Shown: positions 1 to 64,000, counted from the first letter of the stretch. The stretch is 64,000 bases of DNA from a virus (IMGVR_UViG_3300048839_001709:3604-67603), one strand, 5' to 3'. Notes: generated from the sequence alone by a model not told the origin. Numbers and translations: made by a program.

Positions 1-16
1 ATTTTGGAGCAAGTCG

Positions 17-322
17 ATGAATGAACCACGAAAAACCACGCCCAAGCCGGTGACCATCGGCCATGTTCAGGCGCGAATCATCCTGTATCTGGCCAATTCC
101 AACGTGGTGGTGGACTGCCTGAAAAACATCAAGTTCACCATGCTGGCGAACGAGGGCTTTCTCGAAGCAACAACGCACCAGGCCGTCCACAGCCTCGTGC
201 GTTCGAAGCTGGCGAAGCTTGATCGCGCCTGTCCGAACGGCGGCGACATTTCCTTGACCAAGCTTGGCGAGGCGGCGGTTCCGTTTTGCCAAGAGCTTTG
301 GAAAAAGTGGGGGAAAAAATAA
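17..322 (+). CDS. Hypothetical protein, possible winged-helix
   Basis: GGAG RBS, operon context; C-terminal ISLTKLG resembles a wHTH wing. Confidence 0.55.
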   Translation: MNEPRKTTPKPVTIGHVQARIILYLANSNVVVDCLKNIKFTMLANEGFLEATTHQAVHSLVRSKLAKLDRACPNGGDISLTKLGEAAVPFCQELWKKWGKK

Positions 323-700
323 ATGACGAGTAAAGAACCCATTACCGCCGACGATGTTGTTACTTGCTCGTGCGGGCGTAAATATCGCCACAACCCAAAA
401 TATTCAGAATACCGGCTTCTGCCAGATCATGACGGTTATGCTTCAACCGACGATCCAGCCGGATGGATCATTGCGATGGGTTGTTGTCCATCCTGCTACG
501 ACAAACATCATGGCGGAACCGGCGATAATAATCCCGAAGCGGACGAATGGCTTTGTAAGGATGAGGAAGAAGCAGTGAACAAGGATGTCGTTTGTCCATT
601 CTGCGGCGAGCGTGATTTTGACCTGATCGGCCTCAAGATTCACTTGTTGAATTATTGTGAGAAATACCGCGATACCCCACTCTTTGATGCTAAAAGATGA
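323..700 (+). CDS. Cys-rich (Zn-finger) hypothetical protein
   Basis: CSC, CPSC and CPFC...HLLNYC motifs; abuts upstream stop. Confidence 0.6.
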   Translation: MTSKEPITADDVVTCSCGRKYRHNPKYSEYRLLPDHDGYASTDDPAGWIIAMGCCPSCYDKHHGGTGDNNPEADEWLCKDEEEAVNKDVVCPFCGERDFDLIGLKIHLLNYCEKYRDTPLFDAKR

Positions 701-713
701 AAAGGAGCAACTA

Positions 714-920
714 GTGAATGAAATGTTAGTTCTGCGTATGGAGAATGTAGCGCTACTCATGGCCCAAATAGCCGAATTCAACGCTCGAATTGCGGGAATG
801 GTGGCAATAAACCAACAGAGGGCATTTTCAGGCGAAGCGCCAGCCTATGCAGAGAATGAATTCGCTCAGGCAATTGGCGAATTTCCAGACCCGATGGTCA
901 CACTAAAAAGAGGATTGTAA
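714..920 (+). CDS. Hypothetical protein
   Basis: AGGAG RBS before GTG 714, in frame with ORF 657-920. Confidence 0.5.
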   Translation: MNEMLVLRMENVALLMAQIAEFNARIAGMVAINQQRAFSGEAPAYAENEFAQAIGEFPDPMVTLKRGL

Positions 921-922
921 AA

Positions 923-1528
923 ATGAACCAGAAACACATCATCATTTTCGACATCGAAACCGGCGGCTTGGACGAAAAGGTGTATCCGATCATCCAGATC
1001 GCGGCGGTTGCGGTCGAACTGCAAACGATGATCGAAGTAGAAGAATTTCAAGTCAAAATCAAATTCGACGAAAATAAGGCCGAAAAGCAGGCGTTGGCTG
1101 TCAATTCCTACGATCCGGTCGTTTGGGCGAAAGAGGCGATCGAACCGCGACAAGCGGCGGCGCAATTCGAGCAATTCGTCGACCCGTTCAAATACCAGTT
1201 CGTCAGCCAGCGCGGCAAGCGGGTCAGCACCGGCTTTGCCTGCGGCCACAACAGCGAACGGTTCGACATTCCATTCCTGCATTCTTGGTACAAGCGCATG
1301 GGCGCCTGGTGCCCGATCGGTTTCAAGAACCTGGATACGCTGCAAATGGCCCTTATCGCGCAAACCTTGGGCCTTGTGGACTTTGGCGACAAGCACCAGT
1401 TGAAAGACGTTGCCCGAACCCTGGGCATTTCACTACCCGAGGTTATGCACGATGCGATGGAAGATACCCGGATCACGGCAAAGGTGTTCGCGGCGCTGAT
1501 GCAAGTCCTGAAAGGAAAACGGTCATGA
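923..1528 (+). CDS. DEDDh 3'-5' exonuclease (DnaQ/RNase T-like)
   Basis: ExoI FDIETGG, ExoII GHNSERFDIPFL, ExoIII HDAMED. Confidence 0.9.
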   Translation: MNQKHIIIFDIETGGLDEKVYPIIQIAAVAVELQTMIEVEEFQVKIKFDENKAEKQALAVNSYDPVVWAKEAIEPRQAAAQFEQFVDPFKYQFVSQRGKRVSTGFACGHNSERFDIPFLHSWYKRMGAWCPIGFKNLDTLQMALIAQTLGLVDFGDKHQLKDVARTLGISLPEVMHDAMEDTRITAKVFAALMQVLKGKRS

Positions 1529-2112
1529 GCAAGCTAACCGATGAGCAACTGCAAGAGATCAATGATTGTGTGGAGAAATACAGAAAAAGTAAAACAGTAT
1601 CATGCGATTGCAAGATAGTTTCCCCGCTCGAATGCATTGAAGATTTATTGGGACGCATCCAATCCCAGGACGCGGAAATCAAGGAACTGCGCGAGTTCCT
1701 GAATGAATCGGCGCACCTTCTCTGTCAGGAGATCGGCGCAAACCAGCCGACACGCAACGCAGCCTACGAAGCCATCGCCAAGCTCCATGAGGCAAATAAA
1801 GAGAACCAGGTGCTCAAGGCCAAGCTCGCCGACGTGGAAAAAGTAAAAAAAGTTTATTGCGTCACGATGAGTTATCACGATGGCGATCACGAACATGGGA
1901 CGTACCGATCACCACTATTTTTGAGCAAAGAGGATGCCGAAGCCTTCCGAGCCGCAATGATTGAAGGCGGTTCTGGAATCGAATGGTGGTCTGATGGAGG
2001 ATGGAACAACATCAACGGAGATCAGAGTGTAATTGAAGAAATCGAAGTGTTTGATCGTTTCGATGGGCAAATAAAAGAAAGAACAGAGTATCTTGAAATA
2101 TCATGGACATGA
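1525..2112 (+). CDS. Hypothetical coiled-coil protein
   Basis: ATGA overlap with the exonuclease gene; RBS AAGGA. Confidence 0.65.
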   Translation: MSKLTDEQLQEINDCVEKYRKSKTVSCDCKIVSPLECIEDLLGRIQSQDAEIKELREFLNESAHLLCQEIGANQPTRNAAYEAIAKLHEANKENQVLKAKLADVEKVKKVYCVTMSYHDGDHEHGTYRSPLFLSKEDAEAFRAAMIEGGSGIEWWSDGGWNNINGDQSVIEEIEVFDRFDGQIKERTEYLEISWT

Positions 2113-2127
2113 CCATGAAGGCGGTGA

Positions 2128-2373
2128 GTGATGGGCGGGCGCGAAAAAGAAAAAGCGATGCGCGATCTCCAAAAAAGCGAGGCGTACAGATGGTACGCCA
2201 CGAATACAAAGACGTGTGTGAACAGGCAAAGATACGGCGGTCTCAGGCATGCGTTCTGTAAAGCCGTCGATGGCAAGCGATGTCTCTACCGCTATTGCCC
2301 GCTATGGGGACCAGAACGGCAGCCAACCCAACGAAGGGCGAAACTCCGAGCGAAGTTAGAGGGTGGTGAGTGA
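2128..2373 (+). CDS. Hypothetical protein
   Basis: Operon packing with overlapping neighbours. Confidence 0.5.
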   Translation: MMGGREKEKAMRDLQKSEAYRWYATNTKTCVNRQRYGGLRHAFCKAVDGKRCLYRYCPLWGPERQPTQRRAKLRAKLEGGE

Positions 2374-2774
2374 TGAAATCAGAACCAATTATCTGTAGTC
2401 AGTGCGAAAAAGAAATAACCGGAGAGCCGGTAGTCGAAGAATACTACCGGCATTGCGACGACGACGCTGGCGAAAAGTATTACTTTTGCCCCGAAGAAAA
2501 CGAGGAAGACGGTTGTGTATGCCGCGCCGAGTACGAGGATCAAAGCTACATCCAGTTTTGCGAGGTATGCGGACGTTATATTGCCGATGGTGGTTACGCC
2601 GCAATCAATTTCATCAGCACACCGGCAAATATGGACGACAAAAAAACAATGAGCGGAGATATCTGCTACAAGTGCCACCGTGAACATACGTTGGCTCATG
2701 GTCTGGCACTCGCGGATCTACAAAACGAAGAAGTCGAAGTCGAAAACTACTACTCCGAAAAGGAGCTAGAGTAG
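2370..2774 (+). CDS. Cys-rich Zn-ribbon hypothetical protein
   Basis: CSQC, CEVC and CYKC motifs. Confidence 0.6.
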   Translation: MMKSEPIICSQCEKEITGEPVVEEYYRHCDDDAGEKYYFCPEENEEDGCVCRAEYEDQSYIQFCEVCGRYIADGGYAAINFISTPANMDDKKTMSGDICYKCHREHTLAHGLALADLQNEEVEVENYYSEKELE

Positions 2775-2967
2775 CATGGATGGAAGCTCGAACCATGCGA
2801 TAAGCATGAAGACGAAGACGAGATTCGTAAGCGAGCGATAAATTTGGCAAAAGCAGGAAACGATGTATTAATTCATGTTCGCGGTTGGAGCGAATCGGTT
2901 TATTTCAGACCGCGCAAAGATTAGAACAAAGACCATTTTGTTGACGCCAACAAAAAGGAAATGACCA

Positions 2968-3495
2968 ATGAATTTCACCGATCAAGAAATCGCCCAGGCA
3001 AAAGAAATCATGGAGAAATTACGGCGGGATGCCCAGGCCGAAGCCGATGAATCGGATAAAGCATGGCGTAATTATGGATTTGCAGAAAGAGGCGAGCGAT
3101 ACGTCGACGACGACGAATTGCGTCAACTCGAACTTCGCGCAAAGCGTTGTAAGCGGGCAAAGGAAGAATCCGCACAAAAGCTCAAAGATACGGAAAAACG
3201 ATATGCTCAGTTCCTCGCCGAAGTGGAGATCCAGAGAAACAGCGCCAAGTACGGCAAAGAACAAATCGAAAGCACGTTGATTTGGCACGATCCGGAAATA
3301 CTCGAGCCAAGGCTGTGTGGGCCATATCTCGTCATGCTCGGCAAGGACGATTTCACTCTGGCCAATTACAACCACCAGGAACGCCATTGGCTTTCCACGG
3401 AAGACGACAGATGCGGATATTCGCTCGACGTGAAACTGTACGCCGAAGTTGCTCTGCCAAACGTCGAAGTTGACGCCGGGGAAAGGAATAGATGA
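2968..3495 (+). CDS. Hypothetical protein
   Basis: AAGGA RBS, 175-aa ORF. Confidence 0.65.
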   Translation: MNFTDQEIAQAKEIMEKLRRDAQAEADESDKAWRNYGFAERGERYVDDDELRQLELRAKRCKRAKEESAQKLKDTEKRYAQFLAEVEIQRNSAKYGKEQIESTLIWHDPEILEPRLCGPYLVMLGKDDFTLANYNHQERHWLSTEDDRCGYSLDVKLYAEVALPNVEVDAGERNR

Positions 3496-3649
3496 TATCC
3501 TACTCCAGCCAAATCGGTTTGTTGTTAATGAAACCGCCTTTCACTAGCAACAAACTCAACATTCATGATAAAAAACAGGAAGGACGATGCGTTCAACCAC
3601 CAGGACACAGAAAATAGGCGGCGTGACCATCGTTAGAAGAAGAGGACCA

Positions 3650-3877
3650 ATGACCACCGACAAGTCTGAATATCCGATTTTCGTCTTCAAATGCAAACGT
3701 TGCGGAAACATTGTCCGAGATGAATGGCGCTATCTCCCGCCAGGGTGGAAAATACCCAAACTCGGAATCTGCGACGATTGTCTCTTACCCGAGGACACGA
3801 GAGGACCGGAAAGACCGCTCGCAATTTTAGCCAAGACCGAAGCAACTATAAACGGCACCGATCAACTACCGCACTAG
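3650..3877 (+). CDS. Small C4 Zn-finger protein
   Basis: GAGG RBS; CKRC...CDDC. Confidence 0.5.
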   Translation: MTTDKSEYPIFVFKCKRCGNIVRDEWRYLPPGWKIPKLGICDDCLLPEDTRGPERPLAILAKTEATINGTDQLPH

Positions 3878-4127
3878 CTAACAGTCTCTCTACTCTGTTC
3901 CTAGCTTCCGAAGAGAGGCTATAAAAAAGTCATAACCGCTCTCGCAGATACTTACTAACTAGGGGGAAACTTCGACCAGGAACTACCACAACCCAACCAA
4001 ACCAAACCAGGAAGTAAAGAAAACACCAGGTCACACCCGCTTGTCAAGATGTTCTGAATTGTCTGAAAATCTCACAAACCAAAATCTCCCGCAAAATCAT
4101 GACGAAACCGCATCAAAAAAAATGCAC

Positions 4128-4145
4128 TTCTGAAATTCCGTACCA
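4128..4145 (+). promoter_or_regulatory. Putative late-promoter motif copy 1 (TTCTGAAATTCCGTACCA), upstream of terS
   Basis: One of 8 intergenic copies of TTCWGAAWNNNCRNACCA. Confidence 0.65.
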
Positions 4146-4392
4146 TCTTCCCCGTTTTACCAGAAATCAGCCAATATCATGGACATGATGACGACGATCA
4201 CAACATCCACGAAGACCAGCAGAAAAAACGAAATCACCCAAAACGAATTTTCCATTGCCACTTCAAAAAAATGCGCAGGCTCGAAAATCACCCGAACCGA
4301 ACATTCTCAGGAAAAAGGGTGGCTTTGTCTCGGCCTGGGGCCGGTCGGTTGTGTAAACTTAGCGAAGCCTATGCACCTGGTGAAAGAATGAG

Positions 4393-5046
4393 ATGGCCTG
4401 GAATGTTCAGCGCCGATGCACCGCGAAATCAAAACGATCGGGTCAGCGTTGCAAGAATCCGGCAGCTTTCGGTTACAAAGTGTGTCGGATGCACGGAGCA
4501 CATCCGCCTGGAAATCGCGGACGAGAAGGGGGGCCGAACATCGCAGAGTTGAACGCCAAGCAAGTGCCGATTCTCAAGGAGACTATGAAAGGCAACACGC
4601 TGGCCGTTGTCCACGGCTGCTTTGCCAAGAAGCTGCTTAGTGAAGAAGAGTTTACAATCTACGACAAGATCAAAGAGGACTTCCGCCGAGAATACAATCT
4701 AGATCCTGCGGCCGACGAGGTGTTGCTCCACGAATTGGCTTTCCGATGTGCCAAGGCCCATGTTTCGAACGTGGCCGGCGTCGAGGCCGCACTGGCCAGC
4801 CACAGCAACCGGATATCGAAGCTGCTGCAGGAGTTGGACATCCGCCGCGATCGACGGCACAATGCCAGCAGCGGGCAGACCATGCAGCAGATGATCATCA
4901 ATATCATCCAGGCAGCCGCAACAGCCACGCCAGGCGGCGAGATCGAAGCACCGCCAGCCCACCACCAGTTACCGCCAGGTCGGCATGAAACAATCGACGT
5001 GGATGCAATCCAAATCGAAGAACCGGACAAAGTGGAAGCGGAATAG
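4393..5046 (+). CDS. terS: Terminase small subunit (HGGxSTG-like N-terminal Zn finger)
   Basis: RCTAKSKRSGQRCKNPA...CRMHGA; GNTLAVVHG motif; helical C-terminus; position at the start of the late region. Confidence 0.75.
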   Translation: MAWNVQRRCTAKSKRSGQRCKNPAAFGYKVCRMHGAHPPGNRGREGGPNIAELNAKQVPILKETMKGNTLAVVHGCFAKKLLSEEEFTIYDKIKEDFRREYNLDPAADEVLLHELAFRCAKAHVSNVAGVEAALASHSNRISKLLQELDIRRDRRHNASSGQTMQQMIINIIQAAATATPGGEIEAPPAHHQLPPGRHETIDVDAIQIEEPDKVEAE

Positions 5047-5073
5047 GGTAGTCAACCAGGAAAACACGAATAA

Positions 5074-5179
5074 AATGTTTGATAATACGAAGCCCCTAAA
5101 AAACCGCATTCAATAAAATCAAGCACTTAGCACATCGGCCACGGCGGGTAATGTTTGACAATACATACCCTCAGACATT
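5074..5179. promoter_or_regulatory. Tyrosine-recombinase res/lox-like site: half-site 5074-5088, IHF box 5117-5129, 30-bp dyad core 5150-5179
   Basis: AATGTTTGAYAATAC direct repeat; dyad AATGTTTGA-N12-TCAGACATT; AATCAAGCACTTA matches IHF consensus WATCAANNNNTTR. Confidence 0.6.
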
Positions 5180-5457
5180 GACCAGAGCACCGGAATAGCG
5201 GCAAGTCAGCGGGCAGGGCGGGCATGCCGGGAGATCCTGCGCCGCCCGATCTTTCGCCAGCCAGGGCGTGAAGTGCCGATAGATGCCACATCCACACCCC
5301 CTCCCCCTTTTGTCAATTTTTTCTCGCCGCGCCCATCCGAAAAACCTATATATACCCTCCCTCTTTTAAAAATTGCAAAATTTACGGGTAAAAACAGCAA
5401 TAAATACAAGTATATGTAAGTAGGGCAAAAAAAAATGCGCAGCGATGTTATTTATAC

Positions 5458-5486
5458 TTGACAACTATAAGTTATTACGCTAGTTT
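5458..5486 (+). promoter_or_regulatory. sigma70-type promoter
   Basis: TTGACA-N17-TAGTTT with AT-rich upstream sequence. Confidence 0.65.
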
Positions 5487-5552
5487 ATAATCATGAAATC
5501 AAACGAACTAACCACAATAAACATAATCGAAACCAAAAAGGAGAAAAGAGCA

Positions 5553-5909
5553 ATGGCAACTATCAGAGAATTGATCGAAGCCCTGGAAGAGCAGGCTCAG
5601 GCTTACGGTGACGATTGCGAAGTGAAATTGATGACTCAGGAAAAGTGGCCTTTCGAAAACGCAATCTACGGAATCACGAGCAGCGCCGACATAGACATCG
5701 ATGTCAATGGAGAAAGCGAAGAGTGCGGCGACTTCCTACCTAAAGACCCCGATCATGACACAAGAGGTCGGAAAGGGCATGAAGAAAAACCAAGTGAAAA
5801 AAAGCCGATCAGCATTTATCTGGTTGAAGGTCGGCAGCTTCGATATGGGAACCAGAATGCATGGTTGAATTGTGAAAAGCTGCAAGGCCATGACGGTGGA
5901 GACTTCTGA
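5553..5909 (+). CDS. Hypothetical acidic protein
   Basis: AAGGAG RBS; first gene after promoter. Confidence 0.7.
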   Translation: MATIRELIEALEEQAQAYGDDCEVKLMTQEKWPFENAIYGITSSADIDIDVNGESEECGDFLPKDPDHDTRGRKGHEEKPSEKKPISIYLVEGRQLRYGNQNAWLNCEKLQGHDGGDF

Positions 5910-5982
5910 GTGATCCTCGCGCCTGGCTCTCCCGCGGTGGAGGGCATGGCGGGGCGATCAACAGCCAAAATGGAGAAAAGTC

Positions 5983-6201
5983 ATGAAACAGTCTGCAAAA
6001 CAAAAAGCCATGAATGAAAGAGCGAGCAGATTTGAAGAGGCTCGGAAAATCGTCGCGACTGGCACCTGCCCGATCTGTGGGGCTCAGCTTCGCCGAAACT
6101 TATCTCTAAGCGGCTGGTGGCAATGCAGTCAATTTGGAGCGGATGGGTTCCGCGCAGACAGCAGCAAGCCGAAGTGTGATTTTCAGACATTTACCGAATA
6201 A
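5983..6201 (+). CDS. Small Zn-ribbon protein
   Basis: GGAG RBS; CPIC...WWQC...C. Confidence 0.65.
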   Translation: MKQSAKQKAMNERASRFEEARKIVATGTCPICGAQLRRNLSLSGWWQCSQFGADGFRADSSKPKCDFQTFTE

Positions 6202-6217
6202 GCAAACGGAGGGTGTG

Positions 6218-6934
6218 ATGAGAGATTTGAACAAGCGGGCAACAAAGGTGTTCGCAGAATTGATTCAAGGAATGAGCGAGATCGGGGCGCATCGGAAAAT
6301 CGACAATACCGATGGGTGCTTCATGCCGGTGGTGATCGAGGTTGTTGGGGGCTGCAATGGGTTGGATGGGTTGGTAAAGGTCGTCAGCATTACTCATTAC
6401 TTCGAGCAGAACGGCGATATGATGCGCGACCCGGAAATGCTGTTCATTTGGAATGAGCAAATGAAAATGGCTTTTCCGGTTTCGTTCCGCCAGGACAGCC
6501 TGGGCATCGACCAGTATTCGGTTACCGATTTCGACGAGAGCAGCGGAATATTCACTTCGTACTATCCTCGGATGCAGGCGGATCATGCGGCCTTTGCCAA
6601 TACCTGGATGAAAAACATCAAGGCGCAGCAAGGCGACCTTTCGCCCAAAGCGGAGCTTTTGAAGTGGTCAAAGATGCGCGGCGCCGAAGCATTCCGCCTC
6701 GGGATTATGGGTGCGCCGGCTGCAGATGCCGAATTCTGTAAAAAATTGGCTGAGGAATCGGGTCCGATCGGCAGCTACGAAAAAATATTCAAGCTCTTGG
6801 TCGATATAAAAAAGACCAAGGACATCAAAAATACTTCCCTGGCTTTCTGGCAGATCATCGAGATGGCCAGTGAAAAGTTCAAGGAAATTCAGGAACAGGA
6901 AACGCAATCAGATGACAATGCGGGTGAAGTGTAA
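6218..6934 (+). CDS. DUF6908-like protein
   Basis: SITHYFEQNGDMMRDPEM motif recognised; GGAGG RBS. Confidence 0.65.
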   Translation: MRDLNKRATKVFAELIQGMSEIGAHRKIDNTDGCFMPVVIEVVGGCNGLDGLVKVVSITHYFEQNGDMMRDPEMLFIWNEQMKMAFPVSFRQDSLGIDQYSVTDFDESSGIFTSYYPRMQADHAAFANTWMKNIKAQQGDLSPKAELLKWSKMRGAEAFRLGIMGAPAADAEFCKKLAEESGPIGSYEKIFKLLVDIKKTKDIKNTSLAFWQIIEMASEKFKEIQEQETQSDDNAGEV

Positions 6935-6991
6935 CGGTTTGCACACCGGTTTTCCAAATCGGAAGATGTGGTTCAATTCCACACACCCGCT

Positions 6992-7357
6992 CTATTTGTC
7001 GATTTTCCCGCGTATTTTGCTCGTCATGAGACCTTCGGTGTACTGACTTACCGAACCATCCGGATAGATCAGTTGGAGGCTCTTAGCCTGTTCCAACTTC
7101 GGAATAATGTTTACTACGCTGGATCTCCGAACAAGCTCCATGTGGTCGACGGTTACTTGGTCCCAAAGCCATTTCCATTTTTGTTTCGGGTCTTCCGGTG
7201 GAGAAGTTATATCAATCGAGAGGGTCAGCACTTCCGGCCCCCAGCCGGCAATCAGTTTTTGAAGTTCCTCGTCACGTTGAAGAATGTAGAGTGGGCGGGC
7301 ATTTTCTTTTGTTTTGAATTCGGCAATCACATCCGCAAACAACTGGACTTGTTTCAT
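6992..7357 (-). CDS. Hypothetical protein co-transcribed with terL
   Basis: GGAG RBS, directly downstream of terL. Confidence 0.7.
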   Translation of the reverse strand: MKQVQLFADVIAEFKTKENARPLYILQRDEELQKLIAGWGPEVLTLSIDITSPPEDPKQKWKWLWDQVTVDHMELVRRSSVVNIIPKLEQAKSLQLIYPDGSVSQYTEGLMTSKIRGKIDK

Positions 7358-7375
7358 TTTTTGTTTTCTCCAAGG

Positions 7376-8977
7376 TTAGAAAGTCATATTTGCCACAGCC
7401 CCGCCGCCGCAATCCATTTCCACCATGTCGCCGGTCAGGTCGGACAAGCGAGTAACCGTTTCGCGAGCCAGGAAAAGAACGCGGCAGCTGTCGATGATGT
7501 GGTCGTTCTTTTTATCGTAAACGATATGCCGCTCGGACTTGATGTATGTGTGCGAGGTGAATTGTTCTTCGAATTCCATGTCGCCTTTTACGCCGCGCGT
7601 ATCGCTATCCTTCGGGATGTCCCATTTTCTCTGGCGCATGATGCCGTTGATCAGATTGGTGGCGAATTCCTTGGCGTTCATTTTTGTTTCTTCGCCCGAG
7701 TCCTCGTTCACGTCGATCACCAGAGAGCCGCCGAAGTCGAAAGCGATGAACCGCTCTTTGCGGCGCGGAAGAACGGCGAACTCGTCGTTGTTGTGCATCA
7801 TTTGGATAACGGACATGCCGTTGCCGCCGCGATCGATGCCGAAGGCGTCGAATTTGAAATTCTGATCCAATTGGCCGAGGATCTTCGCCTGCGTGGTGTA
7901 CGGAATTTTTTCCAGGTGAATCCGCAGGCGGCTGGTCACGATCCCGTTTGTTTCTCGGGCAACGACGATTTCGGCAGGGTCGCTGGTGTAGCCCAAGTCG
8001 GCGCCGCCCCAGGTCCGCTCGTCGGCTTTGCCGGGACTGCCCACGCGGCCCAGTAGCGCGGCGATCGCCGCTTCCACCTCGTCCTCGGTATTGCAGCCTT
8101 CGAACTCTTCGTTGGTAATGATGATCGTTTCGTAATTCGGCAAGATGGTTTGGCAGGCGAAGAAGCTTTCCACATCGAACGCCGAATAGGTCGGCTTGCC
8201 GACCAGACCGAGCACCAGGCGCTGATACTCGGACGAATCCTTGCCGTTGTGCTCTTTGATCTTTTCCCGCTCGCGCTCCTTCGACCACCGCGGATAAGGA
8301 AGAATCGTCATCGACCAGTGATATAGTTTCCATTGTTCCGGTGAGGTCGGATGCTCGACGGCTTCCGATTGAATCCTGTGATATTCGGAATTTCTTCTGC
8401 CGTCGTGATAGCTGTAAATGCCATAAACGCAGCCCGGCTCCTGCCGCTGATGCAGGACCGACCAAGCTTTTTTCGGAATGGCGCAAGCCTGGTCCACCCA
8501 AATGCGGTTGGCATGAACGCCGTCATACGAGCTGCCGTCGCTGCCGGCCGGACAGAAAACCACGCTGGAACCACCGGCAAAGAATAGCTGAAAATACGGT
8601 TGGCTTTTTCGATACTGTCCAGGCAGCATCAAGGCGCGAATGAATTCCGATTTGGAAATCTGAAATTCGATTTCGCCGATGATGTGATTCAGTTGGCCGG
8701 TCAGCGGGGCAACACAAAGCCCCACCTGGCCGATGGTCGTTGCTCCCCAATGGATGATCGAGGTAGCAATGGTAATCGTTTTACCGGTTTCCGTACCGTC
8801 GCGATGAACCTTTTTCGGATGGGGATCATCGAGTTCGTCTTTTTGATGCTGCCAGTAGCGGCGAGGGGAACCGTCGCGGTTGATCATAAACCTTTCGCCG
8901 AAGCGCCACGGCGAGATGAATATCTTGGCCAGTTCTTGTTGCTGTGCGGGGCTTAGGTTCTGTAGGTTCAGGTCCAT
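7376..8977 (-). CDS. terL: Terminase large subunit (inverted relative to the head operon)
   Basis: YWQHQ Q-motif, P-loop GTETGKT, Walker B-position IWVDQA, RNase H-type nuclease motifs GADLG..DP, IDRGGNG, NDHIIDSCR. Confidence 0.88.
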   Translation of the reverse strand: MDLNLQNLSPAQQQELAKIFISPWRFGERFMINRDGSPRRYWQHQKDELDDPHPKKVHRDGTETGKTITIATSIIHWGATTIGQVGLCVAPLTGQLNHIIGEIEFQISKSEFIRALMLPGQYRKSQPYFQLFFAGGSSVVFCPAGSDGSSYDGVHANRIWVDQACAIPKKAWSVLHQRQEPGCVYGIYSYHDGRRNSEYHRIQSEAVEHPTSPEQWKLYHWSMTILPYPRWSKEREREKIKEHNGKDSSEYQRLVLGLVGKPTYSAFDVESFFACQTILPNYETIIITNEEFEGCNTEDEVEAAIAALLGRVGSPGKADERTWGGADLGYTSDPAEIVVARETNGIVTSRLRIHLEKIPYTTQAKILGQLDQNFKFDAFGIDRGGNGMSVIQMMHNNDEFAVLPRRKERFIAFDFGGSLVIDVNEDSGEETKMNAKEFATNLINGIMRQRKWDIPKDSDTRGVKGDMEFEEQFTSHTYIKSERHIVYDKKNDHIIDSCRVLFLARETVTRLSDLTGDMVEMDCGGGAVANMTF

Positions 8978-9014
8978 GGATGCAGAAATGGCGAAAAAGC
9001 GGGATTTTTCCTAT

Positions 9015-9032
9015 TGGTTCGGGTTTTCTGAA
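9015..9032 (-). promoter_or_regulatory. Putative late-promoter motif copy 2 (TTCAGAAAACCCGAACCA), upstream of terL
   Basis: Minus-strand copy oriented toward terL. Confidence 0.7.
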
Positions 9033-9060
9033 AAAAAAATAAAAAAGGCTATTTTTTAAC

Positions 9061-9089
9061 TTGACAATAGTATCATACGGTGATACATT
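9061..9089 (+). promoter_or_regulatory. sigma70-type promoter
   Basis: TTGACA-N17-TACATT with A-tract UP element. Confidence 0.7.
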
Positions 9090-9121
9090 GACTATGTAAT
9101 CAAGATTAGAAAGGAAACAAA

Positions 9122-9406
9122 ATGTTAGAACGTGATTTACAGATTACAACAGAAAAGGCTCTTGGATTGATTCTGGAGTCCCTTTATGTCGATGCAGTCA
9201 ATTTGATACACCATGCAACAAATAGAGAAGAACGTTCGCCTATCGATGCGGCACAGGTTGCAGTTGCCGTGTACGCCCAATTGGTGCATCTTGGTCGAAA
9301 TGCACAAGCAGACAGTTTTTTCCAATGTTTGCGAGAATCTTCAGGAACAATCAGCTTTGAGACTACATATAATGACGAATCCAATGCACATTTTTTAGAA
9401 CGATAA
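9122..9406 (+). CDS. Hypothetical protein
   Basis: AAGGA RBS downstream of promoter. Confidence 0.65.
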   Translation: MLERDLQITTEKALGLILESLYVDAVNLIHHATNREERSPIDAAQVAVAVYAQLVHLGRNAQADSFFQCLRESSGTISFETTYNDESNAHFLER

Positions 9407-9419
9407 GGAGGGAGCGAAA

Positions 9420-9854
9420 ATGAAACGGACTGAAATCAACAAAAATAAATGGTACTTCAACGCTGACGAGCACTTAGGTAATGATGCTTGTATCGTTTCT
9501 GGCGAGCGAATCATTGAGTTGCTCGAATATTTTGATGATCATCAAAATACCACCGCATCCGACGATAACCGCGATTATCTAATCCGCGAGGTAGATCTGG
9601 CGATTGAAATCTGCGAGCTTGGCGAGGATGATGTACTTGAGCCGCACCTTGCCGGATGCTGGTATCGTACCGGCCAAGCAAAAAACTTTCACGGCGGGCG
9701 TGATATCGTCACCGATTCAAAGCAGCACATTAGCCAACGTACCCTTGACGCCGCCAGCATGAACGGGCCTTTCCAGCAGTACCAACAAGCATTCGACGCC
9801 GCCCTTGCGGATATCGAAGAAATCGAAAAAGAAAAAGACAATTACGGATTCTAA
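9420..9854 (+). CDS. Hypothetical acidic protein
   Basis: AGGAGG RBS. Confidence 0.7.
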   Translation: MKRTEINKNKWYFNADEHLGNDACIVSGERIIELLEYFDDHQNTTASDDNRDYLIREVDLAIEICELGEDDVLEPHLAGCWYRTGQAKNFHGGRDIVTDSKQHISQRTLDAASMNGPFQQYQQAFDAALADIEEIEKEKDNYGF

Positions 9855-9940
9855 CCGCGCCCTTTGCGGGCGCAGGTCCATCATTTCGTTGACACCAACA
9901 AAATGATTGATCGCACAAAAACGATGAAAGAAAAAACATC

Positions 9941-10411
9941 ATGACCGATCTGAAAATACCGGAAATCAAAAAACAACATTTACTCGCCCTGCATGAAGTG
10001 ATCGTCATCATGCAACGGGCAATCGACACGGACGATTGGGACGATTTAGCCACCGCCGACACGTTTCTCAGCCGGGTGGAAAACGATGTTCGCGGTTACA
10101 GCGACGAAGACGCCGACGAGCTAATGAGCATTCGCTTCGGGTTTGCCGGGGCGGATAAAAACGATTGGGAAACGGTCGAGAGGCATTTGCATCATCTCTG
10201 CCTTGTGGTCGGCTGGGATTACCCTATTCGTTTTTTCTCGAAGGACCATGCAGCGCAGTACCTCGGTCTCAAAGAGGTTTCGGTGCGCATGGCCTGTCAG
10301 CGAGGGCAGTTGCACAAGGTGTTTGTCGGTTCGTTCGTAATTTTTTATCTCGAAGAATTGCGGCGGTATCGCCGGGAAAACCTGGGAAAAAAGGGGAGAA
10401 GCAAGCAATGA
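9941..10411 (+). CDS. Protein with C-terminal excisionase-like HTH
   Basis: FSKDHAAQYLGLKEVSVRMACQRGQL resembles HTH_17/MerR; overlaps recombinase start. Confidence 0.65.
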   Translation: MTDLKIPEIKKQHLLALHEVIVIMQRAIDTDDWDDLATADTFLSRVENDVRGYSDEDADELMSIRFGFAGADKNDWETVERHLHHLCLVVGWDYPIRFFSKDHAAQYLGLKEVSVRMACQRGQLHKVFVGSFVIFYLEELRRYRRENLGKKGRSKQ

Positions 10412-11265
10412 AGAGAACCATTGACGAATATTTCGCGCACATGCGGGCGCAGGGGCGCAGCGAACAGACCATCCGCATGTATCGGCACGATCTGGAAGAG
10501 TTGGCCGCGCACCTGGGCGATGTGGATCCAAAGCAAATCGCTTCGACCATGATCGACGGCTACGCGGGCGCAGTTCGCAGCGCCGGTCATTCTCCTGCCA
10601 CGGTGAATCACAAGCTGTCTGCCATGCGCAGCCTGTTCACCTGGATGCTGGATTCAGGCCAGATCGACATCAATCCGGCTCGGCTGATCCGAACCAAGCG
10701 GGTGGAATCAGCACCGCGCCGGTTCCTTTCTGCGGTGGAAAAAAACCGGCTGTTGCGCGAATTGAAAACCAGCGCCGACGCGCAGGCGTTGCGCGATCGC
10801 ACGATGATCCATTTGATGCTGGCAACCGGCATCCGTATTGCGGAGTTGGTTCACCTCGACATCGACGATGTGCTGGACGAAAAGCGCCTGCGGATCAAAT
10901 CGGCCAAAGGCGGAAAGCTGCAAACCAAGTTTCTCGGCAAGGAAATTGCTGGCACTCTGCGGCTATGGTTGAAAGAGCGCAACAAGATGGCCGATAGTTC
11001 TCCGGCTTTGTTTCCCGGGCGCGGAGCCAGCGAACGATTCACACCGGAACAGGTGCGGCGGCGTCTGGCCGAATGGTGCCGCAAGGCCGATGTGCCGGTG
11101 GTGTCGCCCCATGAATTGCGTCATACCTTCGCCACGCAGCTATTGGCCAAGACCGGCAACGTGCGCCTCGCTCAGGTGGCCCTCGGCCACAAGCGACTTG
11201 AAACCACGGCGATCTACACGCACGTCACCGACGAGGATCTGCAGGCGGCGGTGGAGGGGATGTAG
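10408..11265 (+). CDS. XerC/D-like tyrosine recombinase (no arm-binding domain)
   Basis: SAM-like N-terminal domain; TGIRIAEL, K, HELRHTFA, LGH...TAIY catalytic residues. Confidence 0.92.
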   Translation: MKRTIDEYFAHMRAQGRSEQTIRMYRHDLEELAAHLGDVDPKQIASTMIDGYAGAVRSAGHSPATVNHKLSAMRSLFTWMLDSGQIDINPARLIRTKRVESAPRRFLSAVEKNRLLRELKTSADAQALRDRTMIHLMLATGIRIAELVHLDIDDVLDEKRLRIKSAKGGKLQTKFLGKEIAGTLRLWLKERNKMADSSPALFPGRGASERFTPEQVRRRLAEWCRKADVPVVSPHELRHTFATQLLAKTGNVRLAQVALGHKRLETTAIYTHVTDEDLQAAVEGM

Positions 11266-11280
11266 CGTTTCCTCTTGAAA

Positions 11281-11298
11281 TTCTGAAATTCCAGACCA
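11281..11298 (+). promoter_or_regulatory. Putative late-promoter motif copy 3 (TTCTGAAATTCCAGACCA), upstream of portal
   Basis: Matches 18-bp consensus. Confidence 0.7.
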
Positions 11299-11316
11299 CT
11301 CCCCCCGCCGTGGAAA

Positions 11317-12765
11317 ATGGATATACGCTCGGCGGCAATGAAAGTAGCAAACATCATTTCCGGGGCGAAGGCGGCGGTCGATGAACTGAAAAACATCGCC
11401 GTGGGCGCCGTATCCACATTTGCCGATTCATCCTCGGATGTTATCGTCCCAACGCTGTGGGACGACCGCGTGAAGCAAGCGGTGAAGTATTACCGCGAGA
11501 TCGATGTCATTTGGCGGTGCGTGGCCCTGAGCCGCTCTTTCGTGCTGGGCGACGGAATCCGCTTCGTGACCACAAACGACAGCGACCGCGAAAAGATCAC
11601 CGAATTTGCCCGTCGCATTCGATTGATGGAGCGCTCGTCTCGGCTTCTCACCAGCCTGTATTCACGCGGCGAGGCCATTCCGCACAAGGTTTGGGACGGC
11701 GAGACCTTGAAGCGAATCCAACTCGTGAATCCATTGTCGGTGGTGCCGACATTCGCCGATGGTGAATTGACCAAACTCGTCCAGTACGAGTATGCGAACA
11801 ACCAGCGAAGCAGCAAAATCAAATACTCGTTTTCGAGCGAGGAACAACTACAGAACGTGCTTTTGCTTCGCCACGATGTGGACGATTGGGACGATCGCGG
11901 CGAACCGTTGATCTGCCGCGCCTTCGACAAGGTTCCGATCCTGTTGAATTATCGCCGCGCCGAGAGCGCGGTTGCCAGACGTTGGACAAACCCCCTGCGA
12001 TTCATCAAGTTGGGCGGTATTTTCGGCAAGTACATTTTCAAGCCCACCGATGCGGACCTCAAAGCGGCGGCGAAGAAAATTCAAGGCATGGACATGAACC
12101 AAGGTCTGGTTGTCCCCTTCCATTGGGACGTGAAGACCTACGGGACCGAAGGCGTGGTTTTCGATTCGACGCCCCGGGTGGCTGCCCTGCTTTCGCAAAT
12201 CGCCATTTCGATGGGATTCATGCCGTTTTTGATCACCGGCGACAGCACCGGCTACGGCAACGCCCGCGTGGTTCTCAAGGCCACGCGATATCAGATTCGC
12301 GAGAATGCGATTGCGATTGCCACATTTCTGGATTGGCTTTTCGACGAAAACGTCAAAACGTCGATCGGCATTGCTCCGGACACGAAGATCGACTACCAGT
12401 TCACCGGCCTGGACGTGGCGAAAGAGCAGTGGGAGGCGCAAGAGGACCGGGAGTTGTACGATCGAGGCATCATGTCTCGCCGCAGCCTGCAGATCCGCAC
12501 CGATTTGAATCCGCAGGATGAAGATAAACAGATCGACGAAGAACCGGTACGGCTGAAAAAATTATTCTCCGCGCAGGACATCATCGGCCTGGTCGGTGCG
12601 GGCGTCGTCGAGCCGGCCGTGGCCCAGGCATTGTTGGGCATGACCGAAGATGAACTAATCCGCGAGGTTCAAGCTGCCGCAGCTCGCCATGACGGTAAGA
12701 AATTGTATGCCAAAACCGACGCCAGGATGAAAGCGGCGGCCTCGTCGAAAAAGCGCGGGAAATAA
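11317..12765 (+). CDS. Portal protein
   Basis: Size, position before MuF, portal-like segments (LVNPLSV, RGEPLI..A); true start may be ATG 11338. Confidence 0.8.
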   Translation: MDIRSAAMKVANIISGAKAAVDELKNIAVGAVSTFADSSSDVIVPTLWDDRVKQAVKYYREIDVIWRCVALSRSFVLGDGIRFVTTNDSDREKITEFARRIRLMERSSRLLTSLYSRGEAIPHKVWDGETLKRIQLVNPLSVVPTFADGELTKLVQYEYANNQRSSKIKYSFSSEEQLQNVLLLRHDVDDWDDRGEPLICRAFDKVPILLNYRRAESAVARRWTNPLRFIKLGGIFGKYIFKPTDADLKAAAKKIQGMDMNQGLVVPFHWDVKTYGTEGVVFDSTPRVAALLSQIAISMGFMPFLITGDSTGYGNARVVLKATRYQIRENAIAIATFLDWLFDENVKTSIGIAPDTKIDYQFTGLDVAKEQWEAQEDRELYDRGIMSRRSLQIRTDLNPQDEDKQIDEEPVRLKKLFSAQDIIGLVGAGVVEPAVAQALLGMTEDELIREVQAAAARHDGKKLYAKTDARMKAAASSKKRGK

Positions 12766-12768
12766 AAA

Positions 12769-14493
12769 GTGGCTTCCGCGAAAATCATCCCCATCCGTAG
12801 TTTTCGCGCCGCGCAATTCCACGAATATCGAAAAGTGATTGGCGAGAATTACGCTCACGCCTTCGCGCACCTGGACGCGGGCGAGCATTTTCCGATGTTC
12901 GCCTTCGCCAGCAAACCGCTGGCCGAAATCATTCCGCTGTTTGCTTTTGCCTCAGAACTGGCCGAGCGCATCGCTCAGGCCACGCAGGAAGCACACGCCG
13001 GCATCCGCAAGTTGAGCAACGAGCAATTGAAGCCGTTGCTCAAGGAATTGAAGACGGCGGAAAAATCGGTGCGCCAGGCGATCATGGATTTCGATCACGA
13101 TCCGCGCAACGCCACGCAGGCATTGCGGCTGGCGAATCTCAACAGCCTGAAAACACAGATCGACGCGGCGATCGACAACGCGGTGAAAAACCAGACCCTG
13201 CTGCCGGTGATGAACGCCGAAGGCGCCATGCACACCGGTCTGCTGGCCGGGGTCAACGATCTGCGGGCGCAGGAAGCGGTGGGCGGGTGGGGAAGCCTGA
13301 CCGCTGCGCAGGCCGCTACCGTTTCCGAAGCGGCTTTCGCGCTGGTCGACGGCGCGGCGCTGTCTTTCCTTTCGACCTATCGGTTGGAATTGGCCGGAAC
13401 CGTCGCCGACGATCTGAAAAGCAAGATCAAATCGGCGCTGACCACCGGCATCGTCAACGGCGAACCGCTGTACGAAGTCTCGCGCAAACTCGGCCATGTG
13501 ATCACCGATCCGGAAAAGTTTCGCAAGGCGGGCGGGATGCTTTTTCCCTCGGCGGCAAATCGCCTGCAACTGATCGTCAAAACCGAAAACATGCGGGCGC
13601 ACAACCAGGGCCGCGTGGCGTTTTACGGACAAGTGGGCATCGAGAATGTGCGCTGGATCGTCGCGGGCCGCAACACCTGCGCCGATTGCCAGCAGTACAA
13701 CGATGTGGTTTTTTCCCTGGAAAAGCTGCCCCCGCAGCCGCTGCATCCCGATTGCGAATGCACGATCGTCGGCGAACGGATGGAGAGTACGAAAACGCCG
13801 GCGGATTATGGCGTGGACGTTGCGGAGCGGGAAGGCGTTGGCGAGGCAGCCAAAATTCCGCGAATCGACGGCCCGGAAAACAAATGGCCGGGAATGCCGC
13901 ATGGAATTACCTATCGGACAGATGCGATCACCGAAAAGGAGAAAGCGAAGGTAGTAGAATACGCTGAACACATTGCAAGCCGCTCTCTGGCCTTGCGGGC
14001 GCGGCCTGATAAATTAGCGGGCGGCTATGAATTGCGACTTGCTCCACTTACATCAGCGGTTGAAATCCGAGGAACATATAATCATGTGGAAAAACGAGTC
14101 AACATCCTGTTGAAAAGAGAACAAAAAATCTGGCGCGATAAGGAAGAAGTGTTTCGTACCTACCTAGAAGAAATCGGCCATGCAAAAACGGAAATAATGG
14201 GATGGTGCAAGACGGTAGAGAAAAGAGGTTTTATTATTTCCAAAAACGCACCCAAGGAAGTGCATGAAATTATGGATTTGGCGCTAAGTAATACGCCAGA
14301 TTTCAATCTTTATCCTGATCTATTCGATGAATGGTATTCGGCGAAACGAGATAGATCTGACGAAGAAGTAAAAGCGCAATTGTTGGCAAAATTATGGCGC
14401 CAAAATCTTCTTGACCCGGAAAGTATTGCGAGTTATTCTAAAACAGTCGAAGGATTAGGGAGATTGCCGGAATTTTTACGAAAGATAAAGTGA
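12769..14493 (+). CDS. Minor head protein MuF (SPP1 gp7-like) with C-terminal extension
   Basis: IVKTENMRAHNQG, TCADC, PLHPDCECT; ~240-aa lower-GC extension containing EEIGH. Confidence 0.85.
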   Translation: MASAKIIPIRSFRAAQFHEYRKVIGENYAHAFAHLDAGEHFPMFAFASKPLAEIIPLFAFASELAERIAQATQEAHAGIRKLSNEQLKPLLKELKTAEKSVRQAIMDFDHDPRNATQALRLANLNSLKTQIDAAIDNAVKNQTLLPVMNAEGAMHTGLLAGVNDLRAQEAVGGWGSLTAAQAATVSEAAFALVDGAALSFLSTYRLELAGTVADDLKSKIKSALTTGIVNGEPLYEVSRKLGHVITDPEKFRKAGGMLFPSAANRLQLIVKTENMRAHNQGRVAFYGQVGIENVRWIVAGRNTCADCQQYNDVVFSLEKLPPQPLHPDCECTIVGERMESTKTPADYGVDVAEREGVGEAAKIPRIDGPENKWPGMPHGITYRTDAITEKEKAKVVEYAEHIASRSLALRARPDKLAGGYELRLAPLTSAVEIRGTYNHVEKRVNILLKREQKIWRDKEEVFRTYLEEIGHAKTEIMGWCKTVEKRGFIISKNAPKEVHEIMDLALSNTPDFNLYPDLFDEWYSAKRDRSDEEVKAQLLAKLWRQNLLDPESIASYSKTVEGLGRLPEFLRKIK

Positions 14494-14503
14494 TGGCAAT
14501 AAG

Positions 14504-14746
14504 ATGAATAAAAAAGTAAAAATCAATATAGCTCTCAAAGCCGCACTGCTTTGGACAATGCCGATCCCTGATCTTCTTGCCTTTGAAAGAAAACGTAATC
14601 TTGATGTACTCTCGAAAAAAGAATCAATCCGAATTCGCCGTGATAAACTTTTCGAGGTAGCCGGCACTCGCGATCCGTATTCGATTGAAATTCCGAAGGA
14701 AGAATTTCAAAAAAAATGTCGTGAATTTATGACTTGGAAAGAGTAG
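14504..14746 (+). CDS. Small protein after MuF, possible immunity protein
   Basis: AT-rich, adjacent to the MuF extension. Confidence 0.5.
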   Translation: MNKKVKINIALKAALLWTMPIPDLLAFERKRNLDVLSKKESIRIRRDKLFEVAGTRDPYSIEIPKEEFQKKCREFMTWKE

Positions 14747-14757
14747 CCCACCATTTT

Positions 14758-14775
14758 TTCAGAAATCACAGACCA
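14758..14775 (+). promoter_or_regulatory. Putative late-promoter motif copy 4 (TTCAGAAATCACAGACCA)
   Basis: Matches 18-bp consensus. Confidence 0.65.
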
Positions 14776-14834
14776 CTGACCAGCTTTTCTCTTTGCGAAT
14801 AGTATCTCTGCGAACATAGCAAGGAGATACCGCG

Positions 14835-14996
14835 ATGAAAAAGAAAACTCCCGAAAAGACCAATCAACGGCACTGCTACGAGCTCGAATTCAAGGTGAAC
14901 AAACAGCCGATCATGCAAACGAAGAAAGAATTGGAAGAACTGGAAAAGGTTGTGCTGCGGCTGAAAAAGCTCGGCATCACTTTCCAAGCTTCTTGA
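14835..14996 (+). CDS. Small basic protein (53 aa, not in the ORF track)
   Basis: AAGGAG RBS; MKKKTPEK...ITFQAS. Confidence 0.55.
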   Translation: MKKKTPEKTNQRHCYELEFKVNKQPIMQTKKELEELEKVVLRLKKLGITFQAS

Positions 14997-15427
14997 GCGA
15001 TTTTTCAAGGTCGGTTACCATTGCGATTGAAATGAAGGAAAAAGAGATGCAAGACGAAAAGACAATGCAAAAGGAATACGAGCAGGCGCGAGCGGAGTAT
15101 CTGCAAGATTCGTTCGAAGTTAGAAAAAGCCTGAATACCTTTGCTCTTTCGCTGATCGCTGCAATGTGGGTTTTGCTGGATCGCGGAATTGCGGCGAAAG
15201 ATTTTCTTTCCACTGCTGTCTTCCTGCTGGCAATTTCGACATTAGGATTGAATCTCTATGGCAAGGTTGCCCGAGTCAGGCATTGGCGAGCGGTCATTCT
15301 GCATAGCAGTCTTCCCCTGCGTTACGATTCGACGATATGGGGTCGTCTGACTAATTTATCCTGGTATTTGGCATTGTTTTGCGGGACTTTATCTGCCATT
15401 TGTTTCGTGATAATTTTACTCCGATGA
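14993..15427 (+). CDS. Membrane protein (3 TM), moron-like
   Basis: Hydrophobic segments; start uncertain. Confidence 0.6.
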   Translation: MSDFSRSVTIAIEMKEKEMQDEKTMQKEYEQARAEYLQDSFEVRKSLNTFALSLIAAMWVLLDRGIAAKDFLSTAVFLLAISTLGLNLYGKVARVRHWRAVILHSSLPLRYDSTIWGRLTNLSWYLALFCGTLSAICFVIILLR

Positions 15428-15782
15428 GCGATTCCAACAAAAACGATCAAAATTCAAAAATCAAACCCGGCGATTCCAAAAAACCAATGGATAAACCGCG
15501 CGGCGATTTGTTGCCACTATCCGTTTCTCCGCAGAAACGGCCTTTAACTTCGACCGCTTCCGATCCATCGAACGAAGGAAAACTATCCGCAACCGGAAAT
15601 CTACAAACCGATAAGCCGGCAGAAAAAAAGAAATAGAGAGAAAAAAAAGACGCCGAAAAACAGAACTTTTTTCCAATCCATCCCGATTTTTCCCTAAATT
15701 CGCTATTTCATATCAAATTTTTGATACATAAAATCAGCAGTAAAACCAACAACATACGCCGCTAATCCCCCCTGTCGAGTTT

Positions 15783-15800
15783 TTCTGAAATTGCAGACCA
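15783..15800 (+). promoter_or_regulatory. Putative late-promoter motif copy 5 (TTCTGAAATTGCAGACCA), upstream of the head-tail operon
   Basis: Matches 18-bp consensus. Confidence 0.7.
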
Positions 15801-15860
15801 ATTAAAAAACTTTTCCTTTCGCGCCTACCCTGAAGGCGAAAAACAACCGGAGGGTGAAGC

Positions 15861-16970
15861 GTGAAATACTTCGCAAGCATAGCAGAACAGCAGAGGCAAA
15901 GCGCCGTGGCGGCGCATGTTTCCGCCCATGCGCTCGCTCCGGTGGATGCCGCCTGGTCGTGGAATTGGCTGGAAACCGCCGATGAAATTATTGCGCAGTT
16001 GGGCTGGGCCGGCCTGGCCGATGCCTGCGCCTTCGTCGATCTGGATTACCCGACCGACAAAACCGAAGGCTTCCCGACGAACAAAGCGGCGTACAAATTG
16101 CCGTTCAAAACTTTGGTCGACGGCAAGTTGGTTGCCGTGTTCGAAGCGGTGAAGGCCGCGACCCAGGCGATCCGCGACGGCAAGGCCGATTTGAACGCCG
16201 ACCAGTCCGAACAGGCGCATGCGCTGTTAGCGGCTTACTGGTTGGCTTTCGGCAAACAGCCCCCGGCCTCGCCGAAACAGATTCAAGCCGGAATGAAATC
16301 GCAGGCTTCGCCGCAGCGTCCGCGAAAAGATGAAGGCGATCTGCCCGAAACCATCGTTATCCAGCAGGCGCCGCAAGAACCGCGCGGTTTGCCGCGAACC
16401 ATTTGGATACGCGATTTCGGTTTTTGGGCGGCCCGCGATTTCGTCGAGGATCTTAATCGCATGGAACGCGAAGACCCGAATCAGCCGGTGCTCGTGCTGA
16501 TCGACAGCTACGGCGGCTACGTCCACGACCTGCTGGTGATGGTGGCGGCGATGAAAACCAGCAAGTTGGAAATCCGCACCTGCGCGGTCGGCGTGGCGAT
16601 GTCCTGCGGCGCGATTCTGCTTTCGTGCGGAACCAAGGGCAAGCGCTATGCCATGCCGTACAGCACGGTGATGATCCACGAGGTCAGTTCGATAGCTTTT
16701 GGCAGCATGGCCGATTTGGAAAACGAAGTCGAGGAAACAAAGCGCCTCAACGAAATCCTGTTCACCATCCTGGCCGAAAATTGCGGGTTATCTCTGGCCG
16801 AATTGATGGAAACGCTTCGCGGCGATAACGGCAGGCGCGAGCATTACTTCTCGCCGGAAGACGCCGTGGCCTTCGGCATCGTGGATGAAGTCGTGACGGA
16901 CTTTTCCGCGATTCTGCCGATGGTGGCCGCATCCGCCGAAACGACACCCACCGCGGGAGGCCAGCAATGA
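15861..16970 (+). CDS. ClpP-like (S14) head protease with extra N-terminal domain
   Basis: IDSYGGYV, GVAMSCGAIL (Ser), MIHEV (His), SPEDAVAFGIVDEV. Confidence 0.85.
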   Translation: MKYFASIAEQQRQSAVAAHVSAHALAPVDAAWSWNWLETADEIIAQLGWAGLADACAFVDLDYPTDKTEGFPTNKAAYKLPFKTLVDGKLVAVFEAVKAATQAIRDGKADLNADQSEQAHALLAAYWLAFGKQPPASPKQIQAGMKSQASPQRPRKDEGDLPETIVIQQAPQEPRGLPRTIWIRDFGFWAARDFVEDLNRMEREDPNQPVLVLIDSYGGYVHDLLVMVAAMKTSKLEIRTCAVGVAMSCGAILLSCGTKGKRYAMPYSTVMIHEVSSIAFGSMADLENEVEETKRLNEILFTILAENCGLSLAELMETLRGDNGRREHYFSPEDAVAFGIVDEVVTDFSAILPMVAASAETTPTAGGQQ

Positions 16971-18169
16971 ACGAAGCCGTAAGAAAACTTAGCGAATTGA
17001 AAGCGCAGGCGGCGGAAACCGAGGGTCTGCCGTTGAAACTGGTCGATGAAAAAGCCCGTACCGTGCGCGGCATCCTGACGCACATCGGCGTCAACCGGAA
17101 TTATCTCGAATTGACGCTGGACGAAGCTCGCAAGGCGGTGCAGCGCTTCAAAAACGGCAAAATCCGCATGCCGCAAAACGAGATCAAATCGTCCGACGAT
17201 CTGCATCCGAATGCGTTGACCACGATCATCGGCGGCATGGAATCGATCGAGTTGAACGAACGCACGGGCGGCAAGCCGCGCGTGGAATTCATCGGGCGCA
17301 TCGACGACGAAACCGAGTGGGACCGCAAGGCGTACAAGCTGATCAAGGCCGGTCATGCCGTGCACACCAGCTACGAAGTGGATTATGCCGAAGGCGAATG
17401 CAGCAAATGCGGCAAGCGTTTTCGCAACGGCAAGGAAATCTGCTCGCACCTTTCGCTGGCCCGCAACGGCATGCCCCTCGGCAACAAGACCGCCCACATC
17501 ATCATGCACGAAGTGAAGTTTACCGGCGTATCGGTTTTCGAACCGAAAGGGGCCGATCCGGAGGCGGTCATCTTGGCCGTCGCCAATTTGATTCCAACTT
17601 CCCATGAGGAGGAAACCATGAGCTTGAAAACGGAAGAGAAGAAGCCGGTCGAGGCCCCGATCCAGGCCGAAGCGGCGAAGAAAACCGAGGTGGAGGATCT
17701 GACCGCGAAAGTGGCGGACCTCGAAGCGCAGATCAAAGATTTGACTGCGCAAAACAAAGCCTTGGCCGAGGAAAACGAAAAATTCCAGGCCGAGAAAAAA
17801 ATGGCGCGGGTGGAAAAGATCGTCGCCATGCAGGAAGCGCGTGGCGTGGCCTTCGCCGACGACAAGGCCCGCAAAGCCAAGGTCGATGCGCTGATGAAAC
17901 GGTCGGACGAATACCTGACCGACCTGGAAGAGGACCTCGCCGCCATTCCGGTGAAGGAAGCCGACCTTCCCGGCGAACCCGACGACGACGGCAAAACCGC
18001 CGAACAGCCGAAGGGCGAAGCCGCCGCGCACAAACCCGCGATCAAGGCCGTCGCCACGAAGCTGGATGACGTTGGCGATAAAAACACAAACGGAACGACC
18101 GGTTCGGATCTCGTAAGAAAGCTGGTCAGCCTGCAGGGAAACACCCGCGAAGAAGCGGAAAAAGAATAA
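16967..18169 (+). CDS. Prohead protease/scaffold fusion
   Basis: THIGVNRN, TSYEV, CSKC...CSH Zn ribbon, GVSVFEPKGADPEA; charged coiled-coil C-terminus. Confidence 0.75.
   Translation: MNEAVRKLSELKAQAAETEGLPLKLVDEKARTVRGILTHIGVNRNYLELTLDEARKAVQRFKNGKIRMPQNEIKSSDDLHPNALTTIIGGMESIELNERTGGKPRVEFIGRIDDETEWDRKAYKLIKAGHAVHTSYEVDYAEGECSKCGKRFRNGKEICSHLSLARNGMPLGNKTAHIIMHEVKFTGVSVFEPKGADPEAVILAVANLIPTSHEEETMSLKTEEKKPVEAPIQAEAAKKTEVEDLTAKVADLEAQIKDLTAQNKALAEENEKFQAEKKMARVEKIVAMQEARGVAFADDKARKAKVDALMKRSDEYLTDLEEDLAAIPVKEADLPGEPDDDGKTAEQPKGEAAAHKPAIKAVATKLDDVGDKNTNGTTGSDLVRKLVSLQGNTREEAEKE
17618..18169 (+). CDS. Nested in-frame scaffold protein (internal start)
   Basis: GAGGAGGAAACC-ATG at 17618, same RBS context as gene 18182. 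Confidence 0.6.
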   Translation: MSLKTEEKKPVEAPIQAEAAKKTEVEDLTAKVADLEAQIKDLTAQNKALAEENEKFQAEKKMARVEKIVAMQEARGVAFADDKARKAKVDALMKRSDEYLTDLEEDLAAIPVKEADLPGEPDDDGKTAEQPKGEAAAHKPAIKAVATKLDDVGDKNTNGTTGSDLVRKLVSLQGNTREEAEKE

Positions 18170-18181
18170 CGGGAGGAAACC

Positions 18182-18544
18182 ATGAGCCGTCAACTTGAAG
18201 TGCTGTATCCGGAAAAAACATTCTATCACGGTTCCGGGACGGTCGGCGCAAACTCCACCAGTGAACAGTTCATGGTGGTAAGTGGCGACGACACCTACAT
18301 CCCGGCCAGCGACAAAGACGCCAAGGTGGTTGGCGTTCTGCTCGACGATCGTGCGAGCGGCAAACGTTGCACCATCATTTCCAAGGGCTACGTCCGCTTT
18401 ACCGAAATCGGCGGCAGCAGCCCCAGCGCCGGCGACGAGATTCAAGTCGATGCGTCGACCGGATTCCCCACAAAGCTTTCCACCGGAACCGCGCGTGGTC
18501 TGATCACGGACACCAGCGACGGCTTCGTTGTGGAACTTTACTAG
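18182..18544 (+). CDS. Capsid decoration/cement protein
   Basis: Small beta-rich protein between scaffold and capsid; VVGVL..D pattern. Confidence 0.7.
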   Translation: MSRQLEVLYPEKTFYHGSGTVGANSTSEQFMVVSGDDTYIPASDKDAKVVGVLLDDRASGKRCTIISKGYVRFTEIGGSSPSAGDEIQVDASTGFPTKLSTGTARGLITDTSDGFVVELY

Positions 18545-18557
18545 AAGGAGGCAGGCA

Positions 18558-19433
18558 ATGATTGCATTCAATACTGCGGAAATTCTGGAAACCCGGAAAG
18601 CGATCGCCTCCAAGGTGAAGGAACTGTCCGGCTATGGCACCGATGATTTTTTCAAGGCAGAACGCCTCAATGCTCTGGCGGCCGAGGTCATCATGCCGTG
18701 GGTCGAGCAATCGATTGCATCCGAATCGATTACCGACCTGCTGCTCGAACGTCAACCGAGCAGAAAAGGCGATGTCAAATGGCCGGTCGGTCCGAAGCAC
18801 AAGTCGTTTTACGTCGATGAAAACGGCGACATTCAGGCCAGTCGCTCGCTGAAAAACTACATTACCCCGGAAGGTTACCTGATCGCCACCAAGGTACTGA
18901 TCGACCGTCTCGATTTGGAGCGCGGCGACGTTTCCTCGATCGAGGATCAGGTAAATGCGGCGAAAAACGACATTACCGAAAAGCTGAACACGGCGGCTAC
19001 CAACCTATTGATCGCTGCCGCTTCGGACGACATGAGCGAGGAAACCGCAACCCTGACCGATACGGCGTTCGACACCGTTACCGACCTGATGAACGATGAA
19101 AATCTTCGTCCGGTTCTGATCACCCTTCGCGCCACCCACGGCACCACCATCAAGGGTTGGAGCAATCCGCAAGATGTCGCCGCCGAATTGATGCGCAAGG
19201 GCGTTCAGGGCATGAGCATCAATGGTGCGGTCGTGCAGTACGCTCAGCAGATGCCGACCAATCGCGTCCTGTTCACCGGAGACAAAAAAGCCGGTCGCAT
19301 CCTGGATGAATTTCCGTTGACCGTCGATCCGGTTCAGATCAATGGGATGCAGGTCATCATTCCGATTTTCATCGTGGTGAAAATGGCAGTTTGCAATCCC
19401 GACTGGATCGGCCTGATCAAGCTCACGTCCTAA
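18558..19433 (+). CDS. Major capsid protein (HK97 fold)
   Basis: Strong RBS, ~291 aa, position, C-terminal VCNPDWIGLIKL. Confidence 0.75.
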   Translation: MIAFNTAEILETRKAIASKVKELSGYGTDDFFKAERLNALAAEVIMPWVEQSIASESITDLLLERQPSRKGDVKWPVGPKHKSFYVDENGDIQASRSLKNYITPEGYLIATKVLIDRLDLERGDVSSIEDQVNAAKNDITEKLNTAATNLLIAAASDDMSEETATLTDTAFDTVTDLMNDENLRPVLITLRATHGTTIKGWSNPQDVAAELMRKGVQGMSINGAVVQYAQQMPTNRVLFTGDKKAGRILDEFPLTVDPVQINGMQVIIPIFIVVKMAVCNPDWIGLIKLTS

Positions 19434-19448
19434 GCGGAGAGGGAAGAG

Positions 19449-19862
19449 ATGCTGAAAGTTTACAACCCCGGTCCTTGCAGTTTCATTCTGGTGCGGAAGG
19501 ATATCGGTTTGCCCGATCTGCGAATTCCCGTTGGGGAAATGCGTGAAACCGAAACCTGCCGCGATCTGGAAAAAATGACCAAGATCGGTCGGTTGAAAAT
19601 TCAAAAACAAGAAACGGCTGCGCCGGCGCAAAAACCGACGCAGCCGACAACCATTGCTCCGGTAAATCCGGACGAAATGCGGCCGAGTTTCCGCACTGAT
19701 CCTGAGCCGCAGCCACAGCCGCAACAGGTTTTTCCGGCCAATGGCATGAGAATGTGCATCTCCACGGCAGCCAGCACCGGAAAGCCTTGCCAGAACTACG
19801 CGGTGGAAGGGTCCGAATATTGCCGGATGCACAAACGTCAATTCGAAAAATTGAAGGGTTAG
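19449..19862 (+). CDS. Hypothetical protein with C-terminal C3H Zn finger
   Basis: CISTAASTGKPCQNYAVEGSEYCRMH. Confidence 0.7.
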   Translation: MLKVYNPGPCSFILVRKDIGLPDLRIPVGEMRETETCRDLEKMTKIGRLKIQKQETAAPAQKPTQPTTIAPVNPDEMRPSFRTDPEPQPQPQQVFPANGMRMCISTAASTGKPCQNYAVEGSEYCRMHKRQFEKLKG

Positions 19863-19872
19863 GAGGGCAGCC

Positions 19873-20301
19873 ATGTTGCTGTCCGTGCTGTTTGAAAAAC
19901 TGAAAATCGACACAGGACAATCGAGTTTGCCGTGGAATACGGCTCGGCGCGGATTCGAACGCGGAGCCACGCAGGTCAACAAGGATCTGAAAACGGCATA
20001 CGAGATCAGCGGCAGCACCGAACTAGCAGCGACGATTTCACCGGACCCGACGAAACTGCACGAAGAATTGCTGCTGATTCTGGCCGCTCATTTCCTGGCA
20101 AACATCGATCTGGTGACCTCTTCCAAAATGGTCACGAGTTGGAAAAGCGGCGACAAACAAATTGATAGAAGCCGGCAACTGTTGACCAAGAAAGAGATCA
20201 AAGACGATCTGTGGGCGCTGTACCGGAATCTGGCCGGCCTCGACGACGATCCGGCAATGGTGGCCGGCGAAGCCTACGAACAAGGGAGCGAGGTCGAATA
20301 A
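19873..20301 (+). CDS. Head-tail adaptor
   Basis: Position; LLILAAHFL...SWKSGDKQI pattern. Confidence 0.65.
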   Translation: MLLSVLFEKLKIDTGQSSLPWNTARRGFERGATQVNKDLKTAYEISGSTELAATISPDPTKLHEELLLILAAHFLANIDLVTSSKMVTSWKSGDKQIDRSRQLLTKKEIKDDLWALYRNLAGLDDDPAMVAGEAYEQGSEVE

Positions 20302-20891
20302 TGAGCCGCCTGATTGGTCGAAAATTCATCGTGACCATGACGGCGTTACTCATTTTGGCCGCATCCGGAATTTTGGAATTGTCGGACCAGGCGCTTTATG
20401 TGATCGGCGGAATTGTTTCGGCGTTCATCGGCATCCAGGGATACGTGGATTGGCGCAAAGAAAAAGGAGCGGCAACGAACATGAGCGAATTCGATCTTAC
20501 CGCCGAAGAACAGGCTCAAATCGCAGCCGACTGCGCCGGCATCATCGGCGCCGACAAAACCACCGCAACGGTTTATCGGCCGCAGGGCGAGGGCGCAGGC
20601 GGATTTTGGGGAGCCTCGGAAAGCGAATTCGATCCGATCGATACCATCGCCGTGGATTTCAAGACGCAGCCAAGCAGCGATGTGCTGGAACCGGGCTGCG
20701 ACACCATCGCCGATACCCCCGGCGACCGCTCGCATGATTTTGTGGCCGGCGAAGGCGACGACGAGGAAGCGCTCGGCAAGGGCGATCGCGTTGTAATCAA
20801 AGGCGACAAATACCGCATTCGGCATATTCAGCCATTTTGTATCGGCGGGGTGAACACGTTTACCCGCCTGCAATTGAAAACGGAGAACTAA
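20301..20891 (+). CDS. Holin-like 2-TM segment fused to head-closure protein (second start at 20481)
   Basis: RKFIV...2 TM...GYVDWRK followed in frame by GDRVVIKGDKYRI closure-type domain. Confidence 0.6.
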   Translation: MSRLIGRKFIVTMTALLILAASGILELSDQALYVIGGIVSAFIGIQGYVDWRKEKGAATNMSEFDLTAEEQAQIAADCAGIIGADKTTATVYRPQGEGAGGFWGASESEFDPIDTIAVDFKTQPSSDVLEPGCDTIADTPGDRSHDFVAGEGDDEEALGKGDRVVIKGDKYRIRHIQPFCIGGVNTFTRLQLKTEN

Positions 20892-20894
20892 GTC

Positions 20895-21488
20895 ATGGGT
20901 TTTTCAGTCGACGCAAAAATCAAAGGCGCGAATTACACGGAGAAACAACTCCGTGCGATCGGGCGATTTTTGCCGACCGAAATTCACAGGGCTTTGAAAA
21001 ATACCGTAGTAACCGTCGAAGCGTTCGCAAAAATGCGCGCCCCAGTTGGAAAGACAAATTCAAGCGATCATCAAACTCGGGTTTCTGTAAAAGGCGATAT
21101 TCTAACTCCAACTGTAGGTGTTGTCGGCACCAATCAGGCGGCGGCAATGGCGATCGATCAGGGCGCTCGGCCGCACGACATCAAGCCGCGAAACGCGCGC
21201 GCTCTGGCCATTCCAATTCAAGATGACAAGGGGAGTTATGAATCTCTTTCGCGAACAAGAAACAAACGCGGAGAAGGTCGTAAATATAGAAAGATTAAAT
21301 ATAAGGACGCTTCGAATGCTCCGAACAAACGTCATCTTGATGTTAAATTTTATTTCACGAAACGCGTAAAACACCCTGGTAAAAAAGCGCAGCCTTTTTT
21401 GACCCCTGCCGCTAAATTTGCGGACCAGGTGGCGGTGCGCGAAGGCAATAAAGCCGTCGATAGGGCCATTGGTCGGGGGAAGGCATGA
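20895..21488 (+). CDS. HK97 gp10-like tail completion protein
   Basis: APV, GARPHDIKPRNARAL, VKHPGKKAQPFLTPA. Confidence 0.8.
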   Translation: MGFSVDAKIKGANYTEKQLRAIGRFLPTEIHRALKNTVVTVEAFAKMRAPVGKTNSSDHQTRVSVKGDILTPTVGVVGTNQAAAMAIDQGARPHDIKPRNARALAIPIQDDKGSYESLSRTRNKRGEGRKYRKIKYKDASNAPNKRHLDVKFYFTKRVKHPGKKAQPFLTPAAKFADQVAVREGNKAVDRAIGRGKA

Positions 21489-22036
21489 GCATCATTCGCG
21501 CCGTGGGAGCAGTGATTACCGATCGCATCGGCGTGGATACGTTCGTCGACGAATCGGCCCACCGCTACGGCGTGAAACCCATTGTCGAGATCTCGCAGAC
21601 GGATGGAAAAACGCAAAACACCGGCATCGGTCGACGCAGCTATACCCGCTGGGTAAACGGCGTACCGACGCATTTTATAAAGCGGTTGAACGAGACGGAA
21701 ACCATTCAGCTTACCGCCATTGCCGAGGCCAATGAAAACGGTTCGTCGGCAAAAAACTGCGTGGCGCTGATGAACCAAATCCGCGAGGACTTTTTGCAAA
21801 TCAGCTACGGCAATACGCCGGTAGCTTTCGTCGATCCCGATACCGAACTGGATATGAACGTAATGCGCACGAAAATCAAAGTGGATACCGTGCGCGGCCC
21901 GATTTTGAACACCACGCGGGGAAAAATGACACACGAAGCAACGCTGATGATTTCGGTCCCATACCGGATTCGGATCGCAACCCCGGTAACACGGGTGATC
22001 GAACACGTCGACATCATCCACGAGGTAGCAAACTGA
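21485..22036 (+). CDS. Tail terminator-like protein
   Basis: Position between gp10 and sheath. Confidence 0.55.
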   Translation: MSIIRAVGAVITDRIGVDTFVDESAHRYGVKPIVEISQTDGKTQNTGIGRRSYTRWVNGVPTHFIKRLNETETIQLTAIAEANENGSSAKNCVALMNQIREDFLQISYGNTPVAFVDPDTELDMNVMRTKIKVDTVRGPILNTTRGKMTHEATLMISVPYRIRIATPVTRVIEHVDIIHEVAN

Positions 22037-22290
22037 TGGCACGAAGAAAAGCAATAAAAGCGGAAAAGGCCGTTGCTCCGATCATGGAAATGCAACCGAA
22101 ATTCGCCGAAGAAAAACCGGTTGCGGCCAAGAAAATCGTCAAACGGCCTTTTGCCAATTTCGTAAAAAAACACGGCGTCGGCGGCACGGAAGCGGCGGCG
22201 TTGAAAGCAATATTGCCCGTCGATCCGGACGGCTTGATTACCGAAAAAGAATTCACCGAAGGCCGCGCCAAATGGCGGCGGGAGGGATAA
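22036..22290 (+). CDS. Hypothetical protein
   Basis: Translational coupling; small pre-sheath gene. Confidence 0.6.
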   Translation: MARRKAIKAEKAVAPIMEMQPKFAEEKPVAAKKIVKRPFANFVKKHGVGGTEAAALKAILPVDPDGLITEKEFTEGRAKWRREG

Positions 22291-22293
22291 GCC

Positions 22294-23766
22294 ATGGGTG
22301 AGAATAAATTTACGACCAGGTATCAGGACAATTATCAGTCGGCCGCCAGCGCAGGCGGCGAAAACGTTTTGACCATCGTCGGCCTGGCCAGCGACGGCCC
22401 GATTGGCGAGATTCAAAGTTTTTCCGGCATGGCCGGCGTGGCATCCTGCGAAGCGGTGTTCGGTGAAGGCGGCACATTGCCGCGAGCCGTGCGGCGGGCG
22501 ATCGAGGCTGTAACCAACGCCACCGAAGGCAATCCGATCCAGGTCAATGCAATGCGCGTCGGGAGCGGTTACGCAATGGCTTCGATATCGTTGCTCAACG
22601 ATTCCACCGCCGAAGTCTGCATGACCATCGCTTACGATTATGCCGGAATCGATGGCAACGAATGGCAATGCAAGGTCGAAAAAGACGACGAAGCCGAGGA
22701 ATACGTTGTCACCCTGCGGCGCGGCACCGATGGAACTGCGGTTCAGTTCACCGGTTCCACGGCCGGCGAAGGCGCCACTCCGGTGGAAGAATTGGTCGAG
22801 GCGATCAATGCGGGGGGTTTGGGCCTGACTGCAACTTTGGTTAGCGAAGACAAGCTGCTGGAGATCGACTACACCTCGTTCACCGGTGGCTTGGACGGCA
22901 CGTTGACCAATGCCCAGGCTATTCTGGCCATGCAAATTCTGGAAAGCAAAAAGTACATGAATTTTTACGTCGTCGGCTGGAAGGGAACGGGCGACGATGG
23001 CGCGGCGGTTCGGGCTGCATTGAACACCCACTGCAACAGCCAGCTTTCCGAACGCGACTGCGAACGGTTCGCCTTCGTCGAGGCGGAAGATTTCTCCAGC
23101 GTCTATCCGTTCCCGCACCCGTCCTGGTACACCGACATGGCTACCTGGGCAAGCGGCATTGCGACCTCGTTGACCGGCGTGGACATGAAAAACCTGATCA
23201 TGTTCGCGGGCGGGAAAACCTACACCGATGGCGCCGGAACCGAGTACGAAGCGAACGTTGCGGCGGAAGCTGCGGCTTTGTGGCTGGCGCTGCCGATCAA
23301 TCGTTCGATGATCAACGTGCAGGTGCCCAACACGGTCGAGGACGATCTTGCGCCGAACATTCCCGCCGCGTATCGCGCTATTCTGGCCGATGCGCGTTGC
23401 AACTACATGCGTTTCGAGGATGAAAATCGCGGCGTGATCATCGCCAATGACCGGACCTTGGCCGCGACGACCAGCGACTACAAATACGTGGACATCCTGC
23501 GCACGCAATACACCTGCGGCCAGGAAGCCCGCATTGCCGGGAAACCGGCCTGGGGCAAACCCGACGATGGAAAGGGGAGCGGACTGGATACCATGAAAGA
23601 CCTGATGGAATCCACGCTGGACCGCACTCGCGTAGGAAAAACCATCGTGGCCGTGAAGGTAACACCCGAATTCGTGGACGACGATAACGTCGAAGCGACG
23701 ATGGCCGTCACTCACTATCGGACCATGCGGTCGGTGGACCATGTGGTTCATGTGGAAAGGAGCTAA
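22294..23766 (+). CDS. Contractile tail sheath protein
   Basis: IVGLASDGP, YAGIDGN, FTGGLDG, NDRTL...YVDILR. Confidence 0.88.
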   Translation: MGENKFTTRYQDNYQSAASAGGENVLTIVGLASDGPIGEIQSFSGMAGVASCEAVFGEGGTLPRAVRRAIEAVTNATEGNPIQVNAMRVGSGYAMASISLLNDSTAEVCMTIAYDYAGIDGNEWQCKVEKDDEAEEYVVTLRRGTDGTAVQFTGSTAGEGATPVEELVEAINAGGLGLTATLVSEDKLLEIDYTSFTGGLDGTLTNAQAILAMQILESKKYMNFYVVGWKGTGDDGAAVRAALNTHCNSQLSERDCERFAFVEAEDFSSVYPFPHPSWYTDMATWASGIATSLTGVDMKNLIMFAGGKTYTDGAGTEYEANVAAEAAALWLALPINRSMINVQVPNTVEDDLAPNIPAAYRAILADARCNYMRFEDENRGVIIANDRTLAATTSDYKYVDILRTQYTCGQEARIAGKPAWGKPDDGKGSGLDTMKDLMESTLDRTRVGKTIVAVKVTPEFVDDDNVEATMAVTHYRTMRSVDHVVHVERS

Positions 23767-23769
23767 CCA

Positions 23770-24255
23770 ATGTCTGAAGTATACGATTATGATTTCGATG
23801 ATGGCATTGCCGGCGACGATGTCGACCTTTCCATCGTGACTCCGGACGGCCAGGAAATACCGATTTACACTGTGACGGACTTTTCCTGGAAGCTGTCGCA
23901 GAAAAAAGACCGCAAACCGCCGATGGGGAGCAAGGGCAAAACCCGCCGCGTTCGGTACAAGAAGACCTACGAAGGTTCGCTGAAAATCGAAGAAGCGAAC
24001 CATGCGTTCCTGGAAAAGGTGGAAGACCTGACTCCCGGCCGCACACCGAACAACGACGAATTCAATATCGGCGAGCAAACGGTGAAGGATTTGTGCGACC
24101 TGCGCAACCTGGTCATTCGCATGAAAATGCCGGATGGCCGCATTCGCCGGTTCTACAACGTGGAATTCGACGAGGTTAGCGGTTCGGCGGCGATGGATTC
24201 TCCGGTGGGGATGGACCTCAACTGGACGGCCACGGAAGCCAAGGGTCTGTACTAA
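23770..24255 (+). CDS. Tail tube protein
   Basis: Follows sheath; ~160 aa; YEGSLKI. Confidence 0.8.
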   Translation: MSEVYDYDFDDGIAGDDVDLSIVTPDGQEIPIYTVTDFSWKLSQKKDRKPPMGSKGKTRRVRYKKTYEGSLKIEEANHAFLEKVEDLTPGRTPNNDEFNIGEQTVKDLCDLRNLVIRMKMPDGRIRRFYNVEFDEVSGSAAMDSPVGMDLNWTATEAKGLY

Positions 24256-24282
24256 TAATTTTGCAACAAGGAGAAGTGATCG

Positions 24283-24750
24283 ATGAGCCCCGATGAAAAA
24301 GTGATCGAATTGACCGAAGAGGAAAAAGGTTTCGACGAAACGCGAAACGATATCGAAGAACACGTATCGGCCTACGTTGCCGATGAAGAAGAAGCGAAGC
24401 GAATCGTCGAAGAGGCAATGGCCGCAATCGCGGAAGGGAAGCAGAAGTTCCCGAAACGCACGATCTTCCTGGTGAAAATTCCCGACAACCAGTTCCCATT
24501 TGTGTGTCGGACCGGCTCGTTTAGCGAAAGCATCCGGTTTGCCAGTGCGTTGGAAAAAATGAAATCCGGCGCGGCCATGGAAATGAACGCGGCGACGTTC
24601 GTGGCGAAGCATGTGCTTTCGCCGAAATTGACCGTCGACAACGTGATTAATGGTTCGGATCAGATCAAGGATGGCGACGGAATCCGGCTGTTTTCCGCGA
24701 TCATGAAGAAGTCGGGCGGCGGTGACGAAACCGAAATAAAAAACGTATAG
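24283..24750 (+). CDS. Tail assembly chaperone (G)
   Basis: Between tube and tape measure; ends at slippery A AAA AAC. Confidence 0.75.
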   Translation: MSPDEKVIELTEEEKGFDETRNDIEEHVSAYVADEEEAKRIVEEAMAAIAEGKQKFPKRTIFLVKIPDNQFPFVCRTGSFSESIRFASALEKMKSGAAMEMNAATFVAKHVLSPKLTVDNVINGSDQIKDGDGIRLFSAIMKKSGGGDETEIKNV

Positions 24751-24950
24751 CCGCCGCGAAACGGCAGTTGGGATGGTACCAACTCGTTCGCGGCAGATTG
24801 GCTCATTACTGGCCCGGTCTGCGATTGCCGGAAATAGACCGGATGGGAATCGAAGAGATTTGCGAGCACATAGCGACGATCGAGAAACTGGAAGAATTGA
24901 AAGCCGAAGCGGGAAAGCAAAACAAAACGCCCCCTCGGCGGAAAAGATGA
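24738..24950 (+). CDS. -1 frameshift extension of the tail chaperone (GT)
   Basis: Heptamer AAAAAAC 24738-24744 opens into the -1 frame ORF ending at 24950. Confidence 0.7.
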   Translation, partial: KKRIAAAKRQLGWYQLVRGRLAHYWPGLRLPEIDRMGIEEICEHIATIEKLEELKAEAGKQNKTPPRRKR

Positions 24951-24960
24951 GAAGCAAACC

Positions 24961-27276
24961 ATGTTCGGACTCGGCGGCGGATTTTTACACCAGATCAAGA
25001 TAAGTCTTGTCGGTGAAAATGCGCTTTCGGGTCCGATCAAATCCGCGATAGGCGACCTCGAAAAACTTCAAGGCTCAGTCAATAAACTGAAATCCATCGG
25101 TAAAACGATGATGATAGCCGGCGGCGTCATGGCTGCCGCAATGATTCTCCCGGCCAAGGGTGCAATCGATCTTGAAGCCGGTATGATCGATGTCAGAAAA
25201 ACGACAAATCTTACTATGGAGGACATCAATTCCGGCATTGCCGGTCTTGTCGATAAAAAAATACCAACCGCAGTCGACGGTTTGAGTAAAATTGCCGCTA
25301 CTGCCGGCCAGTTGGGAATCAAAGGAAAAGAGAATATTTTTGCATTTACGGAAGAGGTTGCAAAAATCGAAGCAGTCAGCGACTTGGCTGCGGACGAGGC
25401 TGCAACCGCCTTTGCGCAATTTTCGAATGTTTTCGATCTTGGCGTGATGAAGGTTGGAAACATGGGTTCGGCAGTCAACGAACTGTCGAATAACACAACC
25501 GCAACTGCTCGATTTATTACCGAAAGCATGGCGCGTATTGGGCGACCGATCGACAGTCTTACCTTCGATCATTTGGCAGGTTTAGCCGCAACCATCAGCG
25601 ATGTCGGTTTGGGAGCGGAACGCGGCGGTACTGCGTTTAGAAATATTTTTACTCGGATGCAAACCCAAGCTGCCGACACCGCCAAAGTAATGGGGGTATC
25701 AACGAATCAGTGGGCAGAAACTGTTCAAAAAGACGGCATGGGAGCGTTCATTTCCCTATTGGAAAAACTGCGTGAAGTCGATGCCACGTCGCGGACTACA
25801 ACGATTGCATCGATATTCGGCGAAATGTCCGTGGTTCCCATCCAAAAAATGGTGAACAAGATCGATTTATTAAAAAACAACTTGTCGATGGCAAACAATG
25901 CCTTCGATGATAATGTGAGTCTTAATAAGGAACTTGAAAATGTCATGGAAGGCGCTGGCGCGCAACTAACCGTATTCCTGAATCAAATGAAATTACTGTT
26001 GGCGAGCATCGGAAAAGTGCTGCTGCCGCCGTTGAATGCAATTCTCGCCGTTATCGGTCCGATTGTTAGCTGGTTCCGAGATTTTTCAGAAGCGCATCCG
26101 ATTATAACCGGTGTTGTGGTTGGAACCTGGTTATTGATTTCCGCCATTTTGATTTTGGGTGGCATGGCCCTCTGGATGGCCGGTATGATGGCATCGGCCA
26201 TGCTGTCGATTCAACTGCTTTCGCTTTCCGAGATGAGTGCGGTCGGTACGACAAACCTACTGAAAATGAGCCTGGTTCACTTGAAAACGGCGCTGATCGG
26301 CGTTGGTCGGGCAATGATTACTTTGCTGGCCAATCCCGTTGTGCTGGCAATCGTCGCGATCGCAGCCTTGGCCTACGGCATTTACCTGCTGATTAAACAT
26401 TGGGATGAAGTGAAGGCGGCTTTTGCTCCCCTGATTTCAATGATCGCCGATGGTTTTACTTGGCTCTACAACTGGTTCAAGGGATGGATCGGCGATTGGT
26501 GGTATGTCGTCCTGCTGGGATTGACCGGCCCGATCGGTCTGGCTATCGGCTTGATCATCAAATATTGGGATGTGATCGTGGCCGCATTCGATACGGCCTG
26601 GGGCTGGATCAAAGGCGTTTTCGCTTCGGCCTGGAAATGGATAATTGCGTTTTGGGCCGAGTGGAAAACGGTTTTCATCGGCGCGATCTTCGGCCCGTTC
26701 GGTATCGCCTGGGGTCTGATCGTCAAATATTGGGAACAGATCAAGGGCGTTTTCGCCGCTGCGAAGGATTGGATTATCGGCAAGTTTACCGAGGTATGGG
26801 ATTGGGTTGCCGGTCTGCCGGGACGATTCTATGCGGCAGGCGCGGGCCTGATCGATGCTTTCAAAAACGGGATGCTCGCCCGTTGGGAAGCTTTCAAAGC
26901 GCCGTTCGTGAAAATGATCGCTTGGATTCGGGACAATTTGACCGGTTCGGATGCCAAGCGCGGTCCGTTGTCCGATCTGACACGCAGCGGTCAAGCCTTT
27001 TTCCCCACATTTGCCAAGGGCATGGAGCAGGGCTTCCCTCGTGCCAAGCAGACCGTGGAAGCGGGCATGTTGGGTCTGGCTCCGGTGTCCAATTCCACCG
27101 TGAACGAGGGCAATACGACCAGCAATAAATCGGCCAGCAAATCGGTGACGATTCAGTTGGGCGATATCCACATCAAATCCGACAATCCCGACGAAGCGCT
27201 GAAAGATTTCAAGGCCAAGTTGAGAACAGTGCTCGAAGAGTTGGGCGTCGAACTGACAGCAGGAGCGGAGGCGTAG
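24961..27276 (+). CDS. Tape measure protein (TP901-type)
   Basis: MIDVRKT, AGQLGI, GGTAFRN; Trp-periodic repeats; SDAKRGPLSDLTRSG. Confidence 0.92.
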   Translation: MFGLGGGFLHQIKISLVGENALSGPIKSAIGDLEKLQGSVNKLKSIGKTMMIAGGVMAAAMILPAKGAIDLEAGMIDVRKTTNLTMEDINSGIAGLVDKKIPTAVDGLSKIAATAGQLGIKGKENIFAFTEEVAKIEAVSDLAADEAATAFAQFSNVFDLGVMKVGNMGSAVNELSNNTTATARFITESMARIGRPIDSLTFDHLAGLAATISDVGLGAERGGTAFRNIFTRMQTQAADTAKVMGVSTNQWAETVQKDGMGAFISLLEKLREVDATSRTTTIASIFGEMSVVPIQKMVNKIDLLKNNLSMANNAFDDNVSLNKELENVMEGAGAQLTVFLNQMKLLLASIGKVLLPPLNAILAVIGPIVSWFRDFSEAHPIITGVVVGTWLLISAILILGGMALWMAGMMASAMLSIQLLSLSEMSAVGTTNLLKMSLVHLKTALIGVGRAMITLLANPVVLAIVAIAALAYGIYLLIKHWDEVKAAFAPLISMIADGFTWLYNWFKGWIGDWWYVVLLGLTGPIGLAIGLIIKYWDVIVAAFDTAWGWIKGVFASAWKWIIAFWAEWKTVFIGAIFGPFGIAWGLIVKYWEQIKGVFAAAKDWIIGKFTEVWDWVAGLPGRFYAAGAGLIDAFKNGMLARWEAFKAPFVKMIAWIRDNLTGSDAKRGPLSDLTRSGQAFFPTFAKGMEQGFPRAKQTVEAGMLGLAPVSNSTVNEGNTTSNKSASKSVTIQLGDIHIKSDNPDEALKDFKAKLRTVLEELGVELTAGAEA

Positions 27277-27285
27277 TAAGCCAAT

Positions 27286-27984
27286 ATGGTGAATCCGTAT
27301 GACGATGAAGTCCTGTTCAATCTCTGCGAAGTGACGCGGGGATCGGTCGGAACGAACGGCTTGGACACTTCCGCCCCGCAGCCGAATTACGGCAAAATTC
27401 TTTTTGCGTTTCCCCCTGCCGGTCCGGTCAACGTGAAAAGGCAGGCGAATTACAGCGAGAAAGAAAACAAGAGCAGCGGTGCAACCATTGTCGAGGACAA
27501 GAAAATCGACAAGCCGGTGGAAATTAGCTTCCAAATCGATTTGTTGACCGACGACGAACCGGACGAAAACGGCAATCAGTTTTCCGCGCTGGAAAAAGCC
27601 AAGGCGATCGAGGCAATTTTTCTTTCCCGCGACAGCAGTGGCCGGAGAATCATCTACGCGCCGCAATACCCGGAAGTGGCCGAAGACGTGCAATTCGTTT
27701 TCGTCGCCGCTTTGGATTTCAACGACACGCTCGAAGCCGATTTGATTTCCATGCGGATCACGCTACGCCAATGGATGTATAACCCGCCGAAGAAAACGGG
27801 CGGGGGAAGCGGATCGGGAGCAAGTGATTCAGATGAAAATGTAATCGATGGAAATATCGATGCGTATTGGGATGCAATGCAGGATGCAATAGAAAAAAAG
27901 GTCGAGGCAGAAATGCAGGCTGATCCGGCAACAAGAAATTCTGAAGTATTGATGAATATTAAAACGAGTTTTGGGGCTTTTTAG
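27286..27984 (+). CDS. Tail tube initiator-like protein
   Basis: Position after tape measure. Confidence 0.55.
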   Translation: MVNPYDDEVLFNLCEVTRGSVGTNGLDTSAPQPNYGKILFAFPPAGPVNVKRQANYSEKENKSSGATIVEDKKIDKPVEISFQIDLLTDDEPDENGNQFSALEKAKAIEAIFLSRDSSGRRIIYAPQYPEVAEDVQFVFVAALDFNDTLEADLISMRITLRQWMYNPPKKTGGGSGSGASDSDENVIDGNIDAYWDAMQDAIEKKVEAEMQADPATRNSEVLMNIKTSFGAF

Positions 27985-28752
27985 ATGTATGCCATTTCCG
28001 ACTTAACCAATATTTCCGGCGTCGAAGCAATCGACGCGATGCGAAAGCTGGACATTTCCGCTGCCGTGGCCCTGCGCCCGCGCGTGTGCCGGTTGACCCT
28101 GCATGATTGCGACGATTCGATAACCAATGCGGCAGTTGCCGGGGCCGATCTGCAATTTTCTTGGGAATTCAGCAAAACAGGAACGACTCTGTTTACCGGC
28201 ACAATCGAAACCGTCCGCTATCCCGAAATCGAAACGGTGGAGTTGGTCGGCTTCGATTCTTTCCGTAAATTGCAAAACGAGAAATTGACCATTACCCAGG
28301 TCAATCAAACCCCCGCCGAAATGCTGCGCACCCTGGTTGGGCAGCAGCTTGGTTTACCGGTCGACGGCATCGAGGACTACCCGGACCTGCTGGACAAATT
28401 GCCGATGCACCGCATGACCGTGGTGGATGCGATCAAATACATCCACCAGCGAATGCGCCTTTCGCATGATTGCTATTTCGACGAGGACAACGTTTTCGTG
28501 TGGCAGGCGCGAAATTACGACCAGGAACCGGTTTACAATTTCCAGGTCGGCTACGATGCCGACGATTTCAGTTTGGAAAAGAAATCGTTCACCACGATGG
28601 CCGTTCCCCTGCGCCTGAGCCAGGTGGTCACCGTTCTCGATCGCCACGAAACCTTGCACACGCTTTTCGTCACCGGTCTGCATTATCACAATGCCGATAA
28701 TTGGTCGCGGACCGATGTATTTTTCGAAAAAGCGCCGGAAGAAAATGAGTAG
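27985..28752 (+). CDS. Baseplate hub protein (gpD/gp27-like)
   Basis: LFTGTIETV, VGFD; position. Confidence 0.65.
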   Translation: MYAISDLTNISGVEAIDAMRKLDISAAVALRPRVCRLTLHDCDDSITNAAVAGADLQFSWEFSKTGTTLFTGTIETVRYPEIETVELVGFDSFRKLQNEKLTITQVNQTPAEMLRTLVGQQLGLPVDGIEDYPDLLDKLPMHRMTVVDAIKYIHQRMRLSHDCYFDEDNVFVWQARNYDQEPVYNFQVGYDADDFSLEKKSFTTMAVPLRLSQVVTVLDRHETLHTLFVTGLHYHNADNWSRTDVFFEKAPEENE

Positions 28753-29884
28753 CGCGGACAACCATAGCCTTTTGAAGGCGTTGCGGCACATCATCGAAAC
28801 AGCCCCGATGGATCTGCGCAAACATTTCAAACTGCAGGTGACCGGCAAAGTGACCGTGGTGGACGAGGATCTGTTCACGGTCGACGTGGAAGTGGAAGAT
28901 ACGCCGGAAGAGGGGCAAGAACCGGGCAATCCGTGGATTCTGCCCGCCGTTCCCGTAAATTCTCTGGCCGCAGGCGACGGCTACGGAATTTACGTTGTGC
29001 CGGAAATCGGCGCGGAAGTGACGGTCGGCTTCAAAGACGGGGACCTGACCGCTCCGAGAATCGACGGAGCCGAGTTCCTGAAAAACAGAACCCCGATCGG
29101 CGGGCGCGTCGGTTCGATCACGATGGTCGATTACGCCGGTCAACGGTTCACGATGCGGCCCGATACCGGCCAAGTGGTTTTTCAGTCCTACAACATGGAC
29201 GACGAATGCGCCGGCGCCCGTAGCGAACGGACCAAGGGCGACAAGGACGAAAATATCGACGGCGACAAATACGAAACGGTCGGCGGTTCGGTGTCGCGCA
29301 AGATCGAAATGAACCTTACCGAAACAATCCTGGGTGAATTGCACCGCTCTGCCGGCGACTACGAGGAACATTCCGACTACGAAGAGGAAATCGGCGGAAA
29401 GAAGAAATACTACCAGCACGGTCGCATTGTAAACGGCGCGGAACGGATCAAGGTTGCCGGTCGGCAAGATATACGCATCGGCGGCGATCGCAACAAGCAG
29501 GTGCTCGGCGACGATCTGGAAACCGTAGCGAAAAACAAACAGGTGGCCGTGATCGGCCGTCTGCGTATGATCGCGGCGGGGCTGGACTTGTCGGGAAGCC
29601 TTCCCATTCCGATCAGCGCCGAAATCGGCGGGCCTGGCATTTGCTGTTTCGGCGGGCCGTATGTTCTTGGCGCTGCGGTGCCGATGATCGACGGCGCAAA
29701 AATGGTAATAGCTTTTCAAACCTTTCAGGCCGTGATGTCCGCGTTTTTAATCGACGGAATCGGTAAAGACGGCGAAGGGAAAACCGTCATGCCGTCTGCT
29801 TCCTTTGTCGCCGCTTTCACCGCTTTAGCACAATCGATGGCGCTAACCGTTCATCCACGAATCTTTTTATCGAGCCCGGTGTAG
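28745..29884 (+). CDS. Baseplate spike (gpV/Gp5-like)
   Basis: PEIGAEVTVGFKDGDLTAPRI OB-fold; 8-aa beta-helix repeats. Confidence 0.85.
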   Translation: MSSADNHSLLKALRHIIETAPMDLRKHFKLQVTGKVTVVDEDLFTVDVEVEDTPEEGQEPGNPWILPAVPVNSLAAGDGYGIYVVPEIGAEVTVGFKDGDLTAPRIDGAEFLKNRTPIGGRVGSITMVDYAGQRFTMRPDTGQVVFQSYNMDDECAGARSERTKGDKDENIDGDKYETVGGSVSRKIEMNLTETILGELHRSAGDYEEHSDYEEEIGGKKKYYQHGRIVNGAERIKVAGRQDIRIGGDRNKQVLGDDLETVAKNKQVAVIGRLRMIAAGLDLSGSLPIPISAEIGGPGICCFGGPYVLGAAVPMIDGAKMVIAFQTFQAVMSAFLIDGIGKDGEGKTVMPSASFVAAFTALAQSMALTVHPRIFLSSPV

Positions 29885-29886
29885 CC

Positions 29887-30060
29887 ATGTGGAAAAAACC
29901 GAACGTGGAAAAACTGACTCGCCCGTATCGACAAATGGCCGAAGTGTTGCACGGCCAAGCGAAAATGCGGCGGAAGGACAACGAATTGCGGATCAAAGCA
30001 CTGGCCGAGGCATTGACCGGCGTTCCGCTCGAAACCGAACCGAAGAAAGAAGACGAGTAG
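29887..30060 (+). CDS. Small hypothetical protein (57 aa, not in the ORF track)
   Basis: Fills the gap between spike and next gene exactly. Confidence 0.5.
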   Translation: MWKKPNVEKLTRPYRQMAEVLHGQAKMRRKDNELRIKALAEALTGVPLETEPKKEDE

Positions 30061-30061
30061 C

Positions 30062-31273
30062 ATGGGTTGGCAAGAATTCAACGCGCAGACTCTTTTCCCC
30101 GGACCGACCAAGGAAATCTTGCGGGCCACCGGGGAAGTGGCCGATACCGTCGCCGAAAGCGCGGAAACGGCAGCCGGCGCGATCGATACCATTGCATCTT
30201 TGCTTGTCGATATTTCCGATCCTGCCCGGGCAATCGTGGAAGCGCTGATCCAGCAGTTGAAAAATTTGCTGACCGATACGATGAACACCGGTTTGTATAT
30301 GTATTGGGACACGGCCGGTTTTCCGTTCTACAAACTGCGTTCGTTCGATAAGGACGAATTTGCCAAAGCCATGAACGGCGATAGTTCCGCCGAATTGCCG
30401 TTGTCCGCGGCGACCCCCATTGGTTGGACAGGATGGAAATCGCGCTGGCAGCAGAGTTTCGACGATCAGGGCGACGACAGACGCCCGATCTTTTCCGGCG
30501 ATGCCCAAGTATCCGCCATGATATTCATTGCCGGTACGCCCAGCCTGGACGCATTGCCGGCGCTTCTGGCGGCTCTCGGCAGACTTTTCGGAATCAAGGC
30601 TTTCACCGATCTGCTGGACATGCTGGCGATTACCCAATTGGCCGAGGATGCAAAGGCCGGCGAGCGAGAAATTATCGTAAAAAATGCAAACGGATTTGTG
30701 GAAGACAAATTCGTGATCATCGGGGCGTTGAGCGGGGTGACATTGGATTTCGCCTCGTCTCGGCAAATCGACTACCAGACCCGCGTTTTCACATTGTACG
30801 ACGACTTGAAAAAGGATTGGCCCGCAGGAACGCCGGTGATCATGGCCGGCAGCGACCCGCAAAGCCGTGGTGGAAACAAGCGGGCTCCGGATTGGCATAG
30901 CTGTAAGCTCAAAGACCTGGATGTGATGAAAAAAGTTGATAAGCTGGTCAAAAAAATCATCGGCCTGCTGGAAATGGCGTCCGGTCTGATCGGATTACTG
31001 CAGGAACTGGCGGATGCACTGGCAGAAAAAGCCGATCAACTGCGCGATCTGGCCCAAGAGATCGAAGATGCGATCGAATTGATCGAACTGATTATTGCGC
31101 TAACCGGAGTTTATTGCGTGAAAATCGATTCGACTACCGGAATCGGCGGATTGTTCGATGCACTCGAAGCGCAAGGGCAGCCGCCTTTGCCCGCAGGTAG
31201 TTACATCGTCGGTGTTTGCCTGCTTGCCGGAACCAACGAACTGCTTCCGATTACCGAATTGTTTGGGGCGTGA
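30062..31273 (+). CDS. Hypothetical baseplate-region protein
   Basis: 403-aa ORF within tail operon. Confidence 0.75.
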   Translation: MGWQEFNAQTLFPGPTKEILRATGEVADTVAESAETAAGAIDTIASLLVDISDPARAIVEALIQQLKNLLTDTMNTGLYMYWDTAGFPFYKLRSFDKDEFAKAMNGDSSAELPLSAATPIGWTGWKSRWQQSFDDQGDDRRPIFSGDAQVSAMIFIAGTPSLDALPALLAALGRLFGIKAFTDLLDMLAITQLAEDAKAGEREIIVKNANGFVEDKFVIIGALSGVTLDFASSRQIDYQTRVFTLYDDLKKDWPAGTPVIMAGSDPQSRGGNKRAPDWHSCKLKDLDVMKKVDKLVKKIIGLLEMASGLIGLLQELADALAEKADQLRDLAQEIEDAIELIELIIALTGVYCVKIDSTTGIGGLFDALEAQGQPPLPAGSYIVGVCLLAGTNELLPITELFGA

Positions 31274-31409
31274 CAAAACCAGCCACAACCGAAGCACCAT
31301 TTATTTCCAATTTGGAAAGCTACACTATCGTCACGGTGCGATCTCCGAATGAGACACCCATTCACAAACCGGATACCAGAAAAAGCGATTACAGGGCATT
31401 TATCGAGTT

Positions 31410-31427
31410 TTCTGAATTTGCGGACCA
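31410..31427 (+). promoter_or_regulatory. Putative late-promoter motif copy 6 (TTCTGAATTTGCGGACCA), upstream of baseplate J
   Basis: Matches 18-bp consensus. Confidence 0.7.
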
Positions 31428-31487
31428 CTCCCATTTTCCGGCACTACCGCTATAGCATCCAGACTAAATGATTCGCGAGGTGCGCCG

Positions 31488-32651
31488 ATGCCGATCAAAA
31501 GTGCGGAAGAAATCAAAGAAAGCCTGGCCGTTGGATTCGTCAACGCCGGCGTGACCAATTTCAACGATGGATCCGTGGCGGATGAAATTGTCGATAACCA
31601 GGGCGATGTCGTTTCGGCAATCTATGACTTCGGTATCGACGTGCAAACCAACGGCTATGCGGCCACGGCAACCGGAGCATTCCTGGAAGCGATCTGCGCC
31701 GAGCGCGGGTTGTCGCGCCTTCCCGGAGCCAAGGCCCGCCGCAAGGTCGTTCTTTCCCGCAATAAAACTTCGAGCACGGTTTTTATTCCCGAAGGTACGA
31801 TCATCCAGAGCCGCCAGGATTCCGATGGCAGCCGCTATCGGTTTTTGGCAATCCAGGATTACACCCTCGCGGTGGGCGAATCGGAAATCGAGATCGTCGT
31901 CGAGGCCGAGGCCGAGGGCGAGGCATACAACCTGCCTGCCGGAACGGTGGACCAGCAAGGGACGCTGCTTTCCGGCATCGACGAAATCGACGACACCAGC
32001 CTGAGCCAGGCGGAACGAATCGTTTCCGAAGGCGCGGACGAAGAAAGCGACACCCGCCTGCGTCGGCGCTATTTCCTGGCCTGGGACGAACAAACGACCG
32101 GCTCCACCGCTGCGGCGTATCTTTCCTGGGTGATGGCCGATATTCGCGTGGCGCAATCCTGGATCGATTTCAATGGTCCGCGCGGCGAGGGCACGATTAC
32201 CATTTACGTTCTGAGCACGGTCGGCGCTCCGTCCAAGGAACTGTTGACCGATCTGCGCGAGGAAATTATCGGCACCCCAGCCGAGGATTACCAGGACGGA
32301 AAACGGGCAGCGGGCGACGATGTTTGGATCCAGGGACCGTCCGAGGAAACCGTGGATATCACCGCCACGGTTCAATACTACTCGTCCTACGATCGTGACG
32401 ACCTGGACGATGAAATCCGCGCGGTTTTGGCCGCGTATTTCAACCCCAGCGGATCCGAAATGTATTCCTGGTTGCGGCCTCTTGGCGTGGGCAAGCAGGT
32501 AGTGCTCGCCCAACTGATCGAGTGCATTACCCGGCCAGATGCCGTTTACGATGTTTCCATTTCCGCGCCGACCGCGAATGTCGCCATGAATGCCGACCAA
32601 CTTCCGATTCTCGGCACGGTGACGATTACCTACGTGGAGGTGACGGCGTGA
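31488..32651 (+). CDS. Baseplate J/gp47 wedge protein
   Basis: ATATGAFL, GADEESDTRLRRR, PRGEGTITIYV. Confidence 0.92.
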   Translation: MPIKSAEEIKESLAVGFVNAGVTNFNDGSVADEIVDNQGDVVSAIYDFGIDVQTNGYAATATGAFLEAICAERGLSRLPGAKARRKVVLSRNKTSSTVFIPEGTIIQSRQDSDGSRYRFLAIQDYTLAVGESEIEIVVEAEAEGEAYNLPAGTVDQQGTLLSGIDEIDDTSLSQAERIVSEGADEESDTRLRRRYFLAWDEQTTGSTAAAYLSWVMADIRVAQSWIDFNGPRGEGTITIYVLSTVGAPSKELLTDLREEIIGTPAEDYQDGKRAAGDDVWIQGPSEETVDITATVQYYSSYDRDDLDDEIRAVLAAYFNPSGSEMYSWLRPLGVGKQVVLAQLIECITRPDAVYDVSISAPTANVAMNADQLPILGTVTITYVEVTA

Positions 32652-34324
32652 GTGTGACCATTGCCGAAACGTTCGCCGATTCCACCTCGTGGGAAAATCA
32701 CTTTACCGTGATCGGTGATTTTTACACCGGCGATGCCGTGGAAGTGGTCGACGAAAAGCTGCGGTTGACGATGGTGGAGGGCGCTTCCGGACGCTCCATG
32801 CGGGCCTTGTTCAATATGCCGCTGAAAATCGTGCATAGTTTCGAGGTCACCATTTCGGCGGTCGACTTCGGCGTCGGTTCGTACCAGGACAAAATCGCCT
32901 GCATCATGATCGGAGACGGTCGAATACCGATCGCCAGATCTCATATGTTCGGTATTTGGAGCGAAGCCAATATCCTTTCGTCGATCGATGTAATCGACGG
33001 CGGTTTATCCAGCGAAACATTCGGTTCCGTTTCCTTGCCGCTGACTTTGCGAATGGAAAAATACGGCAGCGATGTTCGCTTTTTCACCGTGAACGGCGAA
33101 ACAATTACGGAAATCGTTCATCTTACCGATTTTCCCGACGACAGCCCCGCATATATTTCACTGTCAACCTACTGTCAGGCCGGCAAATCGCTGTGGGCCG
33201 AGTTCGACGATTTCGAGATCGAATTCGAATCGATCATGGGAAACGTGCTGTGGTCGATCATGCCCGCCTGGTTCAAGAGATACCCGCTGAAAATCGCAAC
33301 CAACGGCGATCTGGCGTTGACGCCCAACGGTGTGACCTGCCTGATGCAGGACATTGCCGATGCGCTGGACGTGGGCGGTCTGAGCGCGTTTTTTGGCAAG
33401 CCGTTCACGTCCTCGGAAGAGGATCGGCTGAAACGGCAGATCAGATCCATTTTATCCGGGGCAGGGCTTTCCCCGCGGCTGGTTCCCAACAAAACCACCG
33501 TGGCGATCGCCGAAACGAACGACGACGGCAGTTTTACCAGCAACATCGGGGTGACCGCACAAGACGGCAATGAATTGCTCCCGCTCAATTTGGTTTACGA
33601 ATACGGCATCGACGGCGTGACCGATCTATTTGCCGATCCCCCCGCTCCGGTGGCCACCATAACGGCAGTTGGTCCGGACGGCTATTCCTACCCGGCTTTC
33701 GGCCGCGATTTGTACCTGGACCGCGACAACCCGCTGGAAGACGACGATTTTACGAAGCTCCCGCAGTGGCACATTTTCGAAGCCTTTGGCGTGGAACTGG
33801 ACCGGGCCATGCTTTTCCTGGTGGAAACCCGCGACGATTTCAGCATTTCCCGCGCAGGCGAGGACGGATTGAACCGGATGTTTGCCGAGCGGGAACCGAT
33901 ATTGCCGGTATCGTCCGAAATGAACGACCGCGAATTGCTCCGGTGGGCTTTGAATCAAGAGTGGGATGCGAAGCATGCGGATGGAACATTGGCCGGTCTG
34001 GTCGATATCTGCGAACGCATGGGGTTTACGGTAACCATCGTCGAGGGCTGGCGCACCGATTTTTATTCGGTCATGGCTTCGCACGGCATTATCTTGACCG
34101 ACCTCGGCGTGGACCGCCTGCGCTGGGCTGAAATTCATTTGATCCTGGAACCGGCAGATGGAACAGTCGATCGAACCTTCCAGGAATTCTATCAGAAAAT
34201 TCTGCGCCGCCAGCGGGCAGGCCGAAGAATCTGTTTTCACCTTCCCAGCTACCTGCTGGCCTGGGGAGATATGACATTTCGGCGGGGGAATCCGTTCTGG
34301 TTTACCTGCTTCCGCGACGTGTAA
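32648..34324 (+). CDS. Multi-domain baseplate wedge protein (gpI-like C-terminus)
   Basis: Follows baseplate J; GTLAGL...GFTVTIVEGW. Confidence 0.65.
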   Translation: MSVTIAETFADSTSWENHFTVIGDFYTGDAVEVVDEKLRLTMVEGASGRSMRALFNMPLKIVHSFEVTISAVDFGVGSYQDKIACIMIGDGRIPIARSHMFGIWSEANILSSIDVIDGGLSSETFGSVSLPLTLRMEKYGSDVRFFTVNGETITEIVHLTDFPDDSPAYISLSTYCQAGKSLWAEFDDFEIEFESIMGNVLWSIMPAWFKRYPLKIATNGDLALTPNGVTCLMQDIADALDVGGLSAFFGKPFTSSEEDRLKRQIRSILSGAGLSPRLVPNKTTVAIAETNDDGSFTSNIGVTAQDGNELLPLNLVYEYGIDGVTDLFADPPAPVATITAVGPDGYSYPAFGRDLYLDRDNPLEDDDFTKLPQWHIFEAFGVELDRAMLFLVETRDDFSISRAGEDGLNRMFAEREPILPVSSEMNDRELLRWALNQEWDAKHADGTLAGLVDICERMGFTVTIVEGWRTDFYSVMASHGIILTDLGVDRLRWAEIHLILEPADGTVDRTFQEFYQKILRRQRAGRRICFHLPSYLLAWGDMTFRRGNPFWFTCFRDV

Positions 34325-34339
34325 AAGGAGCGAATCGTC

Positions 34340-36457
34340 ATGACGCAAAAAGTATTGTGCCACATGGGTATGGAGCAAATGCCGGATAGCTGGAATCTGC
34401 ATCTGGCCGGTTTCATTCAATCGGGAATTCTGTTCGGCATGCGCTGCATTGCCGGAACCGAACCGGACGGCGTGACCATCCAGGCCGGTGCGTGGTTCAC
34501 CGATCGCGGCGACAAGATCGAGGAAGACGCAGACCTGGCAAACTATTTCAGCGCGTTGAACGGGCGCCCGCTGACTGCGAACGCCACTGCCAGCCCGCGC
34601 TACGACCTGATCGTCGGCGATTACTTCTACGCCGACAGTCCGAGCAAGCAGGCCACGTACCAAATCGTGCTTGGCACCCCCGGCGCGGGAGAACCGCCCG
34701 CGTGGGCGAATGACCAATTCCCGCTGGCGATCGCGGTAATGGCCGCGGGCGCGTCGATGTACTCCGAATTCATCCCGTACCCGAGCGAGCGGCGGTACAA
34801 CTGCTACCTGGACCTCGGCTTGGAATATGTCCGCTACGGCGATCAGGCGGCGATCAAGTTGATGATGGTTCATGAAGACTGTCCGGTACTGGACCTGGTG
34901 GAAGGAATCTACGTCCGATTCGTGGCGGCAGGAACGCTGGCCGATGGAGCGCTGATCACCGCATGGCTCGATCCGTTCACGCTGACCCCGGACGGCGAGC
35001 TAAACATTCAGCAATGGATCGATGAAATTATCGCGGCTCGCGGAAACAAGAGCACGTTGAACGATCGGCTTTCCGTCACGTTGGACGACAACGGCTACCC
35101 GAAGGCGGTGGGCGTGATCGGCACGATTCAGGCCGAGGTGGTCAAGGCGCGCGGCAATTGCGCCGATCTGGATACGCGGTTGGACAACTGCATGACCCAG
35201 TATGGCTACATTTCGCACCACATGCTGGCCGGAATGTACGGCGATATCGGATCTCCTGGCGCTCCCTTTTATTTCACCGACAAACGCGCAACCAACTCCG
35301 ATCACGATGCCCGGTACTACCCGCGAACCGAGATCGACACGAGCATTGCGGCCATGCTGTATGCGATTCACGGCAACGGCGTTCTGGATAGTTTGGCTTA
35401 TCTTTCCAGCACGGTCATCAGCGGCGGCGGCGGAACCCTGCGGCAGTTCACGTTTTCTTCTGGATCGGTGCTGGTCGGCGGTGTGGTAGTTGCGGTGAAC
35501 TCGCCGAGCTTCACCATCGACACCGGCTACACCGGTACGCTGTTCGTGAGCGTGGATTCAACCGGCGCGGTGGTGGCGCAGGAATCGGATTTTGCGACCG
35601 GTACCGCTTCCATTCGAATCATCAAGCTAACTGCCGGATCGATCGATGTGAACGTCGATGCCCGTAAGCTGATTGCCTGGCCGGATCGGTTGACCCGGAA
35701 TTTCATCGCCTCGGCGACGAAGGACCGCCTCGGCCTCACCACGCCCGAGCGATTCGGCGGCTGCTCGTTCACCTGGATCGACAAGCTGGCCATTGCCGAA
35801 GTGACGGATGTGGATGGGTCCGGTCTTTCTGTAGAAATAAATGCTTCAGGAAGCACTGAAAATCCGTTTACCGAGGGAATGAATGTTATTTTCCATGACA
35901 GCGACGATGCCTTCTTTTTCCGCACGGTTGCAAACGCTGTTGGAAATGAAGTCGAATTTACTACCGGTGGCTTGACGGCAGGCAAAACCGGCGTTCTTTT
36001 CGAGTATCGCGTGATTGAGGACGGCTTCGATTTCCGTGACCGCGAAATCGCCATTGTCGGTTCGGTCAAGGAATTGTACGCCGATTCCATCGTTCCGATT
36101 CTTCCCGGCGAAACCTATGCCTACACTTCCTGGTGCGGCATCGGCATGATCGGCGGCGTATTGAACAACCTCGGGGCGGGCAATCCCGTTGTCGGGCGGG
36201 CCTATACTTCGAACGGAATTGCATTCACCCAAGCCGGATGGCCTGCCATCGTGACCAATCCGGGTGGCGCGGCCATGCTTTGCATGTATCCTGGTAGCGA
36301 AACCGTGAATCAGGGTTGGCGCATTTTCGTGCGGGCCAGCGACGGTGCCCTGATCGCCTGCTACTCCGATGCGTATTGGACCGGCGCGAAAGGAGCTTTC
36401 GTCAGCTTCTTTGTCAATTTCTCGTGCAGTCCGCGACTGCAACAGGTCGCGCCCTAG
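34340..36457 (+). CDS. Tail fibre protein
   Basis: PRYDLIV N-terminus; EIIAARG..LNDRL and EVVKARG..LDTRL repeats; HDARYY. Confidence 0.75.
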   Translation: MTQKVLCHMGMEQMPDSWNLHLAGFIQSGILFGMRCIAGTEPDGVTIQAGAWFTDRGDKIEEDADLANYFSALNGRPLTANATASPRYDLIVGDYFYADSPSKQATYQIVLGTPGAGEPPAWANDQFPLAIAVMAAGASMYSEFIPYPSERRYNCYLDLGLEYVRYGDQAAIKLMMVHEDCPVLDLVEGIYVRFVAAGTLADGALITAWLDPFTLTPDGELNIQQWIDEIIAARGNKSTLNDRLSVTLDDNGYPKAVGVIGTIQAEVVKARGNCADLDTRLDNCMTQYGYISHHMLAGMYGDIGSPGAPFYFTDKRATNSDHDARYYPRTEIDTSIAAMLYAIHGNGVLDSLAYLSSTVISGGGGTLRQFTFSSGSVLVGGVVVAVNSPSFTIDTGYTGTLFVSVDSTGAVVAQESDFATGTASIRIIKLTAGSIDVNVDARKLIAWPDRLTRNFIASATKDRLGLTTPERFGGCSFTWIDKLAIAEVTDVDGSGLSVEINASGSTENPFTEGMNVIFHDSDDAFFFRTVANAVGNEVEFTTGGLTAGKTGVLFEYRVIEDGFDFRDREIAIVGSVKELYADSIVPILPGETYAYTSWCGIGMIGGVLNNLGAGNPVVGRAYTSNGIAFTQAGWPAIVTNPGGAAMLCMYPGSETVNQGWRIFVRASDGALIACYSDAYWTGAKGAFVSFFVNFSCSPRLQQVAP

Positions 36458-37323
36458 CGGGCGCAACGGAAGCCTTCAGCTTGTAAATTGACACTACCTG
36501 ATAATCTGACTGAGACGCGCAGGTTATCAAAATTGCTAACATGATTTCCACCACGCATAACCCGCTCGCTTCCCGCTCCCGGTCCGGGCGGGTTCGTATT
36601 TGGAGAAATGGAATAGTAGTCGGCAAGGTAGTAATCGGCAACCCATTCCCTAACATTGCCACTCATATCGTACAAGCCAAGCACATTCGGCTTTTTCTGC
36701 TTTGCCTTTTGAACGCGCCCGAAAGCGTTGTCCCAATACCATGCCACCTTATCCAGGCATTCGTAGTCGTCACCGCAGATGTAGATCCGGTTTTCGTATC
36801 CGCCCCGGGCCGCGAATTCCCATTCGGCTTCGGTCGGAAGTCTTCCGTCTACGGCTTCGCAAAAGGCTTTGGCTTGCGCCCAAGTGACGTTGAACACCGG
36901 AAAATCGTCGCCAATTTCTTCCTCTTCATAGTACCCGGACAGCGAGGCATTCTCGCCAATGACGGCCTCATATTGGCCCTGTGTGATTTCGGTGGTGGTC
37001 ATCTCGAAGGCGTCGATCGATACTTCGTGCTGTGGCGATTCGTCGAAGGCGCATTGCAAATCGTCGGGAACGCAACCCATGAGGAAGGTATCGGCGGGAA
37101 CATAGACCCAGGATGGTTCCGCCGCGTCGTCGTCATCGTCTCCCGAGGTATCGTCGTCGTCTTCATTATCGTCATCATCGGCCTGATCGTCGTCTACCTG
37201 GCTATCGTCGTCATCGTCATCGCCGCTATTTCCGCCGTCCGAGCAAGCGAAGGCCATTAAAAAAACGATAATCATGAGTAGGGAAATCGCGCCGATCAGA
37301 ATGTTTTGTCCGATCCGTTTCAT
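36454..37323 (-). CDS. Lipoprotein with FGE-sulfatase (SUMF1/C-type lectin fold) domain
   Basis: Lipobox AFAC, Asp-rich linker, RLPTEAEWEFAARG, YDMSGNVREW, GFRCAR. Confidence 0.9.
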   Translation of the reverse strand: MKRIGQNILIGAISLLMIIVFLMAFACSDGGNSGDDDDDDSQVDDDQADDDDNEDDDDTSGDDDDDAAEPSWVYVPADTFLMGCVPDDLQCAFDESPQHEVSIDAFEMTTTEITQGQYEAVIGENASLSGYYEEEEIGDDFPVFNVTWAQAKAFCEAVDGRLPTEAEWEFAARGGYENRIYICGDDYECLDKVAWYWDNAFGRVQKAKQKKPNVLGLYDMSGNVREWVADYYLADYYSISPNTNPPGPGAGSERVMRGGNHVSNFDNLRVSVRLSGSVNLQAEGFRCAR

Positions 37324-37441
37324 TTTCGTCGTCCTCCAAAAAAATGTCTCGAATAGTCAACTGCCGATTGAAACCATAGCAAAACCCAACAAACCGATCA
37401 AGTCGCTCATGTTTGTTTGATAATACGACGATACCATTATT

Positions 37442-37487
37442 GACGATCATGGATGATGTATGATGATTGTCGATGATACCCGACGAT
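37442..37487. repeat. Five GAYGAT hexamers at exact 10-bp period
   Basis: Copies start at 37442, 37452, 37462, 37472, 37482. Confidence 0.7.
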
Positions 37488-37564
37488 AGAGGCTGTGGTT
37501 GCTAAGGGTTGACTGTTTGATTTGTTATATCTATTCTTTCTTTGGAAGAAGGGGGAACCGCGCG

Positions 37565-37963
37565 ATGAAATTGAGAGGCACCAGTGGAGGCGTTCTCCAC
37601 GAAATTACCGATGAAAACGGCAATAAAATGATTATTGCCCATTTGCAGGGGATTCTTTACAAAGAAGATGACGTTTGGATCAGTAATTGTATTTCGCTGG
37701 ATGTTGCCACTTGCGGCGATACCCGCGAAGAGGCGATGAAAAATACCGTGGAAGCGGTAAATATGTGGTTTTCCTTCTGCCTGGAAGAGGGAACGCTGAG
37801 TGAGGCGTTGACCGAACTTGGTTGGAAGCAGAGCAAAAAAATACAAATTGAGATTCAGAAAAAAGACTCGGAAAACGAACAAACCATTTCCCCGGTTTTC
37901 AACTTCGACAGTGTTGAGGACAAGGATTGGTCCGGGCGTGTAGTTTTTCAAAACGCCGCATGA
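37565..37963 (+). CDS. hicB: HicB-family antitoxin
   Basis: VWISNCISLDVATCGDTREEAMKNTVEAV partial RNase H fold. Confidence 0.75.
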   Translation: MKLRGTSGGVLHEITDENGNKMIIAHLQGILYKEDDVWISNCISLDVATCGDTREEAMKNTVEAVNMWFSFCLEEGTLSEALTELGWKQSKKIQIEIQKKDSENEQTISPVFNFDSVEDKDWSGRVVFQNAA

Positions 37964-38256
37964 CAAAAATTCCAGAGCATGGCTCCGATGAAGCTGCCAG
38001 AGTAGCGGTTCTACTTGGTTGGAAGCTAGTTCCAAAAAGAGGAAAAGGTAGCCATAGTCTCTATAAAAAAGAAGGTTATCCGCGCCCGCTGATCATTCCC
38101 CACCGAGATTTCTTGAAGCCTGGCTTGATAAAATCGCTCATTCGAACAATGGGAATCACAAAAGAAAAATACATTAGCCTTCTTTCTCCGTCGCTTCAAA
38201 GACAAATGAAAAATAGGGAGAAGCGAAGCAGAAGAAAAATCCGCGATCAAAAATGA
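37960..38256 (+). CDS. hicA: HicA-family toxin
   Basis: LGW...GKGSH...LIIPH..LKPGLIKSLIR. Confidence 0.85.
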   Translation: MTKIPEHGSDEAARVAVLLGWKLVPKRGKGSHSLYKKEGYPRPLIIPHRDFLKPGLIKSLIRTMGITKEKYISLLSPSLQRQMKNREKRSRRKIRDQK

Positions 38257-38323
38257 CCAACCTGTTTTTTCATTCGATCGAATCGAGTTGAAAAAATGGA
38301 CGGCAAAAATCACTTTTCAATAA

Positions 38324-38341
38324 TTCAGAAACTGCGAACCA
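38324..38341 (+). promoter_or_regulatory. Putative late-promoter motif copy 7 (TTCAGAAACTGCGAACCA)
   Basis: Matches consensus; precedes holin-like gene and glycosylation operon. Confidence 0.7.
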
Positions 38342-38393
38342 CTCCCAAAACATAACCTGATCGTCCTATTTTCACCGGCATGGAGGACAACTT

Positions 38394-38789
38394 ATGCCGG
38401 ACATGATGAGTTGGGAGACTGTTGCAAAGCTGATCGTCCTTTTCGTTTCCGCGTTTGGCACAGTGACCGCCACGGTCTACACCCTGTGCAAAATCGTCTC
38501 GTGGTTCAAAAAAGCCAATGCTACCCGGATGGACGATTTTCTCGCCAGGCATTGCCCGAATCAGCACAAGCCGATTTTCGATGTGATCGAAAGAACCCAG
38601 GCTCGCATCGAAAAGACATCAGCCGATTTGAACGACCGCATGGACCGACTGCAGGAAAACTTCGGTCACGAACTAGGCGAGTTGAAAAACATCATTATCC
38701 AGAACAGTCCCAACGGGTCGATTAAAAAAATATTCGATCGGCTCGATGTAATCGAAGAAAAACTTCCGAAATCGAAAGCGCCGAAGTAA
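38394..38789 (+). CDS. Single-TM coiled-coil protein, possible holin
   Basis: N-terminal TM plus coiled coil; GGAGG RBS. Confidence 0.55.
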   Translation: MPDMMSWETVAKLIVLFVSAFGTVTATVYTLCKIVSWFKKANATRMDDFLARHCPNQHKPIFDVIERTQARIEKTSADLNDRMDRLQENFGHELGELKNIIIQNSPNGSIKKIFDRLDVIEEKLPKSKAPK

Positions 38790-38791
38790 AA

Positions 38792-39811
38792 ATGCAGTTC
38801 GATTTCCACTATTGTGCCCTGCGCGTTCTCGCCTACCAGGCCGGATTTTCTCCCGAACAAGCTCAGATCATCGCCTATGCCTCGCAGTTCGTCGACGATG
38901 CCACCGAGCACGAACCGATCGAAGTGCGGCACTTGCCGGAAATCGAAGGTTTGCGGCTGGATCGCCCCGGCTGGATCGATCCGATTTGCACCGCGAACTA
39001 CAACCCGCGCCAATTGGTTTTGCCGTCGCTGGACATGCAACGCAAGGTTTACATTCCCTTCCATTTTTTCCCGGCAGGACAGGGCGAGGGCTTCCTGGTC
39101 GAGGCAGATTCCAAGCGAGCGCAAAACCTCGTGCTGATCGCGGTGGAAAAATTGCAGGACGCAATTATCGAAGCACACCGCAAACGGGCGCTAATCGCGC
39201 TGGGCATCGCGTTGCACACCTTTGCCGACACCTGGGCGCATGACGGCTTTTCGGGTCGCAACTGCCAGCCGGAAAACGACCTCGCCGCGCTGGACATCTG
39301 GCAACCGGAAGAAGGCTGCTACCGCAAATTTCAGCCGCACTACTCGAAAATCGTCGATATGTTTTCGTTCATCGGCCATGTGCAGGCCGGTGTTCTTCCC
39401 GATCAATCGGGCAAGGTGTGGCGCTACCAGTACGCGGCCAGCGGCGAAACCGTGGAGCGCAGCAACCCCGACGATTTTCTTGCCGCTGCGAAACATATCT
39501 TCGACATTCTGTGCCATGCGGCGGGAACGATCGAGGAAATCCCGCAGCGCTGGAAGGAAATCGAGGATCGGCTTTTTTGCCTGTTCTCGTTCGAGGACCG
39601 GCTGCCGTTTTTCTTTTCCCGCGATCGAGCGCTTCGTCGCTGGCGCCATGAATTTCCCGGCATTCGTTTCGAGTACGACCGCGAGCAGTGGCGCAACGCA
39701 GCGGTGCAAAACGATATTTTCGCCGGCGACGGCAAATGGCTTTTCTTTCATGCCGAGGCCCACGCCCAGCGCGAATGGGTCTTGTCGCAAATCCCCTACG
39801 ATTTAATGTGA
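38792..39811 (+). CDS. DUF6765-like protein (putative Zn phospholipase C/P1-like fold)
   Basis: MQFDFHY...AYASQFVDD, PFHFFP, GIALHTFADTWAHDGF. Confidence 0.7.
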   Translation: MQFDFHYCALRVLAYQAGFSPEQAQIIAYASQFVDDATEHEPIEVRHLPEIEGLRLDRPGWIDPICTANYNPRQLVLPSLDMQRKVYIPFHFFPAGQGEGFLVEADSKRAQNLVLIAVEKLQDAIIEAHRKRALIALGIALHTFADTWAHDGFSGRNCQPENDLAALDIWQPEEGCYRKFQPHYSKIVDMFSFIGHVQAGVLPDQSGKVWRYQYAASGETVERSNPDDFLAAAKHIFDILCHAAGTIEEIPQRWKEIEDRLFCLFSFEDRLPFFFSRDRALRRWRHEFPGIRFEYDREQWRNAAVQNDIFAGDGKWLFFHAEAHAQREWVLSQIPYDLM

Positions 39812-39821
39812 GAAAAAAGAA

Positions 39822-42005
39822 ATGGGTACTTCGTTTCACGTTTTTGTCACCACCTGCAACCAGCCGGAAAAGCTCCGTTGTTTGCTGGCTGAAATGGCCA
39901 AACAGCAGGCGGAAACCAATTGTGCAATCGAATGCACGGTGATCGACAACAATTCATTGGCCGATTACGGCCACGTTCGCCGCACATTCGATATCAACGC
40001 CTGGATCGACTTTGAAAAGCTGAAAACGCGCCACGGCGACGGCGAACACTACAAAATCTGGAATCGGCAGTTGGAAATCGCAAAACAATCGACTGCCGAC
40101 TATTTCGTTTTTCTCACCGATCGCGCCGAAATTTGCACGAATTTTTTTATGCTGATCGAAAAATATTGGCGCCTGATCGACGATCCTGCCGCAATGCTGC
40201 TGGATCTGTTGCCGGAAGCCAAAACGACATCCACAAAAATTTGCAAACTAGGCCAAATCGAACTGTCCGAGGCTATTTCGCTCAGTCCGTTTTTCTGCGC
40301 GAAAAAAACGGCACTGAAAATGCTGGACTGGTCGATTTCGCCGTGTGCGGATCCGGTCAAGTCCATCGGTAAAACGTTGTCGGCGCAGGGTATAAAAATA
40401 TTGGCCGTGTGCGAGGGGTTTGTTCGCACGGCGGTTGCCGGCAGAGTTGCAATAATCGTCGAAAAAAACGAAAAAGCAGCAACCGAAACTTCCTCTTTTG
40501 TTCCCTCAAAAGAGGTGGCAAAACCGGAAGTCGTGGTTTTGGCCCCAGCCCCGGCCAAACCGAAAACAACCGATCCGGTCATTTTTTCCCTCGCTTCCAT
40601 GCCCAACCGGGTCGATACACTGAAAACAATCGTCGAGCAGATGTTGCCGCAGGTGGATCGAATCTGCGTTTATCTCAATTGTTACCATGACGTTCCTGGT
40701 TTTTTGCAGAACGACAGGATCGAAATCGCCCGTAGCCAGGATCACGGCGATCAGGGCGCCCGCGGCAAACTGTGGTTCGTCGAAAAACATCGCGGCTATC
40801 ACATCATCGGCGATGACGATTTATCCTATCCGCCCGACTATGCCGCTCGCATGGTGGCCGAGATCGAGCAATACCAGCGCCGCGCCGTTGTCGGCTTGCA
40901 TGGCTACGATCTGCCCACGCCGTTTATCGGCTATGTGAAAACACCCAAGGTGTTCAATTTTCAAACCGCCGTCGCCGAGGACCGCGTGGTGGATATCGTC
41001 GGCACCGGCATGATGGCATTTCATAGCGATTTGGTTCCCTGCGGCATTTTCGACCGCATCGGTCACCCAAATATGGTGGATCCATATTTTGCCACCTGGA
41101 CGCGGCAAAACCTGATCCCGATCGTTTGCATTGCCCGCAGTGAAAAATGGCTGCGCCAGGCGCGGATTTATCCGTCGATTTACGATTGGGTAAAAAAGGA
41201 CGATTCGGTGCAGACCTCTCTGTGCCGCGAATTGCTCAAAATTCAGCGGTTTTTAATCTGCATCCCCACGTTCAATCGGCCGGAGCTATTGCTCGGACTA
41301 TTGAAAGAAATCGAACAGCAGCGATTTCCCGGTTTGCATGTTTTCGTTGCGGACGATTGCTCGACGAAAGCCGATTACTCGGCCGTAGTCGAATACATGC
41401 GGCAACGCGAATGGATGACCTACGCTCGTCATCCGCAAAATTACGGCAAAAAAAGATTCTGGCAGACGATCAATGATTTCTACGCCGAGGCGAAAATCCG
41501 CCGCGCCGATTATCTGATCGCCCTGCAGGACGATGTGCGCATCGGCGAAACGTTTTTTCGCGTTCTCTCGGAATACTGGAATGCAATAGCCGACCCGCAA
41601 AAAGCGGCGATGAACCTTTTTGTCGACGACCTGCCGCGAACGAAACAGGGTCATTGGGGAGCGCTGCCGCCAGTTCGTCGCAAATTCGGCAAGATCGAGG
41701 TCGATGACTGCGGTTGGCTCGACGGCGAATGGATGATGCCGCGCAATACTCTGGAAGCGTTGGGCTATGCCGTGCAACCGATTCCGCTTTCGCGCTGGAA
41801 AAAAAACCCGTCACTCAGCAGCGGTGACGGCGAACAGATATCGCGCCGCCTTCGCGAGCGTGGATTGAAAATCTACCGGCCCGATCGGTCGCTGATCGAC
41901 GCATTGCCGTCCGAATCGGAAATGCACCCCGAACGCACATGGAAATTCGAGGCGAAAGGTTTCCGCGTCGATGAAAAGCAGGAGAAAAAAAGCAATGATG
42001 ACTAA
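39822..42005 (+). CDS. Triple-domain GT-A glycosyltransferase
   Basis: VTTCNQP..IDNNS; ASMPNR..GDDDLSYPPDY; IPTFNRP..DDCS..LQDD. Confidence 0.85.
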   Translation: MGTSFHVFVTTCNQPEKLRCLLAEMAKQQAETNCAIECTVIDNNSLADYGHVRRTFDINAWIDFEKLKTRHGDGEHYKIWNRQLEIAKQSTADYFVFLTDRAEICTNFFMLIEKYWRLIDDPAAMLLDLLPEAKTTSTKICKLGQIELSEAISLSPFFCAKKTALKMLDWSISPCADPVKSIGKTLSAQGIKILAVCEGFVRTAVAGRVAIIVEKNEKAATETSSFVPSKEVAKPEVVVLAPAPAKPKTTDPVIFSLASMPNRVDTLKTIVEQMLPQVDRICVYLNCYHDVPGFLQNDRIEIARSQDHGDQGARGKLWFVEKHRGYHIIGDDDLSYPPDYAARMVAEIEQYQRRAVVGLHGYDLPTPFIGYVKTPKVFNFQTAVAEDRVVDIVGTGMMAFHSDLVPCGIFDRIGHPNMVDPYFATWTRQNLIPIVCIARSEKWLRQARIYPSIYDWVKKDDSVQTSLCRELLKIQRFLICIPTFNRPELLLGLLKEIEQQRFPGLHVFVADDCSTKADYSAVVEYMRQREWMTYARHPQNYGKKRFWQTINDFYAEAKIRRADYLIALQDDVRIGETFFRVLSEYWNAIADPQKAAMNLFVDDLPRTKQGHWGALPPVRRKFGKIEVDDCGWLDGEWMMPRNTLEALGYAVQPIPLSRWKKNPSLSSGDGEQISRRLRERGLKIYRPDRSLIDALPSESEMHPERTWKFEAKGFRVDEKQEKKSNDD

Positions 42006-43362
42006 CGCCACCGTTTCCCTTGCGTCGATCCCACAGCGGCAAACGACGCTACACCAGATCGTGGACCGCATTTTGCCGCAATGCGACCGGCTCAATGTGT
42101 ACCTCAACAATTACCCGAATGTACCCGAATTTTTACGGCATCCGAAAATCACGGTTGCCCGCAGTCAGGATCATGGCGATATCGGCGACAATGGCAAGTT
42201 TTTCTGGATCCACGAAACCAAGGGCTATTGTTTCACGCTGGACGACGACGTGCTCCCGTCCACCGATTACATCGAACAGATGATCGGTTACATCGAAAAA
42301 TACAATGGTCGAGTGGTAATTGCCAACCACGGCAGCGTTTTCAATCCGACTCCGATCAAAAATTATTTCACCGATCGTCAGGTGATTCAGGACGTACCGA
42401 ACAGCGTGATGGTCAACGGTGTTGGCACCGGCTCCATCGGCTGGCATTCCGGGGCAATCAGACTGAGTTTGCAATCGTTTCCTTTCCCGAATATGACCGA
42501 TGTATGGTTTGCAATCGCGGCAAAACAACAGGAAGTACCGCTGATCGTCATGCCGCACCGCAATAGGCGCATTCAGGTTTTGCAAACCAATTCGCCGGGA
42601 TTGTTTGAAAAATTCCGACACAATGCCAATACGCAAACCAATTTGATCAATTCCAATGGTCCATGGCCGCACCCGGATACCCTCGTCATGGTTCCGTACC
42701 GATACGATTGGTACGACATCCGCGGCTACCACCAGGACGATCACCTGTTGCGCGAAATGCGTAAACGCAACGGATTCTACGAGCAGGATCTGCTGATCTT
42801 TCTGTTGGGTAAATTGGCACCTGGCGGGGTAATCATCGACATCGGCGCGAACATCGGCAACCACAGCATCTTTTTTGCCAACGAATGCGAAGCCGATCAT
42901 GTGATTGCCGTCGAACCGTTCCCGCCCTTGCAGCGCATTCTGGCGCGAAATCTGGCGCGAAACGTGGATCAGGGCGGATACACCATCGTTTGCGCGGCGG
43001 TATATCCAAATCGCAATCAGGTGGGCCTGCAGCTCGCCGACGATAAAAACATCGGCAAAACGTCCACCGTTCCCGACAGCGAGGGCGATGTTTGCGTACC
43101 CGCATTGCCGCTCGATGCCATTGTTACGCAATGCGCCGGCGCGGCTCCGATCGCGCTGATCAAAATGGATATCGAAGGTGCAGAACTACCGGCGTTACAA
43201 TCCGGCATCAAAACCATTCAAACGCACAAACCGCTATTGGCGATCGAGAGTTGGACCATCGAGGACCGTGAAAAAATCCGTGAATTTCTCTCGCCATACG
43301 GTTATCGCTGCATCGGTCGCTTCTGCTCCTCGCCGGTTTACGTTTGGGAGGCGAAAAAATAA
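41995..43362 (+). CDS. Glycosyltransferase fused to FkbM methyltransferase
   Basis: ASIPQR..LDDDVL; IDIGANIGNHS, IKMDIEGAE. Confidence 0.88.
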   Translation: MMTNATVSLASIPQRQTTLHQIVDRILPQCDRLNVYLNNYPNVPEFLRHPKITVARSQDHGDIGDNGKFFWIHETKGYCFTLDDDVLPSTDYIEQMIGYIEKYNGRVVIANHGSVFNPTPIKNYFTDRQVIQDVPNSVMVNGVGTGSIGWHSGAIRLSLQSFPFPNMTDVWFAIAAKQQEVPLIVMPHRNRRIQVLQTNSPGLFEKFRHNANTQTNLINSNGPWPHPDTLVMVPYRYDWYDIRGYHQDDHLLREMRKRNGFYEQDLLIFLLGKLAPGGVIIDIGANIGNHSIFFANECEADHVIAVEPFPPLQRILARNLARNVDQGGYTIVCAAVYPNRNQVGLQLADDKNIGKTSTVPDSEGDVCVPALPLDAIVTQCAGAAPIALIKMDIEGAELPALQSGIKTIQTHKPLLAIESWTIEDREKIREFLSPYGYRCIGRFCSSPVYVWEAKK

Positions 43363-44177
43363 TGAGGATCTCCGACGCCGCGCGGATTTTGGGTAATCAA
43401 GGAATCACAGTCGACGCCAGCGGCGAAGGTTTTTTCGAGCGGTTTTCCACATTGAATGAGGCGGACAGCGAATCGGCGGTTTTTTTTCATGATCGCGGCA
43501 GCCCGGAACAATTGGCCGAGCGCGTTGCCGATCTGCAAAACAAAAAACCGGCCTTGGTCATTACGACCGAAAAACTGTTTCCATTTTTGCCGCCGAACAT
43601 CGAAAACGTGCTGATCGTCGAAGATCCGCGTCTGGCATTTTCGATATTGGCCGGGTTTGTTCATTTTAATCGCAGACCCGATCAAATCGGCGCTGGCGTG
43701 GTCATCCATCCATGGGTCAGCATCGGCAAGCGGGTTCACGTCGGCCAATGCTCGGAAGTCGGCTCCGATGGTCTATCCGCCAATCGGCACGGCAATATTT
43801 TGCACCATACTGCCCACATCGGCATGGTCGTCATTGAAGACGATGTTTGGATCGGTCCATTCTGCGCCGTCCAACGGGCCGTGCTGGGCAAAACGATCAT
43901 CGGCCTGGGTAGCAACCTTGATTCGCATGTGGTCGTTGCACACGGCTCCAGGCTCGGGAAACGGGTAGCTATCGGCGCACATACTACCGTCTGCGGCAGT
44001 TGCACCATCGGCGACGATGTTTGGATCGGTTGCAACAGTGTAATCCGCGAGGGGTTGACCATCGGAGACGGTGCATTCGTCGGCATCGGCTCCGTCGTCG
44101 TGAAAAACGTTGCTCCCGGCGAAATGGTCGTCGGCAATCCTGCCCGCAAATTGGAAGGGGGCCGCAGGCCGTGGTGA
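43362..44177 (+). CDS. LpxD-like hexapeptide acyltransferase
   Basis: VEDPRLAF, VGSDG, hexapeptide repeats, VGNPAR. Confidence 0.85.
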   Translation: MRISDAARILGNQGITVDASGEGFFERFSTLNEADSESAVFFHDRGSPEQLAERVADLQNKKPALVITTEKLFPFLPPNIENVLIVEDPRLAFSILAGFVHFNRRPDQIGAGVVIHPWVSIGKRVHVGQCSEVGSDGLSANRHGNILHHTAHIGMVVIEDDVWIGPFCAVQRAVLGKTIIGLGSNLDSHVVVAHGSRLGKRVAIGAHTTVCGSCTIGDDVWIGCNSVIREGLTIGDGAFVGIGSVVVKNVAPGEMVVGNPARKLEGGRRPW

Positions 44178-44800
44178 TCGATTTTAAAAACGCTACTGCG
44201 TTGGCTATCGGTGCGCATCCGGACGATATCGAATACGGCTGCGGCGGTATTTTGCAACGTCTTTTCAATCCATCCGGCCTCATTGTCACCGATGGAACAG
44301 CAGGCGGCAGCCACGAACGGCGATTGTTCGAGATGCAGAATTCGGCTGTTGCAATCGGCTATCGCCTGCATATGCTTTTCATGCCGGATCGCAATGTAAA
44401 CACGAATTTACTGATCGACAAAATCGAATGGCTCGTCGAACGCATCATGCCGGATGTTGTTCTGGTTCACCATGAGGACGATTTTCACCAGGACCACCGC
44501 GCCGTGACCCAGGCAACGCTCAGTGCTCTGCGTGGTTGGGCCGGAACGATCCTGTTTTACCGCACCCCGTCCACGCGCAGCAATTTCGAGCCGAATCTGT
44601 TTGTCGAGTTGAGTCAAAGCGAATGGAAACGCAAGGTTGAATCCATCCAAATCCATCAGTCGCAGGCGCATCGGTCTTATCTCTCCGACGATGCGCTCCG
44701 GTCGGCATTTCATTTCTGGTCCGATCAATACCGCCAAACCAACGGACCGTGCGAACCGTTTTTCGTTTTTCGCGCGGTCATTTCCATGAAAGGGGAATGA
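44171..44800 (+). CDS. PIG-L/LmbE-family N-deacetylase
   Basis: GAHPDDIEYGCGG, HQDH, HQSQ. Confidence 0.9.
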   Translation: MVIDFKNATALAIGAHPDDIEYGCGGILQRLFNPSGLIVTDGTAGGSHERRLFEMQNSAVAIGYRLHMLFMPDRNVNTNLLIDKIEWLVERIMPDVVLVHHEDDFHQDHRAVTQATLSALRGWAGTILFYRTPSTRSNFEPNLFVELSQSEWKRKVESIQIHQSQAHRSYLSDDALRSAFHFWSDQYRQTNGPCEPFFVFRAVISMKGE

Positions 44801-45435
44801 ACATGGTCAAATGTCCAATCTGCGGATTTGTAGGAACGGAGTTCGATCCGTTCGGGCGCCCGCCAAGAAACAACGCTCAGTGTCCCGGCTGTCGCAGTCT
44901 GGAACGTCACCGTCAACTCTGGTTGCTGCTGCAGGAGCGCTGTCTGCTGAAATCGAAAATGAAGATCCTGCATTTTGCGGCAGAACCGTGTTTGGTCGAA
45001 CAATTGCGCGACAAATACGGTGACGACTATTTCACCGCCGATCTGGATCCGAATCGTCCCGAATCCGATACGGTTGTCGATATCACCGCCATTTCGCACC
45101 CTTCAAAAACGTTCGACGCCGTGATTGCCAATCATGTTCTGGAACACGTTCAAGACGACCGTAAGGCAATGCGGGAAATCTGCCGCGTTCTGAAAAAGGG
45201 CGGCTGGGCTATCATTACCGTTCCGTACCACCGGGATCAGGCCGCAACCGTGGAAAAGGCCGAACCGGACTCTGCCGATCATGTCCGCGTTTACGGAAAC
45301 GACATCATCGACCGCCTGAAAAAATCGAATTTCAATGTCGAGGTCGTCGAGCATCATGCGACGATGACCAAAGCCGACAAGATTATGTATCAGGTCGGCG
45401 GCGAAACCATTTTCCTGTGCTATCGCAAAAAGTAG
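44797..45435 (+). CDS. Class I SAM methyltransferase with N-terminal Zn ribbon
   Basis: CPIC..CPGCRSLERHR, LHFAAE, NHVLEHV, RVLKKGG. Confidence 0.88.
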   Translation: MNMVKCPICGFVGTEFDPFGRPPRNNAQCPGCRSLERHRQLWLLLQERCLLKSKMKILHFAAEPCLVEQLRDKYGDDYFTADLDPNRPESDTVVDITAISHPSKTFDAVIANHVLEHVQDDRKAMREICRVLKKGGWAIITVPYHRDQAATVEKAEPDSADHVRVYGNDIIDRLKKSNFNVEVVEHHATMTKADKIMYQVGGETIFLCYRKK

Positions 45436-45449
45436 AGCGAGGTATCCGT

Positions 45450-46205
45450 ATGCCCCCGGTGAAAATCTTCGTATCCGTTCGCGACCGCGCACAATGCACC
45501 CAGGAATGCTTGGACGGGCTGATCCGCTCCACGTTGGGCAAGGCCGATATCTATGTATTCGACAACCATTCGCAAGCCGAATTGGCGCAATTGCTCGAAT
45601 ACTATTCGGTCCTGCTGCGCGAGGGGCGGATCGCCCATCTCGTCTGCAATCGCTTCGACCAGTCAACAACGGACGTGTACTGGTCGAAAAATTACGCATG
45701 GGCGCAATTCATGGCCCTCGTGGGCCTGCTGCCGGCCGAGCAACGAACGCACCTGGTGATGATCGACAACGATGTCTTCGTTCGCCGCGACGATTGGCTC
45801 GAAGCCTCGATCGCCGTGCTCGAAAGCCCCGAGGCGCAGAAGCACAAGGTGACCGTTGTTTCGCCATACGATGGCCCGCCCGATCCTTTCAGTCACCCGG
45901 ATATGTTTCATGTTCTTTCGGTCGATCAATTCAGCGGCCGCACCTGCGAAGTGCGCGATGCGGCTTCCTCGCGGGCCTGGGTTGCTCCCTGGTACTTCTG
46001 GACGCAATGGCGCCCGCCCACCTGGCTGCAGGTGGAGCGCAACGGCAAACCCGACCGCATGCCCACCGATTGGTACTACTGGACCAACATGCAGCGGGTA
46101 GGGCAGCGCTTCGCCGTGCTGCGTCCGCGTCTGCTTTGCGATCCACCGCACCCGTGGTCCTCGGCTCGCATGGAAAACGGCATCGGCGAGGATGCGAAAA
46201 AGTAG
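45450..46205 (+). CDS. GT-A family glycosyltransferase
   Basis: YVFDNHS, MIDNDV (DxD). Confidence 0.75.
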   Translation: MPPVKIFVSVRDRAQCTQECLDGLIRSTLGKADIYVFDNHSQAELAQLLEYYSVLLREGRIAHLVCNRFDQSTTDVYWSKNYAWAQFMALVGLLPAEQRTHLVMIDNDVFVRRDDWLEASIAVLESPEAQKHKVTVVSPYDGPPDPFSHPDMFHVLSVDQFSGRTCEVRDAASSRAWVAPWYFWTQWRPPTWLQVERNGKPDRMPTDWYYWTNMQRVGQRFAVLRPRLLCDPPHPWSSARMENGIGEDAKK

Positions 46206-46309
46206 TCCACTTTCTGTAATTTCATAACCATCGTAAAAATCAATGGTTACCTGTCCTATTCGCAACGGGTGGACTAATTTTCATTTCACTTTGAAAAAGT
46301 AGTCCACTT
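46196..46309 (+). repeat. 17-bp direct repeat GAAAAAGTAGTCCACTT (46196-46212, 46293-46309)
   Basis: Exact copies; partial inverted copy GTGGACTA at 46269-46276. Confidence 0.75.
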
Positions 46310-46314
46310 ACTTT

Positions 46315-46332
46315 TTCTGAATTTCCGAACCA
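46315..46332 (+). promoter_or_regulatory. Putative late-promoter motif copy 8 (TTCTGAATTTCCGAACCA), upstream of GT9 gene
   Basis: Matches 18-bp consensus. Confidence 0.7.
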
Positions 46333-46369
46333 ATGCCAAAAAAGAACGCATCCGGGTATTAGCCTGGTT

Positions 46370-47473
46370 ATGCGTTTCATAACTGTAGATTCTCCGCTGA
46401 AAATCTCACTTTCCAAGGAGGGCAATCATGAGGTTCGAATAATGCCTGGATACGGATACTTGTTCACCCATTGGATGGCGAACGAGTTGTATGCCACGCC
46501 ATACGGTCGTCACATCATCGGCGACCATCCAATTGAGGAACACTATCGCAAATACGAGGGGCAGGATCTGACCGGTAAATCCCTGCTGCTGTGCCGCTCC
46601 GGTGGCTACGGCGATCTGCTTTTCCTTAGCCCGCTGATTCGCCACCTGAGAAAGAAATACGACTGCAAAATTTCCGTGATCACCGCGCCGCGATACGCCG
46701 AGGTCTTTTTCGACAATCCCGATGTAAACCAGGTGTGGGCGCTGCCATTCCCGACCTTGCAGTTTATCGAGTACGACTACCACCTTCACTTCGAGGGGAC
46801 GATCGAGGCGTCCAAGGATGCCCAGGCCCATGCGGTGGATGTTTTCGCCGCCCACGCCGGTGTGGAGTTGGGCATCGGTGAAAAAACGCCGATTTTCAAC
46901 GTGGCCGAAAAGTCATGGAAGGCAGCCCGCAATTTTCTGCGAAACGAATTGCAGATCCCCTGGAAGAAAAAAATGGTGGCGATCCAGCCGAAGGCATCCG
47001 CAATCCTTCGCAGCATTCCGCCGACAAATCTTGCCGCGATCTGCCGGAAGTTGACCGAGAAGGGCATTCTGGTTTTGATGCTGGGCGCAAAAGATGATTT
47101 TCCGGACGAATGCAAAATGGAAGGCGTGTTCGATCTTTGCGGAGCGATCCCTTCGATTGCCATGTCCGTGGCCGTGCTTTCCCATTGCCATTTGCTGATA
47201 GCGCCCGATTCGGCCATGACACACTTTGCGGCCGCAATCGGCAAACCGACCATCGCCCTGTACGGACCTTTCCCCGGCGAGATCCGAACGAAGTATTATC
47301 CTCGATGCGTGACCATCGAGCCGCCGGCCGAATCCTGCGACAAGATGCCCTGCATGATCCACAGCCAGGCGCCATGCCCCGCAGCCCAAAAGAATGGCGA
47401 TTGCTACTCCCCATGCCTCGCCGCGATTGGCCCCGACCGGATAGCAAACCTTGCAATGGAGATGCTACCCTGA
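46370..47473 (+). CDS. GT9 (heptosyltransferase-like) glycosyltransferase
   Basis: GGYGDLLFLSP, PDSAMTHFAAAIGKPTIALYGP, Cys-rich tail. Confidence 0.9.
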   Translation: MRFITVDSPLKISLSKEGNHEVRIMPGYGYLFTHWMANELYATPYGRHIIGDHPIEEHYRKYEGQDLTGKSLLLCRSGGYGDLLFLSPLIRHLRKKYDCKISVITAPRYAEVFFDNPDVNQVWALPFPTLQFIEYDYHLHFEGTIEASKDAQAHAVDVFAAHAGVELGIGEKTPIFNVAEKSWKAARNFLRNELQIPWKKKMVAIQPKASAILRSIPPTNLAAICRKLTEKGILVLMLGAKDDFPDECKMEGVFDLCGAIPSIAMSVAVLSHCHLLIAPDSAMTHFAAAIGKPTIALYGPFPGEIRTKYYPRCVTIEPPAESCDKMPCMIHSQAPCPAAQKNGDCYSPCLAAIGPDRIANLAMEMLP

Positions 47474-47589
47474 TTTGCAGACCTTTTCGGGCCGAAACCC
47501 GTTGACAACATATTGACAACGAAATACTATAAAAAGGCATTATTTTGAATTATTCTTGAAAAATAGACGATGAAGATAATAGGGCGAAT

Positions 47590-47629
47590 AAAAGAAAAGC
47601 CCCAAAAATCTCAATGATTTACGGGGCTT
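47590..47629 (-). terminator. Hairpin AAGCCCC...GGGGCTT with U-tract, terminator for the reconstituted tRNA
   Basis: Inverted repeat just downstream of the tRNA 3' fragment on the minus strand. Confidence 0.55.
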
Positions 47630-47634
47630 CCGGT

Positions 47635-47679
47635 TGACGCGCCAGGCAGGAGTCGAACCTGCGACACACGGATTCGTAG
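47635..47679 (-). pseudogene. 3' half of tRNA-Arg(ACG) = att core
   Basis: Minus strand CTACGAATCCG-TGTGTC-GCAGGTTCGACTCCTGC-CTGGCGCG; anticodon loop, T-arm and acceptor 3' strand only, no 5' half. Confidence 0.85.
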
Positions 47680-47721
47680 ACCGGCCTGAAAAGCGGTAAA
47701 GCACTGGTAATAAAAGGCATT

Positions 47722-48798
47722 TTATTTTTCATTCAATACCGAGTTGACAATATGTTGACAATCGGGCAGCGAATTGACGATCCGAATCAGGTCTTGATCG
47801 TTCACCCGCGCATACCTTTCCTGTACCGTGGAAGCGAAGGCCAAATCGCGTCCGTGGCCAAGTAAAATCTTGCGGTAGATTTCATCCACGCCGGCGCGTA
47901 GCAATTCGGTTTGGAACGAAGCCCGCAAATCGTGCATCCTGAATTTGATTCCCGATTCCTTTTGCGCCAGGCGAATGGCCGAGTTGATTCTGGTGATCGT
48001 CTTTTTGCGATAGACGATGATTGGCCCCTTCGTTTTACGTTCGCCGAATGCCGGCCACAGTCCTTCGCGGATCGGCACACGCCCGACCTTCTTTTTACTC
48101 GCGGCCTGTTCCTTGTTCGGGTAAATAATTCCATCCTCGGTGATCTGCGACCAATCCAGGGCCAACACCGCGGCATGGCGCAAACCGGTAAATCGCGCAA
48201 TCAGAAAAGCACGGCGAACATGCTCCTCGCGTCCTTGGCAAATGGCCAGCAAATCGTCGTCGGTGATTTCCCGCTGAATCACGTTTCGCTCCGGGAGCCT
48301 TTTGATAAACGTGCAGGGGTTGTGCGGCGGGACAAGTTTTCCGGTTCGATTACCAAAATTATACACGGCGGAAAGCAAGGCAAGTTCGCGGTTCACCGTC
48401 GCCGGTTGAATTACCTTGCCGTGTTTGTTCTTTTCCTTGGCCCGCCGATGCTGATACCGCGCCACATGCTCCAACGTGATTGCCTGCGCCGGTATTGCGC
48501 CGAAAAAATCGAGAAGGTGTGCGGATCGGCTTTCGTCGTCCTTCCATGATTTTTTCGTTTTTTCGCTGTATTTCAGGTAGTCGGCAATCAGATCCTTGAA
48601 AAGAGAATCCTTGGAGCGGCGTCCCAGATACATTTCCTCGTACAGATCCTCGCGCATTTGGCGCTCGATCGCATCGGCCATGCCCTTGGGACAATAAACC
48701 ACGCGGCGCTTGCGGCGGGTCTGTTCGTCCTTGGTCACGCAGACATCCACCTGCCAGCCCTTGGTTCCGTCTTTTCCTTTGTATCGTCGAATCGGCAT
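47722..48798 (-). CDS. int: Phage integrase (tyrosine recombinase with arm-binding N-terminus)
   Basis: ATVNRELALL, TGLR, HDLR, LLGH, RY; adjacent att. Confidence 0.92.
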   Translation of the reverse strand: MPIRRYKGKDGTKGWQVDVCVTKDEQTRRKRRVVYCPKGMADAIERQMREDLYEEMYLGRRSKDSLFKDLIADYLKYSEKTKKSWKDDESRSAHLLDFFGAIPAQAITLEHVARYQHRRAKEKNKHGKVIQPATVNRELALLSAVYNFGNRTGKLVPPHNPCTFIKRLPERNVIQREITDDDLLAICQGREEHVRRAFLIARFTGLRHAAVLALDWSQITEDGIIYPNKEQAASKKKVGRVPIREGLWPAFGERKTKGPIIVYRKKTITRINSAIRLAQKESGIKFRMHDLRASFQTELLRAGVDEIYRKILLGHGRDLAFASTVQERYARVNDQDLIRIVNSLPDCQHIVNSVLNEK

Positions 48799-48809
48799 TG
48801 TCGTTTTTC

Positions 48810-49265
48810 TTACCTGTTTTCTTCCGCTTTCTGATACCGTTTCATCAATTCCGGGTCGAAGGCAAAATGCAGCAGGGCTTTGGCGTGGCCCTCGGCGATC
48901 ATCGTTTCTGCGAAAAACGAACCATCGGGCAGAATCACATGAGCCAGCAGGCGCCGGTATCGGTCGCGGTGTCCGATGCCGATGTTGGCCGGATCGAGGC
49001 GCAAAAATATTTTTTTTCCGTCCAACAATTCGCGGGCGCGGGCCGTGGCTTCGATGGCTCCGGACTCCGGTTTTCGGTCACGCTTTCCCATTTCCGGAGA
49101 ATCCATGCCGATGATCCGCACATTTTCATCGATGCCGGATTCGGCCAGGCGCACATGGATCGTATCGCCGTCCACCACATGGGTTACCGTGGCGGAAAGA
49201 TCGCCGGCCGCAACGGGTAGGGCGAGGAAAATGAAAAAAAGAATGATTGATATTTTATTCATCAC
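48810..49265 (-). CDS. Secreted thermonuclease (SNase family)
   Basis: Signal peptide; VVDGDTI, VRIIGMDSPE, DRYRRLLAHV. Confidence 0.9.
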   Translation of the reverse strand: MMNKISIILFFIFLALPVAAGDLSATVTHVVDGDTIHVRLAESGIDENVRIIGMDSPEMGKRDRKPESGAIEATARARELLDGKKIFLRLDPANIGIGHRDRYRRLLAHVILPDGSFFAETMIAEGHAKALLHFAFDPELMKRYQKAEENR

Positions 49266-49342
49266 CTAAATCGTCATACTCGAAACCAACGCCAGCCGTC
49301 CCAGCGTTGCGAAAATAAGCGCACCGCCGAGCCGGCTTGATT

Positions 49343-49972
49343 TTAGAGCCGGGTTCTCAGTTCCACGGCTCGACCCAACACCTGGTTCCGTTCGATTTCC
49401 AGCGGCGGAAAGTCTCGGTTGTCGAACATCAATATGTAACCACTTCCTAATTTTTTTATCCGCCCCAGCCGATTTTGCATGCGGCCGGCGCTTTTATTTG
49501 TAGCTGTAGTCAGAACGAGAACGATATCCCCATCATCCCACGCGACCGCAGGGTCGATTACGACGATGCCGTTATCCTGAATTGTTGGTTTCATCGCGTC
49601 GTAACCGGCCATTTTGAGCGCATATGCTCGCGGGCTTGCATGCCCAGCGTCAATTCGTTCCAAAATCATTTCATCATTCTCCCCGTCACGGTATTGCTCA
49701 GCGGTGCGCCAATCGATTACGGGGATTGTGCGAGAACGATCTATCGGGTAGTCGGCATCCGTGCCGAACAACAGCCAGGAAGGGGAAACTCCGGTTGCGG
49801 AGCAGATTTTCTCAATAGAATCACCATCTAATCTGGCAATTCCACGACGAAACCATGATGTGATTGTTGCATGGCTAATTCCAGTAAAATCGGAAAATTT
49901 ACTAATCCGACCATGTTTTTTGCCAAAACGATCAGATATCAATATGTCAATTCTTGTTAATATGTCTGACAT
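49343..49972 (-). CDS. CI-like repressor (HTH plus S24 domain)
   Basis: N-terminal HTH, VSPSWLLFG; C-terminal S24-like (AMKP in place of SMxP, so autocleavage uncertain). Confidence 0.85.
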   Translation of the reverse strand: MSDILTRIDILISDRFGKKHGRISKFSDFTGISHATITSWFRRGIARLDGDSIEKICSATGVSPSWLLFGTDADYPIDRSRTIPVIDWRTAEQYRDGENDEMILERIDAGHASPRAYALKMAGYDAMKPTIQDNGIVVIDPAVAWDDGDIVLVLTTATNKSAGRMQNRLGRIKKLGSGYILMFDNRDFPPLEIERNQVLGRAVELRTRL

Positions 49973-50002
49973 ATCAGGTATTTATGAGTACCCCCATAAA
50001 AT

Positions 50003-50055
50003 TCATGCCTATGCACGAAAAAATACTTGACAACATCGTGCCATTGCATGATACT
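50003..50055 (+). promoter_or_regulatory. Early promoter TTGACA-N17-GATACT (50027-50055) with two operators TCRTGC-N4-GCAYGA (50003-50018, 50036-50051)
   Basis: Dyad operators between divergent repressor and early operon. Confidence 0.75.
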
Positions 50056-50095
50056 GCCCACAGTCAACGAAACACACGCAACGCACGAGGAAACA

Positions 50096-50500
50096 ATGAA
50101 AGCAAATAGCGAGCCAGAATTGAAGAAGCACATCATCGTTCCGATTTCATGTTTGGCCGGATTGGTCGATTCCGGCGTTATTTCAGCAGCAGAAGCTCGC
50201 GAAAGCGTTTTGTCGCGCACGTTCGCTCCGCTGAGACCGCAGCTTTTACTTGAAGCGCTGCTGACGATTCGCGGCTTGGAAAACGGCGAAGAACTAATCG
50301 CGCAAATGAAGGCGAACCTGCTCGATCGCATCATCATCGAAGTTCGCCCCGACAATCCCCATAAATACAAAGAGGAAAAAGGACGGTTAATCGACGAGTT
50401 AATTTCCGATGTGACCGGCAAATACGGCCCCGGTTCCGAGATTTTCCAGGAGAGACAAAACATTCTCGTCCATCTCAATGAAGAAGAGAAATCGGAATAA
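50096..50500 (+). CDS. First early gene, hypothetical
   Basis: GAGG RBS after promoter. Confidence 0.65.
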   Translation: MKANSEPELKKHIIVPISCLAGLVDSGVISAAEARESVLSRTFAPLRPQLLLEALLTIRGLENGEELIAQMKANLLDRIIIEVRPDNPHKYKEEKGRLIDELISDVTGKYGPGSEIFQERQNILVHLNEEEKSE

Positions 50501-50525
50501 CGATGAAGGCGGCATTCGTCGATCA

Positions 50526-50693
50526 TTACAGTTTCACCACTTCGTATGTTGCCTCGGTTTTTTTTTCGATTATCCGCAAATCTTTTTGCACTTCGTCAAA
50601 CGCTTCGTCGAAAGACAACTCCGGTTTGGCGGCAAGTTTCAGGTACACACAGGCCAATACGGCAGCCGAGTCGTCCGAATGAAAGTCAGTCAT
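50526..50693 (-). CDS. Small antisense-oriented protein, paralog A
   Basis: AGGAGG RBS; VLACVYLKLAAKPELSFDEAFD. Confidence 0.65.
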   Translation of the reverse strand: MTDFHSDDSAAVLACVYLKLAAKPELSFDEAFDEVQKDLRIIEKKTEATYEVVKL

Positions 50694-50719
50694 TGATAAC
50701 CTCCTGAAAGGGTAGAGAG

Positions 50720-50920
50720 ATGAAAGCACAAAGCGAGCCGAAGCAGAAGCGCGACGGCTTCATTGCCCGGTTTTTCATTCGGGTGATTTCGCGCGGAATC
50801 GAAAAAGGAATGTGTGCGCACCAGAATAATCTTACGCGCTCGCAAAGAGAATTTTGGAAAAAGCATTGGGAAAATAAAAAGCGAGAAGAAGCCAAGGCGG
50901 CAGAGGAAAATAAGCAATGA
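50720..50920 (+). CDS. Hypothetical basic protein
   Basis: Operon context. Confidence 0.5.
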   Translation: MKAQSEPKQKRDGFIARFFIRVISRGIEKGMCAHQNNLTRSQREFWKKHWENKKREEAKAAEENKQ

Positions 50921-50927
50921 AATTGCA

Positions 50928-51116
50928 TCATTCCTCATTCTCGCTTTCATCTTCATCATCGTCCGTTTCGGCGAAAAAACGCTCGGCAATCGCTTTTTCA
51001 TTTTTTTCGAACATATCGACGGCTTCTTCAAATTTAATTCCAGGATTAGCCAACATGCACAGATACACCAAGGCAAGTACGTTCAAAGAGCCGTCTTCCA
51101 ACGCAGATACTTTCAT
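50928..51116 (-). CDS. Small antisense-oriented protein, paralog B
   Basis: GGGGG RBS; VLALVYLCMLANPGIKFEEAVD. Confidence 0.6.
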   Translation of the reverse strand: MKVSALEDGSLNVLALVYLCMLANPGIKFEEAVDMFEKNEKAIAERFFAETDDDEDESENEE

Positions 51117-51167
51117 CGCAAACCCCCGAACCAGTTTGTCTTTCAACCCCATCAGAAGGGCCGAATA

Positions 51168-51431
51168 ATGACCGAAATCGACAAAAGCGAACTTACCACA
51201 CAAACCGCACAGGCGGCAACCGCCGTCGATTCCGACGACGATATCGATTTCGTGACCACCGGCGAGGCTGCGGACATTCTGCGGTGCAGCGATCAATCGA
51301 TTCGGCGGTACGTGGAGATGGGTTTGCTGCGCGATTACCGGCACAACCCGAACCGGGGACACCACAAATTGAATCGTGCCGAAGTCGAAAACGCCAGACG
51401 CAACGGCTTGCCGAAGCTTGGCGCTCGGTAA
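51168..51431 (+). CDS. HTH_17/excisionase-like protein
   Basis: VTTGEAADILRCSDQSIRRYVEMGLL. Confidence 0.8.
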   Translation: MTEIDKSELTTQTAQAATAVDSDDDIDFVTTGEAADILRCSDQSIRRYVEMGLLRDYRHNPNRGHHKLNRAEVENARRNGLPKLGAR

Positions 51432-51447
51432 CTGGAGGATGTCGGCA

Positions 51448-51765
51448 ATGAAGAAAGCCGAGAAAAAACGGAAACAGTATCCAGGATGGCTGCCGCGATC
51501 CTTCGACATGGAAACGGCGCACGAATATTCGGGTTTGCCGCTCGGAACCATCGAACGGCTGATCAAAAGCAACGTGCTGCCGCATCGCCGCACCATGCCC
51601 TTCGCCGCGGATCATTTCACCAGCAACAAAGTAGGGCGGAAAAAGGGCGTGATCATCATCGAGCGGCGCGATCTGGATGCGTATCTCGACAGCTTGCCGC
51701 GAATGGCCGGTAACTTTTCAGTCGATGCCGGGGCGCAGGCAAAAAAAACGGGGACAGGGCAATGA
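51448..51765 (+). CDS. Excisionase-like HTH protein
   Basis: ETAHEYSGLPLGTIERLI...IERRDLDAYLDSL. Confidence 0.7.
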   Translation: MKKAEKKRKQYPGWLPRSFDMETAHEYSGLPLGTIERLIKSNVLPHRRTMPFAADHFTSNKVGRKKGVIIIERRDLDAYLDSLPRMAGNFSVDAGAQAKKTGTGQ

Positions 51766-52019
51766 AAATCATCGTTTTCACTCTGATCGTTTTCATCGTT
51801 TGCGCGTTTCTGATCGTCAAATTCGATCCATTCACGCGAATTTGCGAGGGGCCGCAAAACGACTACGACATTCGCTGCACGGACGATTTTGTGGAATTGG
51901 AAGGCATTTACCACGATGCCCGCCTGCTGCAGGTCAACGGCGTCTGGCAGGTGACCACAAACAACGGCCATATCTACTACCTGCCTTTGGCCCACTGCGC
52001 CGTGGGGTACTACGAATGA
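51762..52019 (+). CDS. Hypothetical protein with N-terminal TM/signal
   Basis: Overlapping operon packing. Confidence 0.6.
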   Translation: MKIIVFTLIVFIVCAFLIVKFDPFTRICEGPQNDYDIRCTDDFVELEGIYHDARLLQVNGVWQVTTNNGHIYYLPLAHCAVGYYE

Positions 52020-52183
52020 AAAAGCACAAAACCAAGCGGGTGATCCGCATGTTCAGCGGGAAAGCAAAGGATTTCGACAAATTCAAGGCCGATCTGCTTT
52101 CCCGGTACGGCGATCAAACCACAATCGCTGAAATGAGCGAACTGCTGACCCAGGCAAAGGAAAAAACGTGTGCGATTCGATGA
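52016..52183 (+). CDS. Small hypothetical protein
   Basis: ATGA overlap. Confidence 0.55.
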   Translation: MKKHKTKRVIRMFSGKAKDFDKFKADLLSRYGDQTTIAEMSELLTQAKEKTCAIR

Positions 52184-52526
52184 ACCAGAACATGCCAAAA
52201 ACATCGCCGCGCAACTGGCCGGCATGGTCGATCAATCGCGGCTGCTGTGGGAATTGCAGGTCGAGGCACTCCGCGACTGGTGCGAAAGCACCTGGTGCGA
52301 AAACACATTCGATTGCTTTTTCGTCGATTGGCTGGTCGAGGAACTTGCCGACGAAAAACGCCGTGATCTGGAAACGCTGGTCGAGGATTGGCTGTGGAAA
52401 AAACGAATTGATTGCCCGATGTGCGGCGGCGAAAAAACCGTTACCTGCATCGACGAATCAAGGATATCGAGCAATTACGAGCAGCCGGCAGATTACGACG
52501 CTCCGTGTCCGCTTTGCTGCGGCTGA
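52170..52526 (+). CDS. Zn-ribbon hypothetical protein
   Basis: CPMCGG...CPLC. Confidence 0.65.
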   Translation: MRFDEPEHAKNIAAQLAGMVDQSRLLWELQVEALRDWCESTWCENTFDCFFVDWLVEELADEKRRDLETLVEDWLWKKRIDCPMCGGEKTVTCIDESRISSNYEQPADYDAPCPLCCG

Positions 52527-52546
52527 GTAACCAAGAAGTTCGATTC

Positions 52547-53250
52547 GTTCTTTCAAAACTGAATTTGTGGAGACGCCTTCGGTGGGACAAAGGCAGCCCG
52601 AAGAGAAGGGGTAGGCGCTCGGTCGAGCGTATCGACCAAAGCAGACATGACCCTCCATCTTTACTCCGATCCTAAGAGTGGTTGCATGAAAATTGGTAAC
52701 GCAATTTGAACATAGATTCCTTCCTGCCAGCCCTCGCCGGACAACTGCCGGTCTTCGGTTCGAATCCGAACGTCTCCATAACCCACACGAAAGGCGGCGG
52801 TCGGGCGGATCGACGGCGCGAAGCTAGGGATAACCTGCTTTTGTCAGGTTCAGATTGAAACGCTTCGCCGGATTTTTTCACTGAGCCAATCCGCAGACCG
52901 CCGCTGAAGAAACAGATACCGGAGCCGCATGGTGGACCTTCCACCTGCTGAAATTAAGGGGCGGCGATGCGCCCATACCCCATGGTTGCCGCCCCTCTTT
53001 TTGAGAACAGATACCGGAGGCGATGGTCGGAAATGACAGTGCTATCAAGAAATGAATCATGGTCGAATAGGTTAGCTGCCAAAGCTGTCGTTTCTCCCGG
53101 GTCACGCCGGGGCCTCCGATTATTTTTTCCAACGGTGGCGGCTGGTTCCGCTTCGAGCCGTCGAGATTCAGCAAACCCGATGATCGCAAAGCATAACGAT
53201 GGTTTCCCCCGCACATCGAAACGCCTGGGCTTTGCGGAACCGGCCCAGGC
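52547..53250 (+). ncRNA. Candidate structured ncRNA array with boxA-like leader and tRNA-like domain
   Basis: GTTCTTTCAAAACTGAAT; GGAGACG/CGTCTCC stem with T-arm TTCGG-TTCGAAT-CCGAA; three more long-range closed domains; no convincing ORF. Confidence 0.6.
52957..53002 (+). terminator. Intrinsic terminator-like hairpin
   Basis: AGGGGCGGCGA...TTGCCGCCCCT-CTTTTT. Confidence 0.6.
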
Positions 53251-53297
53251 TCCCCTGCAAACGCAATTATCAATCCAAACGAACGGAGGCAAATTAG

Positions 53298-54593
53298 ATG
53301 AGTAGTAAATTTCCGCAACCGACAATGCCGCGCAACGACGACACGGCAGAAGCCCTGGTGCGCGAGGGCAAAACCTTGCAGCGAATCGAGACGCCGTACA
53401 ATACCGCAGTCTCCGTGCAGAAACCGCGCAATTTCAATCAATTTATCGAGAAAGTAAAAACGGAAGCATCCTACGCCGGTGAATCGTTTTACTACCGCTG
53501 GCCGGTGAAAAAAGACGGCAAGGTAAGCGGATATGTCGAAGGCGGAAGCATCGGCATGGCGGCATGTCTGGCCCGAAATTTCGGCAACTGCGTGGTGAAT
53601 ACGACGATCACCGAAGAAAATAGCCGCGAATGGGAATTTGCCGCCGATTTCATCGATCTGGAAACCGGCTTCACCATGCGCCGCCTTTTCCGGCAGCGCA
53701 AATCGCAAAACATCGGCAAAAAATACGACGACGCCCGCGCCGAAGACATGGTTTTCCAGATCGGGCAAAGCAAGGCGCAACGCAATGTGATCTTGAAAGC
53801 CATGCCGGAATGGCTGGTCGACGAGTGCATGGAAGAAGCTAAAAGTCAGGAACTTAAAAAAATTCAATCGATGGGTCTGGTACCCGCCCGCGACAAAACA
53901 CTTCAAATCCTTCAACAAAAATATGGAGTCGAACAAGCGAGAGTTCTGGCAATTTTCGGTTATGAAAACGTCGAGCAGATCGGCGCGGATCAACTGGTCG
54001 AATTGAAGGGCATGATCCAAGCCCTGAAAGAAAAGCACAATACGGCAGAAGAACTTTTCCCGCTGATCGAAAAAAAACCGGAACCCACCGTCGAAGAAAA
54101 AAAAGCGCAGAAGGCCGAGGAAGAAAAAGCAGCCGACGTGCTTCCCGACGACGAACCGAAGCAGGAAAAGAAAGAGGCTCCGCAGCCGCAGGCGAAAGCC
54201 AAGGAAAAGACCGGCGAAGAAAGCCCGCCTCAAAAGCGCTACAACGACCTGTGCGAAAAATACGGACGCAAGGCGGTCAATTCCATTTTGAACAGTTTCC
54301 CCGTTCCGTTCGAGAAAATGTCGGATGGCGAGAAGAGTTCCGCTCTGGACGAAGCAGAGGACACCCTCGGCGGCGAAAAAGAAGAAGAACCGAAACAGGA
54401 AGAAGGTATCCCCGAAACTCACGAACGAATCACCGAAATGGCCAATCGCTTCGGCAGCCGCGACAAGGTGATTGCCGTTTTGCACAATTTGCATCCGGCA
54501 TTCGACAACTACTCCGACGAAGCCAAGCACAATGCTTTGGACATGACCGAAAAAGCCCTGGTCAAAAAATACCCCCCGAAAACGAAGGCTTAA
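53298..54593 (+). CDS. Putative ssDNA-annealing recombinase
   Basis: YYRWP...VEGGSIGMA...FIDLETG...SKAQRNVIL; paired with exonuclease. Confidence 0.6.
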   Translation: MSSKFPQPTMPRNDDTAEALVREGKTLQRIETPYNTAVSVQKPRNFNQFIEKVKTEASYAGESFYYRWPVKKDGKVSGYVEGGSIGMAACLARNFGNCVVNTTITEENSREWEFAADFIDLETGFTMRRLFRQRKSQNIGKKYDDARAEDMVFQIGQSKAQRNVILKAMPEWLVDECMEEAKSQELKKIQSMGLVPARDKTLQILQQKYGVEQARVLAIFGYENVEQIGADQLVELKGMIQALKEKHNTAEELFPLIEKKPEPTVEEKKAQKAEEEKAADVLPDDEPKQEKKEAPQPQAKAKEKTGEESPPQKRYNDLCEKYGRKAVNSILNSFPVPFEKMSDGEKSSALDEAEDTLGGEKEEEPKQEEGIPETHERITEMANRFGSRDKVIAVLHNLHPAFDNYSDEAKHNALDMTEKALVKKYPPKTKA

Positions 54594-54599
54594 TCGAAG

Positions 54600-55823
54600 A
54601 TGGCACGATACGACCGCAAAGCCGTTCTCAGCGTGTCCTCGGTGGATGAATTCGCGGAATGCGCACATCGTTGGTATCTGCGCTATTTGCAAAATGTGCA
54701 GCCGCAGTTTTCTTCGACCGAGGCTCGCCGTGGAACGGATATACACAATTTGCTCGCCGAGTATGCCCGCAAAACGGTTGCTCGGCGGGCAAACCCTTCC
54801 GAACTGTTTGACGACGACTGGCGCCGCATGGTCGATGATCTGCTGGCGATGATCGCCGAAAGCGAACAACCCGAATACGCCGTGCTGGTCGATGCGATCG
54901 AGAAACGCTACGGCAATCCGCCCGAGTTGCTTCCTGCCGATGCGACAAAGGCACTGGTGGAGCATTCCTTCGTTTTTCGCGCCAATGGCAGCCCGGTTCG
55001 CCGGCGCGATACCAGAACGCAGATCTGCTTCGGTTGCACCGTCGACCTGCTGTACTTTATCAATGGCGGAACCACGGCGGTTCTGCGCGACTACAAAACC
55101 GGCCGCAATTGGGAATACGGCCAACTGCTGGAAAAAGACCGGCAGATGTCGATGTACGCCCACGCGGTCACGCAGTTTTTCCCCGATGTGGCCGAGATCG
55201 TTATTGAAAAAGACAACTTGCGATTCGACTACGGCCTGATTCGATCGGTGTTTGCGCGAGAAGAATTCGAGGACAAATGGCGCGATGTGGTCGCCTGGAC
55301 CATGCCGATTTTTGCCCGAATCAGCGAGCTGGAAAAGGGCGGCGATCCACGCGAGGTATTTCCCACCAGCCCCGACGATTCGTTCTGTTCCTGGTGCCCG
55401 GTGCGGGCGCATTGCCCCGATTTCAACCGCTTGCCGATGATTCCCGAGTCGGTAACCGATTTGACCGACCGCAGCGCCATGACCGCGCTAGCCCTGCAAC
55501 TGCGTAGGGTGAAGCAATCCATCGGCAAGGTGGAATCGGCAGTGCGGAAATACATCGAAGAGGAAGGCCCGATCGAGACCGAGGGCGAAGTGCTGGACAT
55601 CATACCTTCCACTCGCCGCGATCTGGATAAGACCAAGGCCGTGAAGATTCTCCAGCAGCACGGAGTTCCCAAGAGCGCCATTTTCGCGGCAATGACAATG
55701 CCGCTGACCGCGATGGACAAGCTGACCAAGGGCAAGGAACCGGAAAAGAAGGCTCTGCGCCAGGCGATCAAGGAAGCCATTTCCTACAAAACATCCGCCA
55801 CGATGGAGTGGAAAAGCAAATGA
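54600..55823 (+). CDS. PD-(D/E)XK (Cas4/RecB-like) exonuclease
   Basis: SVSS...C, GTDIH, VDL...DYKTG, Q..MY, CSWCPVRAHC. Confidence 0.88.
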   Translation: MARYDRKAVLSVSSVDEFAECAHRWYLRYLQNVQPQFSSTEARRGTDIHNLLAEYARKTVARRANPSELFDDDWRRMVDDLLAMIAESEQPEYAVLVDAIEKRYGNPPELLPADATKALVEHSFVFRANGSPVRRRDTRTQICFGCTVDLLYFINGGTTAVLRDYKTGRNWEYGQLLEKDRQMSMYAHAVTQFFPDVAEIVIEKDNLRFDYGLIRSVFAREEFEDKWRDVVAWTMPIFARISELEKGGDPREVFPTSPDDSFCSWCPVRAHCPDFNRLPMIPESVTDLTDRSAMTALALQLRRVKQSIGKVESAVRKYIEEEGPIETEGEVLDIIPSTRRDLDKTKAVKILQQHGVPKSAIFAAMTMPLTAMDKLTKGKEPEKKALRQAIKEAISYKTSATMEWKSK

Positions 55824-56806
55824 ATCACACCGGCATCGAAACCGCAGATTTCACCAGCAATCCATGCTCAGGGTGCTTGCACGGCTGCAAATGGTGCTAC
55901 GCCCGCGGCATCGTCAAAAGATTCCACAAGGTATGGGGCTATCCGGCCGACGATCCTTTCCAGCCGCTTTTCCATCCACGCGAAATTGAAAAACTGCTGG
56001 CCTGCGAAAAGAAATGCACGGTCATGATTGGCTCGATGTGCGATCTCGGCGGCAAGTGGTTTTGGAAGGCTTGGATGCCGAAAGGTGGGAAATATACGTT
56101 CAAATCAAATCCACTTGTTTCCGTAACACATGGCGATTTAGCCATCTCCACAGTGGATATCTGGCGAGAATTGCTTTTTGTAATTCAGAGAAAACCGAAC
56201 ATTACTTTCCAGGTTTTTACAAAAAATCCGGAGAACCTTTATTGGTCGATTGATGGTGCTCTCCTTCGAAGCGAATCGAATATTGTTCCGCCCAACCTCT
56301 GGATCGGGGCCACGGTGACCAACCAGGCAGACGCGGAAGCCCGCATTCCGTACCTGCTGCGAATGCGCGAGATTGGCGTGAAGACTTTGTTCGTTAGTTG
56401 GGAACCGGTGATGGGCCAAGTGCCGTGGGAATGGTACGTAGGCGAAATCGCGGTAGACCTTTCATGCCCAATTTGTGGAACAACAAAAAATTCAACACCA
56501 CCACTTGAAGTTGATCCTGGCGACTATGGCCCAGGTGGATATGCTAAATATTGTATGTGCCCAAATAATTGCGACGTAAATGAAGAGTTTACGTTTGATG
56601 ATTATTGCAATATCCCAACATTTGGTATCGACTGGCTAATCATCGGCGCAATGACCGGGCGTCTGGCGAAAAAGAACCGCCCGCAACGCGAGTGGATTCA
56701 AAGCGCTGTCAACCAATGCCGCTTTTCTGGTGTTCCCGTCTTCTGCAAATCCAGCATTACCAAGCTTTTCCCCGATACCGAATGGCCGAAGGAGTTTCCG
56801 GAATGA
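55820..56806 (+). CDS. DUF5131 (Gp37/Gp68 radical-SAM-like) protein
   Basis: NPCSGCLHGCKWCYA, FQVFTK, NLWIGATV, SWEP, WLIIGA. Confidence 0.88.
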   Translation: MNHTGIETADFTSNPCSGCLHGCKWCYARGIVKRFHKVWGYPADDPFQPLFHPREIEKLLACEKKCTVMIGSMCDLGGKWFWKAWMPKGGKYTFKSNPLVSVTHGDLAISTVDIWRELLFVIQRKPNITFQVFTKNPENLYWSIDGALLRSESNIVPPNLWIGATVTNQADAEARIPYLLRMREIGVKTLFVSWEPVMGQVPWEWYVGEIAVDLSCPICGTTKNSTPPLEVDPGDYGPGGYAKYCMCPNNCDVNEEFTFDDYCNIPTFGIDWLIIGAMTGRLAKKNRPQREWIQSAVNQCRFSGVPVFCKSSITKLFPDTEWPKEFPE

Positions 56807-57054
56807 TCGAACTCGGACTGCGCCGCTGCGCCATGTTCGCCAAGGAACCACTGTCAAAGTCGCTTCGTTGCCTGAGTTGCAGCCAGCAGCACGGGCAGGG
56901 CAAGCCCAAACCGTGGGCGAGGATGGGTTTCACCATGATCCGCGTCGATTGCGAGTACATCGTCGACGGCTACGGCCGCAAGGTCGGCCACATCAACCTG
57001 TACTACCGCGAAAAAACCGACGCGATCGGAAATCAGTGCGCTTTGACCATTTGA
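56803..57054 (+). CDS. Hypothetical protein
   Basis: AGGAG RBS, ATGA overlap. Confidence 0.55.
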   Translation: MIELGLRRCAMFAKEPLSKSLRCLSCSQQHGQGKPKPWARMGFTMIRVDCEYIVDGYGRKVGHINLYYREKTDAIGNQCALTI

Positions 57055-57069
57055 ACCAGGAACAAGGAG

Positions 57070-57786
57070 ATGTTCATGTCCGACCTAAAACCGAAGGCTA
57101 ATATTATCGGTCCCGAACGCGCCGCCGTCCTCGGAACCGACAAGTTGATCGTCGCCAGCGCCGAATATGCCGCGTCCGGATTCAACTTGATCAATTTCAA
57201 TGACCAGGACGGATTTTCATTCCACAAAAATCCGGCTCTTTTCCGAAATCGCACTCAAAAAATCGACCGCCTGGTGCTGCATTGGGACGGTTCGCGATCC
57301 TCGAAGGGATGTTTCAATGCCTTGCTGGCCCGCGGTTTGTCGGTCCACTTGATGCTCGATCGCGACGGGACGGTCTACCAGGCATTGGACCTGTATAGCG
57401 CCGTTGCCTCACACGCTTCCGGCGCAAATGGCCGATCTGTCGGCATCGAGATCTGCAACATCGTCGATGTGCGGGAAGCGCACAAAGAGCCTGATCGAAT
57501 TATCACGCAGTCGTTTTTCCCCAGCGGTTGGAAACCGAAGCACTTGGATTTCACCGAGGCGCAGAAAAAGGCGCTGGTGCCGCTGGTGCAACTGATTTGC
57601 GGCACGGTCGGCATTCCGCCGCGCATTCCCGATGAAAAGAATCTGCCGAAAAACGGTTTTGTCAGCGACGGGTGGAGCGGCGTTTGCGGCCACTACCACA
57701 TCCCGAACAAAAACGGCAAGTGGGATCCGGGAACCACGCTGTGGCCGGTGCTGAAACAAGCCGGATTCGTCGAGGAAGGGATCTAA
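57070..57786 (+). CDS. N-acetylmuramoyl-L-alanine amidase (Amidase_2)
   Basis: LVLHW, SVH, HASGAN.RSVGIE, GH...KWDPG Zn ligands. Confidence 0.9.
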   Translation: MFMSDLKPKANIIGPERAAVLGTDKLIVASAEYAASGFNLINFNDQDGFSFHKNPALFRNRTQKIDRLVLHWDGSRSSKGCFNALLARGLSVHLMLDRDGTVYQALDLYSAVASHASGANGRSVGIEICNIVDVREAHKEPDRIITQSFFPSGWKPKHLDFTEAQKKALVPLVQLICGTVGIPPRIPDEKNLPKNGFVSDGWSGVCGHYHIPNKNGKWDPGTTLWPVLKQAGFVEEGI

Positions 57787-57788
57787 CG

Positions 57789-58502
57789 ATGGATGCGCCA
57801 ATCCTTTCCGTGAAACAGCCCTGGGCTTCGCTACTGATTTTCGGTGCGCCGGTACTTTCCGAGCCGAGTTCGATCAGGTTCAAAACCATCGAGAATCGTT
57901 CCTGGATGCCGCATGCCGACTTGATCGGTCAGCGAATAGGCATCCATGCCAGCAAGTCCTACGATGTGCAAAATCCTTTCGAGGATGACGACTGTGACGC
58001 GATCGAGTATCCGGCCAAGGCTTCCATCAAGTTCGACGCCGACGATCCGAAATACCACATCCGCGGCTACATCATTGGCACGGTTCGCCTGGTCGGAGTG
58101 ATCGCCATGCTGGATGGAAACATCAGCCTAGTGATGGCCGAGCGCGATTTTGCCTGGTCGCAGATCGACGAAAACGACATGATGTGGTTCGAGCACTTCG
58201 AGGGCATGTTCGGCTGGGTTTTTCGCAAGCCGCTGGCTCTGCCAAAACCGATCCACGCAACCGGCCAGTTGAACGTCTGGAAATGGTCCGTGCCGGAAAA
58301 CATGATCGATTCGATCTATTACCCCTTTTTCAAACCGGAGATTCCCCGCCGCGACGGTCGCATGGCGATGCGCTACGAGCGCACCGATGACAAACCGGCG
58401 TTGGCCGAAAAATGCAACGTATTCCAAAAACTACAAGAAGCCGGTCGGCTGAAACCGATCGATCCCAACCAACCATCCCCCCAAAAGAAAGAAGGAGAAT
58501 AA
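57789..58502 (+). CDS. ASCH-domain protein
   Basis: LSVKQPWASLL...KTIENRSW...IHAS...GQLNVW. Confidence 0.88.
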   Translation: MDAPILSVKQPWASLLIFGAPVLSEPSSIRFKTIENRSWMPHADLIGQRIGIHASKSYDVQNPFEDDDCDAIEYPAKASIKFDADDPKYHIRGYIIGTVRLVGVIAMLDGNISLVMAERDFAWSQIDENDMMWFEHFEGMFGWVFRKPLALPKPIHATGQLNVWKWSVPENMIDSIYYPFFKPEIPRRDGRMAMRYERTDDKPALAEKCNVFQKLQEAGRLKPIDPNQPSPQKKEGE

Positions 58503-58506
58503 ACGT

Positions 58507-59217
58507 ATGCGATTAGACAATGCCCAAATTGAAGCAATGGTCGAGGAAGCCCTGGGCGACATCGGGCTGGAAACAGACCAGGAAGCTCCGGAAAAGATCG
58601 TGCATCCGACGACATACCAGCAGCTTGTCGATGCGGTAATCGAGGCGCACAAGGCCAAGCAGGCCGAATTGGCCAGTGCCTACGGCGAGATCGCAGTAAA
58701 GATGAAAAACTTCAAATGCGACGGTGAGAAAATCACGGTCACCCTCGTTGTCCCGGACAATCTTTCCAACGTCATTGCCCTGAAATCTATGTCCGGCGAT
58801 CTGAATCTGATCGGCAATCAACGGACCATCGAAAACGTCATTCACACCTTCGGCGGCGAAGAAAACGAAACTCCGGCGACCGACGACACTCAATCCGAAC
58901 TGGTTTTCGACGCCGAAGGTAATCCGGTTGAAGAAAACGACGATGATGACGATGACGACGACAACGAACCGCAAGAAAACAAATCGAAGGATTTGTTTGC
59001 CGAAGTCAGCGTCGGAGATGTGGTCGATCTGATCGAAGACATGCCCTTTGGCGACTTGACCTATCCGGTCGGTTGTTCATTCGAGGTGGCAAAATTCAAC
59101 AAAAAGAAGATGACCGTGACCATCCGGGAACTCGAAGATCCGGTCGACAATTTTGTCGGCGACGGCCAGCCGTTTGAAGTATCCGACGAAGTTTTCAACG
59201 AACTATTCACGCGGTAA
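58507..59217 (+). CDS. Acidic hypothetical protein
   Basis: AAGGAG RBS; Asp/Glu-rich. Confidence 0.75.
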   Translation: MRLDNAQIEAMVEEALGDIGLETDQEAPEKIVHPTTYQQLVDAVIEAHKAKQAELASAYGEIAVKMKNFKCDGEKITVTLVVPDNLSNVIALKSMSGDLNLIGNQRTIENVIHTFGGEENETPATDDTQSELVFDAEGNPVEENDDDDDDDDNEPQENKSKDLFAEVSVGDVVDLIEDMPFGDLTYPVGCSFEVAKFNKKKMTVTIRELEDPVDNFVGDGQPFEVSDEVFNELFTR

Positions 59218-59251
59218 GTGGGACAACTTTTGAATTGAAAGAGGCAGATTT

Positions 59252-60523
59252 ATGGACTTCATCCCGGTCGATCCGAAGTTGCCGAGGCACCCAAAAATCA
59301 GGGCACTTTCCCGTCTATTGTCCACAAGATCGCTGGATGTGTGGCCAAGAGTGATTTTTTTGTGGATGGAAGCGTTCGAGTTTTATCCCGATGGCGACGT
59401 AACAAATTTGGAAAATGACGAGGAAGAATTAGCGCGCATTTTCCAACTTCGCGGAAACAAGGGTGTCGAGTTTTTCAAGGCCATGATCGATGTCGGCTTG
59501 ATTGACCGGGATGAAGATAGACTGCTGCTACATGATTGGAATCAGGACGGTTGTGGGCGGATGATCAAACACAAGGAAAAGGCAAATCAGCGGTGGAGAA
59601 AATGGAAAGAGAAGAAAAATCAGGTTGAAAATGATGATGAAACAAACGTTGGCGCAAACGTTTGTTCAAACGTTGGTACAAACGTTGATGCAAACGTTAG
59701 CGCAAACGTTAGCGCAAACGTTGGACAAACCGTTTGCCAAACGGATGACATGACAAGACATGACAGTGTTAATATTAATATTAACTCTTTAAGCGCTTAC
59801 GCTATACGTAAGCCGGAAAATGACCCTGGTTCGATTTTTGAATTTGAAAAGCAAAACGAAAAAAACAAAAACGAAAAACAGGAACCGGCAACGCTCGACG
59901 AAATCCTGTCGGCCGGCGAAAAGAAATTCACCGCCAAGCAAAAAGCCGAAGCGATTTACGATTCGTGGAAAAAGAAAAACAACGCCCACGATCGTGACCG
60001 GGCGATCAAAAACATCGTCACGCTGCTGACCAAGGAAAAAGTTCCGTTCCACAAGCTGCTGGCCGCGTTCGACAACTACACGCGACAGGAAGACAAAAAA
60101 GGAAGCGAAGCGCAGTTCCGTAAAACGTGCGCCAATTTCTTTGGCCGCGATCGAACCTGGACGACCTATGCCGACGAAATTCCGCAGAATCCAAAAACCA
60201 CAGCGCCGGGGAGCAACGGCAACGTTGATTTTCCCGAAAGCGACGATCCGATTTTCAACGCGATCATCCAAAATTTGAGCAAGTTCAAAACCTGGGTTGC
60301 GACCGGTGGAATTACAAAAAGCCGCGAAACCATCGTGGATCAATTTGGCGAAGACGTTTTCAACGTTGCGCTGGCCATGTCCCGCGAAGGTTGGTTCAAG
60401 CGGTGGAACGACCTCGGCGGCGATTCGCAGATGGTCGAACGGATTATCTGCAAGCAGCTTCCAGGCGCCTACCAACAGGCGAAAAGCAAAATCGAAAAAG
60501 CGACGGAGAAAGCCAATGGCTGA
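59252..60523 (+). CDS. Replication initiator (lambda O-like organisation)
   Basis: HPKIRAL...LLHDW N-terminus, internal iterons, FRKTCANFF C-domain. Confidence 0.8.
   Translation: MDFIPVDPKLPRHPKIRALSRLLSTRSLDVWPRVIFLWMEAFEFYPDGDVTNLENDEEELARIFQLRGNKGVEFFKAMIDVGLIDRDEDRLLLHDWNQDGCGRMIKHKEKANQRWRKWKEKKNQVENDDETNVGANVCSNVGTNVDANVSANVSANVGQTVCQTDDMTRHDSVNININSLSAYAIRKPENDPGSIFEFEKQNEKNKNEKQEPATLDEILSAGEKKFTAKQKAEAIYDSWKKKNNAHDRDRAIKNIVTLLTKEKVPFHKLLAAFDNYTRQEDKKGSEAQFRKTCANFFGRDRTWTTYADEIPQNPKTTAPGSNGNVDFPESDDPIFNAIIQNLSKFKTWVATGGITKSRETIVDQFGEDVFNVALAMSREGWFKRWNDLGGDSQMVERIICKQLPGAYQQAKSKIEKATEKANG
59643..59785. repeat. Replication origin iterons: 7x CAAACGTT at 12-bp period plus AT-rich palindrome
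   Basis: Copies at 59643, 59655, 59667, 59679, 59691, 59703, 59715; GTTAATATTAATATTAAC 59768-59785. Confidence 0.8.
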
Positions 60524-60881
60524 AAACGCGGTGGTCAAGCGAACGGTGATCGAATCGCCAAAAATTCCGAAAAGGAAATGGTGGCTCCTGCGAAAACTGG
60601 AATGGTTTTCTTTCGGGAAAGAAGCCCGCGAAGAGGCAAGGGATGTTGGTTTGACCCTGCGCGATATCGAAACGGCCAAGAAAAAATACGGCATGGTCGG
60701 CAAAGGCGAATACGAATTGCTCCAGCAGCAGAAAAACGAAACCGAAGCGGGCAGGCTTTTCCAAGTTCAACGAATCCAACACATCCGCCAAGCAGCGGCG
60801 GAAATACTGCGCCTCGGCCAACGCGCCAGCCGCGAGGATCTGGAAACGGTTTTGGCGCACATCCGGGACGGTGAAATTTGA
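60516..60881 (+). CDS. Hypothetical protein
   Basis: GGAG RBS, operon overlap. Confidence 0.65.
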   Translation: MAENAVVKRTVIESPKIPKRKWWLLRKLEWFSFGKEAREEARDVGLTLRDIETAKKKYGMVGKGEYELLQQQKNETEAGRLFQVQRIQHIRQAAAEILRLGQRASREDLETVLAHIRDGEI

Positions 60882-61383
60882 AAACTGCAAAAACCGGCCA
60901 CAACCAAGCGATGAAAATATGGCGATTCGCAACGCTACGCCACCGCCACGGCAAAAACGCAGAACGAAACAACCCTTCACAAACCTGGACCCTGAGAAAA
61001 TCGAATACAGGGCATTTTACGCAGAAAGGAACTTTGTCATGAGCGAACATCCATTGGCCGACGCCGTGAAAAGCGAAATCGACCTGATCGACAGAATGTT
61101 GGAAACGAAAGAATACATCGCCGTCAGCCCCATTTGCCTATCGACGTTCGACGATGGCGACGATTTGAACGATTGCCGCTACTGCCCGATCTGGCAGGGG
61201 CCGTCGAAGTCGGAAAACTGCAAAAAATTTATTCCGGCCAATCAGTCCATGACCTTCGCGCAGTTTTACGACTATGTGCAAAACTGTTCGGATGCTCTGG
61301 ACGAGAAATCCCGCTCCTGGTTGATCGAGTTTCAATCGTTTCTCAAAACCAAATACGAAGAACTCGTGGCGGAAGGGCGGTAA
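60871..61383 (+). CDS. Hypothetical protein
   Basis: ORF in operon; start uncertain. Confidence 0.55.
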   Translation: MKFENCKNRPQPSDENMAIRNATPPPRQKRRTKQPFTNLDPEKIEYRAFYAERNFVMSEHPLADAVKSEIDLIDRMLETKEYIAVSPICLSTFDDGDDLNDCRYCPIWQGPSKSENCKKFIPANQSMTFAQFYDYVQNCSDALDEKSRSWLIEFQSFLKTKYEELVAEGR

Positions 61384-61386
61384 AAG

Positions 61387-62139
61387 TTGGCTAACATCCT
61401 GTCACTTTCAGGCGGAAAAGATTCGACGGCGATGCTCCACGTTTGCCTTGAGCGTGGGATAAAAATCGACGCGGTGGTTTTTTTCGATACCGGGTGGGAT
61501 TTCCCGCAAATGTACGATCACCTGGAACTGGTCGAGCGAAAAACAGGAATCAAAATCGAAATAATAAAACCCAAAAAGCCGTTCGATTATTGGATGTTCG
61601 AGCGTGAAATTATTGCAAGAAAAGGACCGATGAAAGGACTGGTCTACCGTGTAGGATACGGGTGGCCGCATATGTTTTCTCGTTGGTGTACGCGCCTAAA
61701 AATTGACACGCTAGATCGATATTCCCGTCAATTCGACAATTCTATTCAGCTTGTCGGCTTCGCGGCTGACGAAATGCGAAGAAAAGAAAAAACGGAAAAA
61801 AACTCAAAGATACCTACCCGCTTCCCGCTGGTCGAATCTGGCATTACTGAATCGATGGCCTTGGAAATTTGTAAAAGCCAAGGATACAACTGGGGTGGCC
61901 TATACGACATTTTTGATCGAGTATCCTGCTACTGCTGCCCGCTGCAGGGTAAAAAATCTCTCCGGAAGCTTCGCCTACATTTCCCAAATTTGTGGGAAAA
62001 AATACTCGAAAAAGACGCAATAAACCCGAAACACAATCGAGGATTCATCGGGTATGAAACCGCTCATGATTTAGAAGAAAAGTTTACGGCAGAGGAAAAT
62101 CAATCGTTACTTGCAATTGGAGATGCAATAAATGGCTGA
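61387..62139 (+). CDS. PAPS reductase-family (PP-loop) protein
   Basis: SLSGGKDSTAM, FDTGWDFP, RWCT..K, RVSCYCCP. Confidence 0.88.
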   Translation: MANILSLSGGKDSTAMLHVCLERGIKIDAVVFFDTGWDFPQMYDHLELVERKTGIKIEIIKPKKPFDYWMFEREIIARKGPMKGLVYRVGYGWPHMFSRWCTRLKIDTLDRYSRQFDNSIQLVGFAADEMRRKEKTEKNSKIPTRFPLVESGITESMALEICKSQGYNWGGLYDIFDRVSCYCCPLQGKKSLRKLRLHFPNLWEKILEKDAINPKHNRGFIGYETAHDLEEKFTAEENQSLLAIGDAING

Positions 62140-63529
62140 GTCTCGCCGCCATGCCGATCCGAACCTCGAACGCAGGGTGCCGCCGCACAGCCTGGAAGCG
62201 GAAACGGCTGTCCTGGGCGGTGTGCTGCTGCGCAACGAAGCGCTGGACCGGGTGCGAGATCTTCTCCAGCCGAAACACTTCTACCATGCGAACCATCAAA
62301 TCATTTTCGCGGCGATGTGCGCGATGCAAAAGGCGCAATCGCCCATCGATCCGATAACGCTGCGCGAGTTTTTGAAATTGGCAAACAAGCTCGAGCAGAT
62401 CGGCGGCATCGCCAAAATCAACAAACTCATGGACGAGGTTCACACCACCGCGAACGTCGAGGAATACGCCCGCATCGTCGCGGAAAAGTTCATGTTGCGC
62501 GGTATGCTCGACGCGACCCACGAAATGCAGGGCATGATCTTCGAATCGCGCGGCGAAGACGGCGAGCTTCTTTGCGCCGACGAAATTCTCACCAGGGGCC
62601 AATCGCTGTTGCAAAAATTGAGCAACCGACAAATGTCCCAGGTTCCCTTCCTCGATTCGCAGACGGCGATGCAGCATACAATGGACGAGATCGAGAGAAG
62701 CGTCGGCGCCGACCGCGACGAGCCGGGGCTGACAACCGGCTTCGTGGATCTCAACCGCAAAATGCGCGGCATGAAGCCAGGCAGCCTGATCATTTTGGCC
62801 GCGCGGCCATCGATCGGCAAAACGGCGCTGGCCCTGGCAATTGCCGAAAAACAAGCGGCGATCGAGAAAGTGCCGATTCTGTTTTTTTCGTTGGAAGCCA
62901 CCGCCAATGAAATATCCAAGCGCAGGATTAGCTCCGTTTCCGGCGTGGCGCTGGAAAAAATCGACCGTGGCCGGATGACCCCGCAGGAAATGACGCGAGT
63001 AAGCGAAGCGGCGGAAATGCTGGCCAATCAAAACCTGATCACCATCGACGAAAGCAGCCGCCACACCATCGACACCATCGCGGCCAAATGTCGGCGGTTC
63101 AAAGCCGAACACGGTCTAATCGGCGGCGTTATCGTGGATTACGTCCAACTGATTTCCAGCATCAGGGCGAGAAAAAACGAAAAAACCCGCGACCAGGAAC
63201 TCGGCGAGATCAGCCGCGCCTTTAAAATTCTCGCCAAAGACGATTTGAATTGCTGGATTTTGGCCCTTTCGCAATTGAATCGCAGCGTCGAAAACCGCGA
63301 CGACAAACGACCGCGACTGTCCGACCTGCGCGAGTCGGGAAATCTCGAACAGGACGCGAACCAGGTTTTGCTCATGTATCGGGATGCCTACTACAACCCC
63401 GATACCGATAAGCCAAACGAGGCGGAAGTCAACGTGGCGAAAAACCGCGACGGCCCCACCGGAATAGTCAAATTGCTGGCGGAACTTGAAAGGATGCGTT
63501 TCGACAATTTTTACCAGGAGGAAAAGTGA
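62132..63529 (+). CDS. dnaB: Replicative DNA helicase
   Basis: PPHSLEAE, AARPSIGKT, DYVQL, LSQLNR, DLRESGNLEQDA, KNRDGPTG. Confidence 0.96.
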   Translation: MAESRRHADPNLERRVPPHSLEAETAVLGGVLLRNEALDRVRDLLQPKHFYHANHQIIFAAMCAMQKAQSPIDPITLREFLKLANKLEQIGGIAKINKLMDEVHTTANVEEYARIVAEKFMLRGMLDATHEMQGMIFESRGEDGELLCADEILTRGQSLLQKLSNRQMSQVPFLDSQTAMQHTMDEIERSVGADRDEPGLTTGFVDLNRKMRGMKPGSLIILAARPSIGKTALALAIAEKQAAIEKVPILFFSLEATANEISKRRISSVSGVALEKIDRGRMTPQEMTRVSEAAEMLANQNLITIDESSRHTIDTIAAKCRRFKAEHGLIGGVIVDYVQLISSIRARKNEKTRDQELGEISRAFKILAKDDLNCWILALSQLNRSVENRDDKRPRLSDLRESGNLEQDANQVLLMYRDAYYNPDTDKPNEAEVNVAKNRDGPTGIVKLLAELERMRFDNFYQEEK

Positions 63530-63530
63530 G

Positions 63531-63929
63531 ATGACGATCTACAAACGAAGGATCGAACAGAAACAAAAGACTTTCTGCCCGAAGTGCGGTTTCGGCGTAC
63601 CGGTTAGCGCGAATGGTTTTTGCGAAATTTGCGCTAGCAAAGCCATCGGCGAAGCTGTCGACCGGCTCTACGCCAATCGCTTCACCTTCGACCTGAATGT
63701 GCATTGCGACGACTGCGGCGAAGAAATCGAGTTCGAGGAATCGCACAGTTGCACCGGTTGCGGCGCCGTGCTGTGCAACGAATGCCTGCACCTCGATGTG
63801 GAAGGCGAGCAGTTCTGCACGACGTGCTGGGACGGGATGCTCGAGGAAGAGGAAAACAGCGAAGTGAAAAATGCAATCGACGATGAATTTTCAACATCGA
63901 AAGAAAAAGAAGAGGCTCCCCATGAATGA
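63531..63929 (+). CDS. Cys-rich Zn-finger protein
   Basis: Multiple CxxC pairs. Confidence 0.65.
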   Translation: MTIYKRRIEQKQKTFCPKCGFGVPVSANGFCEICASKAIGEAVDRLYANRFTFDLNVHCDDCGEEIEFEESHSCTGCGAVLCNECLHLDVEGEQFCTTCWDGMLEEEENSEVKNAIDDEFSTSKEKEEAPHE

Positions 63930-64000
63930 AAACCATACCCCAAAATTTACCGAGCAATGGGCCATCGTCGAGTTGATGGGGCACCGTAAACTCGGCGCGC
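63922..64000 (+). CDS. Partial phage protein (runs off the window)
   Basis: GAGG RBS; WAIVELMGHRK. Confidence 0.55.
   Translation, partial: MNENHTPKFTEQWAIVELMGHRKLGA

Follow-up and report, generated by a model that had tools for sequence, protein, structure and literature searches.

Between the small early genes and the recombination genes of a temperate, uncultivated phage lies an untranslated spacer of 771 nt (52527–53297, + strand), and the question that it raises is what such a stretch does in the middle of an early operon. A preliminary description of the downstream two-thirds of the spacer, the interval under study here, had proposed an array of closed RNA domains of roughly 105–110 nt and a 14-bp repeat, interpreted as either a multi-unit ornate non-coding RNA locus or an attenuator of the genes downstream. 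All 11 of the motif strings in that description were found where it had placed them. The window analyzed here, a stretch of 64,000 nt, corresponds to bases 3604–67603 of a virus record in IMG/VR that is complete at 67.6 kb and bears terminal repeats of 127 nt. Its gene order runs from integrase and CI-like repressor through small early genes, the spacer, annealase, and exonuclease to replication genes, with a long + strand operon facing the genes for a tyrosine integrase (47722–48798, − strand) and an HTH/S24 CI-like repressor (49343–49972, − strand). Small early genes of this operon encode an HTH protein (51376–51765) and a Zn-ribbon ORF (52170–52526), the latter being the upstream neighbor of the spacer. 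On the downstream side lies the recombination module (53298–55823, + strand), made up of an annealase-like gene of 431 aa (53298–54593; phrog_3657, without a Pfam family) and a PD-(D/E)XK exonuclease gene (54600–55823; PF12705 at 1.7e-21), and 3′ of the exonuclease gene the operon continues with genes for a DUF5131 protein, an amidase, and a DnaB helicase.

The identity of the annealase bears on what the spacer might control. In an AlphaFold model of the 431-aa protein (pLDDT 78.7), residues ∼26–256 (mostly 26–191) align to RAD52, Mgm101, and lambda Red-beta with Z scores of 5.5–7.0 in VIA-align, where these folds fill all of the top nine rows as well as row 12; Foldseek gave probabilities of 0.87–0.92, but E-values of only 0.06–0.3. 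The protein belongs to a large family (419 proteins at E ≤ 0.001), whose sole close member, P0002, is 85% identical and agrees with it in residues 1–14, in support of the start at 53298. Taken with the adjacent exonuclease, the structural model gives moderate support to a Red-type pair of annealase and exonuclease, and the label “recombination genes” appears fair.

The spacer itself is lineage-specific. Protein-anchored scans of IMG/VR returned no loci for the annealase or the exonuclease and two for the Zn-ribbon ORF (25–46% identity); a profile scan of IMG/VR yielded 23 loci at 36–47% identity and a scan of JGI metagenomes a further 11 at 40–53%. Among the 34 annealase loci at 36–53% identity that were examined, 32 have an upstream ORF of at least 60 aa, and the gap before the annealase relative is at most 208 nt in 31 of these and 734 nt in one. 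Such tight packing indicates that the 771-nt spacer is specific to this lineage, and this distribution would fit an added regulatory insert. No alignable relative was found in IMG/VR, JGI metagenomes, or GTDB, where the relatives retrieved are at most 53% identical and are devoid of the spacer. Searches of the spacer against 52 collected loci with blastn and nhmmer showed no likeness, the sole match being one of 23 nt in a locus retrieved through the spacer itself, and blastn against 50,697 phage records gave no match.

Closer sequences came from contigs of four public sequencing runs, which represent only fragments of the window, are of low depth, have their differences listed in part, and leave 52569–52895 uncovered. 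A soil DNA contig matches 52896–53042 with five differences, and metatranscriptome contigs from a digester represent a relative of the phage over 52359–52566, 53068–53183, and 53223–53428, with 85–94% identity over the matched pieces (87% on 53068–53183); as assembled contigs, they cannot show transcription, strand, or RNA ends.

The spacer is non-coding: each of its three + frames has negative codon-usage log-odds, where the flanking genes score +0.38 to +0.51, and its ORFs on both strands score between −0.17 and +0.16. An ORF of 112 codons at 52967–53305 had been named in the preliminary description as one that, if translated and conserved as protein, would refute its interpretation. Its codon score is −0.135, none of 15 candidates among 5.8 billion proteins reached E ≤ 0.01, it matches no Pfam or PHROG family and received no gene call of its own, and an 8-nt insertion breaks its frame in the digester relative, as read by hand from the contig differences. 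Rfam returned no family at the gathering threshold in the whole window and nothing above noise at E ≤ 10 for the studied interval; within 52300–53500, the search at E ≤ 10 gave no large non-coding RNA family and no isrK or DicF match. No tandem repeats occur in the spacer, and a MITE or other repeat family was rejected after no further copies were found in the 67.6-kb genome.

Whether the spacer is unusually structured was assessed by comparing the fold of each segment with those of 200 dinucleotide shuffles. The upstream-most unit, domain 1 (52794–52904, + strand), is a closed fold of 111 nt in which an all-Watson-Crick closing stem of 9 bp plus 6 bp surrounds two hairpins. At −52.9 kcal/mol, against −36.7 ± 3.8 for its shuffles, it is very stable (z −4.28; 0/200 shuffles as good). 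Because its closing stem is entirely Watson-Crick, domain 1 folds just as well on the − strand (z −4.82); the structure could belong to either strand, and it may be a palindrome at the DNA level. As a genome-wide control we scored 5030 local closed structures of 85–125 nt on both strands; in that scan domain 1 (−55.0 kcal/mol) ranked 19th by raw energy, with a GC- and length-corrected z of −3.0; of the 30 structures with the greatest stability, just two have a lower value. Domain 2 (53015–53118) folds at −40.1 kcal/mol with a z of −2.92 and 0/200 shuffles as good on the + strand, compared with a z of only −1.19 and 25/200 on the − strand; its fold is thus moderately unusual and strand-specific.

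The third proposed unit fared differently. Domain 3 (53141–53250, + strand) has a closing stem of 11 bp with one G·U pair, and its z of −0.90 (38/200 shuffles as good; −0.33 in the genome-wide local scan) is at the level of chance. An overlapping 8-bp hairpin, GCCTGGGC/GCCCAGGC (53223–53250), had been put forward as a competitor of its 3′ closing strand; the hairpin is present and does overlap that strand, but the domain with which it would compete is without statistical support. Closing stems of 7 bp are likewise close to background. The window contains 240 perfect inverted repeats of at least 7 bp with loops of 60–110 nt, where shuffles give 217 ± 12, and within the spacer the counts are 4 versus 2.9 expected at ≥7 bp, 3 versus 0.7 at ≥8 bp (a mild enrichment), and 1 versus 0.25 at ≥9 bp. 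No sequence similarity links the three domains to one another or to the rest of the genome. The proposed array of closed domains therefore stands for domain 1, moderately for domain 2, and falls for domain 3, and the multi-unit ornate RNA built upon it finds no support, given the Rfam result, the chance-level third domain, the background rate of 7-bp closings, and the unrelated sequences of the units.

We consider it scarcely credible that the interval is part of a large multi-domain RNA of the GOLLD or ROOL kind. The spacer is long, non-coding, phage-borne, and predicted to form several hairpins, all of which such an RNA would share, but no large family appears in Rfam even at the relaxed threshold, the whole-spacer fold has a z of only about −1.9 (−1.86 on the + strand with 1/20 shuffles as good; −1.00 on the − strand with 2/20), pattern and protein-anchored scans of IMG/VR, JGI, and GTDB disclosed no homologues, and an intrinsic terminator sits in mid-spacer.

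That terminator, T1 (52957–53002, + strand), is the firmest feature of the spacer. It consists of a stem-loop, GGGGCGGC...GCCGCCCC, followed by UCUUUUU; the hairpin (52957–52996) has a predicted stability of −23.3 kcal/mol over 40 nt and runs directly into CTTTTTG in the DNA; it is the terminator-like hairpin of the preliminary description. Its stem is a perfect G/C helix of 8–9 bp, extended to 11 bp, and it is oriented in the direction of both flanking genes. Among 76 + strand candidates with a hairpin plus U-run, T1 ties for fourth to fifth in stability, with none of the other top five as short, and the segment containing it (52905–53014) has a z of −2.49, with 5/200 shuffles as good. By its predicted anatomy T1 is a canonical intrinsic terminator under rules that are those of model bacteria and may not be those of the host of this phage.

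Flanking T1 are the two copies of the 14-mer AACAGATACCGGAG, at 52911 and 53006, an exact repeat as first reported; they are 95 nt apart and the only two in the 64-kb window. Both copies contain GGAG and are followed by ATG. In copy 1 (52911–52924, + strand) this is the ATG at 52929, within a small hairpin at 52927–52949; copy 2 (53006–53019, + strand) supplies the CGGAGGC (53015–53021) that forms the 5′ closing strand of domain 2. An alignment with the annealase start shows that the 14-mer looks like the true ribosome-binding region of that gene (53278–53290). An origin or iteron role for the 14-mers was rejected, as there are only two copies and as an iteron-like array of a 12-nt unit repeated 8.5 times lies, together with an AT-rich tract, elsewhere in the window (59643–59784).

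The GGAG-then-ATG arrangement of the two copies might be taken to mark short leader ORFs whose translation is coupled either to termination or to initiation on the annealase gene. Candidates are a 35-codon frame at 52929–53036 that passes through T1 and a 32-codon frame at 53199–53297 whose TAG abuts the annealase ATG. For the latter, a hand reading of the digester relative shows the same start and stop, with the listed indels summing to multiples of three; the residues between those ends are not conserved in the same reading of single low-depth contigs. The codon scores of the two frames are negative (−0.04 and −0.16), their SD-to-ATG spacings are 4 and 2 nt, both ATGs fall within predicted hairpins, and the longer 112-codon ORF, with no homologue and a frame interrupted in the relative, fares no better. 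Coupling through translated leaders is, on this evidence, very improbable.

Some 100 nt beyond T1 the transcript would meet a second structure of similar character. Domain 2 together with the U-run that follows it, which we term T2 (53015–53130, + strand), is a three-way junction closed by CGGAGGC/GCCUCCG and then AUUAUUUUUUCC. Inside it are a 12-bp helix joining 53029–53040 with 53084–53095, with three G·U pairs, and a CCCGG/CCGGG hairpin. The closing pairs have ensemble probabilities of 0.92–0.94, and since GCCUCCG (53112–53118) is followed by AUUAUUUUUU, domain 2 when closed has the look of a branched terminator. What abuts AUUAUUUUUU is a long-range helix of 7 bp, the closing stem (P 0.93), and closing stems of this length occur at the chance rate; the local alternative hairpin is weak, at −13.3 kcal/mol. 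An exact-pattern scan for the T2 core gave no matches in IMG/VR. The digester relative, from another habitat, keeps sequence that is recognizable in its contigs over domain 2/T2 and over the leader of the annealase gene.

A second potential partner exists for the 3′ closing strand of domain 2. GCCUCCG (53112–53118, + strand) is the inverted complement both of the CGGAGGC at 53015 and of the Shine-Dalgarno CGGAGGC at 53284, which with the ATG of the 431-aa gene spans 53284–53300 (+ strand). In the full-length predicted ensemble, closure of domain 2 dominates and pairing with the Shine-Dalgarno sequence is near zero; the latter forms only when the copy at 53015 is removed (−96.8 vs. −93.5 kcal/mol, a difference of 3.3). 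The complementarities are plain in the sequence, and a regulatory role for this triplet of strands is something we infer: since the 3′ closing strand complements the annealase Shine-Dalgarno sequence, the fold of domain 2 could also set the accessibility of the ribosome-binding site.

The same anatomy, a shared opening motif and a terminator at each end, would also suit one or two small regulatory RNAs, each beginning with AACAGAUACCGGAG as a seed or ribosome-binding-site mimic and ending at T1 or T2. OmrA/B and PrrF1/2 are tandem paralogous sRNAs and offer parallels for such a pair. Both units here open with the same 14–17 nt and end in a hairpin plus U-run, and the motif resembles the ribosome-binding site of the downstream gene and complements GCCUCCG. 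Past the 17-mer, though, the units have little sequence in common, no homologues of either were found, the RNA evidence consists of contigs, and a promoter scan of 51500–54500 returned a single site, inside domain 2, against 1.4 expected, with none ahead of either unit. Prophage sRNAs with 3′ terminators, and a dual system of sRNA and read-through, are documented (PMC4825925; 10.64898/2026.05.13.724894). IsrK of the Gifsy-1 prophage has a terminator that yields short and read-through forms, with alternative pairings of the long form reaching a downstream ribosome-binding site (PMC4825925). The spacer resembles prophage sRNAs of the IsrK, DicF, and Pas type in being a prophage spacer with a predicted terminator and a predicted alternative pairing to a downstream ribosome-binding site; it differs in that no promoter, homologues, or Rfam isrK or DicF match were found and in that the predicted ensemble strongly favors a single conformer. 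We consider dedicated sRNAs unlikely.

Directly upstream of the studied interval, the remainder of the spacer holds an element shaped like a tRNA or tmRNA (52569–52778, + strand). Its two ends, which lie ∼180 nt apart, form a perfect 7-bp acceptor stem (GGAGACG/CGTCTCC) with discriminator A, beside a canonical T-arm, TTCGG-TTCGAAT-CCGAA. The Rfam tmRNA model (RF00023) aligns only the tRNA-like ends, skips 308 internal positions, and scores 14.5 bits against a gathering threshold of 47; the E-value of 0.0018 applies to the 1.2 kb searched and becomes roughly 0.1 when scaled to the whole window. Reading by eye disclosed no tag frame with a typical hydrophobic end, and no pseudoknots were apparent. 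In tmRNA a G3·U70 pair in the acceptor stem provides alanine identity; here pair 3:70 is A-U, and CCA is not encoded. ARAGORN at default settings called no genes and found no complete cloverleaf at the element. It calls the element only at relaxed or intron-allowing settings, with an “intron” of 120 or 326 nt and with 5′ partners for the 3′ half that vary between runs, and at the relaxed intron-allowing setting it made one to four calls in each of 10 shuffled windows. The 22-mer at the 3′ end of the element has no match in 185,579 GTDB species genomes or in IMG/VR. Both RNA contigs of the digester relative end no more than two letters from 52568, where RNase P would be expected to cut, a weak hint only, because the two runs come from one study.

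Such an element has a precedent in part. Tag-less tmRNA-like genes of phages have been described, including the CDS-less one of mycobacteriophage DS6A (PMC11915505). The element shares with tmRNA and the DS6A gene the 7-bp pairing of its ends beside a T-arm and a long insert; it departs from tmRNA in its low model score, the A-U at 3:70, the lack of an encoded CCA, and in showing no evident pseudoknots or plausible tag frame. The other likeness is to the tRNA 3′ halves left at attachment sites. The attP of this phage (47642–47707, − strand) is a tRNA-Arg(ACG)-like 3′ fragment abutting the integrase gene, and the piece 52742–52778 of the element has the same anatomy, beginning with the anticodon stem's 3′ strand and ending at the discriminator. 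With introns allowed, ARAGORN handled the two fragments alike (2/2), as 3′ halves to be joined to a distant 5′ half. In other respects 52742–52778 is unlike an attP or attL remnant: it is 4 kb away from the integrase gene, midway through the early operon, a perfect 7-nt partner lies 195 nt upstream of it, and it matches no tRNA in GTDB. A 27-mer of attP occurs in 10 GTDB genomes, including five Polyangiaceae (GC 0.67–0.69), one Gemmatimonadales (GC 0.72), and three MAGs (GC 0.50–0.54) that match 39 of 42 nt; three candidate-host genomes contain neither the spacer DNA nor the tRNA-like 29-mer. Weighing these points, the element is quite possibly a relic of a tRNA 3′ half, and that it is a functional tRNA/tmRNA-shaped RNA is somewhat doubtful.

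The spacer as a whole might instead be an evolutionary scar, a mosaic joint from phage recombination or an old attachment site, made up of the dead 3′ half of a tRNA, a terminator captured from elsewhere, and a small duplicate of the gene's ribosome-binding region; T1 apart, its domains would be without function. In favor of a scar, the spacer is lacking in 31 of the 32 distant relatives that have an ORF upstream, 52742–52778 and attP agree in anatomy and ARAGORN treatment, and domain 3 and the 7-bp closings have chance-level statistics; the Pas sRNA preprint reads tRNA-like sequences near prophage sRNAs as insertion-site remnants (10.64898/2026.05.13.724894). Against a scar, the stability of domain 1 (0/200) and the strand-specific fold of domain 2 would be unexpected in junk, the relative from another habitat, 85–94% identical over the matched pieces, is still recognizable across 53068–53183 and 53223–53297, and the tRNA-like 3′ end fails to match a tRNA in any of the 185,579 species genomes. 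A mere scar seems to us rather improbable.

At the opposite extreme, the spacer could be a compact control module made of RNA only. The element at 52569–52778 would then be a functional tRNA-like RNA of tmRNA shape, cut from the early transcript by RNase P at 52569 and serving as a processing signal or as a decoy of the host's tRNA or trans-translation machinery, domain 1 a put-like or RNase III-type gate of T1 and T2, and domain 2 both a terminator and an anti-anti-Shine-Dalgarno structure for the annealase gene. Such a module is hinted at by the perfect acceptor pairing beside the T-arm, the contig stops near 52568, and a 3′ end unlike those of GTDB tRNAs; as a joint proposal it is a long shot.

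The reading that we prefer, tentatively and with a little less than even confidence, is that the spacer is a terminator or attenuator region of the early operon that gates the Rad52/Red-beta-like annealase and the PD-(D/E)XK exonuclease, comparable to lambda tL1/tR1. RNA polymerase from an early promoter would first transcribe the very stable domain 1 and next reach the strong intrinsic terminator T1; about 100 nt on it would encounter the branched, terminator-like T2. Only polymerases that read through, by leakage or by some antitermination function, would go on to the annealase and exonuclease genes, and the gate would delay these relative to the immediate-early genes, as tL1/tR1 do in lambda. 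Of the two possibilities first raised for this locus, an attenuator is plausible, with T1 and T2 on the transcribed strand before the recombination module, and a multi-unit ornate RNA is not borne out. Termination at these sites and its regulated read-through are what we infer from their anatomy, and domain 1 might serve as a put-like modifier, an RNase III site, or a stabilizer.

Known systems show both likenesses and differences. The predicted terminators lie between the immediate-early and the recombination genes of a lambdoid-style early operon, where lambda has tL1/tR1, and the proposed mechanism matches the general lambdoid rule that terminators precede early genes (PMC9378689). The put RNAs are ∼70 nt long with two stem-loops (PMC9378689), and the interior of domain 1 is predicted to form two adjacent stem-loops ∼50 nt upstream of a terminator; domain 1 differs in being 111 nt long with a 15-bp closing stem and may differ in its position relative to a promoter, HK022 put lying downstream of an early promoter and acting in cis on RNA polymerase; any likeness to put would be one of shape. 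As for processive antitermination of the lambda N/nut type, no N- or Q-like antiterminator gene was recognized, and no boxA followed by a boxB hairpin was found in the spacer. The best boxA-like site, at 52547, has three mismatches and is not significant, since the window holds 16 sites with at most three mismatches against 40.8 expected. On present evidence the spacer looks like an ordinary design of the lambdoid type and not like a giant ornate RNA.

If this reading holds, a soil or digester phage would time its recombination genes by terminators in the lambdoid style, and the terminator design would extend to phages that have no sequence relation to lambda. The previously unclassified Rad52-like annealase family phrog_3657 would then sit behind a terminator gate. 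Should the upstream element prove functional, a tRNA/tmRNA mimic without the alanine identity would be a decoy or processing signal of a novel kind.

The 431-aa protein (53298–54593, +) encoded ahead of the PD-(D/E)XK exonuclease gene matched no Pfam or NCBIfam family. It belongs to phrog_3657, with 419 homologues at E ≤ 0.001, and its N-terminal domain was modeled as a Rad52/Mgm101/Red-beta-like annealase (Z 5.5–7.0); the family appears to have gone unnamed so far. Through an 8-bp inverted repeat, UUGCGGAA/UUCCGCAA (53232–53239 and 53311–53318), codons 5–7 of the annealase gene provide an alternative predicted pairing partner for the 3′ strand of domain 3, the predicted closed RNA fold at 53141–53250 (+). 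Because the window holds 58 inverted repeats as long as this one, it may be a chance occurrence. An antisense ORF of 844 codons (52878–55412, −) was rejected as a gene, as were two others of 1050 (21805–24957, −) and 589 codons (16844–18613, −); all three are very long, lie opposite real plus-strand genes and are shadow frames that go with a coding strand strongly skewed toward purines.

The untranslated spacer preceding the annealase gene contains a tRNA/tmRNA-shaped element (52569–52778, +), in which an insert of ∼180 nt is bracketed by a perfect 7-bp acceptor pairing (pair 3:70 being A-U) and a canonical T-arm. The Rfam tmRNA match was weak (14.5 bits), and no tRNA matching the 3′ end was found in GTDB or IMG/VR. 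RNA contigs of a relative, from digester metatranscriptomes, break off at ∼52568; such contigs cannot show RNA ends. Elsewhere, a tRNA-Gly(UCC) gene (6920–6991, +; Rfam, 57 bits) was called by ARAGORN only with -ps, not at default settings.

Adjoining the integrase gene (47722–48798), a tRNA-Arg(ACG)-like 3′ fragment (47642–47707, −), which scores 19.4 bits with the Rfam tRNA model and has a terminator-like hairpin after it (47596–47630, −), is probably the attP core. A 27-mer from it matched 10 GTDB genomes, five of them Polyangiaceae, and 39 of 42 nt were matched in three MAGs with GC contents of 0.50–0.54. A second tyrosine recombinase, with Phage_integrase and SAM-like N-terminal domains (10165–11265, +), is encoded just ahead of the genes for the head and packaging.

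Within the ORF at 59252–60523, the 12-nt unit CAAACGTTGGCG is repeated 8.5 times (59643–59784, +), with an AT-rich tract after it. The arrangement looks like a lambda-style replication origin, with iterons inside a putative replication-initiator gene.
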